Part shown: positions 1 to 64,000 of the stretch, one piece after another | Position numbering within the stretch: the first letter of the stretch is position 1 | How the letters are laid out: each line of letters starts with the position of its first letter | Origin: Lobosporangium transversale | Lineage: Eukaryota | Reading direction: 5' to 3' | NCBI RefSeq assembly: GCF_002105155.1 | Contig: NW_019029012.1 | Span: 186,001 to 250,000, forward strand | DNA: 64,000 nucleotides | The notes under the pieces: generated by a model | Told to the model about the DNA's origin: nothing | What the model saw: the letters and a program-made list of their open reading frames with translations, nothing else | Databases searched by the model: none | Translations under genes and position numbers: made by a program

Positions 1-926
1 TCCACTAAGCCAGTTCTCATACATGTATGCTTGAATAATGGGTCTGAAGCCGAACAGAGGATGGAATAGGACAGAGACAGTGTAAAGTGAGGTAAAGGCG
101 AATATAGAGTGGAGGGTAGCAATGATAAAGAAAAAGAAAAAAAAAAAAAAAAAAAAGAATGAAAGAGAGGGCATTAAATGTTATCAAGGATGTTGGCGAA
201 GCAAAAAAATAAACTCTTGAATATGTAGTAAATGTTGTAAGAAAGGACATTTCTGTGCATCCTCTTTCTATGTCGTATTATTGAATAAAATCCGACCATG
301 CTTAGCATACCATTGCAATTTAGTAAAATGTGCACATGTGCAACAAAAACCTTGACAAGTCGTTTTGGGCGACATGGAAGCCCATTGGCCAATCAGATTC
401 CAAATCCTGGCTTATTGCAAACTCACTGCGTTTTGTGAACACAATAAAATTTTTCAAAAGCCTCCACCTCCAATAACCGTTCGGGCCTCTTCCCTTTTTT
501 ATACTTTCGGTAATGTGTCAAGGCATCAAAGGCACCATCTACTCGTTTATTTTATTCTTTTTATTTTTATTTTTTACTTAGCCAGTCAGCATTACGATAT
601 CAGTAGAACTTCAAAACCCCGTCGCTTTACATTTAATTGATATAAAGACAGTGTTGTTATAATGATCAGAAGATTGAAAGACATTATAAGTACTGCTTAC
701 ATAATTTTTTGTGGATATCTGTGTAACAGAACCATAGGGGAATGCATGACAACCGAAATGAACAGTCTAACTTTCAGAAGAGTTCCCCTTTTTGAAGATC
801 TTCCAATATGACAGAAATAGATGAATAAATAAAAAAAAAATAAAAAATAATAATAAAAAATTATTTTGAAATAAAGGTCTATAGGTGATGCGGTTTATGC
901 TACTTGATGCTCTTCACTTTCTTCTT

Positions 927-2352
927 CTAAATGGCTTTGTTCAAATAGAATGTCGCTTTTATAAATTCATCCCAGTGGTCAAATTGAGACGCTGCCGATG
1001 ATATTGTCTCTAATGAAACATCTCCATCAGCGGATATTGATTCGAAAGCCAGCGGCACGGGTAAAAGCTAGATACCATCCCATAGCATAGAACAAAGAAA
1101 ACGTCAGAGAAATTTCTATATACTGTTTATGTATAATATATACAAGTAATATATATAAAGAGAATAATTAAACATCCATATAGAAAACACCAACAAGTAC
1201 CTTGAGCTCTTGCTTCCTAACTAAGCCATACTGATCGATCATGTCAGAAGCGATTAGAGGCAAGCCGTGGTAGTCGAAAATACCGGTCGTCTTGAAAAGA
1301 ACACTTTTCAATGTATGCGTGATTGCCACTCCTCGAAGGCCCACCTGAGAACCAGGAGGTGTTGATGATATGTCTTGAAATGAGAAGAAGTTAGGGCATT
1401 GAAGTCTATTCGAAAATGGTAATGTTGTCTGATCCATCAGGTTCTTCAAGATGGGGGACTCTATCTCGAGCTTAGTCGTCAATTGACTTCTAATCTGCAC
1501 ATCCGTAGGCTGGCCTAGCATCATAAAGTTGGCGACGATCCTTTTGTTAATCGAGCTTCCACCTTTCATAAATAACTCGCCCTCATGATTCAGCTGATAG
1601 CTTAGATGGACCGGGTCTAGTTTTGGTTTATCCAGTGAGTTTAAAGAAGACTGTGCAAAACATGATGATAGGATGTATTCTGCCTCGATAGTCCTAGTCT
1701 TTGGTGACACTAATGGTAACTTTGCTACAGCTTTGAAGAACGGTAGACTTTAAAAAAGTAAAAGGCAAACCTTGGTAAGCTAGAGGGCACTACATTTCAA
1801 AACATCGAAAGAAGACACACGCTCCCAGTACCTTTCAAAGAAATAAGGGGCTTCAGCATCCTTTAGCCACTCTTCTAGCATCAGCATATCAAAGGATTTT
1901 GAAAGCGGAAGGCAAGTCATTTTCCTTTCCTTGTTTTGAAAGAGTACCTGGCCGAAATGTGATGATAGTTCAAATTTTTGGGTTGCTGTTTGTGCCTCAT
2001 TCACATTGCTTTGCAAATGCTCCTTGAGTTCCTGAAGCGTGTTGATGTTGGACGGCGAAGACTGAACAGGATAGATGGTATGGTTGTCCATAGTTTTATC
2101 TGCATACTATTATGAATATTTAACTTGATCATTAGTACACTCAAGTCCATCAAACATAATCTCAGCGTTATCCATTTGATCAATTCTACTAACAGGTTCG
2201 ACTTGGCAAATGCGGAAGTATGCTTTTTGGTTCTCATCTGCAGTCATAGTAACTGAATCATAAACCGGGAACATCCCCAAAGGATTTAGCTCATTCTCCT
2301 GACGCGTGAATGTCAAAGACTCAACATGGCATGTTGACTGGCGAGCAAAAAC

Positions 2353-2388
<36 letters not shown>

Positions 2389-3391
2389 CAAAGGTTAGTC
2401 AATTGGCCACCAGAATAGTTGCATTAGGGAAAAAGGAAGAAAGAGGGTTCTTTACTTCGTTCAGCTTGATATCAAATAATCGCTTGGCTTCTTCCATGCT
2501 CCTTTCTGATCGACCAGCAATAATCAGTGTTTGATCATCCTTTGATGAAACATATGTCCCTGATCGTCGAGCAATGTCCTCCAAAGCTAAGGGCTCCTTC
2601 ATAACCATGTCTCTATTATGGTATGAAGAAACATCCCATTGCTCTTCTGTGACGGCAACCAATTCCCGAATACGCTCCTGAGCTTCCTCGATCAAATGCG
2701 GTACTCCTCGGATGACGTATGTCTCATCTGCAATATTAATAGATATCCGAACATTCTTCTCCTTTTCCAGTTGCCTTAAAGAGTCGCCTTCAGTTCCGAG
2801 GATGAAAAAAAGCTCTTGTTTGCTGGACGGATATTCTCTCTGGACAGTTGGGTCGTTGGGGAATGGCTCTTCAACCACAGGTGGTCCGGGTTCTGGAGCA
2901 AGGACATCCAGATCCATTAGGACCATGATTTGGTTGATCAAGACGGATTTTTTCCCTCCAGAAGGCATATTTTTGCTGCGGAGGACGCCCTTGAGTTGTG
3001 AGACATTAAAGGAAGCAGCCACACGATCCTTGAGTTTGTTGAACTCCTCGACTGAAATCTTTGGATTAAGAGGTTTGAGTGCCATGACATCCTCTAGTGT
3101 AACCTTGGCCTTTACTGACGATGGGCGTGTATACAGGTCGTTGATAAGTGCCTTTGAGATACTATCAATTTTGGCAGCATCAACTGAAGAATCTTGGTCC
3201 TTTTTTTTCCTGGCCGTCGACCGTTGTGAAGTAGAAAAGAAACATGGTCGATCGGGCGTTCTTACAATCGGATTGATTCTACTCCTAGCAATGACTTTTG
3301 ACCCTTGAGTGTTTCTGCAGAGACCTGCTCCAAGGGAGACAATAATCGATTGAGTGCTCTGCTGGCACGGAATCCTGCTCATGGCTCTCAT
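927..3391 (-). CDS. Multi-exon SLS1-like mitochondrial RNA-associated protein (SAP domain + KH-like folds)
   Basis: ORFs 2399-3427, 2110-2391, 1780-2091 and 1168-1710 join with a last exon ending TAG at 927-929. Basic presequence-like N-terminus (MRAMSRIPC...), SAP-like FNVSQLKGVLRSKNMPSGGKKSVLINQIM and KH-like ELFFILGTEGDSLRQLEKEKNVRISIN. Confidence 0.6.
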
Positions 3392-3620
3392 AGTCGGTAG
3401 ACTTTTTGTTTTGGAACAAATGAACAAATGCTCGAAAAAAAGAGTAGATCATTCAGATCATTAAATGAAAAAGACCGTCACGAAGACTCACTTTCCAAAA
3501 TTAATGGCTGTAGCTCTATTCTATCTTTCTATTCTTTTTTTTTTTTTTTTTTTTTGATAAACCCAATTCAACCCAATTCAACCCAATTCTATCTTTCAGT
3601 AACTCACAATTCCTTTCACG

Positions 3621-5112
3621 ATGGACATGTCCCCAGCTGAACGGCAGAAATATGCCGAGATATTTACTAGTCTAAACCCCATCAACGGCTACATCACCGG
3701 TTAGGAACTTCTTCTTTCTTTAACTTCTGTCCCTGAAACCGCATCAACATCTTGCCAACGTTTCATGGGAATGAAAATGAGAGACATGAGTATCATCATC
3801 TGACATTCTTCATCTCGTCCTTACTGTTACTTATACAACCTGTGTACCTATTTGTAACAGGTCTGCAGGCACGACAAATGTTCATGAACTCTGGATTGCA
3901 CGTCATCAAGCTAGGCCAAATTTGGTACGCTAAAGTATTTTTAAATACACATTTCAATACTGTTTCAGATCCAATATATTACAACCACAACTGATATCGG
4001 TCAATGTATTCTACATGGCCAAATCTTTAGGGATATCTGCGACATTGACAAAGATGGAAATATGGACTTTGACGAATTCTGCTTGGCTCTACGTTTTGTC
4101 TATGCGTCCATTAACAATGAGATATCAGAAATCCCTTCATCACTTCCACAACATATGATTCCACCCTCAAAGGCTCATTTTTTTGTTGGAAATCAAGCAT
4201 ACAACCAAGCATATTTACAGCAGCCGTCTCAATCGTTTAATCAACGCAGCCAGAGCCCTAATTACTTGGCTATTTCAGAACTTGTGAGTGTAAAGCCTTC
4301 CGAGCTTCGAACGGATTAGTGCACCTCATAGGATTCGTCATTATCTTCTTACTCTCAGATTATTAACTCCAGTATATTTGATTGTAGGATACTGCAGCTA
4401 CTGTGAACAAAAATTTATCAGATGATTTTGACTGGTATATTGCCCCATCTGATCGTTCCAATTATGAGGCTATTTACAGGAACAATGTCCAAATGTCGTC
4501 GGGTGAAGTACAAAGTAAGATGTTCGGGTCCTTAGTATCACAGCCTGATGGGCACTGGAGAAACTTGCTCTAGCATGGAATAATCCCATCACTCACAGCC
4601 AACGGTCTATCCTTTTTTATTTTTAGTGGGCCAATTTGAAGAATTATACCAGGCTCTGCAAATTCCAAGAGAAGACATTAATGCTGCATGGTAACACTAA
4701 GGAACAGCCCAACTGAACAGCGAAAAAAGAACCGCAACTCTGAATGCTCAAGTTTATCCCTAACAGCTCCTTTTATGCACTGTCATGTACCACTTCAGGT
4801 CACTGGTGAATGTTCACTCTGCTCCTCAAATTGGCAAGGAACAATGTATTGTATTTTTCCATATCCTCAACAGTCGTCGCCTTGGCAAACGAGTCCCAGC
4901 AACGCTTCCTGGAGCCCTTCGAACCTCCTTCTTGGGCAGTTCCAACTATGCACTTTCTGAAAATTATTCCATTAATGAAATGCAGGCAGGACGGCCATCT
5001 GTACCAATGTCTTTTGCCACGAACTCGGCATTTTCTAGCCATAAGGGGCATGCTATGGCGGATGATTATCTTAGCCGATTGAACCAGAAAGATCATGTAG
5101 TTAACGGTAGGA

Positions 5113-5148
<36 letters not shown>

Positions 5149-5643
5149 AAGAACGTGGTATCTTTCATTGAGGATTGGAATCGATTACTTTGATTATTAA
5201 CAATACAATAATGCTGATTTATCAATATTTTTTTTTTTTTTTTGTTTTTCATTGTTATGTTTATCCTTTTAGAATCAATGGCGCATGAAGAGCGGTTAAA
5301 ACAGGAACTGGAGAGTATTAAGCGACAGGTTGAGGATGCGGAGCGGAAACTGCGGCTGAAGCGAGGGGGAACAGACGAACATGAGGTAACAAAGGAAGAA
5401 CTGCAGGAGCTGCTTGCCTACAAGCAGCAACAGGTCTTGAATGATGAAGCGTCAACTCTTGACCGAAAGCTTCTGGAGCAGGATCGAGAGATCCAACGTC
5501 AGCGTGATGCCCTAAAACAGTTGGATAAGATCATGCAGAGCCTTCGTGAGCAAAAGGGCTTACTGGAGACACATCTTGCAGATTCTGAGAGTGAGCTTCG
5601 TGATAGTCAACGTGAGGCTGAAACTCTTCGTGTTGGTCGATAA
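3621..5643 (+). CDS. END3: EH-domain endocytic protein with C-terminal coiled coil (End3-like), multi-exon
   Basis: Exon 1 MDMSPAERQKYAEIFTSLNPINGYITG; EF-hand DIDKDGNMDFDEFCLALR; second EH domain FDWYIAPSDRSNYEAIY...IGKEQCIVFFHILNSRRLGKRVPATLP; coiled-coil tail ending TAA at 5643; GT-AG introns. Confidence 0.85.
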
Positions 5644-5834
5644 TCTTTATCTGATTGAATTGATAGAGTATTTGTAATAAAAGAAATAATAATAATAATG
5701 TAATGATGTGTCTGTGCGCAAAAAAAAAAAAGCCAATCAACCAACTTTAAAATAGTGTCAAAGACATTTCACACACGCTACACACCTCTTTTCTACTCAC
5801 TCTACATTCTGCATTCACATTTCATTCTCATTTA

Positions 5835-6803
5835 ATGAATATACTTACAAAAGCCTCGAAAGGGCTCATACCCGCCTCTCGACCCAATGTACTGCCGTTG
5901 GTAGCATTGACGACGTCAAAAACAGAAAAGACATTTACCTTTCATACCTCTGCTTCACAAGACAGTCGATCGTCTCATCATTCCTCCAAGAATCATTATG
6001 AACAACTTGGCTTGAGGAAGGACGCTACCAAACAGGAAATCAAATCTCAATTTTATAAGCTCTCCAAGCTCCACCACCCGGACAAAAACGACTCTGCAGA
6101 GTCTCGCAAGCAGTTCTTGTCAATCAATGAAGCCTATTCTGTCTTGGGGAACGAGCGTCAACGACGAGACTATGACCTCACTTTACTCGACGGATCTGGA
6201 TCCCTTTATTCCTCTTCTTCTTCCTCAGAAAGGGACACCCCCAATCGTGGAACGCTTAGGAGAACTCCATTCCGACATTCTGCTCACTCTGCAGCTGCAG
6301 CTGCGGCTGCAAGGGCCCATGCTGCAACTAGAGCCAAGTTTAATGATTTAAATCAACAGCAACACCATCATGGACCCGTACCACATTTTGATTCAAAATC
6401 TCATCAAGAGATGCACCATGAACAAGATATTCGACGAGAGGAACGAAGACAGGCTAGGGAACGTGCCAAGGCTGAACAAAAGAAGGCTGAAGGGTCAGCT
6501 GCTGGATCTGGAATATTTTTGAGAACCACACTAATACTCGTGGCCATCATAATGGGCTCGTCCTTATCCAAGGTCTTTGCAGATGAAATCGAACAACAGG
6601 ATAAAGAAGCTCAGTCAACTTTGCCACCATCATATTCTACTACGACTACGACTACCTCTGCAATTCAGTCTTCGGTTGGTCGTCGCTTGCAGCATTATGG
6701 CCATCAATCTGCTCCAAGGGCTTTTAACCAAAGAGAAAATGATGAGGATAATATTGAATCGCCTTTGAAATATTTGTCCTCGTCAACAATGTCTTCAAGT
6801 TGA
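5835..6803 (+). CDS. J-domain (DnaJ/Hsp40 type III) protein, probably mitochondrial and membrane-anchored
   Basis: Single ORF of 322 aa; NHYEQLGL...KLHHPDKN...FLSINEAYSVLGN...RRDYD J-domain with HPD; basic Ser/Thr-rich N-terminus; hydrophobic segment IFLRTTLILVAIIMGSSL. Confidence 0.9.
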   Translation: MNILTKASKGLIPASRPNVLPLVALTTSKTEKTFTFHTSASQDSRSSHHSSKNHYEQLGLRKDATKQEIKSQFYKLSKLHHPDKNDSAESRKQFLSINEAYSVLGNERQRRDYDLTLLDGSGSLYSSSSSSERDTPNRGTLRRTPFRHSAHSAAAAAAARAHAATRAKFNDLNQQQHHHGPVPHFDSKSHQEMHHEQDIRREERRQARERAKAEQKKAEGSAAGSGIFLRTTLILVAIIMGSSLSKVFADEIEQQDKEAQSTLPPSYSTTTTTTSAIQSSVGRRLQHYGHQSAPRAFNQRENDEDNIESPLKYLSSSTMSSS

Positions 6804-6934
6804 ATCATATTCCACACAAATTATAAAAGAGTAGATTTATTAAGTATATATATGATACATAGAAACCTGAGTGTGATCGCAATAGTTGAGGAAAGCAAAA
6901 AATGAAAAAGAAAGAAAGAAAGAAAGAAAAAGGC

Positions 6935-7627
6935 TTAGTCATCCAAGTCTGGGATATGCGAGAACGAATAACCCTCATAATCTTTATATGCATAGTACGC
7001 CAGGCCAACATGGTATGATCCTAAATGTAGGGAAATGTTGAAGCGGAAAAAAAGAAATCATTTAGACACTGCTTGTGCTTGCTCTTTTAATTAAAATTGA
7101 AACAAACTCTTTCTTTTGCTGCCACTCACCTGGTATAAAGCATAGTGCTCCAAGAATCAGTAACGGTGTGCCTTTATCCAACCATTCCTACAGATGTAAT
7201 TCAAAATATTAAAGGCTTAGACAGGAGGATAACACGAACTAGAAATTTTGAAAAAAAAAAAAAAAAAAAAAAAAAACTTCTTTATTAAACTTACAGGGCT
7301 GACGATGATACCAACTTTGAGCAGCGATCCAATTGTGAGCCCAGCTATGCCAAGGATCAAAAGAACAACAGCCAAGGCAATTGACTTCCAAGGGACTTTT
7401 TTTTTTTTTTTTTTTTTTTTTGGTTTGGTTAAATGGAAAAAGTGTCGAAAATAATAAAGAGTTGAGTTAAAAGTCCTTTGATCGCTTAATCGACATGATA
7501 AAAAAAAAAAAAAAAGAGAGAGAGAGAGCGCCTTACTCGACGGCGTTGGGGCCATGAATTGTCCCTCTGAATATCCAGTATCCTCCTGCATTTGAAGGAA
7601 CCGACGAGCTCGACGCGGAAAACGCAT
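6935..7627 (-). CDS. TMEM230: TMEM230 (UPF0414/DUF872)-like two-TM membrane protein, 4 exons
   Basis: Spliced product MRFPRRARRF...QFMAPTPS|IPWKSIALAVVLLILGIAGLTIG...|EWLDKGTPLLILGALCFIPG|SYHVGLAYYAYKDYEGYSFSHIPDLDD*; PWKSI and FIPGxYH...GYSF..IP are family motifs. Confidence 0.85.
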
Positions 7628-8037
7628 TTTCTTTGTTCGGTGGACGAGTTTATGGACACCAGTAACTGGTTTGTGAGCAGAAGAAGTTGCAGTCGAAGGC
7701 ATCAAACAACGAAAAAAAAAAAAGAAAAGAAAAAAAAAGGAAAAAAGGTAAAAAGGAAAAAAGAAGAGGGAGAGAGGGAAAATTGGCTAGAAATGAGAAT
7801 ACTTGAAGAAATACCAAATGACCTTTCTTTTTTATTTTTGAATGAGAGATGAAGACAGAAACAGAAGGTTGCATGTATTCAGCCCAACACAGAGCCAGGA
7901 TTTCTGCACGTGACTCAGTAACCAGCATCAAAAAAAAAAAAAAGACCATTTGTTGAAAATAAAAGTTGTCTCATCAAATAAACAGGACGACGGACATCAT
8001 TGGACAAACAGACAGACAGACAACCAGCAAATCAATT

Positions 8038-8962
8038 ATGCCGGAAGCACCTGTAAAGAAGCAGAATATAATTTCAGGAAAGAATAGAAAAAAGGATTTT
8101 GTTTTAGTCCATTATTCTGGACAATCCCTTGGCCGACAAAGTTAACCTCTTCAATATCCATTAAACATCTTTAGGAGAAAATTACATACCAACAATATCT
8201 GGATGCCAAAAATGAACTCACTGAGCTAATGGCGCGCAAAAAGCTTGTTGACAGGAACCTGGTAATGTTGAGGAGCAAAAAAAAAAAAAAAAAAAAAAAG
8301 ATAGTTTGCAACAGGAAAGAGGCTTGACACACTCATATTACTATTCCAGGCAGGACTAGAGAACAATATCTATGCATTTGAGGGGTCTTATCTAGAAGAC
8401 ACACAGAACGGAGGTAATATCATTCGTGGATTTGATGGTTATATCAACCCAAAAGCTGACAAGGGCCGTGTCAAGTACTCTGAATCAGATCGACTGTTCT
8501 CAATGTCCTCAACTACTTTTGCCAAGGCAAGTTTCTTCTGAAAGGATTTATATATATATATATATATATTTGCCACTTAGGCTTCTGCTTCTTAGTATGC
8601 TCAGTCACATCCAACCATTTCTTCTTCTTCTATCTTTTTTACAGGCACTTCAAATCAAAGATAACCCAGATCCGGAATCTTCACAGGATGAATCAAAGCG
8701 TGGATCGTCATCTAGTAAACGACCTCATCCAAAATCATCATCGACATCTAGCATCATCTCTGGTCCGTCCTCTTCTTCCATAAGCGGCGCCGTTCCAGGA
8801 GGATCCTCATCCTCGTCATCTAGCCGGAGACTTTTGAAACAAAAGACTGCCTCCTCTTCCTCAAATCAATCCAAGAACTCTGATCAGCCACGGCCGCCAA
8901 AGAAAATAAGATTATCATCTACAGGACGTGATGCCGATGGTGATGAAGATCTAGATGTATAG
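8038..8962 (+). CDS. EAF6: NuA4 histone acetyltransferase subunit Eaf6, 4 exons
   Basis: Exons encode [47 protein letters not shown]...SDRLFSMSS, then a Ser-rich tail ending TAG at 8962. Confidence 0.92.
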
Positions 8963-9296
8963 GGGAGGGAGGGATGATTTAATAGCTTTCTTTTCTTTCT
9001 TTCTTTCTTTATTACATTCTTTCCTGATATATGTATATATCAATGCTCATATTCTGTGAAACAGCTATTGCCATGAATGAATAAACTCATTCAGAATTAT
9101 GGCGAATAGCCACCCTTGTGATATGTCAAACCAAAGTGGACATTTATCTGCCATCGACCAACATGTCCATTAACGAGACGTGTTTGTACATTTTTCAGGA
9201 AGAGGAACCTGTAGTTCTCAAAGGGTTCGGAAAAAGGTTAGGGATCCGCCTCATTTATTGCCCTTCCTTGGCTAAGTCACCTATGGCGAAGATACC

Positions 9297-9327
<31 letters not shown>

Positions 9328-9639
9328 ATTGATCATTATAAAAAAATAATGATCTTATTATCGGTTGTACGGCGCGGTTTTTTTTTTTTTTTTTTTTTTT
9401 CATTCGGTGATAGATTACCCGTATAGAAATAGTGCGGCGCAATCTTGACCACATTTATTATAACACTAAATAAAAGGATTATAAACAATTGTATCGTTGT
9501 CTCTGTCTAACAAGCGCAAAGCCGACTCTGGAGCAGAGGAGATGTCCATCCACCTAAAGAGAAGTCATAAGGTAGAGAGGCATCGGGCCAATGTCTAGCG
9601 CTCGACTACTTAATTCAAATATAAAATTGCATTGTGCTC

Positions 9640-9790
9640 TTTGTAATAATTTTATTATTTTATATTATTATATTATTAAATTATTGTATTACTATACTAT
9701 TATGCTATTATATTATTATATTGTATCATTATACTATTATATTATTATATTATTATTATTACGTTATATCGTTATATCGTTATTGTTCAA
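9640..9790. repeat. Degenerate (ATT/TAT)n low-complexity tract
   Basis: tattattatatattattaaattattgtattactatactattatgctattatattattata... Confidence 0.8.
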
Positions 9791-9875
9791 TGATATCACC
9801 AATAGGCGGCAATATAGTATTGCGCCATTAGTGTTAGGGTGTTATCATTCACAAAATGTTACCCAACTTTGGTAA

Positions 9876-12740
9876 TTAGGCGAGGGTTCGAAGCATGTAC
9901 ACCTCATCCGCTTTCTCTGGCTGGGAAGAAAGAGAGGGGGGAAGCGCTTTTAAATCTTTAGGTTGCGAAAACAACCGAAAGGTGTTCGGCCTTCTCGAAG
10001 GCGGCGGTGGTGGTAGTAGTAAGGGTAGTGGCATAGCAAGCTCTACATCCTTGTAGCGCGCCATTCGATGACGACCCCGAGGCTCCTTACTTTGAAATGC
10101 AACATCACCAAACGTCGCATCTCCGAAGCAGCCTGCAAAATCTGGATGCTTTCGCATCATCAAAATTTGAGAACGGAGGAATGTAGATGGTCCTGTGTAC
10201 ATGTCCTGGGTTCGATAGTACTGCAATACACTATCTGGAACCTTGGGTTCTATGCTTTTCAAGGCCGCTATTAATTTGGTTTCTGCATTATTGCACTTAA
10301 AGACCAATGAAGCCTTGATTTTTGACAATGGCGATGTTGACGATGACGGCAACTCTTCTGTTTGGGACGGCTCAAGGGAAGCAAGGAAATCTCGGGAGCA
10401 AGATTGGATGGTCTTTTTTTGGATTTGATTCCATGCTTCATGGATAGCCTCTGGCTCATTTTTTGGGCTTCTGTTTTTTGAATGGTCAGGGCCACTTCCA
10501 TTATTGCTATGAATGCTATGACTAGTTTGGTTTCGGGCTTTATCATTCGCCAGGAACGCCTCGATCAAAAAAGTATGGTAATAGGCCTTGAAGTCCTTTG
10601 CGATTTTGGCGCTCATAGGCAAGAGGGCGCTTAGGGGGCGTGGCACCGGAACCAATTTTATGAATCTCAATGGTAACAAAGGCATCGTCTGACTCATTCT
10701 AAAAAATCGCCACATGGTCTCGTCAATCAATAGGACCACATCGCGCGATAGCTCCATATCAAAATCTGTAAGCCATTTCTTGAACGTTGATTCGGTTAAA
10801 TCATCAGGTCTCACTCTCGCGCTGCTAGCGCCATTCTTGTTATTATTGGTAGACAGCATCGGACCCTGTCTAACTATAAACAGTAATAAAGCGGAGATTT
10901 AGAGAACGTGCATTTTGCTGTGCTTCAAGGTACTTCAGCCAAGTACAAATATGCATTTCAGAAATCCCTTTAGCGCGATTTTATATGAGCGTACGCTTAG
11001 AGCTAATATGAATGCAAGTGAAATCATTCTTAATAATAATAAAAGATGTATTATATATTTACCAAGGATAAGTGGCTCTCGTTTCTTGCTTCCTGTGAAA
11101 TTAGAACAGATCAAGACCGAGAAACTAGATGCATCCACTCTCTGGATAGGCTCTTGTCGATATTCCTTTTGGACCAAACTGAGGGGAAGCATGCCAGTGA
11201 ACATACTGACCACGTCACAGGTGTAGATATCTTCTTCATCATAGGTGTTAAGCTTCCACCTCACAGATATCTGAGCAAACTTGGTCTCTTCAGACGAAAC
11301 AGACGCCTGTTCGATCATCTTCCCCTGTGGGATATTGTGTCTTTTCTTGTAACCTTTCAGCCAGCTATATGTGAACAAACATGGTGGCAACGGCGCTGCA
11401 AGGAAACCCGACAACATTCGGAGGAGCTCTAGAGCCTGTCCCACGATCCTGTTGTTAGAAATAGGGATGCATCTCTCGTTGAGGTGGTAGATCCAACCTG
11501 AGAGAAGCTTTTCCAGCACGAAAAATCGGGCTTCAACGATACGTGAGGTCTGCATCATCCTTGGAACACAGTTCTGCTTCTTTGCCTCCTCTAGGATGGC
11601 TTCTCTTTTCGCAATGACGCCGATTATGGTCGTTCTGGCGGCTTTGAAGCGTTTCACTAATTCAGGGATAGCACAGCTACTCTCCCATGCTTGAATAATC
11701 TCAAGTTTTGTGTAAAGTGATAAAGCCTTCCGAGTGCGTTTACGGCTATGCTCAAGGTGACTAGATTCCGGGCTAGGAGTTAGCTGCAGCATGGCAGGGC
11801 CTTCCTCATGTTCGGCTTGCATGTGATCGGAAAGACCGTGCAATGGGTTGATGTTAAAATGCTGGGAATCTATAAAGGAGGACTTTTTATGACACAGATA
11901 TGCACCAAAAAAAAAAAAAAAAAAAAAAAAATGAATGAGCTGATGACTTCAGTTAATTATTTCAAGTACACTTGAATATTGTGTTCTTACTTGTGGAAGA
12001 AGCCCAAATGGTGGTGAAGACATGTAGCTGAAGCTAGGTGTCCTATAGTCTACATGTGTCTGTTGAACGTAGTTCTGTTGCAGAAGTTCAGTCGAAACGA
12101 TAGATTGCAGGCCGGGCGATGCCCCTGCCATGCTTGACTGCAATCCCTGCTGGGGATACTGTGCGTGTCTCTGTATATGGCATCCGCCCTGAAGGTATTG
12201 CTGCTGCTGCTGAAAAGGTAATGCTGCAGACCCCAGCCACCAGAGCTCTTGATTTGGGTAGCCTAGATTCTCTGCCAAGTATCCCTGCTGCTTTTGATGT
12301 TGTTCTTGCATGTATAAAAAGCCAGGAGCTGAGCAAAGTCCAGTCATTTGGGGGTCCGGTAAGTACCCAAACGAAGTAGATGGATGCTTTTGGTTTTCAA
12401 AAATTGACCCTTGCATCAATGGCTCTACCTGTGAGGGGATAAGATTAAATAGGCTGGTATCACAGGAAGGGTCCTGAAAGTCTTGCTCGGTAACGTAAGT
12501 AGAAGGGGTTTTGAGGAAGCTCTTAGATAAAATTGGTAAGAAGGAACTACATATATGAGAGTTATTGTCAATTGGTGAAGCCAGAGGTGATGGCATGGAT
12601 ACAACGTCCTCATCAGTCGTCCTGGGGTGTGTGTTTGTTATAGGTGTTGCTAAGGTGGTAGAAGTATCAGAACCAGAGAGGTTAATGAAATCATGGAACT
12701 CTGCGTCCAACTCTTCGGGAAGAGGGGTGCCTGCGAACAT
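9876..12740 (-). CDS. CENP-B/pogo (Tigger)-derived protein: Q-rich N-terminus, two HTH domains, degenerate DDE_1 domain
   Basis: RKALSLYTKLEIIQAWE...(HTH psq-like); RFFVLEKLLSGWIYHLNERCIPISNNRIVGQA...FTYSWLKGYKKRHNI (HTH_Tnp_Tc5-like); IYTCDVVSMF, VLICSNFTGSKKREPLILG and FKKWLTDFDMELSRDVVLLIDE resemble DDE_1 motifs. Introns present, no TIRs seen. Start position uncertain. Confidence 0.8.
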
Positions 12741-14225
12741 GCCTAAAGGCACAGAAGTGGTACGAGAATGCGTTTAGGAGGCGGAGAGGAATATGTATAT
12801 TTACTTAATTTCTTATTTTTTTTTAGTAAGAAAAAAAAGGCTTGATACAAACAGAGGTAATGGGTGAAATGGGTAAGCAGACAGAATGGAGATGGGATGA
12901 AATGTGAGGAAGAGCAAAAAAGCCAAGAAAATGAAGGATAGAAGGAAGAAAGGATGGAGGGAAGGAAGGAAGGAAAAAAAGAAGAAAAGAAGGATAATCA
13001 AGGCGTGGCACACGAGTCATGCGTTGTCTGTCGTTCAAATTGTAAGAGGATGCTGCATACAACAAATCTTGTATCAGGAAACAGAAATTCTCCTTTTCTT
13101 TTTAAGGACCGCAGCAACATAATTTGAATTATTAAATGGATGCAACCCTCACATGTACTACCCAATATATTCGTTGCTCAATGCATTATGGTCGACTTCA
13201 CTTTTTTCTTCTTCCCACCCTATAGAGATTAGACAAGAACTGGATATTGGAACTCCTTCATGCCATTCTTTTAATGTTCGGCGTCAGCAGATCTCAGTGC
13301 ACGCCCTGTGCAGACATGTACACACACGAATACACACATACACCGCACCCACACCAAGTTATGCAAGACAACTTTGCCGCCGTAAAAACGATCAGTTTTT
13401 ATTTTTTAATTTTTTTTTTTGTTTTTTGTTTTAACGGCAATGGACCTTGGTCTGGTGCGTGCCCGGGTAAAATGAATCCATTATATGCTTCGCCTTTTAC
13501 TCTAGACTGCCAAGGGATGTGTCTGTTTATGGGTAACCATGGCACGATTGGGCTGTTTAACAGAATAACACATATTATGTCTAGTTCTTTTGCAAGGGAT
13601 GTTTTATGTTATAAAACCTTTCTTATTGCATGACGAGAGCATTTTGTGGTCTCGATCCCTGCTCCGTTAACGCGATAAGCTTGCACGCCTTATTCCTATA
13701 GCGGCACAGCGAGGTGAACCTTCCGCCTAGTAACTTTCGCTCTCATTTGTATATAACTAACTCCCTTCCTCCATCTCTTTTTTCTACTTTTTCTTCTTTA
13801 TTTTTTGTTCTTCTCTCTTTTTCCTCTTCTCTCTTATTTTTCTCCTTCATCCTACACAAACATTCTTTCTGTGGAACCAGCCAAAAAGTACACAAGCAAA
13901 CAAGCAAGAGGCATATCCAGGTACAGTGCTTACTTTTTATTTTTTATTTTTTTTATTTTTTTTTATTTTTTTAACACAGCTCTAGACAATGTGCTTCACT
14001 CAATTAACACAATGCATTCTCCCCACACCATCATACTACACGCTCACACCCTGCGCACTATAATCCAATCATTGCAGCAAACAACACTTAATTACACACA
14101 ATCCCTTTTTCTCTCTTCCTCCGCTCGCTCAATTGCTCTATCAGACCTTTTCAGGCCAGTGTCATAAGGGACACAGCGTCTTCTTTAAGCCCTACTCATT
14201 AAACATACACCAGATTCGCCTCAAA

Positions 14226-14486
14226 ATGACTTTTCAGTCATCTCAGCGCAACATTGACCGCAATCTCCGTGTCCCGCCTCAACAACAGCAACAGCAACAA
14301 CAACAACAACAGCAACAGCAACAGCAGCCCCACCCTCCTCCTTCTACCCCTCCTTCTCAAACGGGTTCATCTTCCCAAAACGGGGGTAGCACCAGCAGTA
14401 GCAGTACCAGCAAAGATGCAACCAAAGCTGGGGCAATGGGATCATTATCCACGATTGAAGCCTCCTCGGGCTCCGCAGTAGCCTAA
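14226..14486 (+). CDS. Small poly-Q/Ser-rich hypothetical protein (86 aa)
   Basis: ATG at 14226 (MTFQSSQRNIDRNLRVPPQQQ...); TATA-like site near 13750 and an AC-rich leader; N-terminus resembles 16736-16981. Confidence 0.45.
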   Translation: MTFQSSQRNIDRNLRVPPQQQQQQQQQQQQQQQQPHPPPSTPPSQTGSSSQNGGSTSSSSTSKDATKAGAMGSLSTIEASSGSAVA

Positions 14487-14939
14487 AGCAGCCGGCGCTT
14501 GCTTTCTCACCTCCAATCCCTACCCTACACTCTTAATCATATGTAACCCTGATGTTACTGTTATTAACCATAAATTGATGTTCATTTCGATACGATGTAA
14601 AATTTAGTAATACACTGTAAAATTAAATAAAAAAAAAAAAAGTTTTCCTCCTAATTGCTTAACTGCTTAATTGCGACGATATGAATGTCAATCCTTTGTT
14701 TGATAGATTTTCCCGCTTTTTTTTTTTTAAGTTCTCGATCACTCTTTTTTTTTCTTTTTTTCATTTCATTCATTCCTTCATATCACAATTTACTCTCTTT
14801 TCATTTGTTTGTTTGTTTGTTTGTTTCTTTACTCTTAAAAGAAGGAGATGAACAACGTGGTAACCTTTTTTTTTTTTTTTTTTTTACCGCTAACAGCATA
14901 GCCAATTTGATCACCTTCATAAAACTTTCTCGCTTTTTT

Positions 14940-14979
<40 letters not shown>

Positions 14980-16735
14980 CTCCATGACTAATGAAGATTT
15001 AATTTACAACATTTTTTTTTCTTTTTTTCTCCTCGGTAAATGAAAACTTCTTCGCCATCTAAGCACCAAACCATCTAATGCTCTTTAGATTGATAGAGAG
15101 ATCATTACCGGTTAAACAAGCCATATGTGGTCCTTGTCTCTATGATGCTATGGAGAGAACCAATAATTGAAAGCCATTACTAAGGGAAGGAACAACTTTG
15201 ATCAATTCCTATAAAGAGCCTACTACGAATGAAGGCGAGGTCATCATTGCTATTACTACATTATTACCATCATAACCGTTGCTGCCATTGTTAATACTAT
15301 TGCCCTTTCTTACCTTGAGCTTGGCATTCTAGAGCATGACCACTTTTTTTTTTTTATTTTTATTTTTATTTTTTACTTCGCCATGAGAAGCAGCTCTGTT
15401 ATGAGGCGTCGTACAATAGCATATTCCCATGTGGCACTAGCAGCATCACCTACAAAAAACAAAAAAAGAAAGAAAAAGGAAAGGAAGAGAGAAAGAGGAA
15501 GAGAATGATTCCCAGGGTTCAATTGGACACATGTACCGTCAGATCTGTTACTGTTACTCCAAAAGAATTTTTGAACCCGATTGACTATTGACTGAAACAA
15601 AAGAAATGGCGCAGCTGCTAACGACTTATTTGCAAAATAAATCAGCTTGACGCGACAACGCGTTTTTGGGTAAAAATATCCTTACTGCCTTTGCTTGCCG
15701 ATATCATCGTTAGCATAGTAATTACATATCCATTGTCATAACACTTTTTTTTTTTTTTTTTTTTTTTAGAAAAATATATTATACTAAATCAATGGCTATG
15801 CCATAGGAAGTCATTCAACTCATTAGAAGACATTATCATCATAACCACTCTTTCTTATCCTTGTCCCTACAGCGATAGGTAAAGCATTAAGAAATGGCTT
15901 TTATTGTTTCCTTGCCGCTCAGTCGATGGCAAAGCGTACAATCCAATTATACATCGTATCCCAATTCGGCGAAATTTTATCCATAATAAGACTTAGCCAG
16001 GTCGTATTAGTTTTATCTCATACAGATATTAAAGAGTATAGGGTCATGCCACACTCCATTCACTTCATTCCTTATGTTGGCATAGAAGAAAAGAACAGAA
16101 AAGAGAGAAAAATATATCCGTTATAAAAGAGACGAAAACCCTCTTTTTTTTTCTTCTTTAACTCACATTCATCTTTCCAATTAAACTTACACTTGATCAT
16201 TCGAGGCTCAAGCTTCCTACAAACAAAACAAAGCAAAAAAGAAAAGATACTTGATATACCACCTGTAAACATACAGATCAGAATATCAGCACAACAGACA
16301 GAAGGTGAATAAAAAAAATAAAAAATTGAAATAAAATATAAAATCTGCGTGCAAGTAAACTTTGTCAAGCATAAGGTGGTTTTTTATCAGCCATCTAAAC
16401 AGACACTTCCTTTATTTGAATAGCTCTCTGCCGCAACTTAAAGACAAATCGACTACAACGGAAGGACTGACTACAACAGAAAGGAAACAACGCTTTAGCC
16501 AATTGGGCTTTCAGCTTTTCTGCATCCCATTCACACACATACAAACAGAAAAAAAAAACACACAATTGGATAGACATCCTTCGCACAGCATACGCCATTA
16601 TACACAAGTGCAGCTCTTCTGCAGATATATCAACACAGCCACCACCAACCGATACTTCATTTTCTTCTTCTTTTGAGCCTCTCCTGAACACACACAACAA
16701 AAACAAACAAACAAGCAATTAGCTCACTGTCATCT

Positions 16736-16981
16736 ATGCAGTCATCTCAACGTAGGAATCTCGCTAACGCAGGGCCTGTTCAAGGCAATGCTGGTCAAGG
16801 CGGCAACCCAGGTGCAGAAGCAGGTGCAGGTGCAGATGCAGGCACTGGTACGGGCACGGGCACAGGCACAGGCGCAAGTTCGTCTCAAGGAGGCTCTAAT
16901 CAAAATCAGGGCACATCCTCCATGCAAGGAGGAAATAACAATGGTGCAAACGCTGGAGGATCTACATCAACAAGCTCCTAA
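16736..16981 (+). CDS. Small Gly/Gln/Ser-rich hypothetical protein (81 aa)
   Basis: MQSSQRRNLANAGPVQGNAGQGG...; AC-rich leader; shares CAGTCATCTCA (QSSQR) start with 14226-14486. Confidence 0.45.
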   Translation: MQSSQRRNLANAGPVQGNAGQGGNPGAEAGAGADAGTGTGTGTGTGASSSQGGSNQNQGTSSMQGGNNNGANAGGSTSTSS

Positions 16982-17292
16982 AAAAGGAAAACAAAAAAGA
17001 AAAAAAGAGCATCGAGCCTGATGGAATCTTTTACAGACACGTTTTTTTTTTGTATCACAATATAGACTTGGCATGATTGCATGAGATATTGAAAGTTGTA
17101 CAACAAACAAGAGACAACAAAATAAAAATAAAAAAATAGAAATTAAAATAAAAAATGCTGTGTCGTATTTTTTTTTCTTTTTTTATATTTATTTTTTATT
17201 TTTTATTTTTCTTTCATAAACATTTATTTATTATAGTCCAATCAGAAAAGGAAAGGGAAGCAGGTAGATGTTTTGTTTGCAATTTTTTGTCT

Positions 17293-18428
17293 TTATGTAA
17301 ACTTTTGATGAAGGTTTCGCAGATCTGTAAAAGCAATGATGGCAGACGCAAACAAAAGGGCTATATTACAGATGATGGAGTACGCACATCCTAATGTCAC
17401 TGTCCTACTGGAGTTCAGGAGCGTCAGATAGGATGCTCCATAATGTGAGACCAGGACCCAAAGAATGCGAGCATACGACCGTTGAGTGAAGCCGGTGAAG
17501 GAGATCATCATCCAGAGACAGTGGTGTAGAGTGATGATGCATGTAGTAATCGCTATATATTTATACATAAATTACACATTATTTTTTCATTGCGAAACAT
17601 CATCCTTCAAAAAATATATAGTCGTTTGTTCCTAAACGTAGACAGATAAAGAAGAAGTGTTCCCCTCTATTGTCTTGAAACTTTGCTTACCAGAGATAAA
17701 GTAGAGGGATACACTAGGACAGGAGATACACATGAGCACGCCTGGCCCAAGAGATTGTACAAGTTGTGTGATATATGAAATGATGCCAAACATTAATCCG
17801 AATCCGAGTCCAGCAGAAAACGCGTATCCAGATCTGTTGAATCTTGATTTTGGATGCTTGGCTACCATGTTCAGTCCTTTCTCTGCCCGACTATGACAAT
17901 ATTTTAATTCATGCTCAAGTTAGATGGTCCCCTGATTGCTTAGCATGTTTTATTTTTATTTTTATTTTTTATTTTTTTACAAGCATGAGTCGCCCATGTG
18001 ATATATGCTACTTACTTTATTAAAAGATAAAGGAACCAACGGAACATCTCCTGAAGTAAAATTGTGTAGATGATTGTAGATGTATAGGTTTGCCGACTGT
18101 TGGTGGCCAAAAACCAAATAGCAGAGGCCAACAGAAGAGACAGTAACCAAAAAAACATGCTATTCAAAACATAATAATTATAAAATAAAGAGATTGGTTA
18201 AAAAAAAAAAAAAGACAATGCCAATGCAATCTTGTCAATTCAACCAAGTCTGATCCCCTCCACCGTACAGCATGGCAACATCTAAATGACAGAGGTCTAA
18301 TGGTTGCATACCTACCTTGACACCATGAGAATGACCAGTTGGGCATTGGGTGCCACACAACCGAAAAAGATGGCCAAACCTGGTCCATAGGCTGTAAGTG
18401 CACAACCAAAAAAAGTCAAAAGCGTCAT
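17293..18428 (-). CDS. APH1: Gamma-secretase subunit Aph-1, 4 exons
   Basis: MTLLTFFGCALTAYGPGLAIFF...QLVILMVS|SMFFWLLSLLLASAIW...LQEMFRW...|RAEKGL...AGLGFGLMFGIISY...SLGPG...|ITTCIITLHHCLWMMISF...VLVSHYGASYLTLLN; GxxxG motif and conserved His residues. Confidence 0.92.
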
Positions 18429-19038
18429 TTTATTTTTCTTTTTGTTCTTCTTGTTTTATCGAGAGGTTGTATGATTGAGTGTTTGCCCACAAAACAGGGG
18501 CTTTAAGATGCAATGAGTAGAGAGTGCAAAGATGTCAAACAAGGAAAATGGAAACTCAATAAATTAAGTTTAAAAGAGACATAATGGTGGCGTGTCCACG
18601 ATCAAAAAAAAAAAAAAAAAAAAAAAAAAAACTTTTATCGATTTCTTATCCAGGTCGCCAGAACCCTACAGATTAGTTGACGGGGTCTTGGAGTTTGAGT
18701 GAATTGACAATTAACGTTGTAATGTCATTCAAGCCTCCAGTAGGAGTATTTTTTTTTTTTATATTTATTTATTAAGATTACATTAGAAAATCCAAACTCA
18801 TGTTAGGTTCCTGTAGTCAGCTTTTTGAAAAATAGGTGAGATGCGTTTAACAGTGCTAAGATATAATACAGTGGTAAGGGATGATTAAAAAAAAAAAAGA
18901 AAAAGAAAACGCATAGAGTTGCGGTGGGGGTTGCGTTCAATTGCAAGATTTATCCATCCAGTCTTTTTTTTTTTTTTTTTTTTTTTTTTGGATCAAACCA
19001 AATTTAAATTGCAATTTGATTTACAATAAAAGATTGCT

Positions 19039-19355
19039 TTATCGGCCTTTGGGTGTCGTATCCTTCTTGATCCACATTGGCTCTGGATCCGCTGCTGCTC
19101 TTTTTAAAACATCTGAGAAAGCTTGTCTGCGCACCTGATCAGCTTTGACTTGTTCATATTGTTTCTTGAGTTCCGGTGACAGTTTCTAGAATAAAAAGAA
19201 TAAAATGATTATGATAATAAAAGCGTGTTAATGTGTTTTCCCATGGCCAGTCAGCATTTCCTGCCTTCGCACAAATAAACCTTTATTTTTCTTTTTTCTC
19301 TCTCTCTCTTCTTTTAGCTTTTATTGCGGAAACCACAAACAATTAAAGGTCTGTT

Positions 19356-19400
<45 letters not shown>

Positions 19401-19526
19401 GCGGAAAAAAACGCGATTACTTGCCTCGTAAAGTTGATCCTCTGTTGGGACAGTCGTCAGCAATAAAGCATATCCCAGACCAATGATACCTAATCCGACT
19501 GCGAATGCCTTTGGATAATTGCTCAT
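19039..19526 (-). CDS. CBP4: Cytochrome bc1 assembly factor Cbp4-like, 2 exons (GC-AG intron 19186-19424)
   Basis: MSNYPKAFAVGLGIIGLGYALLLTTVPTEDQLYE|KLSPELKKQYE...AAADPEPMW; TM segment followed by TxPTxxQLYxxLSPEL and a late PxW motif. Confidence 0.8.
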
Positions 19527-19762
19527 GTTTCAATGTCAAACTCTGAATGAATAATTATTTTGATGAATGGACGAATGGAGCGATCCTTGTGCTCGGAAAT
19601 TTATGAAAAAACGAAAAAGGAAAAAAAAAGAGGCGATAACAAGTCATGTGACGAAAGCCCTTTGCCTCGTGTCAGTGTCCTGCAAAGTTCCTTCCCCCTC
19701 ACTCTCCTTTTTCTCAATTCAGAACAATTCACACACGACACAAAACGAACAAACCCATAACC

Positions 19763-20647
19763 ATGACCGATAATCTACCCAACATGGCCGATGCCGATAG
19801 CTGTCTTTCTGACAGCCAGCTAGAGGTTAGAAAACAACAAACAGGAGCTACCATTGCCTTTCATTACACACATCGAGTGACTAGGCTATTTCAACATTTC
19901 TTACATTCCTTGTTGGTCATTTTAAATATAGGTCCTAAGGAAACAATACATTCGTGAAGGAGAATATGTAACAGAACAAACTCGTTTTAATTATGCTTGG
20001 GGCCTTATTAAGAGCAAGAACAGACGAGAGCAGACTCAAGGTGTTTTACTCCTCACTGGTAAGTTTTTGAAGCTTTTTTTTTTTTTTTTTTTTTTTTTTT
20101 GCCAAGAGTCGACACAGTATCATGCATGAAATCCGTATCGACCCTACAGGAGTAAAGTCGATGAGAAAAGAAAAATGGCTGATACATATTTTCATTTTTT
20201 TGGGCATTTTCAGACATCTATCGCGAAGTACCGGATAGAAGACGTGAGTGCTTGTTTTATTTAGCTCTTGGACATTTCAAGCTCGGCAACTATAATGACG
20301 CTCGCAAATTCAACGAGTCGTTGCTGGAATTTGAACCTAACAACTCACAAGCCCGTGCGCTTCGTCAAGAGATCGAGGACCGTGTTGCCAAAGGTACACT
20401 TTTCTTTGAACTGTTTGATAATTCATATCTTTTTTTTTTTTTTTTTTTTTTTTGCATTGAGCTGTGACGTCGGCTAAGAAGCTGCTTTGATTAACTCGTT
20501 TATTTTATTTATCTTTATTTTTTTTTTTTTTGGTATACCTGAATTGTGATGGTGATGTATTTAGAGGGATATATCGGAATGGCCATTGTTGGAACAGCAA
20601 TGGCAGTAGGAACGATTGTCTTGACCTCACTTTTGAAGAGACGCTAA
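19763..20647 (+). CDS. FIS1: Mitochondrial fission protein Fis1 (TPR, tail-anchored), 4 exons
   Basis: [28 protein letters not shown]...|[27 protein letters not shown]...EPNNSQA...|[27 protein letters not shown]. Confidence 0.95.
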
Positions 20648-21043
20648 ACAACCTTTTTGCAGGAAATATGGGGAATACACAGCAACAATCGTCCATATAT
20701 ATGCTAACGACAGGAAACTCAATGAATCCCCGCCATGGCTGCATATATTTTGTTTTGCTATTATTTTTACTATTATTATTATTATTTTGATCAAAAGCTC
20801 AAATAAGCATATAAATCTATTGGATATGCTTCAGATACCTTGCTCGAGCCCAACCATGAGAATGTAGAGTATGTTGTCACCTAGACAAGTGACTGATCTA
20901 TCATATTTACTCGTTTTCGCATACCAGGTCCAGATCCAGGTCCGGAACTTTTTCAAAGCAATAAAGTAATAAACTATGACATGGAATTGACTTACTCATT
21001 AGGCATTTTTTTATTACCATTACTTGAATACCTATTACAATGA

Positions 21044-22369
21044 TTATACAATGTCGTCGCAAAGGTCCATTATCCTTGCCATCGCCTGCGCATTTTTAGC
21101 ATCTACAGGACTCAACGATGCAGTATTCGCCAACAGCTTTTGCTTGCCATCATTTTGACTTGACTGTCCCACTACTATTGATGGTTTTGGTGATATTGAT
21201 GAGGCTAATGCTCTTGATACTGTAGTAGACTCTTCTGGCGCCAATTCCATTTCCACATCCTTGTCAAACTCTGGGAGCCGTAGTTTCTCCTGTTTCAGTG
21301 TCCGCAACCCTGCAAGTTGTTTCCTAAGATCAGCGCATGTTCTATGTGCCAGAAAAAAAAGAGAGAGACCAATCCTTTGAGTATTCGGTCCATATGATTA
21401 TATTGCAGTCTATAAACTGACAAAAAGAAGAAGAGTAGTTTCTTTTTGCTTTGTGCGTATTACTTTCTTAAAGCCTCAGTCTCCTTTCTTTTCCTTCGAA
21501 GTTGTTCTTCCATCATAAGCTTTAATGTCTCCCGAGCCTGATGCGGTCTATATTCGTTCAATATGTGGTGCATGTTGATAAAGATAACTCGAATCTGGTC
21601 TACTTTTGTTGCAAACTAGTTGGTTGAACAAAAAAAAAAAAAAAATGATGATAATAATAATAAAAAAAAAATCAATATATTAAAATTGATGGCACCATGC
21701 CAACACACCAACTTCAAACAATAAAACATTTTTTTTTACTTCACTGGGCGATGTGGAAAGGGTATGGACGAGTTCTAAAAAGTTGAATACAACTGAGTGA
21801 TTCAGCTTTTTGAGCTCCTTGACACGATCTACACAATTAGTCGAGTTTTTTTATTTAAATTTTTTTTTTTTTAAAAAAATAAAAATAAAAATCGTTAAAT
21901 TATTATCAGCTTGAACTAGACTAGAAAGAAGCTTAGATCTCAATGGTGTTATCTTACCAATGGGTCCCTTCGGGTATAGTTGTTCAATTCCTTGTTCCTC
22001 AAGCGTTGCTAAACTGTCCTGTACCTGTATATGTTGAGAACGTAAAAATGAATCAAGGAAAAAAGAAAAGGTAAGTATGGCTAAAAGATGGCATAAAACC
22101 TTTTTTTTTTCTTATAGGAAAAATTGATAAGTCCTGCTTACAGGCCAAGCACGTCCAAACATCCAATATACGCCTTTCTTAACTGGCGGCGGAGGCTCAA
22201 GTGCGAGGATGGGAAAAGGTAATGCTTCGAGTGACTTTGTGATCTCTTCATCTCCTGGTGCTGCAACACGAGCTTTCTCTAGTAGAGCGAGGTTTTCCTG
22301 AGTGTATCGTTGATAGTAGTAGGGTGGAGCAGGGAATGCGGCTCCTTGTTGCACATTTACTTCCTCCAT
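21044..22369 (-). CDS. MED7: Mediator complex subunit 7, multi-exon
   Basis: AAFPAPPYYYQRYT...LEPPPPVKKGVYWMFG; EQGIEQLYP; ELKKLNHSVVFNFLELV; FINMHHILNEYRPHQARETLKLMMEEQL. Confidence 0.95.
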
Positions 22370-23079
22370 TTGTGTTCCTTGTTGTTGTAATAACGTTGTA
22401 AAATTAATTGAGTTTTTCCCCAAAGGAGAGAATGGACACTCGCGCGAGAGTAGATTTTATATATACACTTCCTCAATTGCTCACGTGGTTACTCGTCGCC
22501 ACCAATTTTTGAACGCGTCTCGTCAAAGGGACTATCACTCTTACTATTGCTTTTCTTTTCTTTTTTCCTTTGCTTCATTATTCAAACTATTAAATCTAGG
22601 CACAAGTATGCCAAAGTTGACTGGCCCAAGTTACTCTTGTGATTATTAGCCTCTTCAACAGGACAGCCTGACAAAGTTCAGGATATTCGATTTCCAAATA
22701 GTTCGTCTATGAAGACTTTGGTTTAGAACAGACCTGCTGTAGCGAAAAAAAAGAAAAAAAAAAGTTTCAAGAATAATGGTGACTAAAGTGATTAACTTGG
22801 TTGCGGATTATATATTTTTTTTCTTTGCGTCTCTTTCTTCAAAGTAGCGTACAGGGCTAAAGGATATAAGCAAGGGATATGCGAGTGTATACACAGCGCT
22901 GACGAAAGTCCTAATAAAGGAAAGCAGACACCAGCCCTAGTAGGGGAGAACATTGAGTAGAAATGGAAAAATAAATAAAAAGAACGAGGCTTCAGATCAT
23001 TCGAAACCATCTGAAATCTGAATATCTGAATGAATGGTCTGAATGAGGGTGTGCTCAGAAAAAAATTTAAGTGCCTGCT

Positions 23080-23187
23080 TGCAATTCCCGTCAGAATAAA
23101 ATTTTAATCCCCCCCTCTTTCCGGAATTCTTACCCCCCCGTCACTCGCGCAATTCTTATCCCCTGTCAACATTCTGGAGCTGATTCA

Positions 23188-23222
<35 letters not shown>

Positions 23223-23772
23223 CCCACTATATCCTATGGTTCCCACTGTTCTCACACAGCTAGTACAGTATAAAAGGCCCATCAGTGTGCCGATCTGTAT
23301 TTTAGACAATAAATATTCTTAACCCCCATTAATTGCAAAAATGGTTTAGGATCACCAAATGTCTTTTTTTTTACGACTATATTGGACTCATGTGGTGCAT
23401 GTTAAGTTGCTGAAGGTTTTGAACCTAGTGATGAATACGAATCTAGGAGGGGATCATTCATCAAGGAACTGATCCATTTATCTACTGTCAAGCTTTGATG
23501 ACAAGATGAAAAGTAAGAGAGGATCAATGGTGTTGGATTAAAAAGTTAGTCAGATGTAGGTGCAACCAAAAACAGAAAATAAAATCTTCTCTCAAAAACT
23601 GCCTCAAAATGTTGACGGGGGGGTAAGGATTCCCAAAATTAAGATGGTTGACGGGGGGGTGTAACGGAATTCTGACGGGGGAGGGGTAAGAATTCCGAAA
23701 AAGGGTATGTTGACGGGGGGTTTTTGGGTATTCTCAACCGGGGGTCAAAATTTTATTCTGACGGGGGGTGCA
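23080..23772. mobile_element. Non-autonomous TIR element (MITE-like, ~690 bp) with subterminal GACGGGGG repeats
   Basis: 19-bp perfect inverted repeat CCCGTCAGAATAAAATTTT (23087-23105) / AAAATTTTATTCTGACGGG (23747-23765); several CCCCGTCA-type motifs at the left end and TGACGGGGG motifs at the right end; no ORF. Confidence 0.7.
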
Positions 23773-26021
23773 TTTTTCCTTAATTCTTTTGCTCTGCTAC
23801 CAAGTTGATCCGTATCTTCTTGATAGTGAGCCAGTACATGAAGAAAGAAAAGCAAGAATGAGAGAGAAAAGGGGGGAGGGGATATATATGGTCCCGGCTT
23901 TCGGATAATAAGTCTAAGTCGTCATATTATTCAACTTGGTCAGCTAAAAAGGATTGAGCAAAAAAGTCAAGGTCCAAAGACAGCAATGTTCAGCGCTCCG
24001 CTCTTTCCGCTTTCTTTGCGGGGGGCCGTATGAAGCCCCAGGTTGTAATGAGCCTGTTCTTCATTAGATAGTGATACTATCGAGTTTGTAAATCGAATTC
24101 TCATCTCCATATTTTCTTCTATGATCATGTGCTGTGAAAAACTACAAGACTTCATAATTATTGACAGGAGAATAGAGGACGAGAACGAACAAAGACTAGC
24201 ATCTGTGAGACAAAACTTCAGATGGAAAAACAGGTCTGCCAAGTAGACATCCTTGAATAGCGATATCTTCTTTGAAAAACTTTGAGATACTGTACTAGTA
24301 GTTACTTTGATACTTGTGATGTATACGCTCAATTCAGGGCCTGGTAGAATGAATATAAACAGTGTATCGTACTGATGTACTAAGCATACCAACATGAGTT
24401 TTCTTTTTTTTCTGAAATAGAGAAATGAAAATGTTGACATGATAGTAAAAAACTATATCAGTCTCATGTATATCACTGCAAGGAATATCTTGCCTCAAAC
24501 GAAGACGCTCACCATACAATGGACCACTTCATTTCGTAGGTCACCTGTAAGAGAAAAATACAGCTTTGGTTGTTTCCGTGTTTCACATGTTTTATTGTCG
24601 TTCACACTTCCTGAACATGGATGTCAAGTAGTTTAACGTTGTTATATGGATACTCCACAAACCATAACAGTTGCCATCTCTTCCAATACCACAAGAGTGT
24701 TAACATTCTGAACATTTCCTGTTGAACAAGAGGAGGCCCAAGTCAAAATATTCGTGTTATGGGGATGACAACTTGATGATCTTAGAGCCATAAAGGCCCC
24801 CATTTCAAAAACAATCAGCGCCGAGAATCTAGAACTATTGAAAAAGAGCATATGCCAACAATCTTCTATTAAAGAACTGCATGAAGATCGTACCCATTAT
24901 GGCCAATAAAATATCTAAAATAATAAATTTTACTTTTTCTCATGACACCACACTGGGCGGAAAGTCATTTCAGCAGAAGAGGGATTGGTGGTGTTGTAAC
25001 TCCGTCGTAGGCGAAGGTTTGCCTTTCTTGTATGTCCTCTCATCAAAGACGCCTCTCTTCGGGTATAATAATATTCATCTAAGAGATGCCTCGTTCACAA
25101 GATAAAAGAAAACAAGAACAAACATCAGGCACCAAAAGCAGAAGTCTGCAAGAAATGAGGCCTGAATCAAGAATACTTCATTATAGTAGAAACATTAAAT
25201 CTCTATTTATGATACCATTAATTATACGGTAGCGGCAGGTCTTGTTTACATCCTCATTGTTATAAAGATAATAGTAGTAAAAAGATATGAAAGAATAATT
25301 AGTGCAAGTGCTGGATTGCTCCGATGAAGCAACATGTAAATCAGGTATCAATCAAATAATAATAGCACATTCACAGATATAATTATACTCTTGCCTTTTT
25401 TTCACGAGTGTTCGAAAGCGAGAGTGTCCAAATGTTCTGGAGACGCGCCTTTGATACAGGGTTGGACATCTAATGGTGTAGTCTTTCTTGCTTTTTTGTC
25501 CTGTCCCGCACTTTATTAGCCTTTTCTGCTACTTCTCTTCTTCGTTAGTACTTTCGTTTACTTTTTCTTTGCATTTCGTTATTTGGTGTTTTCTTTTCTT
25601 ACTTTTACTTTCATTGACTTCTTGGTACTTACCTTACTTACCTGAGACTGTCCACCCTACCACCCTATACAGTCCCTTACCCTTGAAGAAAAAAAATATA
25701 AAAAAAAACTTCTTCCCGGTATTCGCTTTCTTTCCTGTACTTTCGTTTGCTTTCACTTTTTTGCTATGCTTCTGTTTGTTTCTCTTTCTACTTTCTTGTC
25801 ATGCTTTCGTTTGTATTTCTTTAACGCTTGTTATCTTTTGACTCATTCTTCTTTGCTGGTTCTCTTTCTTACTATCCTTTGCTAGTTCATTTCCTTGTTA
25901 TTCTTTGCTGGTTCACTTTCTTGCTATGCTTTGCTGGTTCACTTTCTTGCTATCCTTTGATACTTCCTTTCTTATTATTCTTTGCTGCTTCACTTTCTTG
26001 CTGCGCTTTGATGGTTCATTT

Positions 26022-26338
26022 CCTTGTTATCCTTTGGTGCTTCCCTTGTTATCCTTTGGTGCTTCCCTTGTTATCCTTTGGTGCTTCCCTTGTTATCCTT
26101 TGGTGCTTCCCTTGTTATCCTTTGGTGCTTCCCTTGTTATCCTTTGGTGCTTCCCTTGTTATCCTTTGGTGCTTCCCTTGTTATCCTTTGGTGCTTCCCT
26201 TGTTATCCTTTGGTGCTTCCCTTGTTATCCTTTGGTGCTTCCCTTGTTATCCTTTGGTGCTTCCCTTGTTATCCTTTGGTGCTTCCCTTGTTATCCTTTG
26301 GTGCTTCCCTTGTTATCCTTTGGTGCTTCCCTTGTTAT
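26022..26338 (+). repeat. 22-bp minisatellite (CCTTGTTATCCTTTGGTGCTTC) x14, inside ~2 kb of degenerate related pyrimidine-rich repeat
   Basis: 14 exact units from 26022 plus a partial unit; flanks (~25750-27450) contain diverged units such as cttgctatgctttgctggttcacttt. Confidence 0.95.
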
Positions 26339-27818
26339 TCTTTGCTAGTTCATTTCCTGTTATCTTTTGATGGTTGCTTTTTTGTTATCCTTTGGTGCTT
26401 CACTCTCTTGTTAGCCTTTGATGGTTCACTTCTTTTTTACGCTTCCATATTTTATCCTTCAATGCCTCACTTGGTTGCTACGCTTTCATTTCTTTCTTCC
26501 ATGCTTGGCTTTCCTGTTATGCTTTCATCTCTTTTTCGGTACTTCACTTTTGTTATCCTTTTCTATGTTATCCTGGGCGCATCTCTTTCGTGTTATGTTC
26601 TATTACGCTTTCCTTCATTGCTTCGCTTTCTTGTTATTTTTTCATTTGCTTTTCTCGACACTTCACCTTTTTACTATGCTATCCTTTGTTTTTCTTCCCT
26701 GCTTCACTTCCTTGTTATGCTTTCTTTCTTGCTGCTTCACTTCCTCATTTGTTTTCCTTGGCTCGTCACTTTTTAAATATACTTTCATGTACTTCTCTTC
26801 GACGCTTCACTTTCGAGTTATCCTTTCCTTTGTTTCCCTTCGATACTTCGCTTTCTTACGTTGTTTTCATTTGTTTTCTCCCTTTTCTTATTATAGCTTC
26901 CTTTTCTTATTATAACTTCCTTTGTTTCTCTTTGTGTGTGCGTGTATGTGTGTGTTTTGTTTTCCTTGTTATACTTTCGTTTGTTTCCCTTCTGTGCTTC
27001 TCTTTCTTATTATGCTTTCATTTGTGCTTCCATTTCTTTTTTGTTTTCTTTTTTTTTCTTTTCTTTTCTTCAGTGCTTCCCCTCCTTGCTATATCTTACA
27101 TTTGTTTCCCTTTTGCTTTTCTTTCTTATCATATTTTCATTTATAGGTGCCGACATTTCTTACATATATTTTTGTTTGTTCTTTTCCCTCGCTTTACTTC
27201 TTTGCTATGCTTCCGTTTGTTCTTTCTCGACTTTCCCTTCCCCTTTCTTTCTCTCTCTCTCTCTTTTTTTTTCTTATTTGCTTTCACTTACTCTTCCTAT
27301 GTGCTTCTCTTCCTTAGTTTATTTTCATTCGCTCTTTCTCGGTGTTCCTTTCTCTTTCTTATTTCTCTTTCTTTTGTTGGTTACTTGCCGCTTCTCTTCC
27401 TTACCTTACTTTCTCTTACCTTACTTTCTCTTACCTCTCGCTGCTTACCGCTCTTGGGGGTTATTTTGCCTTTGGTATAGTACGGAGACAAAAAGTATGT
27501 AGTTTAGTATAAAGTAGTGACGGCAAGAAAAGGCAACGCTCGTGTTTGAGCGAGAGTTGGTGATGACATAAAGAGGCACAGGGAGAGACAGAAGAAGTGT
27601 GTGCGTGTGTGCTTGTGTGTGAATGTATTTGACAAAGGACTGCGATCGAGACTTACTTTTCAAGAGGTGGGGGGGTGGAGAGGTGGAGAGATAAAGAGGT
27701 GGAGAAGTGAAGAGGTGAAGAGGTGAAGAGGTGAAGAGGTGAAGAGAAAGGAAGAGAAAAAAAAAGGAAAAAAAAAAGAAAGAGCGAGCTTAAAATGAGA
27801 GAAAAGCGTCATTCTCCC

Positions 27819-28800
27819 AATCTCACTCGTCGCCACCATTTCTCCTTATCTTTGTTGAAAGCGGACATAATTATCCGAATATAGGCGAAATGAAAGTGAT
27901 TGGACGCCATTTTGAAACAGCATGAAATTCAAAGAAAGGGTGGATGGAAAACTGTCGGCTTGGACAGCCCGGAAGCGATCCCGTTGCCTTTCATTGCGAC
28001 ATTTTTCGCATTTGTTGACGTAATAAGCGAAAGTGATACGACATTGAGAAGAACGAAGCAAAAAGCATCGAAGGTATTAAACTTAATGACTATGAGTAGA
28101 CACTACTCACACCACGACTTTTGACCCCAGACTTACACATCGTATGCTTTTTTTGCGATCGCATTTTCTTAAGGAACAAAAAAAAAATTGATAGAGAAAG
28201 ATGCATTAATTTTTCATGCATCTTTGGGTGTAGCCACACTTTTCATTACATCTCGCTCTTCTCTCTCTTTTATCGCTTCTAAAAGTATAATAGACAAGGA
28301 TCCAGGCTTGTCATAGACTCTAGTTCCTTCTAGTTTCTGATTGAAAGTAATACAGTGTGTTCAGGTCTGCTACAGTATCTGGTAGATGCTTTTCATGGAG
28401 CCCATCACCTTTCTGGCCCATGTCCCAAAGGTAAGCCTGCCTTATTTTTCGTTATGACCATCTTGTTGAGCGAGCAACAACAAGCAACACGTAAAAAGTA
28501 TGTAACGTGTGTGTCGAGGAAAATATTATATCCAAGCTCTGCAGGGCCTTCAGGGCCTTCAATACTTTTGATTCAACACCTTCATTACTATTGTATTTAA
28601 TTCTTCGCATTAAATTTATTTATCCCTCTTTCAATGCTTTCCCTACCTTCACGTACATTATTCCTTTTGCTTCATGTGACAATGTAATGACATCAACCGG
28701 AAGATGCTTTTGCTTTTAAAGCAACCGACTATTGCCATATTCGGATAATTATGTCCGCTTTCAACAAAGATAAGGAGAAATGGTGGCGACGAGTGAGATT
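27819..28800. repeat. Nested 64-bp perfect inverted repeat pair enclosing ~850 bp
   Basis: 27819-27882 (AATCTCACTCGTCGCC...CCGAATAT) is the exact reverse complement of 28737-28800; mirrored at 37492-37555 and 38410-38473. Confidence 0.9.
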
Positions 28801-29707
28801 ACCCAAGAAATCATGCATGGATATTCAGCGAATAAACAAGAATGCAAGAATAGCAAAATGGTGTCTGTTGGACAATGTAAACACTTTAAGGTTTGGTGGT
28901 AAATGTGGTGCAAACATTTTGATGATGACTGACATAAGGATTGGAGCTGTGTGTCACCAAGGAGTACCCACCATCCCGCCTAGTGCAGGTTGCCGGTTCA
29001 CACAGCAAGATAGTGCTTACTTTGAGTATTGCTCCATGGTGCTCCTCATTTATACTTGTGCAGGAGACAATAGAAAGGAAGTGCTTCTCAATATATATAT
29101 TGAAGCCTCTCTTCCAAAGCCAGTTGTTCATAACATAACAATAGGCACCAGAACCCCTCATTTTCGGAGCAGTATATTAATAAGTTCACCCTCCTATCAT
29201 CTAAGCAATGCCGCCTCTACTAAATTTTCAATTTTCGGAGACTGCATTTTAAAGCTTTTTTTTTTTTTTTTTTTTTTTGTGTGAATACTTTTTATTAAGA
29301 GATTGCTTGCTATCTAGCTATCTAGCTTACCTGGTTACTATCCTAAGCTACAAGAAGCCAGACTCTTAGCCACCTTGGAAAGCGCTTTTCTTTGTCACCA
29401 TCGAAAAGACTCTCCAAGATGTTGTCCGGAGCACACCACGTGGAGGTGGTCTGGCATATCGTGCTCCGTTGGTCAGGCCCCATGGCCTTGCAAACGCCCG
29501 CACACACACACATTTATTTACCCATCCCCATCTCCATTCCCATTCCCTTTCCCATTCTGGACCGAAGGGGCTCCGCCATCGCAAGGCTCGTTAAAGAACC
29601 AGCTCAGGCTCATGCCCGTTCGGACCTACCTTAGATATGCATTGGTTATTGCATCTTGGATGTGCATTGTTGCTATGTTAAAAAGTGCTTTGTATTGTGT
29701 TAGTAAG

Positions 29708-29738
<31 letters not shown>

Positions 29739-30004
29739 GGCTTTCTTATGTTTTTAATTGGCTTTTTTTTTTTCTTTTTTCTTTTTTTCTTTTTTTTCTT
29801 TTTTTCTTTTTTTCTTTTTTTCTTTTTTTTCTTTTTTCTTTTTTCTGATATGAGATCTTTTTTTTGCTTTTCTTTTTTTAGGCTTTTATTTAGTCTTTTT
29901 TTTTTGGGTTTTTTTTTTTCTTTGGTTAATTTTTTTTTAATTGTTTTTTTTCTTTGGGTTATTTTTTTTTTTCTTTGGTTTTTTTTGGTTTTTTTTTTTA
30001 TTTG

Positions 30005-30050
<46 letters not shown>

Positions 30051-31880
30051 GTTTCTTTTTTTCTTTGGTTTTTTTTTTTTTGAGGTATTTGATTCCGGAG
30101 GCGCTTGTTTTTGCCTGGATGGACTGTTCGACCTTTCTTTGGTTTAGTCCTTTTGCTGGTGGCGCTGAGCTTTCGTTACCAGTGCCTTCCAGACCACACG
30201 ATGAGAAGTGGCCTGGTCGCTATGATTTGGTGTTGTTCGTGAAGCCTTGGCCATCATACCCGAGATGGGATGGGCTGGCTATTTGGCCGCGGAGAAGGCC
30301 GTCGTTCGACTGCGGTAGACTATGAGGCCGTTTAGAGCGTGGCTGTTTAGAGCGTGGCCATCTGGAGCGTGGCCAGTTGAATACGGCTTTTCGTTGGAGT
30401 GCAGCCGTTCGAGTATGGGCGCCTGAGTGTGGCAGTCTGGCTGTGCGTTATGAAGCCCCAGTTGCTTTAGGCAGCTTCATGTCGTTGCAGTCTAATCGTG
30501 GAATGAAAAGAGAGACACAGGCAGAAAAAGAATAATCAGAACAAGGACAGTGAAGCACAGAGTGACAGTGTTGAGAACTTCAGTAAGAGTGATTGTTTAG
30601 GGAGTGTTGCTTACCTTTTGTCTTGGTTGAGGAGGCCGATGGTCGAGGAGACCGAGGAGAAAGAGAAGAGAAAAGAAGAGAAAAGAAGAAAAAAGAAGAG
30701 TCAAAATGGGTCCTTTTTATATTGGTTTCTTATTATTATTATTAACGTTCGCGCAAGAGGAGAAGGGCCGAGGAGTGATTGGTTTTCAAAAGCGCGCTGT
30801 ACTAAGTACCTTGCTTGCTGTACGCTCAAGAGCGACCAATAAAATATCAACAAAAAAAATTAAAAAATAAAAATTAATATACGTGTCTTTGATGTCATCT
30901 GTCATATTTCATATGATAAAGAAGAGACTCTCACGATTGAAAGTGGGAATAATGCTCTGTCCTCAAGACTCATAAGGAAAACCTGTCTATAAACAACCAG
31001 AGCATGAACTGTATTGCACTCGAGCTTGCTTACTCTTATTGATGAAGGAGATCATCTTCTTTATCCTCTTCTTCTATTTCCTTTCTTCACTCCTAACAAG
31101 AGATGGGATAGACTGTCGTTGGGCCTATACTTTGGCAGCTTGCCGTTTTTCCAGAGTGTGGTGGAAAATAACACATGGCATTCGTCAGAATACCTCTCCG
31201 CCTTTTTTTTTTTTTTTATTTTTTATTTTATTTTTTATTTTCATGCAATACAATGTAGAATACATTAAGATTTGAAGGTGAAACAAAGTATCAACATTTA
31301 TATATCGACCAGTAAAAGGCACACGATCGTATCGAGGAAATGACGTGTCGTATCTCTTTGGCTCTTTGAAAAGGAAAATAAGGAAAAGAAAAAAAGGAAA
31401 AATGTCTGTTTGAACAAAAACTGCCGCAGCACAGTTCCCACGACAATGCATCCTATTCTTTGTTAAGGATGAAGAGAAAGAATGGGAGAAGAGAGTCAAA
31501 TAGCAAACTGACCCTCTTACTCAGCATAACACTCAGCTGTCAAAGAAACGACGATATAAAAAGAAACAAAGACAAAGAGAAATAGAAGACAAGCAGTATT
31601 GCACGGCAAGTACGATCATAGATTTAACTATAGCAGCAATAGCGACTACCTCATCGTCAATTATTATGGTATCACACTCCGTTGCTACCTCAGGACCTGC
31701 CTCTCGTCATGCTACTGTCAAAAAGACCCAACCGAACCTAATCAGCAACAGTATTGGTGGCAATAACAGTGACGCCAAGGATGATGCCACTAAAGCCTTG
31801 ACAGTCTTTACTTCTGGATCAAGTGCCTTCCGTGCTAGAAATATTATGGAAAGCTATACCCAATGGTCCCAACGTCGTTA

Positions 31881-32140
31881 AATGCCAACACAGCTAATGG
31901 CGCGTCGTCGTCCTCGTCGTGGACGGGGTCATTCAAGTATAGCAACCGCAGCCCCAATACACTGTTGTCAAATGCCCATACAGCTAATGATTGGTCATCG
32001 TCCTCGTTGTGGATGCGATCAATCAATTATAACAATCGCAATTCCAACACACCACTATCAAATACCAATACAGCTGATGATGCGGCGTCGTCCTCGTCGT
32101 GGATGCAGTCAGTCAATTATAACAGCCGCAATTCTAACCG
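31881..32140 (+). repeat. 90-bp tandem repeat, ~2.9 diverged copies, in frame in ORF 31863-32267
   Basis: Units start at 31881, 31971 and 32061; 30-aa repeat NANTANGASSSSSWTGSFKYSNRSPNTLLS / NAHTANDWSSSSLWMRSINYNNRNSNTPLS / NTNTADDAASSSSWMQSVNYNSRNSN. Confidence 0.85.
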
Positions 32141-32928
32141 AATTCACAGAAAGTTTATACGTGGTCCAGTAACTAGATTGGAAACAATATGGGAAACAAT
32201 ATGGGAATCTGAACCATACTCTGTGCCCCAGGCAAAAGATAATGAGGCAACTGCAAAATCGGATTGAAATGGCATAACTTCTGCTCATATACATTCTTCT
32301 CACGATACAACATCAAACAGCCTTTTTACCAACAGTGATATCATCGACATCAGTTAAACCCATTGCTTCACAACCTGACCGCGTTATCTAGACTGATGCA
32401 GTAAAGGACTCCACAGCTTTGGTCAGCGCAAAGCCCAGACTTCGTGAGCAGGAAACATCCAAAAGAGAAAGTAAGCGTATGAAACATTATGCAACTAAGG
32501 ATTCTAGCTCTAAACTTAAAACAGAGACAAAAACAGTAACAGCAATAGCGGCAGTGGCAATCCTGCAAACACCATTGACATCTTCACTTTTTATGTCCGG
32601 ATTCAAAATAACAAGAGAGTTCAAAGAGTAACAATGTGACAGTATTTAGTCTTAAGCCTGAAAAGGCTTGTTATAATATATATAGTCTTAAGCCTGAAAG
32701 GTTGGTTTTAATAGTTATAATAAAACTATCTTTGTCTCTCTAAGCTATTACAAACAACAACAGCAGGGGAATCAATAGTAGGAGTGCTAGCTGCCAGAGC
32801 AATGAAATATACCAACCTTTCTCTTCGATGCTGTCCGAGGCAGGCTGATGGAGCTTCGGTTCGTATTCTAAATCTCCCATACTGTAACCTGAGTTTACTA
32901 CGGGGACGATGATAAATATATGTATACG

Positions 32929-32963
<35 letters not shown>

Positions 32964-33093
32964 CAGCTTCAATCACTTTGATCAGTTTCAGTCAAAGTCT
33001 CCATTCCATCAGATAGACTTTTCCCCTCCTTTTACTCATTCAAGCATAAGTTTCCACATACAGCACTTTCTGTCTTTCCACTCACCTCTTTTT

Positions 33094-33250
33094 CTATTGA
33101 ATGGTCTACGAAGGATGGCCTATTCACATTGTCATAGGTGCCATGGACGTATGTCCCACCCGCATCACCCTATTAGCTCGAAAGGTAGGTGCAAGTCGGA
33201 TTAGCAGGGTCTTATTTAATATTTATACGGATATGGTACCGTAGACAATG
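33094..33250 (+). repeat. Dispersed repeat or gene-fragment copy A (homologous to 57008-57218)
   Basis: ATGGTCTACGAAGGATGGCCTATTCACATTGTCATAGGTGCCATGGACGTATGTCCCAC aligns with 57015 onward; encodes MVYEGWPIHIVIGAMDVCPTRITLLARK before a GT. Confidence 0.85.
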
Positions 33251-33704
33251 CTCGTTCGCAAAGCACTTTGTTCACGCAGTGCCTCTTATCCCTTTACTCA
33301 TCTGTTTACTAACTTGCCTAACGCCCCACATATACAGAGTAGTCAAAGGAATCGCCATAACGCTGAATATGATGGATTATTTCGAAAAAGAATCAGAGCT
33401 GTTATGCCTTCCTGGGGTCTTTGGCAATGCCAACGGGCTGAACATGTCCACGACCACTCAAATCATGACCTCTGACGGCGATAACGAGACTGAAATATAT
33501 TTTGTAGATAGATCGTGAGCAGTAGAAAAAGTAAGTAAGAATTAGATGTGGGCCCACACCCATGGAGGTATTTATTCATTCCCTGGTAGAGGAGCCTGTA
33601 GCGGGTAACTACATATCTATCTATAAGATGGCATTGATTTGTTCTAGAACCTCATATCGAAAATTTATCTCGTCAAGGTGTGTGGCGCGTTATTGCCACA
33701 TAAG

Positions 33705-34300
33705 TCACATAGACTTACCAAACACTTGCAGACAAGGGATCTCCATCACAACCCGTTCATTACGTAGGTTCTCGTCAATCGTATCCTTGGCAAACCTCAT
33801 TAGGCTCCATTGGTCTTCGAGAAATAAATGTAGGCTTCGCTTGTCCTTAGACGACTTGGTCTCAGCATAAGCCGCCTCAAAAATGTACTTTCGAATCGTC
33901 ACATCTGGTTTCAGCGGATCCCCTTGCCGTACACCGTACTCCAGCGAGGATCGGTTAGCCCAATCAAGCGCAAAAGCCTAGTCATTCGCTGAGAAGAAAT
34001 AAGTCATCATTGGATCCAAATCTCCGCGCGCAATTGAGTCTTCAAGCTTGTTTGAGAAGGGATAGCTCTTTTCTGCCAACTCCTTAGAGCTATGTTCAAT
34101 CCACAAAGATTGAGGAAAATAAAATGTTTGCACTTGATAGTTTCCCATCATAACCAAGTACCTGTTGTTTGCTGTGAGTGATATGGGTGAGCGTAAGTAC
34201 AGTGGTAGGAAGAGGATAAAGACATTTTCCTTCTCATTATCTTTGAAATCGCAGCCTTGGACTCGGATGCGTCCTGTGTGGGTCATCTCTCGGCTGAGCT
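33705..34300 (-). pseudogene. Degenerate non-LTR (LINE) retrotransposon ORF2 remnant
   Basis: Minus strand near 33910-33955 reads SSLEYGVRQGDPL (LINE RT QG motif). Upstream VQTFYFPQSL...DSIARGDL resembles the APE endonuclease YxPP and GDxN motifs. Stops and internal deletions present. Confidence 0.6.
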
Positions 34301-34326
34301 GTGTACAGAGAGTCACTGAGTTAAGC

Positions 34327-34420
34327 AAAATAAAATAAAATAAAATAAAATAAAATAAAATAAAATAAAATAAAATAAAATAAAATAAAATAAAACAAAA
34401 TAAATAAAATAAAATAAAAT
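34327..34420 (+). repeat. (TAAAA)n microsatellite
   Basis: Direct reading: aaaataaaataaaataaaa... Confidence 0.95.
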
Positions 34421-34781
34421 ACAATAAAAAAGAAAGCGGCCGTAGCGGGAATTGAAAATGGGTAATCTGCGCGCTTGTGATATCATCCGTCAATTTTCAT
34501 ATGCTCGCAAGGTGGAGAAAGAGAAAACTCTTACGGGTGGAGGGATAACCATCCTCAAAGATATGCAGGGTCATATATACATACAACAACAAGAGCACGA
34601 GCCACAATGCTCTCTTTGTATGGTGTGCAGCAAAGAGAGAAAGGGTGTGACGCGACTAAAGTAAAAGGACAGGATTCAGAGCACAAGCTTATCAACACTC
34701 GCATACTCCCATTTTTCGCCAGCATTAAGCTCGAGTACCTTTTTTTCTTTAGCAATGGGGTTCATCAGGCACTGTCAGTAG

Positions 34782-36241
34782 AGTTTGCTATTTGACTCTC
34801 TTCTCCCATTCTTTCTCTTCATCCTTAACAAAGAATAGGATGCATTGTCGTGGGAACTGTGCTGCGGCAGTTTTTGTTCAAACAGACATTTTTCCTTTTT
34901 TTCTTTTCCTTATTTTCCTTTTCAAAGAGCCAAAGAGATACGACACGTCATTTCCTCGATACGATCGTGTGCCTTTTACTGGTCGATATATAAATGTTGA
35001 TACTTTGTTTCACCTTCAAATCTTAATGTATTCTACATTGTATTGCATGAAAATAAAAAATAAAATAAAAAATAAAAAAAAAAAAAAAGGCGGAGAGGTA
35101 TTCTGACGAATGCCATGTGTTATTTTCCACCACACTCTGGAAAAACGGCAAGCTGCCAAAGTATAGGCCCAACGACAGTCTATCCCATCTCTTGTTAGGA
35201 GTGAAGAAAGGAAATAGAAGAAGAGGATAAAGAAGATGATCTCCTTCATCAATAAGAGTAAGCAAGCTCGAGTGCAATACAGTTCATGCTCTGGTTGTTT
35301 ATAGACAGGTTTTCCTTATGAGTCTTGAGGACAGAGCATTATTCCCACTTTCAATCGTGAGAGTCTCTTCTTTATCATATGAAATATGACAGATGACATC
35401 AAAGACACGTATATTAATTTTTATTTTTTAATTTTTTTTGTTGATATTTTATTGGTCGCTCTTGAGCGTACAGCAAGCAAGGTACTTAGTACAGCGCGCT
35501 TTTGAAAACCAATCACTCCTCGGCCCTTCTCCTCTTGCGCGAACGTTAATAATAATAATAAGAAACCAATATAAAAAGGACCCATTTTGACTCTTCTTTT
35601 TTCTTCTTTTCTCTTCTTTTCTCTTCTCTTTCTCCTCGGTCTCCTCGACCATCGGCCTCCTCAACCAAGACAAAAGGTAAGCAACACTCCCTAAACAATC
35701 ACTCTTACTGAAGTTCTCAACACTGTCACTCTGTGCTTCACTGTCCTTGTTCTGATTATTCTTTTTCTGCCTGTGTCTCTCTTTTCATTCCACGATTAGA
35801 CTGCAACGACATGAAGCTGCCTAAAGCAACTGGGGCTTCATAACGCACAGCCAGACTGCCACACTCAGGCGCCCATACTCGAACGGCTGCACTCCAACGA
35901 AAAGCCGTATTCAACTGGCCACGCTCCAGATGGCCACGCTCTAAACAGCCACGCTCTAAACGGCCTCATAGTCTACCGCAGTCGAACGACGGCCTTCTCC
36001 GCGGCCAAATAGCCAGCCCATCCCATCTCGGGTATGATGGCCAAGGCTTCACGAACAACACCAAATCATAGCGACCAGGCCACTTCTCATCGTGTGGTCT
36101 GGAAGGCACTGGTAACGAAAGCTCAGCGCCACCAGCAAAAGGACTAAACCAAAGAAAGGTCGAACAGTCCATCCAGGCAAAAACAAGCGCCTCCGGAATC
36201 AAATACCTCAAAAAAAAAAAAACCAAAGAAAAAAAGAAACC

Positions 36242-36272
<31 letters not shown>

Positions 36273-39200
36273 AAAGAAAAAAAAATAAACCCAAATAAAC
36301 CAAAAAAAACCAAAAAAAACCAAAGAAAAAAAAAATAACCCAAAGAAAAAAAACAATTAAAAAAAAATTAACCAAAGAAAAAAAAAACCCAAAAAAAAAA
36401 GACTAAATAAAAGCCTAAAAAAAGAAAAGCAAAAAAAAGATCTCATATCAGAAAAAAGAAAAAAGAAAAAAAGAAAAAAAGAAAAAAAGAAAAAAAGAAA
36501 AAAAGAAAAAAAGAAAAAAGAAAAAAAAAAAGCCAATTAAAAACATAAGAAAGCCAAAAAAAAAAAAAAAAAAAAAAAAAAAACCCTTACTAACACAATA
36601 CAAAGCACTTTTTAACATAGCAACAATGCACATCCAAGATGCAATAACCAATGCATATCTAAGGTAGGTCCGAACGGGCATGAGCCTGAGCTGGTTCTTT
36701 AACGAGCCTTGCGATGGCGGAGCCCCTTCGGTCCAGAATGGGAAAGGGAATGGGAATGGAGATGGGGATGGGTAAATAAATGTGTGTGTGTGCGGGCGTT
36801 TGCAAGGCCATGGGGCCTGACCAACGGAGCACGATATGCCAGACCACCTCCACGTGGTGTGCTCCGGACAACATCTTGGAGAGTCTTTTCGATGGTGACA
36901 AAGAAAAGCGCTTTCCAAGGTGGCTAAGAGTCTGGCTTCTTGTAGCTTAGGATAGTAACCAGGTAAGCTAGATAGCTAGATAGCAAGCAATCTCTTAATA
37001 AAAAGTATTCACACAAAAAAAAAAAAAAAAAAAAAAGCTTTAAAATGCAGTCTCCGAAAATTGAAAATTTAGTAGAGGCGGCATTGCTTAGATGATAGGA
37101 GGGTGAACTTATTAATATACTGCTCCGAAAATGAGGGGTTCTGGTGCCTATTGTTATGTTATGAACAACTGGCTTTGGAAGAGAGGCTTCAATATATATA
37201 TTGAGAAGCACTTCCTTTCTATTGTCTCCTGCACAAGTATAAATGAGGAGCACCATGGAGCAATACTCAAAGTAAGCACTATCTTGCTGTGTGAACCGGC
37301 AACCTGCACTAGGCGGGATGGTGGGTACTCCTTGGTGACACACAGCTCCAATCCTTATGTCAGTCATCATCAAAATGTTTGCACCACATTTACCACCAAA
37401 CCTTAAAGTGTTTACATTGTCCAACAGACACCATTTTGCTATTCTTGCATTCTTGTTTATTCGCTGAATATCCATGCATGATTTCTTGGGTAATCTCACT
37501 CGTCGCCACCATTTCTCCTTATCTTTGTTGAAAGCGGACATAATTATCCGAATATGGCAATAGTCGGTTGCTTTAAAAGCAAAAGCATCTTCCGGTTGAT
37601 GTCATTACATTGTCACATGAAGCAAAAGGAATAATGTACGTGAAGGTAGGGAAAGCATTGAAAGAGGGATAAATAAATTTAATGCGAAGAATTAAATACA
37701 ATAGTAATGAAGGTGTTGAATCAAAAGTATTGAAGGCCCTGAAGGCCCTGCAGAGCTTGGATATAATATTTTCCTCGACACACACGTTACATACTTTTTA
37801 CGTGTTGCTTGTTGTTGCTCGCTCAACAAGATGGTCATAACGAAAAATAAGGCAGGCTTACCTTTGGGACATGGGCCAGAAAGGTGATGGGCTCCATGAA
37901 AAGCATCTACCAGATACTGTAGCAGACCTGAACACACTGTATTACTTTCAATCAGAAACTAGAAGGAACTAGAGTCTATGACAAGCCTGGATCCTTGTCT
38001 ATTATACTTTTAGAAGCGATAAAAGAGAGAGAAGAGCGAGATGTAATGAAAAGTGTGGCTACACCCAAAGATGCATGAAAAATTAATGCATCTTTCTCTA
38101 TCAATTTTTTTTTTGTTCCTTAAGAAAATGCGATCGCAAAAAAAGCATACGATGTGTAAGTCTGGGGTCAAAAGTCGTGGTGTGAGTAGTGTCTACTCAT
38201 AGTCATTAAGTTTAATACCTTCGATGCTTTTTGCTTCGTTCTTCTCAATGTCGTATCACTTTCGCTTATTACGTCAACAAATGCGAAAAATGTCGCAATG
38301 AAAGGCAACGGGATCGCTTCCGGGCTGTCCAAGCCGACAGTTTTCCATCCACCCTTTCTTTGAATTTCATGCTGTTTCAAAATGGCGTCCAATCACTTTC
38401 ATTTCGCCTATATTCGGATAATTATGTCCGCTTTCAACAAAGATAAGGAGAAATGGTGGCGACGAGTGAGATTGGGAGAATGACGCTTTTCTCTCATTTT
38501 AAGCTCGCTCTTTCTTTTTTTTTTCCTTTTTTTTTCTCTTCCTTTCTCTTCACCTCTTCACCTCTTCACCTCTTCACCTCTTCACTTCTCCACCTCTTTA
38601 TCTCTCCACCTCTCCACCCCCCCACCTCTTGAAAAGTAAGTCTCGATCGCAGTCCTTTGTCAAATACATTCACACACAAGCACACACGCACACACTTCTT
38701 CTGTCTCTCCCTGTGCCTCTTTATGTCATCACCAACTCTCGCTCAAACACGAGCGTTGCCTTTTCTTGCCGTCACTACTTTATACTAAACTACATACTTT
38801 TTGTCTCCGTACTATACCAAAGGCAAAATAACCCCCAAGAGCGGTAAGCAGCGAGAGGTAAGAGAAAGTAAGGTAAGAGAAAGTAAGGTAAGGAAGAGAA
38901 GCGGCAAGTAACCAACAAAAGAAAGAGAAATAAGAAAGAGAAAGGAACACCGAGAAAGAGCGAATGAAAATAAACTAAGGAAGAGAAGCACATAGGAAGA
39001 GTAAGTGAAAGCAAATAAGAAAAAAAAAGAGAGAGAGAGAGAAAGAAAGGGGAAGGGAAAGTCGAGAAAGAACAAACGGAAGCATAGCAAAGAAGTAAAG
39101 CGAGGGAAAAGAACAAACAAAAATATATGTAAGAAATGTCGGCACCTATAAATGAAAATATGATAAGAAAGAAAAGCAAAAGGGAAACAAATGTAAGATA

Positions 39201-42200
39201 TAGCAAGGAGGGGAAGCACTGAAGAAAAGAAAAGAAAAAAAAAGAAAACAAAAAAGAAATGGAAGCACAAATGAAAGCATAATAAGAAAGAGAAGCACAG
39301 AAGGGAAACAAACGAAAGTATAACAAGGAAAACAAAACACACACATACACGCACACACAAAGAGAAACAAAGGAAGTTATAATAAGAAAAGGAAGCTATA
39401 ATAAGAAAAGGGAGAAAACAAATGAAAACAACGTAAGAAAGCGAAGTATCGAAGGGAAACAAAGGAAAGGATAACTCGAAAGTGAAGCGTCGAAGAGAAG
39501 TACATGAAAGTATATTTAAAAAGTGACGAGCCAAGGAAAACAAATGAGGAAGTGAAGCAGCAAGAAAGAAAGCATAACAAGGAAGTGAAGCAGGGAAGAA
39601 AAACAAAGGATAGCATAGTAAAAAGGTGAAGTGTCGAGAAAAGCAAATGAAAAAATAACAAGAAAGCGAAGCAATGAAGGAAAGCGTAATAGAACATAAC
39701 ACGAAAGAGATGCGCCCAGGATAACATAGAAAAGGATAACAAAAGTGAAGTACCGAAAAAGAGATGAAAGCATAACAGGAAAGCCAAGCATGGAAGAAAG
39801 AAATGAAAGCGTAGCAACCAAGTGAGGCATTGAAGGATAAAATATGGAAGCGTAAAAAAGAAGTGAACCATCAAAGGCTAACAAGAGAGTGAAGCACCAA
39901 AGGATAACAAAAAAGCAACCATCAAAAGATAACAGGAAATGAACTAGCAAAGAATAACAAGGGAAGCACCAAAGGATAACAAGGGAAGCACCAAAGGATA
40001 ACAAGGGAAGCACCAAAGGATAACAAGGGAAGCACCAAAGGATAACAAGGGAAGCACCAAAGGATAACAAGGGAAGCACCAAAGGATAACAAGGGAAGCA
40101 CCAAAGGATAACAAGGGAAGCACCAAAGGATAACAAGGGAAGCACCAAAGGATAACAAGGGAAGCACCAAAGGATAACAAGGGAAGCACCAAAGGATAAC
40201 AAGGGAAGCACCAAAGGATAACAAGGGAAGCACCAAAGGATAACAAGGAAATGAACCATCAAAGCGCAGCAAGAAAGTGAAGCAGCAAAGAATAATAAGA
40301 AAGGAAGTATCAAAGGATAGCAAGAAAGTGAACCAGCAAAGCATAGCAAGAAAGTGAACCAGCAAAGAATAACAAGGAAATGAACTAGCAAAGGATAGTA
40401 AGAAAGAGAACCAGCAAAGAAGAATGAGTCAAAAGATAACAAGCGTTAAAGAAATACAAACGAAAGCATGACAAGAAAGTAGAAAGAGAAACAAACAGAA
40501 GCATAGCAAAAAAGTGAAAGCAAACGAAAGTACAGGAAAGAAAGCGAATACCGGGAAGAAGTTTTTTTTTATATTTTTTTTCTTCAAGGGTAAGGGACTG
40601 TATAGGGTGGTAGGGTGGACAGTCTCAGGTAAGTAAGGTAAGTACCAAGAAGTCAATGAAAGTAAAAGTAAGAAAAGAAAACACCAAATAACGAAATGCA
40701 AAGAAAAAGTAAACGAAAGTACTAACGAAGAAGAGAAGTAGCAGAAAAGGCTAATAAAGTGCGGGACAGGACAAAAAAGCAAGAAAGACTACACCATTAG
40801 ATGTCCAACCCTGTATCAAAGGCGCGTCTCCAGAACATTTGGACACTCTCGCTTTCGAACACTCGTGAAAAAAAGGCAAGAGTATAATTATATCTGTGAA
40901 TGTGCTATTATTATTTGATTGATACCTGATTTACATGTTGCTTCATCGGAGCAATCCAGCACTTGCACTAATTATTCTTTCATATCTTTTTACTACTATT
41001 ATCTTTATAACAATGAGGATGTAAACAAGACCTGCCGCTACCGTATAATTAATGGTATCATAAATAGAGATTTAATGTTTCTACTATAATGAAGTATTCT
41101 TGATTCAGGCCTCATTTCTTGCAGACTTCTGCTTTTGGTGCCTGATGTTTGTTCTTGTTTTCTTTTATCTTGTGAACGAGGCATCTCTTAGATGAATATT
41201 ATTATACCCGAAGAGAGGCGTCTTTGATGAGAGGACATACAAGAAAGGCAAACCTTCGCCTACGACGGAGTTACAACACCACCAATCCCTCTTCTGCTGA
41301 AATGACTTTCCGCCCAGTGTGGTGTCATGAGAAAAAGTAAAATTTATTATTTTAGATATTTTATTGGCCATAATGGGTACGATCTTCATGCAGTTCTTTA
41401 ATAGAAGATTGTTGGCATATGCTCTTTTTCAATAGTTCTAGATTCTCGGCGCTGATTGTTTTTGAAATGGGGGCCTTTATGGCTCTAAGATCATCAAGTT
41501 GTCATCCCCATAACACGAATATTTTGACTTGGGCCTCCTCTTGTTCAACAGGAAATGTTCAGAATGTTAACACTCTTGTGGTATTGGAAGAGATGGCAAC
41601 TGTTATGGTTTGTGGAGTATCCATATAACAACGTTAAACTACTTGACATCCATGTTCAGGAAGTGTGAACGACAATAAAACATGTGAAACACGGAAACAA
41701 CCAAAGCTGTATTTTTCTCTTACAGGTGACCTACGAAATGAAGTGGTCCATTGTATGGTGAGCGTCTTCGTTTGAGGCAAGATATTCCTTGCAGTGATAT
41801 ACATGAGACTGATATAGTTTTTTACTATCATGTCAACATTTTCATTTCTCTATTTCAGAAAAAAAAGAAAACTCATGTTGGTATGCTTAGTACATCAGTA
41901 CGATACACTGTTTATATTCATTCTACCAGGCCCTGAATTGAGCGTATACATCACAAGTATCAAAGTAACTACTAGTACAGTATCTCAAAGTTTTTCAAAG
42001 AAGATATCGCTATTCAAGGATGTCTACTTGGCAGACCTGTTTTTCCATCTGAAGTTTTGTCTCACAGATGCTAGTCTTTGTTCGTTCTCGTCCTCTATTC
42101 TCCTGTCAATAATTATGAAGTCTTGTAGTTTTTCACAGCACATGATCATAGAAGAAAATATGGAGATGAGAATTCGATTTACAAACTCGATAGTATCACT

Positions 42201-42463
42201 ATCTAATGAAGAACAGGCTCATTACAACCTGGGGCTTCATACGGCCCCCCGCAAAGAAAGCGGAAAGAGCGGAGCGCTGAACATTGCTGTCTTTGGACCT
42301 TGACTTTTTTGCTCAATCCTTTTTAGCTGACCAAGTTGAATAATATGACGACTTAGACTTATTATCCGAAAGCCGGGACCATATATATCCCCTCCCCCCT
42401 TTTCTCTCTCATTCTTGCTTTTCTTTCTTCATGTACTGGCTCACTATCAAGAAGATACGGATC
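34782..42463. repeat. Right arm of ~7.7-kb near-perfect inverted duplication
   Basis: Reverse complement of 23807-31509; differs mainly in homopolymer/low-complexity tracts and in having 13 rather than 14 copies of the 22-bp unit. Confidence 0.97.
39954..40248 (-). repeat. 22-bp minisatellite x13 (mirror of 26022-26338)
   Basis: GAAGCACCAAAGGATAACAAGG repeated from 39963 to 40248 (286 bp = 13 units). Confidence 0.95.
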
Positions 42464-42643
42464 CACTTACCAGCATCCGAAACTCTAAAAGGATATCTGT
42501 AATAAGGTACAGGCTTGTACTTAGTCATCGTTTTCTATACCATGCTCTGATGGAGTGCTACAATTCTTCTGATATTGGAAATGGCAAGAGGAGAAGAGGA
42601 GCGTCTTTATATTATTATTATTATTTCTATTTTATTATTAGAC

Positions 42644-42990
42644 TCCTTTCGTGCTTGAGAGGGTGTGATCAGCAACCAGGCTGGTGAGCTGGTTTGTTCA
42701 TCACTACGGGTATGGGCCTTCAGCCTCTGCCAGGAGTTTCTCTGCAACTGGTCATGCTCATTGTCGCGTACTTGATGCCTACAAGTATGGAGCAGAGTAA
42801 GGTGCCTATTTTTTATTTTTTTTCTATTCCTTTCGTGTTTGAGAGGGTGTGATCAGCAATCAAAAAGATGATGGGTCGGTTGCTCATCAATACGGGTACG
42901 GACTTTCAGCCTCTTCCAGAAGTGACTCTGCAACTGGCCATGCTCATTGTCGTGAACTTGACGCCTCTCAATTATGGAGCAGAGCGAGGA
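42644..42990 (+). repeat. Diverged tandem direct duplication, ~185-bp period, two copies
   Basis: TCCTTTCGTG(C/T)TTGAGAGGGTGTGATCAGCAA...TCAGCCTCT.CCAG...CTCTGCAACTGG.CATGCTCATTGTCG...TATGGAGCAGAG at ~42644-42800 and ~42828-42990. Confidence 0.85.
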
Positions 42991-43438
42991 ATTATTTTTA
43001 TTCATTTTATTTCAATAACAGTTGGGAAAGTGCACTTTTTTATACATAAATATAGTGGCTAATATATTTATTCTTCCTTGATATCATTTAGAAAGCTTGT
43101 ATTATTTAGCAATCACCAACATCTGGACTTTAAAGCGTCGTGTATTTTTATTACATATTCGGTTATAGCACAGGAAATCCTAAGGCTAAGACACTGATCA
43201 ATATAGTGAATACAATAGGAGTTGCATTTAAGATAATAAATTGTTTGTCTCTTTTTACAAGTACTTCATTAATATTGCGCAACCTGAATATGATTTTTTT
43301 TTTTTTTTTGTCAGCCAGTTGAAAAGAATTGCTGTGATATAGCTGGATGCAATAGCAATAGTCGAAAAGTCATGACATTTGCCGTTTTAGGCAAATGTCA
43401 CATTTTTTGTTTTGATGTTTGAAGGACACTAATATGAG

Positions 43439-45190
43439 CTAATGACTCAAGCTTCTTGTTGAGAAGAACATTTCCAAGAATCGGAATGGAAGTTGATTCT
43501 TTAGAGAAAATCTTTCAATAATCGAGGTAACTGCTCCATCTGAGCTGCATTGTTCCCTTAAATCCTTGATCATGTTGATCTGAAGTGATGCATTGTTCCC
43601 TTTTTGAAGAACTTCCTTTGCAATATTCTGAAAGATCACTCCAGATCATTGCATTTCCAGAGTGATTTTGATCAAACTTTGATAACGTGAAGACCGTATA
43701 GGGCCGACAAGTCAAACTTCTTGTGATATGACCCGAAGCACGACAGAGCAAGTAAGTTGAAGCATGTGTTGTTGGCCAGACATCCTTGTATCGTGTCTTA
43801 GTGGGCGGTGATAGAGTGGTTGGGATGGCTACTCCTTTTATGGTACCAAACGGTTCTCGATGAGCGTCCACATCTTTTGTTCTTCCATATGATTCGACTG
43901 TATTTAACATGACAGCTTCGTTGTTGTTGCAATTCAATAGAATTGAACCTGCTAAAAGCTGGGCACAAGCAAACTTGAATTGTGGGCGAAACTCCCAGTC
44001 TCGATTCAACAGCTCACACATGCTATCTGTGAGCTCAACAAAAGTTCTTGACTTCAAGATTTCTGAATGCGGTGACATTGACAATAGATTAGTCATTCCA
44101 GATAATATTGATGGTGTGCAGTTGGAGCACGAAACATTAGTGGATTGCTTTGCTTTTTCAAAATTGGTGTGAATTGAAGTTGGCCACTAGGGAATCTCTT
44201 CATGATGTTCAGGTGTCAAAGGAGGTTTTGCTCATTACCACAAGAACCGTTGCTGAAATTGGATGCATTCCCATTGTATCAGTAATAAATAGACTTTTTG
44301 CTTGCTCACCTTCTGATGCATGAATCTGTTGGCAGGCATAAATCACCCCTTCATCGAAGTCTCTTCCAGTTGGAAGTTGCTTGGTGATCGGCATTATGAA
44401 AGGGTCTTTACTGACAGCTGGGATCAGTGCTCCTATTCGATTCGAACAGGTCGGATTTGAATGGCTTCGAATAAGCCCTATCCTGGATCGATTCGAATGA
44501 CACGAATGGTTCAAATGGTTCGCTAATTTTCTGACCAGATCTTGGCGTATATGAGCATGTCATTTGATGGCAATCCAGAACATGTAGTCGTAGCTGGTCC
44601 TCCTCTTTGAACGGTCGCATTTTATTGACACTGTTGTCATCTTGTCAGATGCTACAATCGGGTCAAGTAAGGGTCTAGAACCGACGCGTGAACGCCAAAA
44701 TGAAATCTGAATTTAGGCTTGATTTTAAAGTCCGTTTAACAAAAAAATTGTGGTTAGTAAATGACGAAGTTTTAAAGAATACAAGCTCCATTTGTCGCTC
44801 AGAGCCATTCATGCTTAAAGCCAACTTTGTCACAATTTTTGGTGCAGTCTCGATTAATGCTGAATGGACTACTATATCTAGCGTCCTCTTTTGTACATTG
44901 GATATAGCAGCATGCAGTAAGTACCTGGTGCTCGAAGAAGGAACAACAGTTTACAATGTGCCGTCCATTGATACCTTCACTGAGGACAATCCTGTGTTGA
45001 TGAGAAGCACAGGAGCTCCTGTATTGTTGACATTCAACAAAAAAAGGCTCACCGCTGTAGGTCAATGTACCTTTTTGATCGTGACATCTAGCTATAATCC
45101 AGTGACAGCAACGGTTAGAGACGCATCAACGTATTTATGCGATCCTAATGCTTCCTGTCTATTGACGTTTTTATTGAGAGAAGCTCACTA
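43439..45190 (-). pseudogene. Degenerate coding-like region of unknown family
   Basis: Protein-like minus-strand ORF 43515-44096 with overlapping frame-shifted fragments (43439-43639, 44209-44514) and an upstream minus frame broken by stops. No motif recognised. Confidence 0.35.
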
Positions 45191-45578
45191 ATTAAAAGCG
45201 GATTTTTACTTGAAAAGACTGAAATAATAATTCCTTGTGCAAATAAAAAAATTTATTAGTGTGAATAAGGGGCCATGTAAATATCTTTTTTCAATATTAA
45301 ATTGGCCACACATATACGAAAAGAATTAGGTGTGCTGCGCACGCTGATGTTCATGCAAGCAGGGGAATGATTGTTGCTGCGGAACAGGTACTGGGTTACT
45401 GTTTTGCAATTGTTTAGCCGTTCTAGCCGCCGCAATTTTGTCATCCTTGTTTTGCCGTGACGCAAATATTTAAAAGTTGGTATTTTTTTTTACAGTCTTT
45501 GACTCTTTGACTCTTTAACATCCAATTTCTCTCTCGCCTTCATCTTAATTTCCCTCGCTACAATTACACACATAAAGT

Positions 45579-46763
45579 ATGTCTGGAGTTGATACACCAC
45601 GCATTATCCTCGGGTAAGATTACAATTGGCCTGTTTCTACGATTTGCTTTGAACACACTTTAATGGAGATGTCATAGTAAATGGAGCAAAGCAAGGCCCT
45701 CACTCAAGCTTTCTACACCCTTTCTCCTTAGCACCATGACCTTCGGATTAGAGGGATCTGATGCGGCTGCTACGACCGTTCGTGTGCGCGGTAGTGAGAA
45801 CATCAAAGCCTATTTGGATGAGTTCCATGCTCACGGTCATGTAGAGCTTGATACCGCCAGGGTTTATTGTGGAGGTGACACTGAGATTGTAAGAAACTTT
45901 TGAGCTGATAGCCCTTTGTAACATTTTTCATGAACATAAGAAAGAAGAGAAAAAAGACCACACATAAATGGTTTTTTTTTTTTTTTTTTTAGGCTTTGGG
46001 TCAGTTGCCGACAGAACCTTTCAAAATTGCGACCAAAGTTTGGCCCACAGTCCCCAAAGCGCATGCTTTAGAGCATCTGAGGAGGACGCTCCAAGAGTCA
46101 TTGACGGCGTTGAAGCTCAAGAAAATTGACATTTTTTATTTGCACGCGCCTGACTATACGACTTCATTTGAGGAAACTGTCAAAGCTGTGGATGAGCTCT
46201 ACCGCGAAGGGCTTTTTGAACGGGTAATAGATAATCGTTTTTTTTGCTCGTGATGGATGGCAATGGGCCAAAGACCAGCCATAAATTATAACTTATTTTT
46301 CTCTTTTACAATTTAATTGTAACGGCTCTCATTAGTTTGGATTGTCCAACTTTGCAGCGTGGCAAGTGGCATTGATCCATCAGCTTTGTAAGCAACATGG
46401 ATATGTTCTCCCAGTCGTTTATCAAGGAATGGTATGATTCCCAGGTATTTTCTTCGATATTCAAGATACTTTCGGATGTTCTCACACTTATGTGTCTTTT
46501 TTTTTTTTTTTTTTCCTCAGTACAATGCGATCACAAGAGATGTTGTCAGAGAACTCTTCCCTTGTCTCAAGGCTCTCAACATCGCGTTCTACGCTTATAA
46601 CCCAATCGTAAGAATGAATCATTGTCTAAGCATATCCTCCTTTTACGCTTCATGACATCTGATACATCTCTTTTTTTTCTCTTAGGCTGGAGGCCTTCTT
46701 TCGGGTAGATATAATTTTGATAGCAATGATGCTCAGGATGGTGGACGCTTTGCTACGAAGGTA

Positions 46764-46798
<35 letters not shown>

Positions 46799-46947
46799 GA
46801 AAAAAAACTAATTGTGACTCGATGCTCAATGATTAAAATGGCGATTAACCATGTCGGTTTTACTTATACATGTAGACCGAAGTCGGAAAAATGTAAGGCA
46901 TTGTGTCATGATTAGGAATAAAGCAAAATGGCTATGTATTTTTTCTA

Positions 46948-46987
<40 letters not shown>

Positions 46988-47319
46988 GCTATCGTGAACG
47001 TTACTGGAATAACTTGTTCTTTGAGGCTGTCAAGAAAGTGGAAAAGGCAGCCAAGGATAACAATCTGACCTTGATTGAGACTGCTTTACGTTGGATGTCG
47101 CATCACTCCGATCTGGGTCCACAGGATGGTATTATTATTGGTGCATCTTCAATGCAGCACCTGAAGGACAATTTGCGGGATTTAGAGAAAGGTCCCTTGC
47201 CACAACATGTTGTTGAGGCATTGGATGAAGCCTGGGAGCATGTCAGAGTTGCATGTCCCTCATACTTCAAGACTGCAGCAGCTGCTCAAACCGTATCTAA
47301 TGTTTTTAGGAAGTTATAG
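45579..47319 (+). CDS. Aldo-keto reductase, aflatoxin aldehyde reductase (AKR7)-like, multi-exon
   Basis: PRIILG|TMTFG...ELDTARVYCGGDTE; KIATKVWP; IDIFYLHAPD; FGLSNFAAWQV; VYQGM|YNAITR; FYAYNPI|AGGLL; ALRWMSHHS...IIIGASS...LEKGPLP. Confidence 0.93.
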
Positions 47320-48179
47320 AAGTAGAACCCAGTCATATCCTAAAAAAAATTCCTTCTTCATTCTCATTGATTTCATCTCTTCTGAATGACATTAATGACA
47401 TTATATTTGTAGATTCAAAACTAATAAACCAAATGAACACAATGAACCAGAAATGAACACGACCAACCTTGATGATCACGAAAAAAAAAAAAAAAAAAAA
47501 AAAAAAAACGCGACATGCACGAAGAAAAAACAGCGATGAACAAAAGAGCATTAGAGCACGTGATCATGATGAATTTGATATACCCCTTAAACTCATCATC
47601 ATAAGAAATAGAAAATAAAAAAAAGAGAGAAAAGTGAAGATACGGAGCCTAGAATGAAGTGTAGTGAGTCTTTGGTAGAAGAGGAGGACTCTAGAATCCC
47701 CTTGCATATGCCAAAATGCGAAAGTTGACTGACGTCAATCTTTTTGCCATTTATGCACGTTTGGCAGGCAAAGTGAAAAAACAAGAAAGCTCCTGAACAT
47801 CGCTTCAATCCTCACAGTAACCCGCCTTGAACTTCCTCATCATCCCTGGAGAAAGGTGGCACTCCTTCAGGGCTATTACACACAGACACACTCACATTGC
47901 CTCAATAAACCATTGGCTCGACCCGTTCCCTGGAATTAGTACCAACCAAAATTAGAAAAATGGTCCCTGCATATGCATATCTTCCATACTTAGGAGATAC
48001 ATAAATTTGCTTCAATATCATGCTTGCGTACATAATCCCTCTTTCATTCAAAAATCCTTCCACCAGCGGCCAGGAAATGTATAAAAGCCAAGGCAGGGAA
48101 CCCTCTCTCCCTCACCACAATACATCCACACACTTTATCAAACCTCATTAACTTTTTTAAAAAATAAAAAAATAAAAAA

Positions 48180-48476
48180 ATGAATAAGATCATATCGCTT
48201 CTCTTGGCTTCCTCAGCTCTCTTGTCTACATTTGCGCCTACTGTTTCTGCAGACCCCTGGCAGGGCCAAGTCCTTGCGGCCCATAACTCTGCCCGCGCAC
48301 AATACGGCGCCAGGCCATTGATGTGGAGCGATGCCTTATATCCCGGGGCCTTGCATCATGCGCAAACTTGCAAGTTTGGACACAGTAATGCTCAATTTCG
48401 TGTAAGTGCTCTTTTTTTTCTTTTTTTCCTTTTTTAAGATTTGGAATGAATCTAAGGCTCCTTTTCTACTTTTCTC

Positions 48477-48507
<31 letters not shown>

Positions 48508-49015
48508 CCATCGTTCATAAAGTATGGAGAGAACCTTTATGCTACTGGAGCCCCTGCTGGCGGCATTAACGATGCCATGGGAGCATGGATGGGTCAAGCT
48601 GCGAAGTATAACTACAATAATCCTGTGTTCAGTCCGAGTTATGGTAAGAGAGAAAGAAAGGCACAGAGAGGGAGAAATTGAGAGAGAGTTTGTGTGCCTA
48701 CGCTTGACTCTCCTCTATAGGATGCACATTTGTTTTCTACTCAAAAGCTCAACATGATGAATGCATGTATTTATATATTTGGCATAAACTAAAACTCACT
48801 CCACTCCACTCGTTTGCTCCCATTTTCCTCAAATAGGTCAATTCACCCAAGTTGTCTGGAGATCCACAACACATGTCGCATGTGCCATAGTGGTATGTCC
48901 TCCCCATTCGACCATTCCTGATTTCCCTGGCAATGTGAAATACATTGTTTGTCACTATGCTCCTCCGGGCAATTACCCTGGCCAATTTGCTCGAAATGTC
49001 GGCCGCCATGTGTAA
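48180..49015 (+). CDS. Secreted CAP/SCP/PR-1-like protein (Pry-like), 3 exons
   Basis: Signal peptide MNKIISLLLASSALLSTFAPTVSA; VLAAHNSARAQYGARPLMWS; YGENL; GQFTQVVWRSTTHVACA; VCHYAPPGNYPGQFARNV. Confidence 0.93.
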
Positions 49016-49525
49016 AAGACATGCGGTATCCCGTTTCTCTCATATAAATACTTAAATATAAGATTAAATTAGTAAATATACAAATAAAAGAAGAATGGAA
49101 AGAGCGCAGCTGTTTAGGGTGCCATATTCGTTAAATTAATGGTAAAGTAAACAAGCACAAAAAGCCATAGAAACAATATCAATCTAATATTCAGAATCTT
49201 CCTTTACCATTGAAGAAAGACCTTTTTATTATTATTATCGCCTTGCTTGATCTATTTAATTGCGTTTCTCATCCTAAAGTACTATCTATAAAGTAGTTCA
49301 TATTCGGAATGAAATATTCTCACGTTAACTATGGCCAACTATATTACCTTGTCAAGGATCTCCAGTAAATAACTTGCCAAGGACATAAAACAAAAGATTT
49401 GCGTCTAAAGAGAAGCTGTTACCACAAGTAAGGTTTTCTTCTTTTTATATTTATATATATGTATATTAGTATTTCATTTTATTTTATTGTATTTCTTTTA
49501 GTGACAACTTTAGCAAGAGATGTGC

Positions 49526-51630
<2,105 letters not shown>

Positions 51631-52147
51631 GTTACTGCGCCGCGTCGGTTGAATGAGAATGGAAATGTGAAAATGAAAAAAGAAGCGTGAGAATGTTACA
51701 CTTCGCACTCGGAAAAAAAAAAAAAAAAAAAAAGAAAAACAACATTTATGGAACAGCCACGTGAAAAATACAGTCCTTCCCCGGTAGTCGATTTCCCAAT
51801 AAAAGTAACTTGCGTGCCAGCTGAGGTGCAAAGTCGGTTTATCATTATTTACGGGTTGCTATCACTTCACCACTGTCTACGCCTAATAGCCTTCTCATTA
51901 CTGAGGCGCAAGATGTACCATCGATGGACAGCAATTATCGTATTCGATGCTTTCTCGCAATTATAAATATAACTTCATGTCCTATATGTTGAAGGATTCG
52001 AGATGAGAGGAACTTCACTGTTCAATTCAAGCAAATAAGAATCCATGTATGATATCTCACAATCATGATATATTTTGGCAGTGGAATAGGAATCAAATAA
52101 ATAAATAGTTTTTATACAGTAAAGATTATCTTTTTCTTTTTCTTTTT

Positions 52148-53792
52148 TTACAACTTGGAACCATTGCTAAGGATCTGAGCACGACGTGCTCTGATTTTTT
52201 CATCCTTCTCGCGAATTTCGTCACCACGCATCAACTCGAACCGCGCCAACTGCATCATATGAACCTCGTCTGGACCATCAGCAATACGAAGCGTACGAGC
52301 GAGCGCATAGAAACGCGCTAATGGGAAGTCTTGACTGAGACCGGCAGCACCATGGGCCTGGATAGCTAAATCAACGGTGCGCTGCAACATTTGCGGTACC
52401 ATGATTTTGGCCATAGCAATATCACGCATTGCACCTTTGGCGTTCAGCTTGTCGATCTTGTCTGCAGCAGCAAGAACCATAAGACGAGCGGCATTGATTT
52501 CAATACGCATCTTGGCCACATCAGCAGCAACAGTACCGTGGCGGGCCAAGACCTTTCCGAATGTGCGACGTGAAGGGTTCGTAACACGGGAGATCATGAT
52601 GTCCAAAGTACGCTCTGCTACACCGATCGCACGCATGCTGTAAGATTGGATAAAAAAAAGATTTAGTTATTAATAATCTCAGTGTTTTAAAAAACCCATA
52701 ATAACTGATACCTGATGAAGTAACTATAAAGATGGGTATAATCCTCACCAGTGATGAATGCGGCCAGGTCCAAGACGTCCTTGAATAACTTCAAAGCCAC
52801 GTCCCTCTCCTGCAATGATGTTGGAGACAGGAACTTTGACGTTTGTGAATTTGACCTCACAATGTCCCTCCGGAGCATCATCGTACCCATACACGGTCAT
52901 AGGTCTGACTACCTCAATCCCTGGAGCATCTGCAGGAACGATGACAATTGACTGCTGTCTATACTTGTGCTCATTGTTAGGATCGGACTTGCCCATGACC
53001 AGGAAGACTTTGCAGCGAGGATCACCTGCACCTGAGATCCACCATTTGTGTCCATTGATAATATAGTGATCGCCCACACGCTCAATGCGAGTCTCAATGT
53101 TGGTAGCATCAGAGGACGAAACGGCAATCTCGGTCATGGCGAAAGCAGATCGGATTTCACCATTCATGAGAGGCACTAGATACTGTTGCTTTTGAGCGGG
53201 AGTGCCGTACTTTGCAAAGACCTCCATATTTCCGGTATCAGGTGCAGAGCAGTTGAGCGCTTCAGGAGCAACACGGGGACAACGACCTGTGATTTCACAA
53301 AGGGTGGCATATTCCAAGTTGGTGAGACCAGGACCCTCAGGGTAGCTCTTAGGAAGGAAAAGGTTCCAAAGACCGAGAGATTTGGCCTTTGCTTTAAGTT
53401 CTTCCATGATTGGGGGAACAGTCTATATCATTTCGGGAACATTGTGTGAGCTGGACGAATAAGAATTTTTGCCAAAGAGGCTTTTGACTGATGGCTAAAA
53501 AGACATTGAACATAAAATTTACCTTCCAACGCTGATCACCAGTTCCGACCTGGCTCTCATAGACTTCCTCCGCTGGCAAACAGTCATTCTAATAAAAAAC
53601 AGAATGGATAAAAAAAAAAGGCTTTATCTATCAGAGGCTGTTCTTGATTGAGTAGAAGGATGACGGTGAGGTAGTTGAAGTAGAGAAGTGTATTTGTTCC
53701 ATATCAGTTGATGATGGACATACTTCGACAAAGTCGATAAGCTTCTTCTGTAACTCCTGGCATCTTGGGGAGACCTCAAAGATGGATGTCAT
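52148..53792 (-). CDS. Acyl-CoA dehydrogenase (ACAD10/11-type dehydrogenase module), probably peroxisomal
   Basis: GLWNLFLP...[12 protein letters not shown]...SAFAMTE...SSDATNI...[14 protein letters not shown]...[17 protein letters not shown]...[13 protein letters not shown]; ends in SKL (PTS1). Confidence 0.95.
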
Positions 53793-55254
53793 TGTAAATG
53801 TAGGATGAATAAGAAGAGTGAATGGGATGAAATGAATAAAGTTGATGAAGTAAAAGAAAGAATGAAAGGAGTAAAAAAAAGACAATGAAGACAATGACTT
53901 TAAGAAAGAGTCCGTGGGAGAGAAAGAGAGAGAGAAAAGTTCCGTACCGTTATTTTGAGCTTGGACCGAGTAAATGCTCGATCATATTTTTTCTTGTCTC
54001 CAATCGACGGCCTTGCCGCAAACTTGTTTGATCTTCAGACCGTTTAAATCCCGTGTAAAATTTCAATATTCCATTTCCAAATATGACACTGAATCATGTT
54101 ATTCAATTGAGCAGAATGATTGAGTTGTATTAAGTCCTACGTCTCAATTTCAGATTGTTTAATCAAAGCTTCTTACACCGGAACAAGAAGCGAGCCGACT
54201 GAGTAAAAATGGGTCTTAATGAAGAAGGGTCCTGCAAGGCTACCCTTGCACCTCACAGGAGCATGCTCTCCACTATTAAGCATATCTCTAATTGATTATC
54301 AACTCGCGAGCACTCGAGGAACCGACCATTGTTGAGGGACATTGACAAGAAAAGGTACATGTACGTGAAGCCACTGCAATTTTAGCGCTCAACTATTTTT
54401 AATACATTCCATTCCCGCATGTCCTGAAAGAGCATGTTGCCACCGACTTCAAAGCATTGGTAACTTTAACAGGTGAAGGAGATGCCTCACAAGGATCAAC
54501 ACGCACAAAGTGAGATCGAAGAGTGAGAAAAAAAAGTCAATGGTCAGGAGAATAAGAGGACGAGGTCAGAGATGGTTCTGGGTATTCTAGGGTTTTTTAT
54601 TTGCTTGTTCCCATATTAAAGCTGTTCTACGCACGCGTCCACTGACAGGTTGACCGCAACAGCATACACATGTTTGACCCGTTGGTGATCAGCATGCCAA
54701 TGGACCAACGCAGTGAATGCGCATATCCGTAGCTGTGCGATACCACACAGAACGTGTAGTTGTGACTCTAATCACGTTAATTATTACTACCATGCTACAA
54801 TGTTTTAAGCGAGTCATCAATAAGGGGGTCCATTATTATCCGCGATCCAAGATCGCTATCAAGCTCGTCCAAGTAACTATTCAGACTCATCTGTCGCCTT
54901 GCAAGCTTTCTCTCTTTGTCCTTGTACAACCGGTCATGAAGCAATATTTCATAGATAGCCCTAAAAATCCAAAACAGTAGTTCCACAATTCGCTGATTAT
55001 CATACAAAGCCGACGTGGTTTAACAGACTTTTACAAGAACTCTTTAACATCCCAAATATTTCAATCAAAAAAACCCTTCGCCTGGCATTGTGAATAAAAT
55101 AAAGCTTTGGGGAAACGATGCATCAACAGAGAGCAATTTGTTCGTTAATGGATGTACATTGTAAAACAAAGGAATGTAAAAGGATCAGATCCACACAAAT
55201 CCAAATAATGAGGACGCGTAAACATTCTTTTTTCATCCACAACCCATTGCCCCA

Positions 55255-55285
<31 letters not shown>

Positions 55286-55879
55286 CTTCCTCAGTTTCAC
55301 GTTTGTTTCTTTGAATCATTCATGTAAGACATGCAAACACGCCTGCAACTCATCAGAAAATATATTCACCACTAACAAACAATCCTTCAAGGCTCTTCCT
55401 CTTTCAGGAACATGGCCTTTATGGTCTGTGCAGTTCTATTGAACATTATAGACTTTGGAGCTCTATTCTGAAATGTTTGATGGCGAAATCAAGAGATCAA
55501 GAACTGCTTTTATTATTGTTCCCAGGCGGGGGCCTTTTATTAAAGATCCGTCATGATCAGATGCTCTGACCTTATTAATTAAATGGACGTGCTAAGCTTC
55601 AGTACGTAAAACCTAGTGACTGACAATGATATCTCTCATCATCCCGTCTTTTTCGTTCTACAAGTTATTAACGAGGCAAATAACGATCTCGAATTAACAT
55701 AAAAAGATCAACAAACCGCTTACGCATGTATTTCTTTCTATAAAAGTGGCCTGGAATAGACTAACGCCAAACTGCTTAAAAATACCTGCCATGGCGCCTT
55801 ACCTGTTTATAAATGCTATGCTGAATACCTACTGTCTAATGCTGGACGGATATGGAATGAATCCCCAAGTGTGCGAGTC

Positions 55880-56019
55880 GCTGGGCAAGTCGAATAACAT
55901 GACGACTTAAGCTTATTATCCGAGAGCCAGGACCATATATCTCCTCTTTTCTCTCTTTCTTCTTTTTCTTTCTTCACGTCCTGGCTCAAGAAGATGCAGC
56001 TCCACTTGGTAGCGGAGCA
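55880..56019 (+). repeat. Diverged third copy of the outer end of the large inverted-repeat arms
   Basis: gctgggcaagtcgaataacatgacgacttaagcttattatccgagagccaggaccatatat...cttcacgtcctggctcaagaagatgcagctccacttggtagcggagc aligns with 42326-42468 and with the reverse complement of 23790-23944. Confidence 0.85.
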
Positions 56020-57007
56020 GATTTTATTCACTTTGCTTTGTTTCACTTCTTTGGCAATAAAAGATTTCACACGTATATGGTCCTGGCTCGATGGATAATA
56101 GCCGATAATTGGCAAACAGAGTAAGAGCCAATTAAGTCTAACCAATGCATGTTTAATTATTTAACTTATTACTCGCTATTAACGACGACAATAGCTCTTC
56201 ACCTAGCATCACCTCAGCGAATGGAGGGAGGTATTCTTAGGCCTCCTCGGTATATGCTCGATATCCACAATCCCGATATGAACTGTCTCTCAAAGAAAGG
56301 TATAATATCTTACTTAATCATGTCAACATACCAAGCAATTTTATGTTAAGGTCAACTTATCTATATGCCTAGTTCATCCCTTTTAGTCTTATCATCATTG
56401 AAAGCAATATCGTCCAAATCTTTTCATTATTGACTCCTTTTAGCAAAAGTAGTCCTGATTGACCCGACCTTTGTATGCACGTGTTCAACCTCAAAAAGAA
56501 TACTCTGGGGGTGATCTTTTCAAGAGAGCTTCTAGGAAAGGTTGATTGCCTACAATTGGGTCGTCGAGTCCCAGAAGCGTGATTTGTCGCATCACCATCT
56601 CCTCATAATCCTTGATGACAGGGACAAAGCCTCGAACAGCAGACGATATTGACTCTATTGTGTCTGCAGAGATCCCTGATCGACACGGTGTCCTGCTAGC
56701 ATACGATACTGTGACATCCCAACATGACACATGGACCATGTAGGGTTCATAATTCTCGGATACCATACATAGTCGAAAGGAGATACAGTAAAAATTACCC
56801 ACGCCCAATCCTGGAAAACACCGCACGGAGTGAAGACGGCTACTCCAACTGTCATCGACGTAACAATCCTGAATGTCCCTTCGTAAACTCAAGAGGCAAC
56901 ACTGTCAATAACACCTGGGACGAGGATACCAATTGTTACGTACCGAGGCTTGGGAGTGCACCTCAGGAGCACCTCCGTTTTTATACATAAGGTCAGAAAA
57001 TTATGGT

Positions 57008-57218
57008 CTACTGAATGGTCTACGAAGGACGACCTATTCACATTGTCATGGGTACCATGGACGTATGTCCCACTCACACTACCCTTTTGACTCAAGAAGT
57101 AGATGCAGATCAGATTTGCAGGGCAGAGGGATCTTTTATTTAGTTACTCTCTTTATTTCTCGTCGGATTTTCAATGAAGAAAGGTGACACACATACGCCC
57201 ATGGCACCGTAGACAATG
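57008..57218 (+). repeat. Dispersed repeat or gene-fragment copy B (homologous to 33094-33250)
   Basis: Encodes MVYEGRPIHIVMGTMDVCPTHTTLLTQE; shares the downstream ATGG(C/T)ACCGTAGACAATG. Confidence 0.85.
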
Positions 57219-57478
57219 TGACGGTCATGGCGGGTCCTTAATAAAAAGCTCCCGCCTGGCAACAATAATAAAAACAACTTTTGATTTCCTTGACTTGCAC
57301 CGACGTAGAAAACATCTCACCAACGATCCAAGAAACAATCCTATAATATTCCTGACCGTTGTGGTTCTGTTAATGGTGCCAATGAAAATGATGAAGAATT
57401 GCAAAGCCAGTTAAACAGTGGAGAAGAGAACATTATCAGATGATTTGCATGACGACTTGATATTTTTGAAGAATTAAT

Positions 57479-57589
57479 CACTCTCCTGAGACCTCGGAGG
57501 GTCCAAGTATTTTTGAGACAGAAACTTTCGCTGCCTGCTTCACTACTTACAAATTTTTTGTGGGTGTGCTGGCACCCAAATACTTGTGT
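57479..57589 (-). ncRNA. Candidate Fanzor omegaRNA scaffold / structured element 3' end
   Basis: Immediately after the Fanzor-like stop codon: 9-bp stem 57578-57586/57504-57512, inner GGGTG/CACCC hairpin (57562-57577), GAAA-capped hairpin (~57518-57538) and terminal CTCC-GAG..CTC-GGAG hairpin (57483-57499). Function is inferred only. Confidence 0.4.
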
Positions 57590-60370
57590 CTAGCGTCGTG
57601 CGCGCTTTGCAGCCGGAGCAGGCGACTCTTCCGTGGGCTTGTACTTTGCAGGCCTCTCTTGCCTCCCAATTTGAGCAAGGCCGATTCTTGCGATGTTTTC
57701 CGCCCCTACTGAAGAATACCTTACATGTCCGGCAATGTTTAGAGTGAGGGTACACCGTCTCTAAAAAGCTATCGCAGAGGGGTCGGGGACAGCGGGCGCT
57801 GGTGTAAAATTCATGCGCCCCTACAGCGAAGTGTCCTCGTGCTTTGACCTAAGCGTTTCAAATGACAGTCGTTCATTAGCAAGGGTTCTATGGCTTTCCA
57901 GCTTTTCTTACTTTTTTTAAAAAAAGCCATACCTTTGTGACAAGGTGCCTCGTTATAGCAGTGTGCTTGCTGGGAACTCCTTTACTACTTTCAAAGGACC
58001 CTAGGCCGACGACAAGCACTCCTTTTTCCCCGAGCATCTTCAACGCTCACTGTACCGCGTAGTCGAACGTAGCTCGTTGGCCTTTCGTAGGTCCCATTTT
58101 TTTTTCAGGTGCCATCTGGACTCGTAGAACTCTTGAAGCACATCCAAATTCTTTGATCCTATCTGTGTCTGGGACTCCTCGTTCATCCATTGAAAGTACT
58201 CATTGTACGTATCCCTTCCAAACACAGGGATGATACACATACCCGGGTGACCAGGGGGACGTAGGAAAGTCTGAGTATTTTTTCACTTTTTTGTTCTCCC
58301 GCAAAAAAAGCTCAATGTCGCTCATATCTTCGTTTGTTTTCTCGACATCAAACTAGAAAAAAAAAAAAAAAAAAAAAAAAAAGAGTCTGAATAAAGAGCA
58401 TTTGATTGCAGAATATGCATGAAAATACCTTACACAAGCTATACCATTGCGTTCCTGTAGTGCTGACTTAATGATGTCTGTACTTGGCCCATTAGTAGCT
58501 CTGACGCTCTTGGAAATGAGATCTTTTTGGGATCAAAGCCTTGCACGTCCCCCAATGTGATGTCTATTTCCTTTATTGGGGAAAGTTCAGCGGTGGCCTT
58601 GAAATGTTCATAAGCGAGGAGATAATGGGGCGTTTCTACCGCCTTTCCTTGTTTCTTTGCCCTCGCGTAAGCTGAATTGGGGCCACCTTGACCACTCAAA
58701 AGAAGGGTGGCGAGACGGAAGGAATAATCATTGCTATCCAAGACCTCGTCCAGTGCCTTTTTCCTCGACTTTGCTGCCCCTGGTAACCGCATGATCCTCT
58801 CAATGTCCAAGGCAATCGCCCAGTATGCACGTCGGCGTAGTCGGTTGAGGACAACAACTGCCCCTCGGATCTGGCTTGCAATACTATCCCTTTCATCTGC
58901 GTCCAGTCCGCCTTTCCTTGCCATGGAGGCCTTAAGGGACCCAATTGTTAAGGGCTTGATAGGGTGCTTACTGCTGTAGCTGTGATCAACCTTCGTAGCA
59001 TCCTTCAAGTTCTTAATTGGTGCACCTTCTTTTTTAGCCCTGTGGGGCTTCTTGCCTTTGTGCTTCCGCTTTTGTTTTTTCTGTTGCTTCTTTTTTACCT
59101 TTTTCCGACGTGGTGGATGCCGGCCTATCGTGCTGACGGCAGTTACTGATATCAACTGTGCGCCCATCCAATATGCTCGCCTTGTCAGAAAAGATGGGCC
59201 GGAACTGGTTCCTATGTGACCCTTCCGCTATATATAATGATGGTGCGCCTTTACATTATCCAAGAAAGGGACTAACGATTAGTATTGGGGACGTATGGTT
59301 TCAAGGCCAAAACTATAGATTGAGCCTTCTTACGTTCTGCGGCGCTGCGCTCGCCTTTGCTGAGCCATTCTATGGCGAAGATCCTTTCCATTGAGTAGAC
59401 GCTGCTTGAAGTTATCGAACTCACTGTTCAATGGTAATGCTTGGGCCGACGTTTGATGGCCGGAAGTAAAAACACGGAGAGCTACTCTGAAACGGCCTTC
59501 TTCAGAGGCTGCGTTCCTTCCCAACACCTTACTAGCTTCCCTTAGGTAGTCCCGAAGCACTTTATTGTAGTTCTCGTTCCACGCAACGTTTCGAATTAAT
59601 CGAAGATTATTAACCGGGCCTAACGTCTCGAGGTTCCTTGAGTAGTCATTGCCTGCGATGGCACAGAATAACACCAGATGTGCGTGTGATGACAGTCTTA
59701 GTGCTTGGATAACGTTGTCTACGTCGTAAACCCCAAACTTCCGTCTACGGTGCGGAAGGGGTCGCACTAGGAAGCAGACTCGTTCGTACGCAAAAAAATC
59801 AGAGTCTTGGGATATCACGATCCTATCATTCTCCTCATTATGGCGCCCTATGCATGGGTCCGCTTCATATGCACACAGACAGACATCGAAGACAGAACTA
59901 AGGCCTGTTGCCAGCTGATCGTTGTCCTGGACGCTCAGGGTGTGGACTTCTCGAAGACCCCTCTGGATGCGCCTCATGACTTGAGGACGAGTCCATACCC
60001 CACTCCAAGAATTTCTCTCGAAGGTGCTCATATCGTTCTCCGAAGCATCCATATATTTTTCTCTTATGGCTTGCTGTTCTGTCCTTGCTTTTTCTTTCTC
60101 AGTACAAGGTTCTCCACCAATATGTATAGTCAGGTTGTCCGTTATGAAAAGATCCTTTATCACGAGAGCCAGGGACCTTCCTACATCGATGATGGATTCG
60201 TTTTTCATCTTTGCATGGACGACTCTGTGGAGGATGTCGTAATAGAACGTACCGAGGAGATCTACATGAACAGAATGGTCAGGATTTGCCGCCAAGAAAG
60301 TGCCCACGTCAGTTTCCGAAGGTAAAACCCCGCGATCCGCAACCAGTTTGAAGAAGGACTTCAGCCCCAT
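57590..60370 (-). pseudogene. Decayed XPG/FEN1-like PIN nuclease fused to a Fanzor/TnpB-like RuvC-zinc-finger C-terminus (spliced gene)
   Basis: N-terminus MGLKSFFK, HVDLLGTFY, YEADPCI, ISQDSDFFAY, AIAGNDY (PIN + H3TH); K-rich linker and helical region (58439-59167); C-terminus FYESRWHLKKKWDLRKA..FDYAV..LKMLG..VLVVGLGSF..GVPSKH..|VKARGHFAVGAHEFYTSARCPRPLC..KHCRTCKVFF/VGAENIARI..RPAKYKP. GT-AG intron 57849-57932; several frameshifts and stops. Confidence 0.75.
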
Positions 60371-61138
60371 GGTCAATATCTAAGCGAAAGAGAAAGAAAA
60401 AAGGAAAAATGGTGGTGATGAAAAGAAATGAAAAAGAAAAAAAAAAGAGCGACAAAGGTATAAAAGGATGAGCTTTTTTATGGTTTAAAGATCCAAAGTG
60501 GCCCTTGCTTTGTGCTTTGTGAGGAATTTAATGAATAAAAGAAGATTTATAATTTTGAACAGGGGTAATAAATGCATTGACAGATATGACTCGGTGATTA
60601 TATCCTTGTCAAAGGTAACAACTAAAGAAAAAAAAGTCTTTTTATCAGAGAATGGCTTCATATGATGCTCTTTGTTCCAACAGCCCCAGTACTATTGCGT
60701 TAAAGCAGAGATATTCATTGACTCTCAGATTCCGGCATCACTGGCGGAGATAGGGGTGATGTAGTTGCATGCGCTTATTGCTTGGAGTAAAAGCTATCTA
60801 AGCACCCTTTCTTACTGGACGATGCCTTGTTAATGGTGATATTGCGCAGCGCCTTGTGGATGGAGGGAGAGCAGAAGCGAGAGTGGTGGTTTTTGGTGGT
60901 CGTTTGGTGTGTGTATGTGTGAATTTGATAGATGATACCAATCACCAAAATATATGCATCTAGAAATACAGAAGCGAGATTGATACCGACGCGTTTGATC
61001 CTTTCCTAGGGATTGTTATAACCATGGGATGATTGTGGAGTGGCCACCAAAATAAAGTTTGTTTGGAGGCACCAATGGAAAACGCTTGTGTTTTGAACAA
61101 AAAAAGACGCCGCGATGTAAAATGTGTTTATACATGTA

Positions 61139-62474
61139 CAGTCACCTGAAATAAAGTTTGGACAAAATGGATTTTCTTGATTTTTTTTTGAACAACCTGG
61201 ACAAACAGCTCATATGCAACATACATAAAGACTTCATCAATACACATGAAATTTTACATGCTCACTAAAGAGGTCAATACTGTTATTTATTGGGGTTTTG
61301 AAGACGGCATTGTTAGAGTAGCAAAAGTGCCATGTAGGTTCAATAGTGAGTGTTCCTACCATCGACCCCATTCACTTCTTCCAGCCTTTCGGGCATGGTA
61401 GCGACAAGGCTGGCCAGCCTCTCTTGCGGTAAATTATTCCACTCTTCGATAAGAGCCCGTGTGAGAGTGGGAAGATCTCTTGGCCCTTTAGCGCGCCTAT
61501 CGAGTGCATCCGCAAGAAGTGACCATACATGTTCAATAGGGTTCAAATCTGGGGAGCATGAAGGCCAGTCTGGAATCCTCGGGATGCTGTTTTTTTCGCG
61601 CCATTCTTTTGCAATCTTACAAGTATGAACTGGAGCATTATCCTCCATAAGTATGCCATCCCCTACCTCAGCCATAAATCTGGCTAGCTCGCCTTGATAT
61701 ACATCTTCCACGAAACACCGTTCATCTTTACGACCTCTTTCAAATACAACCAACCGAGACTTTCTGGTTGCTGTGAACGCCCCCCAGACCATCAGAGTTG
61801 TTCTACCACTTTTGAAAGTGGGTGCGAGGCAATCATGATCGTACTTTTCCTCTACTTTACGCCAAACTCTTATTTGACGAAAATGCTCACCAACTTCAAA
61901 TGATGATTCGTCAGTCCAAACTACCCGATTCCAGTCTTCCATGGACCAACTCATATATTTTTTGACAAACTGCAGCCTCCTTTTTATATGTCCTTCTTTT
62001 AAGAATGGTTTTTTTACTGCAATCCGGCTGAAAATACCCAGTGAATGCAATGCCTTCGCAACTGTCCTCTCGCAAACTTTGTTCGGCAATTGGTTAGTGA
62101 TATCATTAAGAGTACACCTTCTATTCTGCTTAGTATGGCGAACGATGCTCCTGAGGTCCCGTTCACTTAGTACTTTGGGCCGTCCTGGGATCGGAGTGCA
62201 AGCAGTGGTGCCTCTTTCTTGGTACACCCTGATAATATTAATAACAGAGGTTCGGGGTACACCGCGTTGCAATGCGATTTCCGCAGCCTTCATGCCCGCG
62301 AGGTGCATTCCAACGATGATACCTTTATTCTCAATGTCTAAGTGTCTCGCCATGGTGGTTTACTCAAGCTGTTTGTATATGAAAAACAGGAAGGAAAGAG
62401 ATTGAAGGAAACGCTTCCCTACGTAACTATTTCAATATTTTATTTTTTTGTCCAATCTTTGTTTCAGGTGACTG
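61139..62474 (-). mobile_element. Tc1/mariner DNA transposon, full length (1336 bp)
   Basis: 29-bp TIRs CAGTCACCTGAAATAAAGTTTGGACAAAA vs CAGTCACCTGAAACAAAGATTGGACAAAA (2 mismatches), TA on both sides (61137-61138, 62475-62476), single transposase ORF. Confidence 0.95.
61340..62353 (-). CDS. Tc1-family transposase, 337 aa, DD35E
   Basis: HTH-GRPKVLS-HTH; KKPFL; VVWTDES; LMVWGAF; LMEDNAPVH; WPSCSPDLNPIEHVW; uninterrupted ORF. Confidence 0.95.
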   Translation of the reverse strand: MARHLDIENKGIIVGMHLAGMKAAEIALQRGVPRTSVINIIRVYQERGTTACTPIPGRPKVLSERDLRSIVRHTKQNRRCTLNDITNQLPNKVCERTVAKALHSLGIFSRIAVKKPFLKEGHIKRRLQFVKKYMSWSMEDWNRVVWTDESSFEVGEHFRQIRVWRKVEEKYDHDCLAPTFKSGRTTLMVWGAFTATRKSRLVVFERGRKDERCFVEDVYQGELARFMAEVGDGILMEDNAPVHTCKIAKEWREKNSIPRIPDWPSCSPDLNPIEHVWSLLADALDRRAKGPRDLPTLTRALIEEWNNLPQERLASLVATMPERLEEVNGVDGRNTHY

Positions 62475-62476
62475 TA

Positions 62477-62595
62477 CAGTAGGCTCGTTCCCATCCCTCT
62501 TCACTTTATAAAGGTGACAGGAAATTCCATTTCCTTTTTGAGTCACCTAAAGTGAAGGGGCTGGGAACGAGCCTAGGATGGGAACGAGCCTACAG
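62477..62595. mobile_element. ~120-bp foldback / miniature inverted-repeat element abutting the Tc1 TIR
   Basis: GTAGGCTCGTTCCCATCC (62479-62496) pairs with GGATGGGAACGAGCCTAC (62576-62593); inner arms CTTCACTTT/AAAGTGAAG, AGGTGAC/GTCACCT and AGGAAAT/ATTTCCT; starts TA|CAGT. Confidence 0.7.
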
Positions 62596-63482
62596 AAATC
62601 AAAGAGATGCTTCAGCTGCTTATTCGTGCACACAGTGATTGACGAACAAAAAAGGAAACAGGATTTGCGAAACAATAAAAAAAAAGTCCACAGCAACTGT
62701 TTGCTCACATACATTTTTTTCACCGTTGTGTCTGTATCTCTTCTAAGCTTTCTGTCTGGCCGTTTAACACAAGGAACCCTCAGAAAGAGAAATACCTCGC
62801 ATGATTGGTGCCAGGTCTGAAAACAACAATAATACAATGCTGTACGTGGAAGATAGGGTCTAGAAACTATACCATTGATCACAACTGCTACTCATGCTCT
62901 CTTGCCAAGGACTTTAACAGGCATACCAACCCCTTCTTCCTTGCTCTCATAACCGCTTACATCCTTTCGATGCATTCTTTCGCCGTTTATGTCCACTACA
63001 TCTGAACCACACACAATTCACCACTCACTCCAACAGAGATATTTGTATCACCTTGGGTATGATATGTTGCTGTGGTTCCCTCTGGTTTCACTAGGCCCAA
63101 CAAACTCTATAAGCTGTTTACCAAGCCAGATATATCAAGGGAATGCAAGAAGACGAGGAAGCGAACGATGTGACAAATCAAGTCTTGCCGAGCTGTACAA
63201 GAAAAGATCAAGTTAGTCAAGCTCCATGGTGCGGAAGAATGAAACCACTCAGATTGCCCTCCTTTCAAGTCGATACTACGGCAGCGAATATTATCGCTGT
63301 TATATTAGATCAGTCAATAAATAAACGATACAATGGACTCCCAAGGGGATGCTAGTGTCATGCGAAAGTTTTCATAAGTTTTTTATTTGCACAAATAAAG
63401 AAGCCAGGATAGCTCCATGACAATTTAGTTTTCGGTCATTTATTTCGACATCGAAATAAAATTTCAAGACAATGCCCATGGA

Positions 63483-63791
63483 TTGCTGGATTTTAAGCCC
63501 ATTTATAATGGCAAATTTGCCCTTGTGACGGACGAAGGGATAAGCGTTTTCGCTCAAAAGAATGGTCCTGTACATATATATGTTGACAACCAAACTCTCT
63601 ACCATTGTCTCTTAAAAGGTTCCTCATCAAACAGCTATGTTAATAAGACCTTAATTAAGATATGGCGCCTACTTGAGCGATTGCAACGTCGTGTTGTTCG
63701 AACTTGGATTCCCTATGAGGATAACCCTGTGGATTATTTTTCGAGGGTGCAGTACTGTGGGTTTCATCCCAAGGAGGTAAACATCGGGTAG
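63483..63791 (+). pseudogene. RNase H fragment of a DIRS/Ngaro-type (tyrosine recombinase) retroelement
   Basis: VHIYVDNQTLYHCLLKGSSSNSYVNKTLIKIWRLL...VVRTWIPYEDNPVDYFSR matches the DIRS RNase H pattern DN...KGxS...W(I/V)P..xN.xD.(L/F)SR; upstream RT not intact. Confidence 0.7.
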
Positions 63792-64000
63792 TATACTTTC
63801 AAATCAAGAGCAGTGGCAATGAGAAATACATCATGCCTATCGGGCCGGCTGTCATCTTATATCATCAATTCTCAGTACTTAGTACTGTAGTTAGCAACAC
63901 TTATTAAAGATCTCTCTATTTTGCGTTGCTACGCTTCATCATTAAGGTTAATCCAATTCACGTCCTAATTATCATTTATTCGAAATCATTTACGTAATGT

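Follow-up and report, generated by a model that had tools for sequence, protein, structure and literature searches.

The window, by which we mean the whole 64,000-nucleotide stretch of DNA of the soil fungus Lobosporangium transversale (Mortierellaceae) analysed here (assembly GCF_002105155.1, contig NW_019029012.1, positions 186,001 to 250,000), contains a gap of 23.2 kb between the start of MED7 at 22369 and the start of an aldo-keto reductase gene at 45579. In this gap lies a large palindrome of layout X-A-S-A'-Y, where X is the left flank, A the left arm, S the spacer, A' the right arm and Y the right flank (Table 1). An initial annotation, made from the letters alone, had described the interval between the two genes as gene-free, and this was borne out, as none of 133 stop-to-stop frames of at least 45 amino acids in 22600-34900 and 42400-45600 (low-complexity frames and the right arm left out) reached the Pfam cut-off. 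No Rfam or tRNA match was found in the window.

Table 1. Coordinates of genes, repeats and palindrome parts in the window
Feature	Position	Strand	Remarks
MED7	21047-22369	-	Left flanking gene
MITE-like element, 0.7 kb	23080-23772		Sub-repeated inverted ends; adjoins left arm
Whole palindrome	23802-42468		18,667 bp; from self-BLAST and global alignment
Left arm A	23802-31509	+	7,708 bp; outer joint native to repeat family, inner joint apparently new
Pyrimidine-rich degenerate satellite	25750-27440	+	Contains the 22-bp minisatellite
Nested perfect 64-bp inverted repeat	27819-28800		Halves 854 bp apart; mirror 37492-38473
T-rich tract	29710-30081	+	Holds most arm-to-arm differences
Spacer S	31510-34781		3,272 bp; putative fold-back loop; contig depth points to 2-4 near-identical copies elsewhere
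Gene-like fragment	31510-32264	+	Three 90-bp repeats; cut at left-inner joint
Repeat-family block	34393-35873		Runs over right-inner joint; ends approximate (159-bp bins)
Right arm A'	34782-42468	-	7,687 bp; inner joint native to repeat family, outer joint apparently new
GT..AG interval, 99 bp	41337-41435	+	Skipped by one X5 contig; mirror about 24835-24933
223-aa frame	43518-44186		Compared with Pfam
Aldo-keto reductase	45579-47319	+	Right flanking gene
MetAP2	49541-51858	-	Synteny marker; ends approximate
Acyl-CoA dehydrogenase (ACAD)	52157-53792	-	Synteny marker
Diverged (78%) copy of arm outer end	55880-56019	-	Crosses left-outer joint; likeness to 23790

Self-BLAST of the window returned one inverted match of 7,715 columns at 99.5% identity (E=0), which agrees with the earlier description of 23807-31509 and 34782-42463 as reverse complements except in low-complexity tracts and one minisatellite unit; the outer ends at 23807 and 42463 had also been placed correctly, with the match going 5 bp farther beyond one mismatch. 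Global alignment of A with the reverse complement of 34782-42468 gave three substitutions between the arms (23806, 30010 and 30020), the last two inside the T-rich tract, and indels comprising one unit of the 22-bp minisatellite (14.7 copies in the left arm, 13.7 in the right), six single T letters and, again within T tracts, two short differences of 2 and 5 bp. The longest exact arm-to-arm runs are 3,212, 2,215 and 1,488 bp, and with the T-rich tract and the outer end set aside about 7.2 kb of arm is free of substitution. The T-tract differences are all one-sided, the left arm having an extra T or lost non-T letters, a pattern that resembles poorer read support in that arm.

The spacer holds 2.9 copies of a 90-bp repeat at 31880-32138, as had been noticed before. 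The LINE remnants also claimed for it were not confirmed: a single motif was present, GVRQGDPL, in a minus-strand frame (33708-33977), which we take to be typical of LINE reverse transcriptases, and with its stop read as X this frame matched no Pfam family at E<=5 and nothing relevant in PDB. That the spacer is unique holds inside the window; beyond it, pieces of the spacer occur in 2-4 near-identical copies as judged by contig depth. These depths come from the contigs of four of the eight public runs listed, three of DNA (X1, X3 and X4) and one that we guess to be of RNA (X5), in which a lack of coverage was given no weight. Depth of contigs reflects copy number only roughly, contigs carry no expression level or strand, and X1 is possibly the sample behind the assembly, in which case it is not independent. 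Relative to single-copy depth, arm contigs stand at 2.6-7.1x (roughly 3-7 near-identical family copies) and spacer contigs at 2.1-3.9x (roughly 2-4), with three parts of the spacer far more abundant than this, and the 34393-35873 block, whose truncated mirror is about 30418-31509, reaches a summed contig depth of about 12-43x single-copy at 85% likeness. Divergence of other family copies from the window reaches 3.5% (10 of 287 letters), and the family has three or more outer ends. The initial annotation had expected an assembly artefact to show as arms at half of single-copy depth with no junction-spanning reads; the arm contigs lie well above this depth, but other family copies inflate it.

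Records of related fungi bear on the flanks. In Mortierella sp. GBA39, seven accession numbers separate MED7 from ACAD, and the contig that carries each of them is 46,981 bp long. In M. alpina, MetAP2 and MED7 are fused in one gene model, with the order that they have in the window. Flanks X and Y therefore belong together. Relatives keep MED7 beside MetAP2/ACAD, and the site there, from records rather than locus DNA, looks like an ordinary gene neighbourhood. A metagenome scan found eight distant MED7 loci (38-48% identity), none of which had MetAP2, ACAD or DnaJ matches, and says little about the neighbourhood.

Judged by how the sequence continues in other family copies, the left-outer (X-A) and right-inner (S-A') joints are native, lying inside repeat-family sequence, and the left-inner (A-S) and right-outer (A'-Y) joints appear new. 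Contig support, of varying strength, was found for three of the four, the exception being the left-inner joint at 31509/31510. At the left-outer joint, family sequence goes on to about 23787 in other copies, loose contig ends at the arm end go on with 15 letters identical to those of the left flank, and a two-contig X3 consensus (agreement 0.78) is obtained letter for letter when the window's left flank is combined with a third copy's flank. At the right-inner joint, contigs in all three DNA runs link arm end 31506 to spacer position 34713 or 34743 on opposite strands, and one X5 contig crosses with 177 arm-side and 284 spacer-side letters at a depth of 4.76, its 18 gap letters possibly marking a paralogue. 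This S-A' adjacency is common to family copies in all three DNA runs, the spacer being continuous with one arm in the ancestral state. At the right-outer joint the family's 15-letter continuation is absent, and contigs in two of two DNA runs (X1 and X3) pass from 42439 into Y without substitution and at single-copy depth, each holding 25-30 arm letters only, below the 31-letter bridging rule; Y itself is matched without substitution over about 2.4 kb in both.

The A-S joint was absent from the contigs, joints and loose ends listed for the four runs, contigs being such as drop minority paths. In all three DNA runs a 961-bp contig passes 31508 without a break, covering 31508-32007 preceded by 462 other letters (U). 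Over 499 bp, 11 substitutions, for the most part transitions, separate the window spacer from this U-S contig, and at 10 listed sites the contig has identical non-window letters in all three DNA runs, as would be expected if a two-copy majority hid a one-copy variant. Its depth is 2.1 and 2.4 units, to be set against models of 2.32 with the window copy present, 2.0 with it absent and 1.82 with a collapsed centre, which the spread of single-copy contigs (0.82-1.14) separates poorly. A reading of the depths as heterozygous haplotypes, with one haplotype as the unit, offered no simple fit to this contig at about 2 units. An assembly error at the left-inner joint, in which a chimeric or minority read joined arm to spacer among repeat copies, perhaps those of a palindrome that is in fact longer and whose centre was collapsed, would agree with the lack of an A-S joint among the contigs listed, the unbroken U-S contig, its depth close to two copies and the one-sided tilt of left-arm differences towards T. 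However, the 11 substitutions are unlikely to be consensus inventions, with Y free of them, and two copies of equal depth should yield run-to-run mosaics, as the contigs of the aldo-keto reductase gene do, whereas all three runs agree. Arm depth is also several units rather than one, the three other joints are supported, and relatives keep X and Y in synteny. We regard such an error as unlikely; the spacer in the window looks like a real copy, distinct from the others, the depth fitting two U-S copies plus the window copy without U. The left-inner joint is flagged as one joint of the public assembly in need of checking.

Two native and two new joints are what one would expect had an ancestral block of flank, arm and spacer been broken, folded back, recopied and rejoined. 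The arms consist of multi-copy repeat DNA, and we give a probability of roughly 55% to their having come, without a function of their own, from a single recent repair event of the fold-back (two-step template-switch) type. The ancestor would have had the layout X-A-S'-U'...Y. Once the DNA had broken or a fork had stalled at the S/U boundary (31510), and about 3.3 kb had been resected, the free end would have folded back by pairing through short microhomology where A meets S'; synthesis would then have copied A in reverse over 7.7 kb, and a second switch would have rejoined the same chromosome at Y (42469), with loss of U' and whatever came after it. Such a switch back to the same chromosome would be needed given the interstitial position and the kept synteny. 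The direct product would be X-A-S'-A'-Y, and the opposite orientation in which the spacer is seen may reflect a crossover between the arms or the assembler's free choice over identical arms. The putative microhomology at the new left-inner joint comes to at least 2 bp (the paralogue alignment begins at 31508), with a 6-bp match lying 5 nt away from the native joint; it is short and was recognised in hindsight. The event is probably recent, because there is no arm-to-arm substitution over about 7.2 kb when other family copies differ by up to 3.5%. Arm identity, the multi-copy nature of the sequence and the continuation of joints in other family copies were seen directly, and from there we infer the order of events, their age and the loss of U'. 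Of the earlier proposals, the best fit is the inverted duplication of recent date whose spacer can invert, with the amendment that the joint pattern favours fold-back and template switching over long-term conversion between the arms. We also considered a simple inversion in which a breakpoint was duplicated and nothing was lost. It predicted the 462 U letters on Y and was dropped because the contigs listed for Y do not include the 961-bp one and 42488-43223 stands at the depth of a single copy.

A fold-back duplication here would be a new instance of an already known type of rearrangement. The human fold-back inverted duplications of Hermetz et al. (2014) have a spacer of median length 3,428 bp and microhomology of 2-8 bp, and are large duplications adjoining terminal deletions or translocations, formed via a dicentric stage (PMC3907307). 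As described there, they share with the L. transversale locus two inverted copies around a non-duplicated spacer of about 3 kb (3,428 median against 3,272 bp), one native and one new inner joint, and apparently short microhomology at the new joint (PMC3907307). Unlike the human cases, the L. transversale palindrome has arms of 7.7 kb, is interstitial with the synteny of its flanks kept, lies wholly in repeat DNA and has a flipped spacer. As a fold-back duplication it would show cleanly, in a natural case where each of the four joints can be read, a repair route known mostly from human patients, in an early-diverging, multinucleate fungus, and as such would be of modest interest.

Foldback-type DNA transposons such as Drosophila FB and Galileo have long inverted arms with tandem sub-repeats and a variable middle, and the L. 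transversale arms are likewise long, inverted and sub-repeated around a middle part. The whole unit could accordingly be read as a giant element of this type, with 7.7-kb terminal inverted repeats, inserted whole with a 3-bp target duplication: ACC is directly repeated at 23799-23801 and 42469-42471, inside TGCT..AGCA, a repeat that the transposition model explains and the fold-back model leaves unexplained (direct repeats of lengths 2 and 4-10 at the palindrome ends gave no match). The three or more outer ends of the arm family and a weak Pfam signal of PIF/Harbinger type from the arm (PF04827, E=0.014, under the cut-off) point the same way. Against this, two other copies have family sequence beyond what would be the left end, so that the left ACC would belong to the element and not to a target, and the spacer paralogues are preceded by U rather than by an arm, the two-arm layout not being shared by other copies. 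No transposase was found, either by Pfam at its cut-off or in the two arm frames, the 161-aa frame having no homologue among 421 candidates and no Atlas match at or above 0.9, and the 187-aa frame no match among 1.84 billion representatives. Unlike those of FB and Galileo, the L. transversale arms are several times longer and end in older repeat sequence. An insertion of this kind is very unlikely.

The initial annotation had also raised an inverted-repeat regional centromere, in which the spacer would carry CENP-A, the arms would be homogenised by conversion and the multi-copy inner repeat would be shared among chromosomes; this would be compatible with a fold-back origin. Komagataella phaffii, Schizosaccharomyces pombe and Candida tropicalis likewise have, at their centromeres, near-identical inverted arms, a gene-free gap and ordinary GC, and their spacers are invertible by recombination in the arms, as we propose here (PMC5010909, PMC7292649). 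The closest resemblance is to K. phaffii, with near-identical 2-kb arms around about 1 kb and unremarkable base composition, the L. transversale arms being 3-4 times longer (PMC5010909). Base composition is similarly plain in L. transversale, with GC of 38.6% in the arm, 41.4% in the spacer and 39% in the left flank and nothing unusual in CpG depletion or AT content of arms or spacer; the 23.2-kb gap lacks a gene at Pfam level, the abundant repeat block lies at the inner joint, and the two further U-S copies could be part of a second palindrome. In contrast, the yeast centromeres as described have a non-repetitive CenH3 core, one per chromosome (PMC5010909, PMC7292649), whereas the L. transversale core is multi-copy, and its joints cut repeat-family sequence and a gene-like fragment, as in a one-off accident. 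The site is compact and an ordinary gene neighbourhood in relatives, set against yeast centromere positions that, in another clade, are largely conserved (PMC12711049). A second repeat-rich stretch, at 54-64 kb of the window, indicates that repeat islands are common here. The GT..AG interval is likely an intron of arm-family sequence, although the X5 contig that skips it could come from a paralogue and its removal by splicing opens no long reading frame; K. phaffii centromeres are described as untranscribed (PMC5010909). Going by sequence, a conserved centromere is disfavoured and CENP-A binding at this site is conjectural, and we consider a centromere here distinctly unlikely. Loss of CENP-A is reported for Mucorales and Umbelopsidales in a section that does not state the case of Mortierellaceae (10.1101/706580). 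According to the same report, the mosaic centromeres of Mucor circinelloides, in the same phylum, are gene-free and repeat-bearing (Grem-LINE1) and span 15-75 kb, compared with 23 kb here, and its text on them has no occurrence of an inverted-repeat layout (10.1101/706580); unlike them, the L. transversale locus is without an intact LINE or an AT-rich core. A literature search, judged by title or start of abstract, found no mapped centromere of the Mortierellaceae. It is highly improbable that this is the first inverted-repeat centromere outside the ascomycete yeasts, with one large palindrome on each Lobosporangium chromosome, made from a single shared repeat family (that of the inner-joint block) and renewed by fold-back duplication; were it so, it would give the first mapped centromeres of the family and a direct view of how inverted arms are born. 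For CENP-A ChIP and Hi-C the locus offers a well-defined place to look, and it would matter more if the palindrome marked a centromere.

The palindrome of the locus X-A-S-A'-Y (left flank, arm, spacer, second arm, right flank) appears in self-BLAST of the window as a single long inverted match, 23802-31509 against 42468-34782, over 7,715 columns at 99.5% identity. Global alignment found three substitutions between the arms; the remaining differences are a 22-bp minisatellite unit, six indels of a single T and two short indels in T tracts. The longest exact runs measure 3,212, 2,215 and 1,488 bp. Chance cannot give such identity, and the near-identical inverted arms proposed in the initial annotation are upheld, as are the 90-bp repeat in the 3,272-bp spacer and the gene-free interval, since 0 of 133 frames scanned between MED7 and the aldo-keto reductase gene reached the Pfam cut-off and no Rfam or tRNA match was found there. 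The LINE remnants also proposed for the spacer fared less well: they depend on one motif in a spacer frame, of a kind found in LINE reverse transcriptases, and profile searches did not confirm them. We regard the palindrome as a real-looking, recent inverted duplication inside a repeat island.

Four of eight listed public runs were compared, all as assembled contigs: the DNA runs X1 (possibly the source sample), X3 and X4, and X5, presumed to be RNA; X3, X4 and X5 come from other studies. Contigs of flank Y (42439-44829) carried no substitutions, and their depth (127-136 in X1, 9.5-9.8 in X3) served as the single-copy unit, a rough value, as contig depth is not true copy number. Single arm contigs reached 2.6-7.1 units and single spacer contigs 2.1-3.9, while the inner 1.1 kb of arm with the adjoining 0.4 kb of spacer summed to about 12-43 units at 85% likeness. 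On this rough depth estimate the arms and spacer therefore belong to dispersed repeats and to segmental copies; the spacer, previously described as unique, is so inside the window and multi-copy beyond it. A 117-bp repeat (33093-33209 and 57007-57123, 83% identical) had a summed depth of about 41-46 units, and contigs contained a tandem-like joint from 33250 to 33093. Each arm also holds a perfect 64-bp inverted repeat (27819-27882 and 28737-28800, 854 bp apart, mirrored at 37492-37555 and 38410-38473), giving four identical copies in the palindrome; no target duplication is evident at this nested repeat.

Two of the four joints appear native, that is, continuing in other copies of the repeat family. 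At S-A', contigs of all three DNA runs connected arm position 31506 with spacer position 34713 or 34743, the two lying on opposite strands, and an X5 contig of low depth spanned the joint; because the family passes through it, S-A' reads as native. The same reading of X-A follows from a diverged copy at 55880-56019 that extends past the joint to 23790, from loose ends at the arm end that open with 15 letters identical to the left flank, and from a two-contig X3 consensus that, with its agreement of 0.78, is exactly rebuilt from the left flank of the window and the flank of a third copy, so that the joint is probably present in X3. A 0.7-kb element resembling a MITE (23080-23772), whose inverted ends carry sub-repeated G/C runs, stops about 15 bp short of the family start. 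That the palindrome inserted as a unit, as a mobile element, is very improbable: ACC is repeated at both its sides and its arms contain tandem sub-repeats, but family sequence extends beyond its left end, the two-arm layout is absent from other family copies, and searches of its frames found no transposase. The other two joints appear new. A'-Y lacks the 15-letter continuation of the family, and contigs starting at 42439 crossed into Y in both of two DNA runs, with an arm overlap that is the one expected at a graph branch and below the 31-letter bridging rule. Directly outside the right arm lies a tandem 186-bp duplication (42624-43016, about 80% identical). At A-S, all three DNA runs contain a contig of 961 bp that spans 31508-32007 and has 462 other letters (U) ahead of it, so U is the native neighbour of the left end of the spacer and A-S a new joint.

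A-S is the weak link through which the palindrome could be an assembly artefact, which we consider unlikely. This joint was not found among the joints, loose ends and pieces listed for the contigs compared, and the left-arm differences are all biased towards T. However, 11 substitutions separate the window spacer from the U-S contig, and at 10 listed sites all three DNA runs carry identical non-window letters, the pattern of a two-copy majority masking a one-copy variant; two equal copies yield run-specific mosaics, as in the aldo-keto reductase gene and not in the spacer. Depth of U-S (2.09 and 2.38 units) does not by itself choose among models with the window copy real and without U (2.32), absent (2.0) or with a collapsed centre (1.82); others predict 1.32 and 2.82. 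The aldo-keto reductase gene (45458-46700) has a second allele or paralogue, about 97-98% identical, for which X1 and X3 contigs carry different mosaics of non-window letters and X5 matches the window.

For a real inverted duplication, the native X-A and A-S' joints would give an ancestral order X-A-S'-U', primes on S and U marking opposite orientation. Fold-back would then have joined the end of S' to A', and a return the end of A' to Y; these steps, the sequence comparisons apart, are ones we infer. The direct product would carry the spacer in the orientation opposite to that in the window; a crossover between identical arms may have flipped it, as is described for K. phaffii centromeres (PMC5010909), or assembly may have picked it at random. 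U' would have been lost or already absent, since Y does not begin with it. The palindrome fits the fold-back model of human inverted duplications, in which the loop is marked by a spacer that is not duplicated (median 3,428 bp, against 3,272 bp here) and the joint by inverted microhomology of 2-8 bp (PMC3907307); microhomology here is at least 2 bp, and five bases away from the native joint there is a match of 6 bp. The arms carry no substitutions over about 7.2 kb and other family copies differ by up to 3.5%, so the event may be recent or conversion active, either of which fits these data alike.

By layout the palindrome is also a candidate centromere, resembling those of K. phaffii, S. pombe and C. 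tropicalis, yet this is quite unlikely. Base composition does not discriminate, but the central core is multi-copy, and an X5 contig omits a 99-bp GT..AG interval within arm sequence, which suggests spliced RNA from the arm or a sister copy; the same run omits two GT..AG intervals of the aldo-keto reductase gene. Furthermore, protein records suggest that the flanking genes lie close together in relatives: in Mortierella sp. GBA39, MED7 and ACAD differ by seven in accession number and each come from a contig of 46,981 bp, and M. alpina has a gene model in which MetAP2 is fused to MED7, with order and strand as in the window. A metagenome scan for MED7 neighbourhoods gave 8 loci, all distant. 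Published work describes yeast centromere positions as mostly retained, in a clade other than Mortierellaceae (PMC12711049), and Mucor centromeres as gene-free, LINE-bearing regions without CENP-A (10.1101/706580). Literature searches, with thin coverage of subscription journals, found neither this locus nor the centromeres of Mortierellaceae treated in any paper.

Genes and elements flanking the palindrome and elsewhere in the window
Feature	Position	Remarks
DnaJ-domain protein	5835-6800	
Pogo/CENP-B-type gene	9879-11948	CENP-B_N, HTH_Tnp_Tc5 and DDE_1 matches
MED7	start 22369	left flanking gene
Open frames, 116-223 aa	43518-44559 (-), 44679-45188 (+)	gap right of palindrome; none reaches the Pfam cut-off
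Aldo-keto reductase	start 45579	right flanking gene
XPG/PIN-like frame and neighbour frame	58442-60379	weak matches
Tc1/mariner element	61135-62478	33-bp inverted ends; open 337-aa transposase frame
RNase H-like fragment	63429-63788	weak match

The Pogo/CENP-B-type gene is perhaps a domesticated transposase, and the XPG/PIN-like frames and RNase H-like fragment make up a second repeat island.

Follow-up and report, generated by a model that had tools for sequence, protein, structure and literature searches.

The hairpin-rich segment of 111 nt that directly follows the stop codon TAG (57592-57590, minus strand) of a Fanzor-like frame is best explained as a two-part junction in a dead copy of a mobile element, where 45 nt of element tail meet 66 nt of flank, while the intact tail of other copies is the putative omegaRNA scaffold; we put the probability of this whole explanation at about 70%. 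The segment (57479..57589, minus strand) is numbered, as are all positions here, along the window, i.e., the whole stretch of 64,000 nt that was analyzed (Table 1). The explanation builds on the edge of the multi-copy sequence at 57545, the absence of the family's terminal piece from the window copy, its broken gene, and the intact catalytic motifs of its relatives.

The copies were read via the assembled contigs of four among eight public runs from the same organism; X1, X2, and X4 are DNA, and X5, which is RNA by guess only, has no cover over 57471-57540, a gap without bearing on expression. In 7-nt bins of run X2, the depth was 108 in all ten bins of 57471-57540, rose to 1,970 in 57541-57547 and reached 6,557-6,772 in 57548-57568. 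X1, X2, and X4 were flat at single-contig depth over 57323-57510 (8.2, 108, and 6.2, respectively), and the 3' part of the gene lay at about 15 to 180 times the single-contig depth in most bins of these runs, with the exception of a few X4 bins near 57934-58027 that were only 4-6 times higher. Loose ends before 57545 were found in at least five contigs of X1, at least five of X4, at least four of X2, and at least one of X5. The multi-copy edge is 57545 and not 57479, and the step in depth makes 57479-57544, i.e., 66 of the 111 nt, single-copy flank and not element. An end of the element near 57479, as had been proposed, is ruled out by the flat depth there, with neither a depth change nor a loose end among those listed and with the edge found instead at 57545. 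The guide that was to start at 57478 fails with it, since 57479-57544 is already single-copy flank. The sharp drop in conservation that the earlier note expected does occur, at 57545 (three DNA runs, with 7-nt resolution in X2) rather than 57479, and its idea of an element end just behind the stop codon stands, as the multi-copy depth stops 45 nt past it.

A 60-nt contig identical to 57593-57652 has a depth of 2,820 versus 108, i.e., 26 times the single-contig depth, which suggests tens of close copies, summed contig depth not being the same as copy number. Since X1, X2, and X4 share one 349-nt contig without any difference from the window, they probably represent one strain and are not independent, and one of them is possibly the window's own source. 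A better conservation of the tail 57545-57604 compared with the coding tail was considered and rejected, since differences near contig ends or at <1% of the depth seem to be unlisted.

Table 1. Features of the element copy and its flank, in window positions.
Feature	Position	Strand	Basis
True edge of the window copy	57544..57545	.	Depth step and loose ends
Single-copy flank with GAAA hairpin, second arm of 9-bp stem and last hairpin	57479..57544	-	Flat single-contig depth
Retained non-coding family tail, 45 nt; likely 5' part of omegaRNA scaffold	57545..57589	-	Multi-copy depth; ORZ22893.1
9-bp enclosing stem, first arm	57586-57578	-	Letters checked
9-bp enclosing stem, second arm	57512-57504	-	Letters checked
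First inner hairpin, arms	57577-57573 / 57566-57562	-	Letters checked
GAAA hairpin (GNRA-capped)	57538-57518	-	Letters checked
Last (terminal) hairpin	57499-57483	-	Letters checked
6-bp hairpin TGGGTG/CACCCA	57561..57578	-	Only helix of the earlier note wholly within element sequence
Intron-bearing broken gene, PIN (FEN1/XPG-like) head and Fanzor1 nuclease	57590..60373	-	tblastn of full-length relatives, in order, several frames
First exon, FEN1/EXO1-like PIN head and helix-turn-helix part, frame open	59334..60373	-	Pfam, family profile
Large internal deletion site	58232..58233	-	tblastn jump from residue 682 to 998
In-frame stop private to the window copy	58047..58049	-	Translation; all depth at 58049 in four runs is another letter
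Frameshift	~58079	-	One extra letter behind 58079 in other copies
84-nt GT..AG intron	57849..57932	-	Splice signals; one X5 contig skips exactly these 84 nt
RuvC-II glutamate six residues before C4 zinc finger	57705..57848	-	Translation; Pfam Cas12f1-like_TNB E 0.046

Past 57545, the other copies carry ~21-23 further common letters that end in CCTG (gene sense) and are mostly followed by TA. From the stop codon to CCTG the family tail measures about 66 nt, and the window copy is without the last ~21 nt of it. Among those listed, the loose ends past 57545 in X1, X2, X4, and X5 agree at 0.77-0.8 over the 30 letters, a further contig bears the same terminal piece with three changes, and one X5 contig departs directly after CCTG, without TA. 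The published protein ORZ22893.1, which stems from another copy, reads in a shifted frame through the same first 45 nt (by-eye comparison). The tail itself is often rearranged in the family. One other copy has 59 nt within 57567-57627 replaced by 26 different letters, and another is without 57545-57577 yet keeps the terminal piece.

Judged by its position and size, the tail of ~66 nt from stop codon to CCTG is a likely omegaRNA scaffold. It is common to the copies right behind the stop codon, with 45 nt at multi-copy depth and ~21 letters shared in the loose ends of four runs. In the parts of the cited papers covered here, the Fanzors tested there obtain their RNA from the element's 3' terminus (PMC10432273, PMC10711439), the omegaRNA of SpuFz1 comprises a 75-nt conserved scaffold behind the stop codon plus 14-15 variable bases (PMC10432273), and Fanzor1 scaffolds include the terminal repeat and the target-site duplication (PMC10711439). 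The likeness to SpuFz1/Spu-1 of Spizellomyces punctatus (PMC3627910, PMC10432273; PDB 9ceu, 8gkh) extends from the Fanzor1 signatures to the many copies, many of them broken, the TA at the end, and the short conserved tail behind the stop codon, 75 nt in Spu-1 versus ~66 nt here. Unlike SpuFz1, the family has a protein of ~1,050-1,190 aa with a FEN1/EXO1-like head and a gene with introns; unlike for Spu-1, an inverted left end was not found within the 64-kb window, and the omegaRNA of the family is a candidate only. PpFz1 of Parasitella parasitica is likewise a fungal Fz1, and its omegaRNA is very short, 75 nt in all (PMC11423790); the extra domain of PpFz1 is a RuvC insertion that binds cyclophilin, whereas that of the family is a second nuclease.

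Folding of the tail gave no signal above shuffles, be it for the 45-nt piece, for pieces reaching into the gene, or for two-strand folds. Alone, 57545-57589 forms one irregular hairpin (z -1.78; 18/300 shuffles), and longer pieces that extend into the gene stay at chance level (z 0.05 to 1.09). When the terminal ~21-nt piece was supplied as a second strand, the hairpin could become longer (z -1.18 to 0.54), and a shuffled terminal piece performs as well in 118-277 of 300 trials. Of the few tail variants seen, one preserves a base pair (G-U to A-U) and several disrupt a pair (by eye). The Rfam search over 56500-61500 found no family at the cut-off and two weak matches far below it. These folding and Rfam results would suit a tail that is a mere transposon end or a 3' untranslated region, with the omegaRNA lying elsewhere, mostly in the reading frame, or not existing at all. 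We consider this improbable, as the RNA of the Fanzors tested in the covered parts of these papers originates at the element's 3' terminus (PMC10432273, PMC10711439), the tail matches the scaffolds of SpuFz1 and PpFz1 in place and about in size, and the relatives retain the full RuvC triad.

The end at CCTG|TA is not proven, because seven consensus letters are visible beyond TA, of which four agree between runs and three disagree. This 4/7 agreement and the length of the loose ends (median 122-227 nt, with 30 letters of each visible) could also mean that the element continues well past CCTG-TA in intact copies, so that a longer piece was lost here and the true end and the scaffold are located further out. 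Such a continuation is quite unlikely in our judgement: between runs, the first 21-23 letters are almost wholly the same, unlike the outer seven, the contig mentioned above departs right after CCTG, and the overall agreement of 0.77-0.8 is arithmetically what ~23 common and 7 mixed letters would give.

Concerning the 111-nt segment as a whole, the letters were checked, and the motifs, stems, and hairpins described earlier are all in place on the minus strand, in agreement with the MFE fold of -31.3 kcal/mol, which contains the enclosing stem and both inner hairpins. In the comparison with shuffles that had been suggested, the fold does score better (z -2.53, equaled by 3/200 shuffles; z -2.38 and 2/300 in a repeat run), but nine of 256 background windows of 111 nt match it with z <= -2.5 (3.5%; drawn from both strands of the 64 kb, with 30 shuffles per window), and the fold beats chance only modestly. 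The 9-bp stem spanning the junction is somewhat rare among control pieces, with a perfect inverted match of >=9 bp to 57545-57589 in 45 of the 3,858 control 66-nt pieces of the window (1.2%), and the flank portion 57479-57544 gave a z of -0.70 when folded alone. Since the segment is a two-part junction in a dead copy without the last ~21 nt, the fold of its 111 nt probably arises from fortuitous pairing between the two parts. Of the scaffold that the earlier note drew from 57589 to 57479, the first hairpin lies in the copy-shared part, but two of the three hairpins and one stem arm lie in the flank. A scaffold built in this way would be ~60% host flank, which corrects the earlier drawing, and the missing terminal ~21 nt together with the dead protein mean that the window copy is no source of a working scaffold as drawn. 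That 57589-57479 is a scaffold all the same, with its guide from 57478, as an end confined to this copy or to a rare subfamily, has the z of -2.5, the 9-bp enclosing stem (1.2% of controls), and the GNRA-capped hairpin in its favor, but it is highly improbable and already largely refuted by the single-copy state of 57479-57544, the lack of a step or a listed loose end at 57479, the 3.5% of background windows that fold equally well, and the death of the copy, in which little could select a new scaffold in cis.

Judged by sequence, the window gene is a dead Fanzor1 copy of a Lobosporangium-like fungus. The motifs in its relatives and the contig depth bear out its initial attribution to the Fanzor1 of a multi-copy element, and translation together with tblastn of full-length relatives confirms that the TAG closes the Fanzor-like reading frame. 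The deletion at 58232/58233 comprises ~315 codons (683-997 in the numbering of P0010) with the WED domain including its TNG motif and RuvC-I; loose ends from other copies flank 58232 to its left and right. Another 11 nt, present in other copies, are missing near 57710, and the RuvC-III aspartate has gone with them. The first exon matches Pfam XPG_I with E 0.021, below the cut-off. The intron-skipping X5 contig comes from a copy that is ~90% alike (among the joints listed), which hints at transcription and splicing of some family member, provided that the guess of X5 being RNA is right.

All eight matches of the first exon are named from Lobosporangium transversale (Mortierellaceae) and are 62-99% identical, and P0006 and P0008 from the same species supply the middle part that the window copy lost. 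The search with P0008 returned six longer proteins, of which five are named from Mortierella alpina and four have a length of 1,053-1,186 aa; P0009-P0013, i.e., five of these six matches, keep DPG, HE(Y)(Y/F)TS..C, and DRD and thus an intact RuvC triad. Full-length relatives align with the window gene end to end, the intact ones having 1,050-1,190 aa. In the covered parts of the literature, the Fanzor1 signature consists of the RuvC-I aspartate within DPG and the TDG motif in the WED domain (PMC10711439), and Fanzors have the RuvC-II glutamate six residues before the zinc finger (PMC13565253) and a C4 zinc finger followed by RD with the RuvC-III aspartate (PMC3627910). The DPG aspartate is present in P0006, P0008, and P0009-P0013, its region being deleted in the window copy; the glutamate occurs at the same distance from the finger in the window copy and P0009-P0013; and the C4 finger followed by RD with the aspartate is found in P0008-P0013, the window copy having kept the finger and lost the aspartate. 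The WED motif takes the form TNG in 12 of the 14 relatives with >=1,000 aa and the form TDG in one (loose pattern), and TNG forms a column in the alignment.

By its motifs, the N-terminal head of the intact relatives is a nuclease of the FEN1/EXO1/XPG type. Five PIN motifs occur in P0010, P0012, and P0013, and four or five in 12 of the 14 relatives of >=1,000 aa (loose patterns). Searched against PDB, the family profile matched FEN-family chains only (EXO1 and Rad2 with E 0.002, FEN1 with 0.09), and the search by single sequence gave no match there. P0153 passes the Pfam cut-offs for both XPG_I and Cas12f1-like_TNB, which holds for one of the ten proteins scanned. Like the 5' nucleases FEN1, EXO1, and XPG, the full-length relatives have retained the PIN-core acidic motifs along with the helix-turn-helix part; unlike in these nucleases, the head is joined to a Fanzor and borne by a mobile element, and its activity is predicted. 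The AlphaFold model of P0010 is poor (pLDDT 44); SpuFz1 is the top fold match of this low-confidence model, with EXO1/FEN1 next in the ranking, and we treat these fold matches as a lead only. The HMMER search with P0010 returned 832 clusters at E <= 0.001, and fragments predominate among the best 150 of the 832. Longer homologues of the PIN head alone were not found among 2,695 candidates. Scans for related loci yielded one locus in metagenomes, a chance match in an unrelated bacterial-type gene, none in two scans of viral contigs, and one short match in prokaryote genomes, from a Massilia MAG; no real related locus came from any of these scans.

The family is not new as a Fanzor, and a published table already has it under Fz1. 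In the parts covered, Supplementary Table 1 of PMC10432273 files two L. transversale proteins as FZ1, namely XP_021884711.1 and ORZ22893.1, the latter being a C-terminal fragment of the window gene's family. The M. alpina FZ1 entries KAF9956896.1, KAF9574988.1, KAF9576320.1, and KAF9947650.1 of the same table (1,140-1,314 aa) show PIN-like motifs at their start by visual inspection, which covered 18 (the first) of the 43 M. alpina rows. No end or omegaRNA of the family was found in the parts of PMC10432273 covered. From its main text, the words XPG, flap, fusion, fused, and Mortierell- are absent, and 'PIN' occurs there only within 'pink'. Word searches of the main texts of PMC10432273, PMC10711439, PMC10530073, PMC13565253, and PMC10691335, with terms that varied by paper, found no Fanzor-FEN1/XPG/PIN fusion, and the search of two files from the PMC10530073 supplement gave no match. 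The fusion is remarked in no literature searched; Repbase, subscription papers, bioRxiv supplements, and the supplements of PMC10711439 lie outside this scope and may describe such elements or their ends.

We hypothesize that in intact copies the ~66 nt from stop codon to CCTG and the following TA would form the omegaRNA scaffold, whose start possibly lies inside the reading frame. By analogy with known Fanzors, a read-through transcript of an intact copy could be trimmed to the scaffold and ~15 nt of flank serving as the guide, the Fanzor would cut the empty allele beside a predicted motif ending in TA, and the element would be copied into this site when the break is repaired with the filled allele as template. 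Trimming or resection of the 5' ends at the cut may be the task of the FEN1/EXO1-like head, a step with less support than those of the Fanzor, and new sites might be reached via a Tc1/mariner-type transposase in trans, which is a first guess from the TA. Taken to its full extent, this would be a Mortierellaceae mobile family that combines a spliced RNA-guided Fanzor1 with an active FEN1/EXO1-like 5' nuclease and an end scaffold of ~66-68 nt, and whose joint cutting and processing bring the element to tens of sites with no need for a transposase encoded by the element itself. We offer this fuller picture tentatively and regard it as rather doubtful.

The analysis locates the right end for a FEN1-like/Fanzor1 family that has tens of copies in one genome, and this opens the omegaRNA and the target motif to testing, together with the function of the second nuclease. 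If it proves true, the presence of a 5' nuclease within a natural Fanzor would be relevant to the spread of RNA-guided elements in eukaryotes, and also to editors in which a cutter is coupled to an exonuclease.

The window contains further elements in the neighborhood of the gene. A Tc1/mariner element at 61135-62478, which has inverted ends of 33 bp (94%) and whose DDE frame of 337 aa is open, sits 760 bp upstream of the Fanzor start codon; it was rejected as the left end of the Fanzor element because it has its own inverted-repeat pair. An inverted copy of the right end was not found in the window, where the best candidate has 14/23 letters in 60374-64000 and two chance-level matches occur across the 64 kb. 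A palindromic, MITE-like piece of ~100 bp (62480-62575) adjoins the end of the Tc1/mariner element, and the 102-aa frame at 63483-63791 (plus strand) has a by-eye resemblance to the RNase H part of a retroelement. On the other side, a decayed element at 55486-57296 has inverted ends of 64-72 bp (~82%), and its end near 57225-57296 is multi-copy in the public runs. An inverted duplication (23802-31509 and 34782-42468) spans 7.7 kb at 99.5% identity with a 3.3-kb spacer and may represent an inverted-repeat element of very recent origin, a structure resembling a centromere or telomere, or an artefact of the assembly; each of its arms contains a 22-nt tandem array with 14-15 near-perfect copies (26022-26344 and 39948-40248).

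Follow-up and report, generated by a model that had tools for sequence, protein, structure and literature searches.

We identify a family of proteins, mostly from Mortierellaceae, in which a PIN nuclease fold of the EXO1/FEN1 kind and a Fanzor1 fold, presumably that of an RNA-guided nuclease, are encoded as a single chain, keep the catalytic residues of both, have been inherited together and, in Lobosporangium transversale, belong to a repeated element. The copy from which the family was recognised lies on contig NW_019029012.1 in a stretch of 64,000 nucleotides, hereafter the window, and is dead. It serves only as a pointer, and the useful objects are intact relatives such as P0166, P0164, P0159, P0169, P0090 and the one encoded on metagenome contig L001.

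The window gene (60370 to 57590, minus strand) consists of four exon remnants, in the same order as in full-length relatives. All the motifs named in the original prediction lie where it claimed on that strand: MGLKS (60370), HVD (60268), EAD (59866), DSD (59806) and GNDY (59653) in the N-terminal part; a Lys-rich linker (starting at 59119), LVVGLGSF (58016) and VGAHEFYTSARCPRPLC (57824) in the middle and C-terminal part; and HCRTC (57737), VGAENIARI (57709, in another frame), RPAKYKP (57655) and the stop (57590) at the end. That these form one collinear gene is borne out by P0166, which aligns over residues 1-638, 646-682 and 951-1121 (E 7e-58 and 3e-18), far above chance. Exon 1 (59334..60370) encodes the EXO1/FEN1-like PIN nuclease and its H2TH motif (amino acids 1-346) and gives weak XPG_I and Rad2 matches by itself; sibling proteins, which the source names Lobosporangium transversale, reach 94% identity over it. 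Exon 2 (58445..59250) holds a conserved NQFRPIF segment, the Lys-rich linker, likely an NLS, and the start of the Fanzor WED/REC region. In the exon 3 remnant (57933..58352), which includes the LVVGLGSF strand, a REC piece meets the helical RuvC insertion at 58232, and exon 4 (57590..57848) carries the RuvC-II Glu (EFYTS), the C4 zinc finger, RuvC-III and a basic C-terminal tail.

Intron 2 (58353..58444; 92 nt, GT-AG, phase 0), across which sibling P0152 reads HYRNAM-FDVEK, and intron 3 (57849..57932; 84 nt, GT-AG), which homologues read across, separate the later exons. Intron 1 (59251..59333; 83 nt, GTAAGA donor) was placed from sibling proteins P0001, P0002, P0151 and P0152 and a frame test. 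An intron had been presumed near 59228-59334: its donor, at 59333, stands, and its acceptor falls, a stop being met five codons after the splice; none of the four acceptors tested, 59228 included, leaves the frame open. From the sibling reading across this intron, RRRT-GAPSF..RNQFRP, the acceptor maps to 59252-59251, and we infer that an AG there has been damaged to the AA of the window copy. No intron joint occurs among the 15 of 38 joints listed; run X7, RNA by our guess, covers the sequence ahead of the start codon sparsely, which we do not take as evidence.

A HMMER search with exon 1 matched 358 proteins at E ≤0.001. We counted 148 of the 150 matches listed, leaving out P0029 and P0057 as repetitive or chimeric. 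The named members that were looked up are all Mortierellaceae, and several others are metagenome proteins without a name. Relatives with both halves in a single chain, again mostly from Mortierellaceae, are 1,050-1,500 aa long; the long members have XPG-type matches at the front and PF07282, the TnpB/Cas12f zinc-finger family, at the back, the latter above cut-off in 5 of 33 scanned proteins. The original prediction made the unity of PIN and RuvC depend on the presumed intron. It does not, because L001 encodes P0089 as an uninterrupted, stop-free ORF of 1,281 codons with both modules, so that the fusion is independent of intron prediction; this ORF and the single-chain relatives establish the two domains in one protein, and they are not always found as separate genes. 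P0089 and P0112 keep the D-E-D triad and lack the four cysteines, and the L001 gene (567-4412) and P0112 mark an intronless or single-frame subgroup that retains both catalytic sets and has lost the four-cysteine zinc finger.

The same architecture was recovered from the other end. A reverse search with the last 119 residues of P0028, reaching close relatives only, gave 15 matches, 579-1,843 aa in length. Ten have the PIN head, every one of them at least 1,037 aa long; the other five are shorter, start at positions equivalent to P0166 residues 274-614 and look like truncated models. No alternative N-terminus was seen among the 15 matches. A word-based search with the PIN exon gave no match among the longer proteins and the A1 profile only two proteins, a shortfall that reflects limited sensitivity because the HMMER search found those proteins. 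Viral contigs and prokaryote genomes yielded no relative at pattern-search sensitivity; one viral-contig match was rejected as acidic low-complexity sequence.

Trees built separately from the PIN and RuvC parts of 19 proteins agree: each of the seven starred PIN clades is also present in the RuvC tree, the deepest split is common to both, and pairwise identities in the two parts are correlated (rho 0.53; 0 of 2,000 permutations). What the trees give is a single gene apparently passed on whole; such congruence neither dates the fusion nor names the donor.

Profile and structural comparisons place both halves. We built a profile from 15 long members; its start matches FEN1, EXO1 and Rad2 (E 3e-12 to 2e-10), and its positions 885-1098 match SpuFz1 (8gkh; E 8e-6). 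A single-sequence fold of exon 1 was of no use (pLDDT 38.8); an AlphaFold model of P0166 from a 120-row alignment was confident (pLDDT 86.5, pTM 0.72). Foldseek with this model returned SpuFz1 as its top four matches (E 2e-11 to 4e-10), with FEN1 also among the top. Predicted residues 2-315 align with human EXO1 (Z 22.4, rmsd 3.3, 283 aligned) and the head with FEN1 (Z 21.1), the model extending further along EXO1 (2-335) than along FEN1 (2-288). Residues 444-1120 align with nearly the entire SpuFz1 (chain 18-633; Z 17.0, rmsd 3.5, 468 aligned) and with PpFz1 (Z 17.8). Profile (the SpuFz1 match and PF07282 in 5 of 33) and predicted fold thus concur on the TnpB/Fanzor RuvC that had been proposed for the C-terminal region; the P0166 model has the bilobed WED/REC/RuvC/NUC fold of Fanzor1, and profile and model both give the head the PIN core, helical arch and H2TH of FEN/EXO1/XPG. 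In the model, the head appears as an addition to a complete Fanzor1, joined via a basic, partly disordered linker.

The active sites are conserved throughout the family. The seven acidic residues of the head are kept in 79 of 85 (D37), 116 of 119 (D85), 125 of 137 (E169), 137 of 138 (D171), 137 of 141 (D189), 136 of 142 (D191) and 132 of 136 (D242) proteins, the arch residues in 119/123 (K92) and 118/123 (R99), and Gly2 in 69/76; among the 148 matches, conservation at the nine catalytic and arch positions amounts to 91-99% of the rows having a residue there. We take these positions to correspond to human FEN1 numbering, in agreement with the profile alignment. In P0166 the Fanzor1 site comprises D883, E1056, four cysteines, the first at 1063, and R1092-D1093. 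Its spacing of E1056 and the first cysteine fits the RuvC-II Glu about six residues ahead of the zinc finger that passages of PMC13565253 give as diagnostic of Fanzor1, and the Fanzor1 motif, D-x(125-275)-[TS][TS]-xx-C4 zinc finger-x(5-50)-RD, is present in intact relatives and absent from the window copy. Intact relatives with both domains and the RuvC D-E-D, for which the original prediction called, do exist: in 10 of the 22 long proteins (≥950 aa) no residue of the nine-residue PIN set or the triad is missing, eight of these also having the four cysteines, and the remaining 12 miss at least one catalytic position, mostly through gene-model gaps. Both active sites are retained at 20-35% identity and in many genera.

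The window copy, as had been foreseen, is dead, having lost a PIN Asp and Arg, RuvC-I and RuvC-III. Its PIN site reads G85 and Q99 for D85 and R99, substitutions that inactivate it. Exon 2 has an 8-nt frameshifting deletion at 59119, exon 3 a 1-nt deletion at 58079 and a premature TGA at 58049, and exon 4 an 11-nt deletion at 57710 that takes out the catalytic RuvC-III Asp. A deletion at 58232, absent from the earlier account, has removed ~255-315 aa including RuvC-I; sibling P0098 retains the GCDPG there. Contigs of DNA run X1 differ from it: Asp at codon 85 (position 60117) is the majority allele (261 of 274 depth), the majority contigs have none of the lesions at 60117, 59119, 58079, 58049 and 57710, and contigs run on at 58232 into sequence missing from the window copy. 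A fully intact copy within Lobosporangium transversale is likely, as read from unphased contigs.

The gene sits within a larger repeated element of the minus strand, 57545..63545, delimited by depth steps and joints in sequencing contigs and by repeats, and seen as raised contig depth from 57545 to ~63545. An 857-nt contig has depth 163 against 8-13 for single-copy contigs, which suggests ~15 near-identical copies, depth being a rough guide. The 5' end lies at ~63542-63545, the 3' end is truncated in the window copy, and a TA flank is possible. Once nested elements are subtracted, the 5' region comprises ~1.7 kb without a recognised gene or notable Pfam match. We found no terminal inverted repeats of this element and saw no transposase gene belonging to it. 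Summed contig depth at the two ends (63425-63545 and 57545-57665) exceeds that of the middle, which may mark short non-autonomous, ghost-like derivatives.

Two insertions interrupt the element in the window copy only. A Tc1/mariner transposon (61135..62478, minus strand) has its own 33-nt inverted repeats and a transposase frame (61340-62353) open over 338 codons, and it adjoins a MITE-like insertion of 110 bp (62480..62590) that is bounded by terminal inverted repeats and has one end in duplicate. Most other copies jump 61136-62591 (joint depth 122 in X1), so both were inserted later. The Tc1 was ruled out as the carrier transposon: its repeats bound the transposase alone, and other copies are without it. 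The element is thus not a Mariner-Fanzor composite, with transposase and Fanzor inside common inverted repeats. Tc1 contigs at a depth of ~190 with 0-2 differences represent near-identical copies and apparently recent activity. In another locus (L003, 1-2700, minus strand) a spliced frame containing SWIM (E 5e-4) stands head to head with a gene of the PIN-Fanzor family and is a possible carrier transposase; we take this frame to be Mutator-like.

The conserved sequence past the stop (57545..57589, minus strand), with a 6-bp hairpin at 57561-57578, is a candidate omegaRNA scaffold. Loose contig ends gather at 57545 (4-5 contigs in each of three DNA runs, agreement 0.77-0.8), and beyond this point other copies have ~22 nt more in common, an extension not present in the window. 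Because contigs continue past 57545 with this common sequence, the window copy is probably clipped and the true right end probably lies ~70 nt after the stop. Folding of the 3' region is no better than that of shuffled sequence (z -0.4 to 0.1), and Rfam gives it no family match, only sub-threshold hairpin matches. The stop-to-end distance resembles the 75-80 nt omegaRNA region described for SpuFz1 in passages of PMC10432273, an analogy from which we infer an omegaRNA of ~70 nt from the right end plus a guide from the flank.

Each half has well-studied counterparts. The predicted fold is like that of SpuFz1 from Spizellomyces punctatus (PDB 8gkh/9ceu-9cez) and PpFz1 (9cf0/9cf1) over the whole WED-REC-RuvC-zinc-finger region (Z 17-17.8, ~470 aligned); shared too are the D-E-D triad with Glu just ahead of the zinc finger, the repeated, element-borne setting and the short conserved 3' end. 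Unlike Fanzor1, the family is extended at the N-terminus by ~430 residues that make up a second nuclease and a basic linker; its members have 1,050-1,500 aa against ~640 in Fanzor1 and an acidic low-complexity insertion before RuvC-I, and terminal inverted repeats were not seen. The head shares with EXO1, FEN1, XPG(Rad2) and GEN1 the PIN core, the helical arch with its Lys and Arg, H2TH, seven acidic residues and the N-terminal Gly2. However, it is only 13-17% identical to them, most members fall under the Pfam XPG_I cut-off, and it rides on a mobile element joined to a RuvC nuclease in place of host repair tails. In the fungal Mariner, MuDR, Helitron and Sola elements that bear Fanzor1 and in the unclassified MCi-2 and MCi-5, as described in passages of PMC3627910, the Fanzor1 gene likewise occupies the 3' end, and some of them are also without inverted repeats or transposase; none is reported there with a nuclease head, and the Tc1 here is a later insertion, not a carrier.

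Some of these proteins have already been catalogued as FZ1, the second nuclease having seemingly gone unremarked. In the examined part of PMC10432273 supplementary file 3, ORZ22893.1 (a sibling of the window element), P0090 (KAG0303305.1) and an entry that NCBI calls a Rad2 nuclease are labelled FZ1, labels on which our placement in the Fz1 branch rests, and 7 of 17 rows have the PIN start. The words fused, fusion, flap and exonuclease are all absent from the main text of PMC10432273. No nuclease-head fusion is mentioned in passages of PMC10530073 (text and two supplements), PMC10711439, PMC3627910, PMC11423790, PMC13565253, PMC10691335, PMC5499597 or the preprint 10.64898/2026.06.03.729735. 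The original prediction knew of no characterised PIN-Fanzor fusion, and our literature search, with subscription papers, Repbase entries and bioRxiv supplements outside its scope, found no paper on one.

We propose, as a roughly even call, that in intact relatives of the element the Fanzor part cuts under a guide RNA from the 3' end, the head trims the 5' ends and repair copies the element back. The right end would give the guide RNA, its last bases coming from the flank as in characterised Fanzor1. A transposase supplied in trans would excise the element and leave an empty donor site, which the Fanzor part would cut under this guide. The tethered EXO1-type head would then resect the 5' strands (5'-to-3'), favouring homologous repair over end joining, so that the element would be copied back in what amounts to restorative homing. 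The excision step that homing would repair is itself unseen, the element having yielded neither a transposase nor a terminal inverted repeat. Passages of PMC13565253 note that restorative homing requires homologous repair and that eukaryotes use end joining more, and with an engineered Cas9-EXO1 fusion HDR is reported to go up and NHEJ to go down (PMC11107001). That fusion, Cas9-hEXO1, and T5exo-Cas12f (PMC12337685) likewise tether a 5' exonuclease to an RNA-guided nuclease, whereas the PIN-Fanzor pairing is natural, co-evolved and apparently ancient.

The main alternative keeps the fusion and changes the task of the head, which as a flap- or RNA-processing nuclease would remove displaced flaps, whether at the R-loop or as repair DNA is synthesised, or trim the 5' end of the guide RNA from the mRNA, in place of DNA-end resection. 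EXO1 and FEN1 match the predicted head nearly equally well (Z 22.4 and 21.1), which allows an exonuclease, flap or RNA role; FEN-like XPG_I members are exo- as well as endonucleases (passages of PMC5499597), and the same transcript would end in the presumed guide. Against this, the model follows EXO1 further than FEN1, and those Fanzor1 proteins that have been characterised produce their guide with no head of this kind (passages of PMC10432273 and PMC11423790), and we consider this reading unlikely. Quite unlikely, in our judgement, is a role of the two-nuclease protein as mobilising enzyme in its own right, with guided cuts at new sites and resection driving recombination-dependent copying without a transposase. 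The ~15 near-identical copies, seen with neither transposase gene nor terminal inverted repeats, would suit it, but Spu-1 elements have no transposase either and are believed to be mobilised in trans (passages of PMC10432273), the L003 family gene stands head to head with the SWIM-containing frame, and homologous repair accounts for copying to allelic, not new, sites. A domesticated or defensive nuclease that destroys foreign or rival DNA under RNA guidance would be in keeping with the retention of both active sites at 20-35% identity in many genera; the element instead behaves as selfish DNA, being dispersed in many copies, of which those annotated are mostly fragments, hosting nested transposons and having apparently landed in what remains of a retroelement, and this makes the reading very doubtful. 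That gene prediction joined two neighbouring genes or nested elements is scarcely credible: members are mostly predicted gene models and no spliced read was seen among the joints listed, but the L001 ORF is uninterrupted, the linker motif is conserved, the trees are congruent and 0 of 15 RuvC-tail matches have another N-terminus.

Returning to guided cutting followed by resection and copying back, a broader and more tentative reading, possible though we would not lean on it, is that an EXO1-like nuclease was acquired in the distant past, in a single event, by a Fanzor1 lineage that uses it to have its RNA-guided breaks mended by homologous repair and that may spread with no transposase; copies amplified recently in Lobosporangium transversale may still be active. 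The role of Fanzor in eukaryotes is still open according to passages of PMC10432273, and with a Fanzor1 subfamily that brings along an end-processing nuclease the homing hypothesis can be tested directly. The subfamily would be a naturally evolved counterpart of hand-built exonuclease fusions and, if the reading is true, a ready-made HDR-biased or large-deletion genome editor.

The surroundings of the element are rich in repeats. Directly at its 5' end lies what is left of a retroelement RNase H (63546-63791, plus strand; RVT_3, E 0.003), presumably DIRS-like by its motifs, into which the Fanzor element appears inserted. Outside the element lie a 64-nt inverted-repeat pair (55493-55556 and 57225-57288) and a second pair (57038-57068 and 57191-57221). 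The interval 56894-57279 is highly repeated in sequencing contigs, with a further copy at 33093-33209, and represents small non-autonomous elements, and a dispersed ~140-bp repeat with 78% identity occurs at 55880-56020, 23790-23944 and 42326-42468. Further along, 52148-53600 (minus strand) holds a spliced host gene, putatively acyl-CoA dehydrogenase-like as recognised from its translation.
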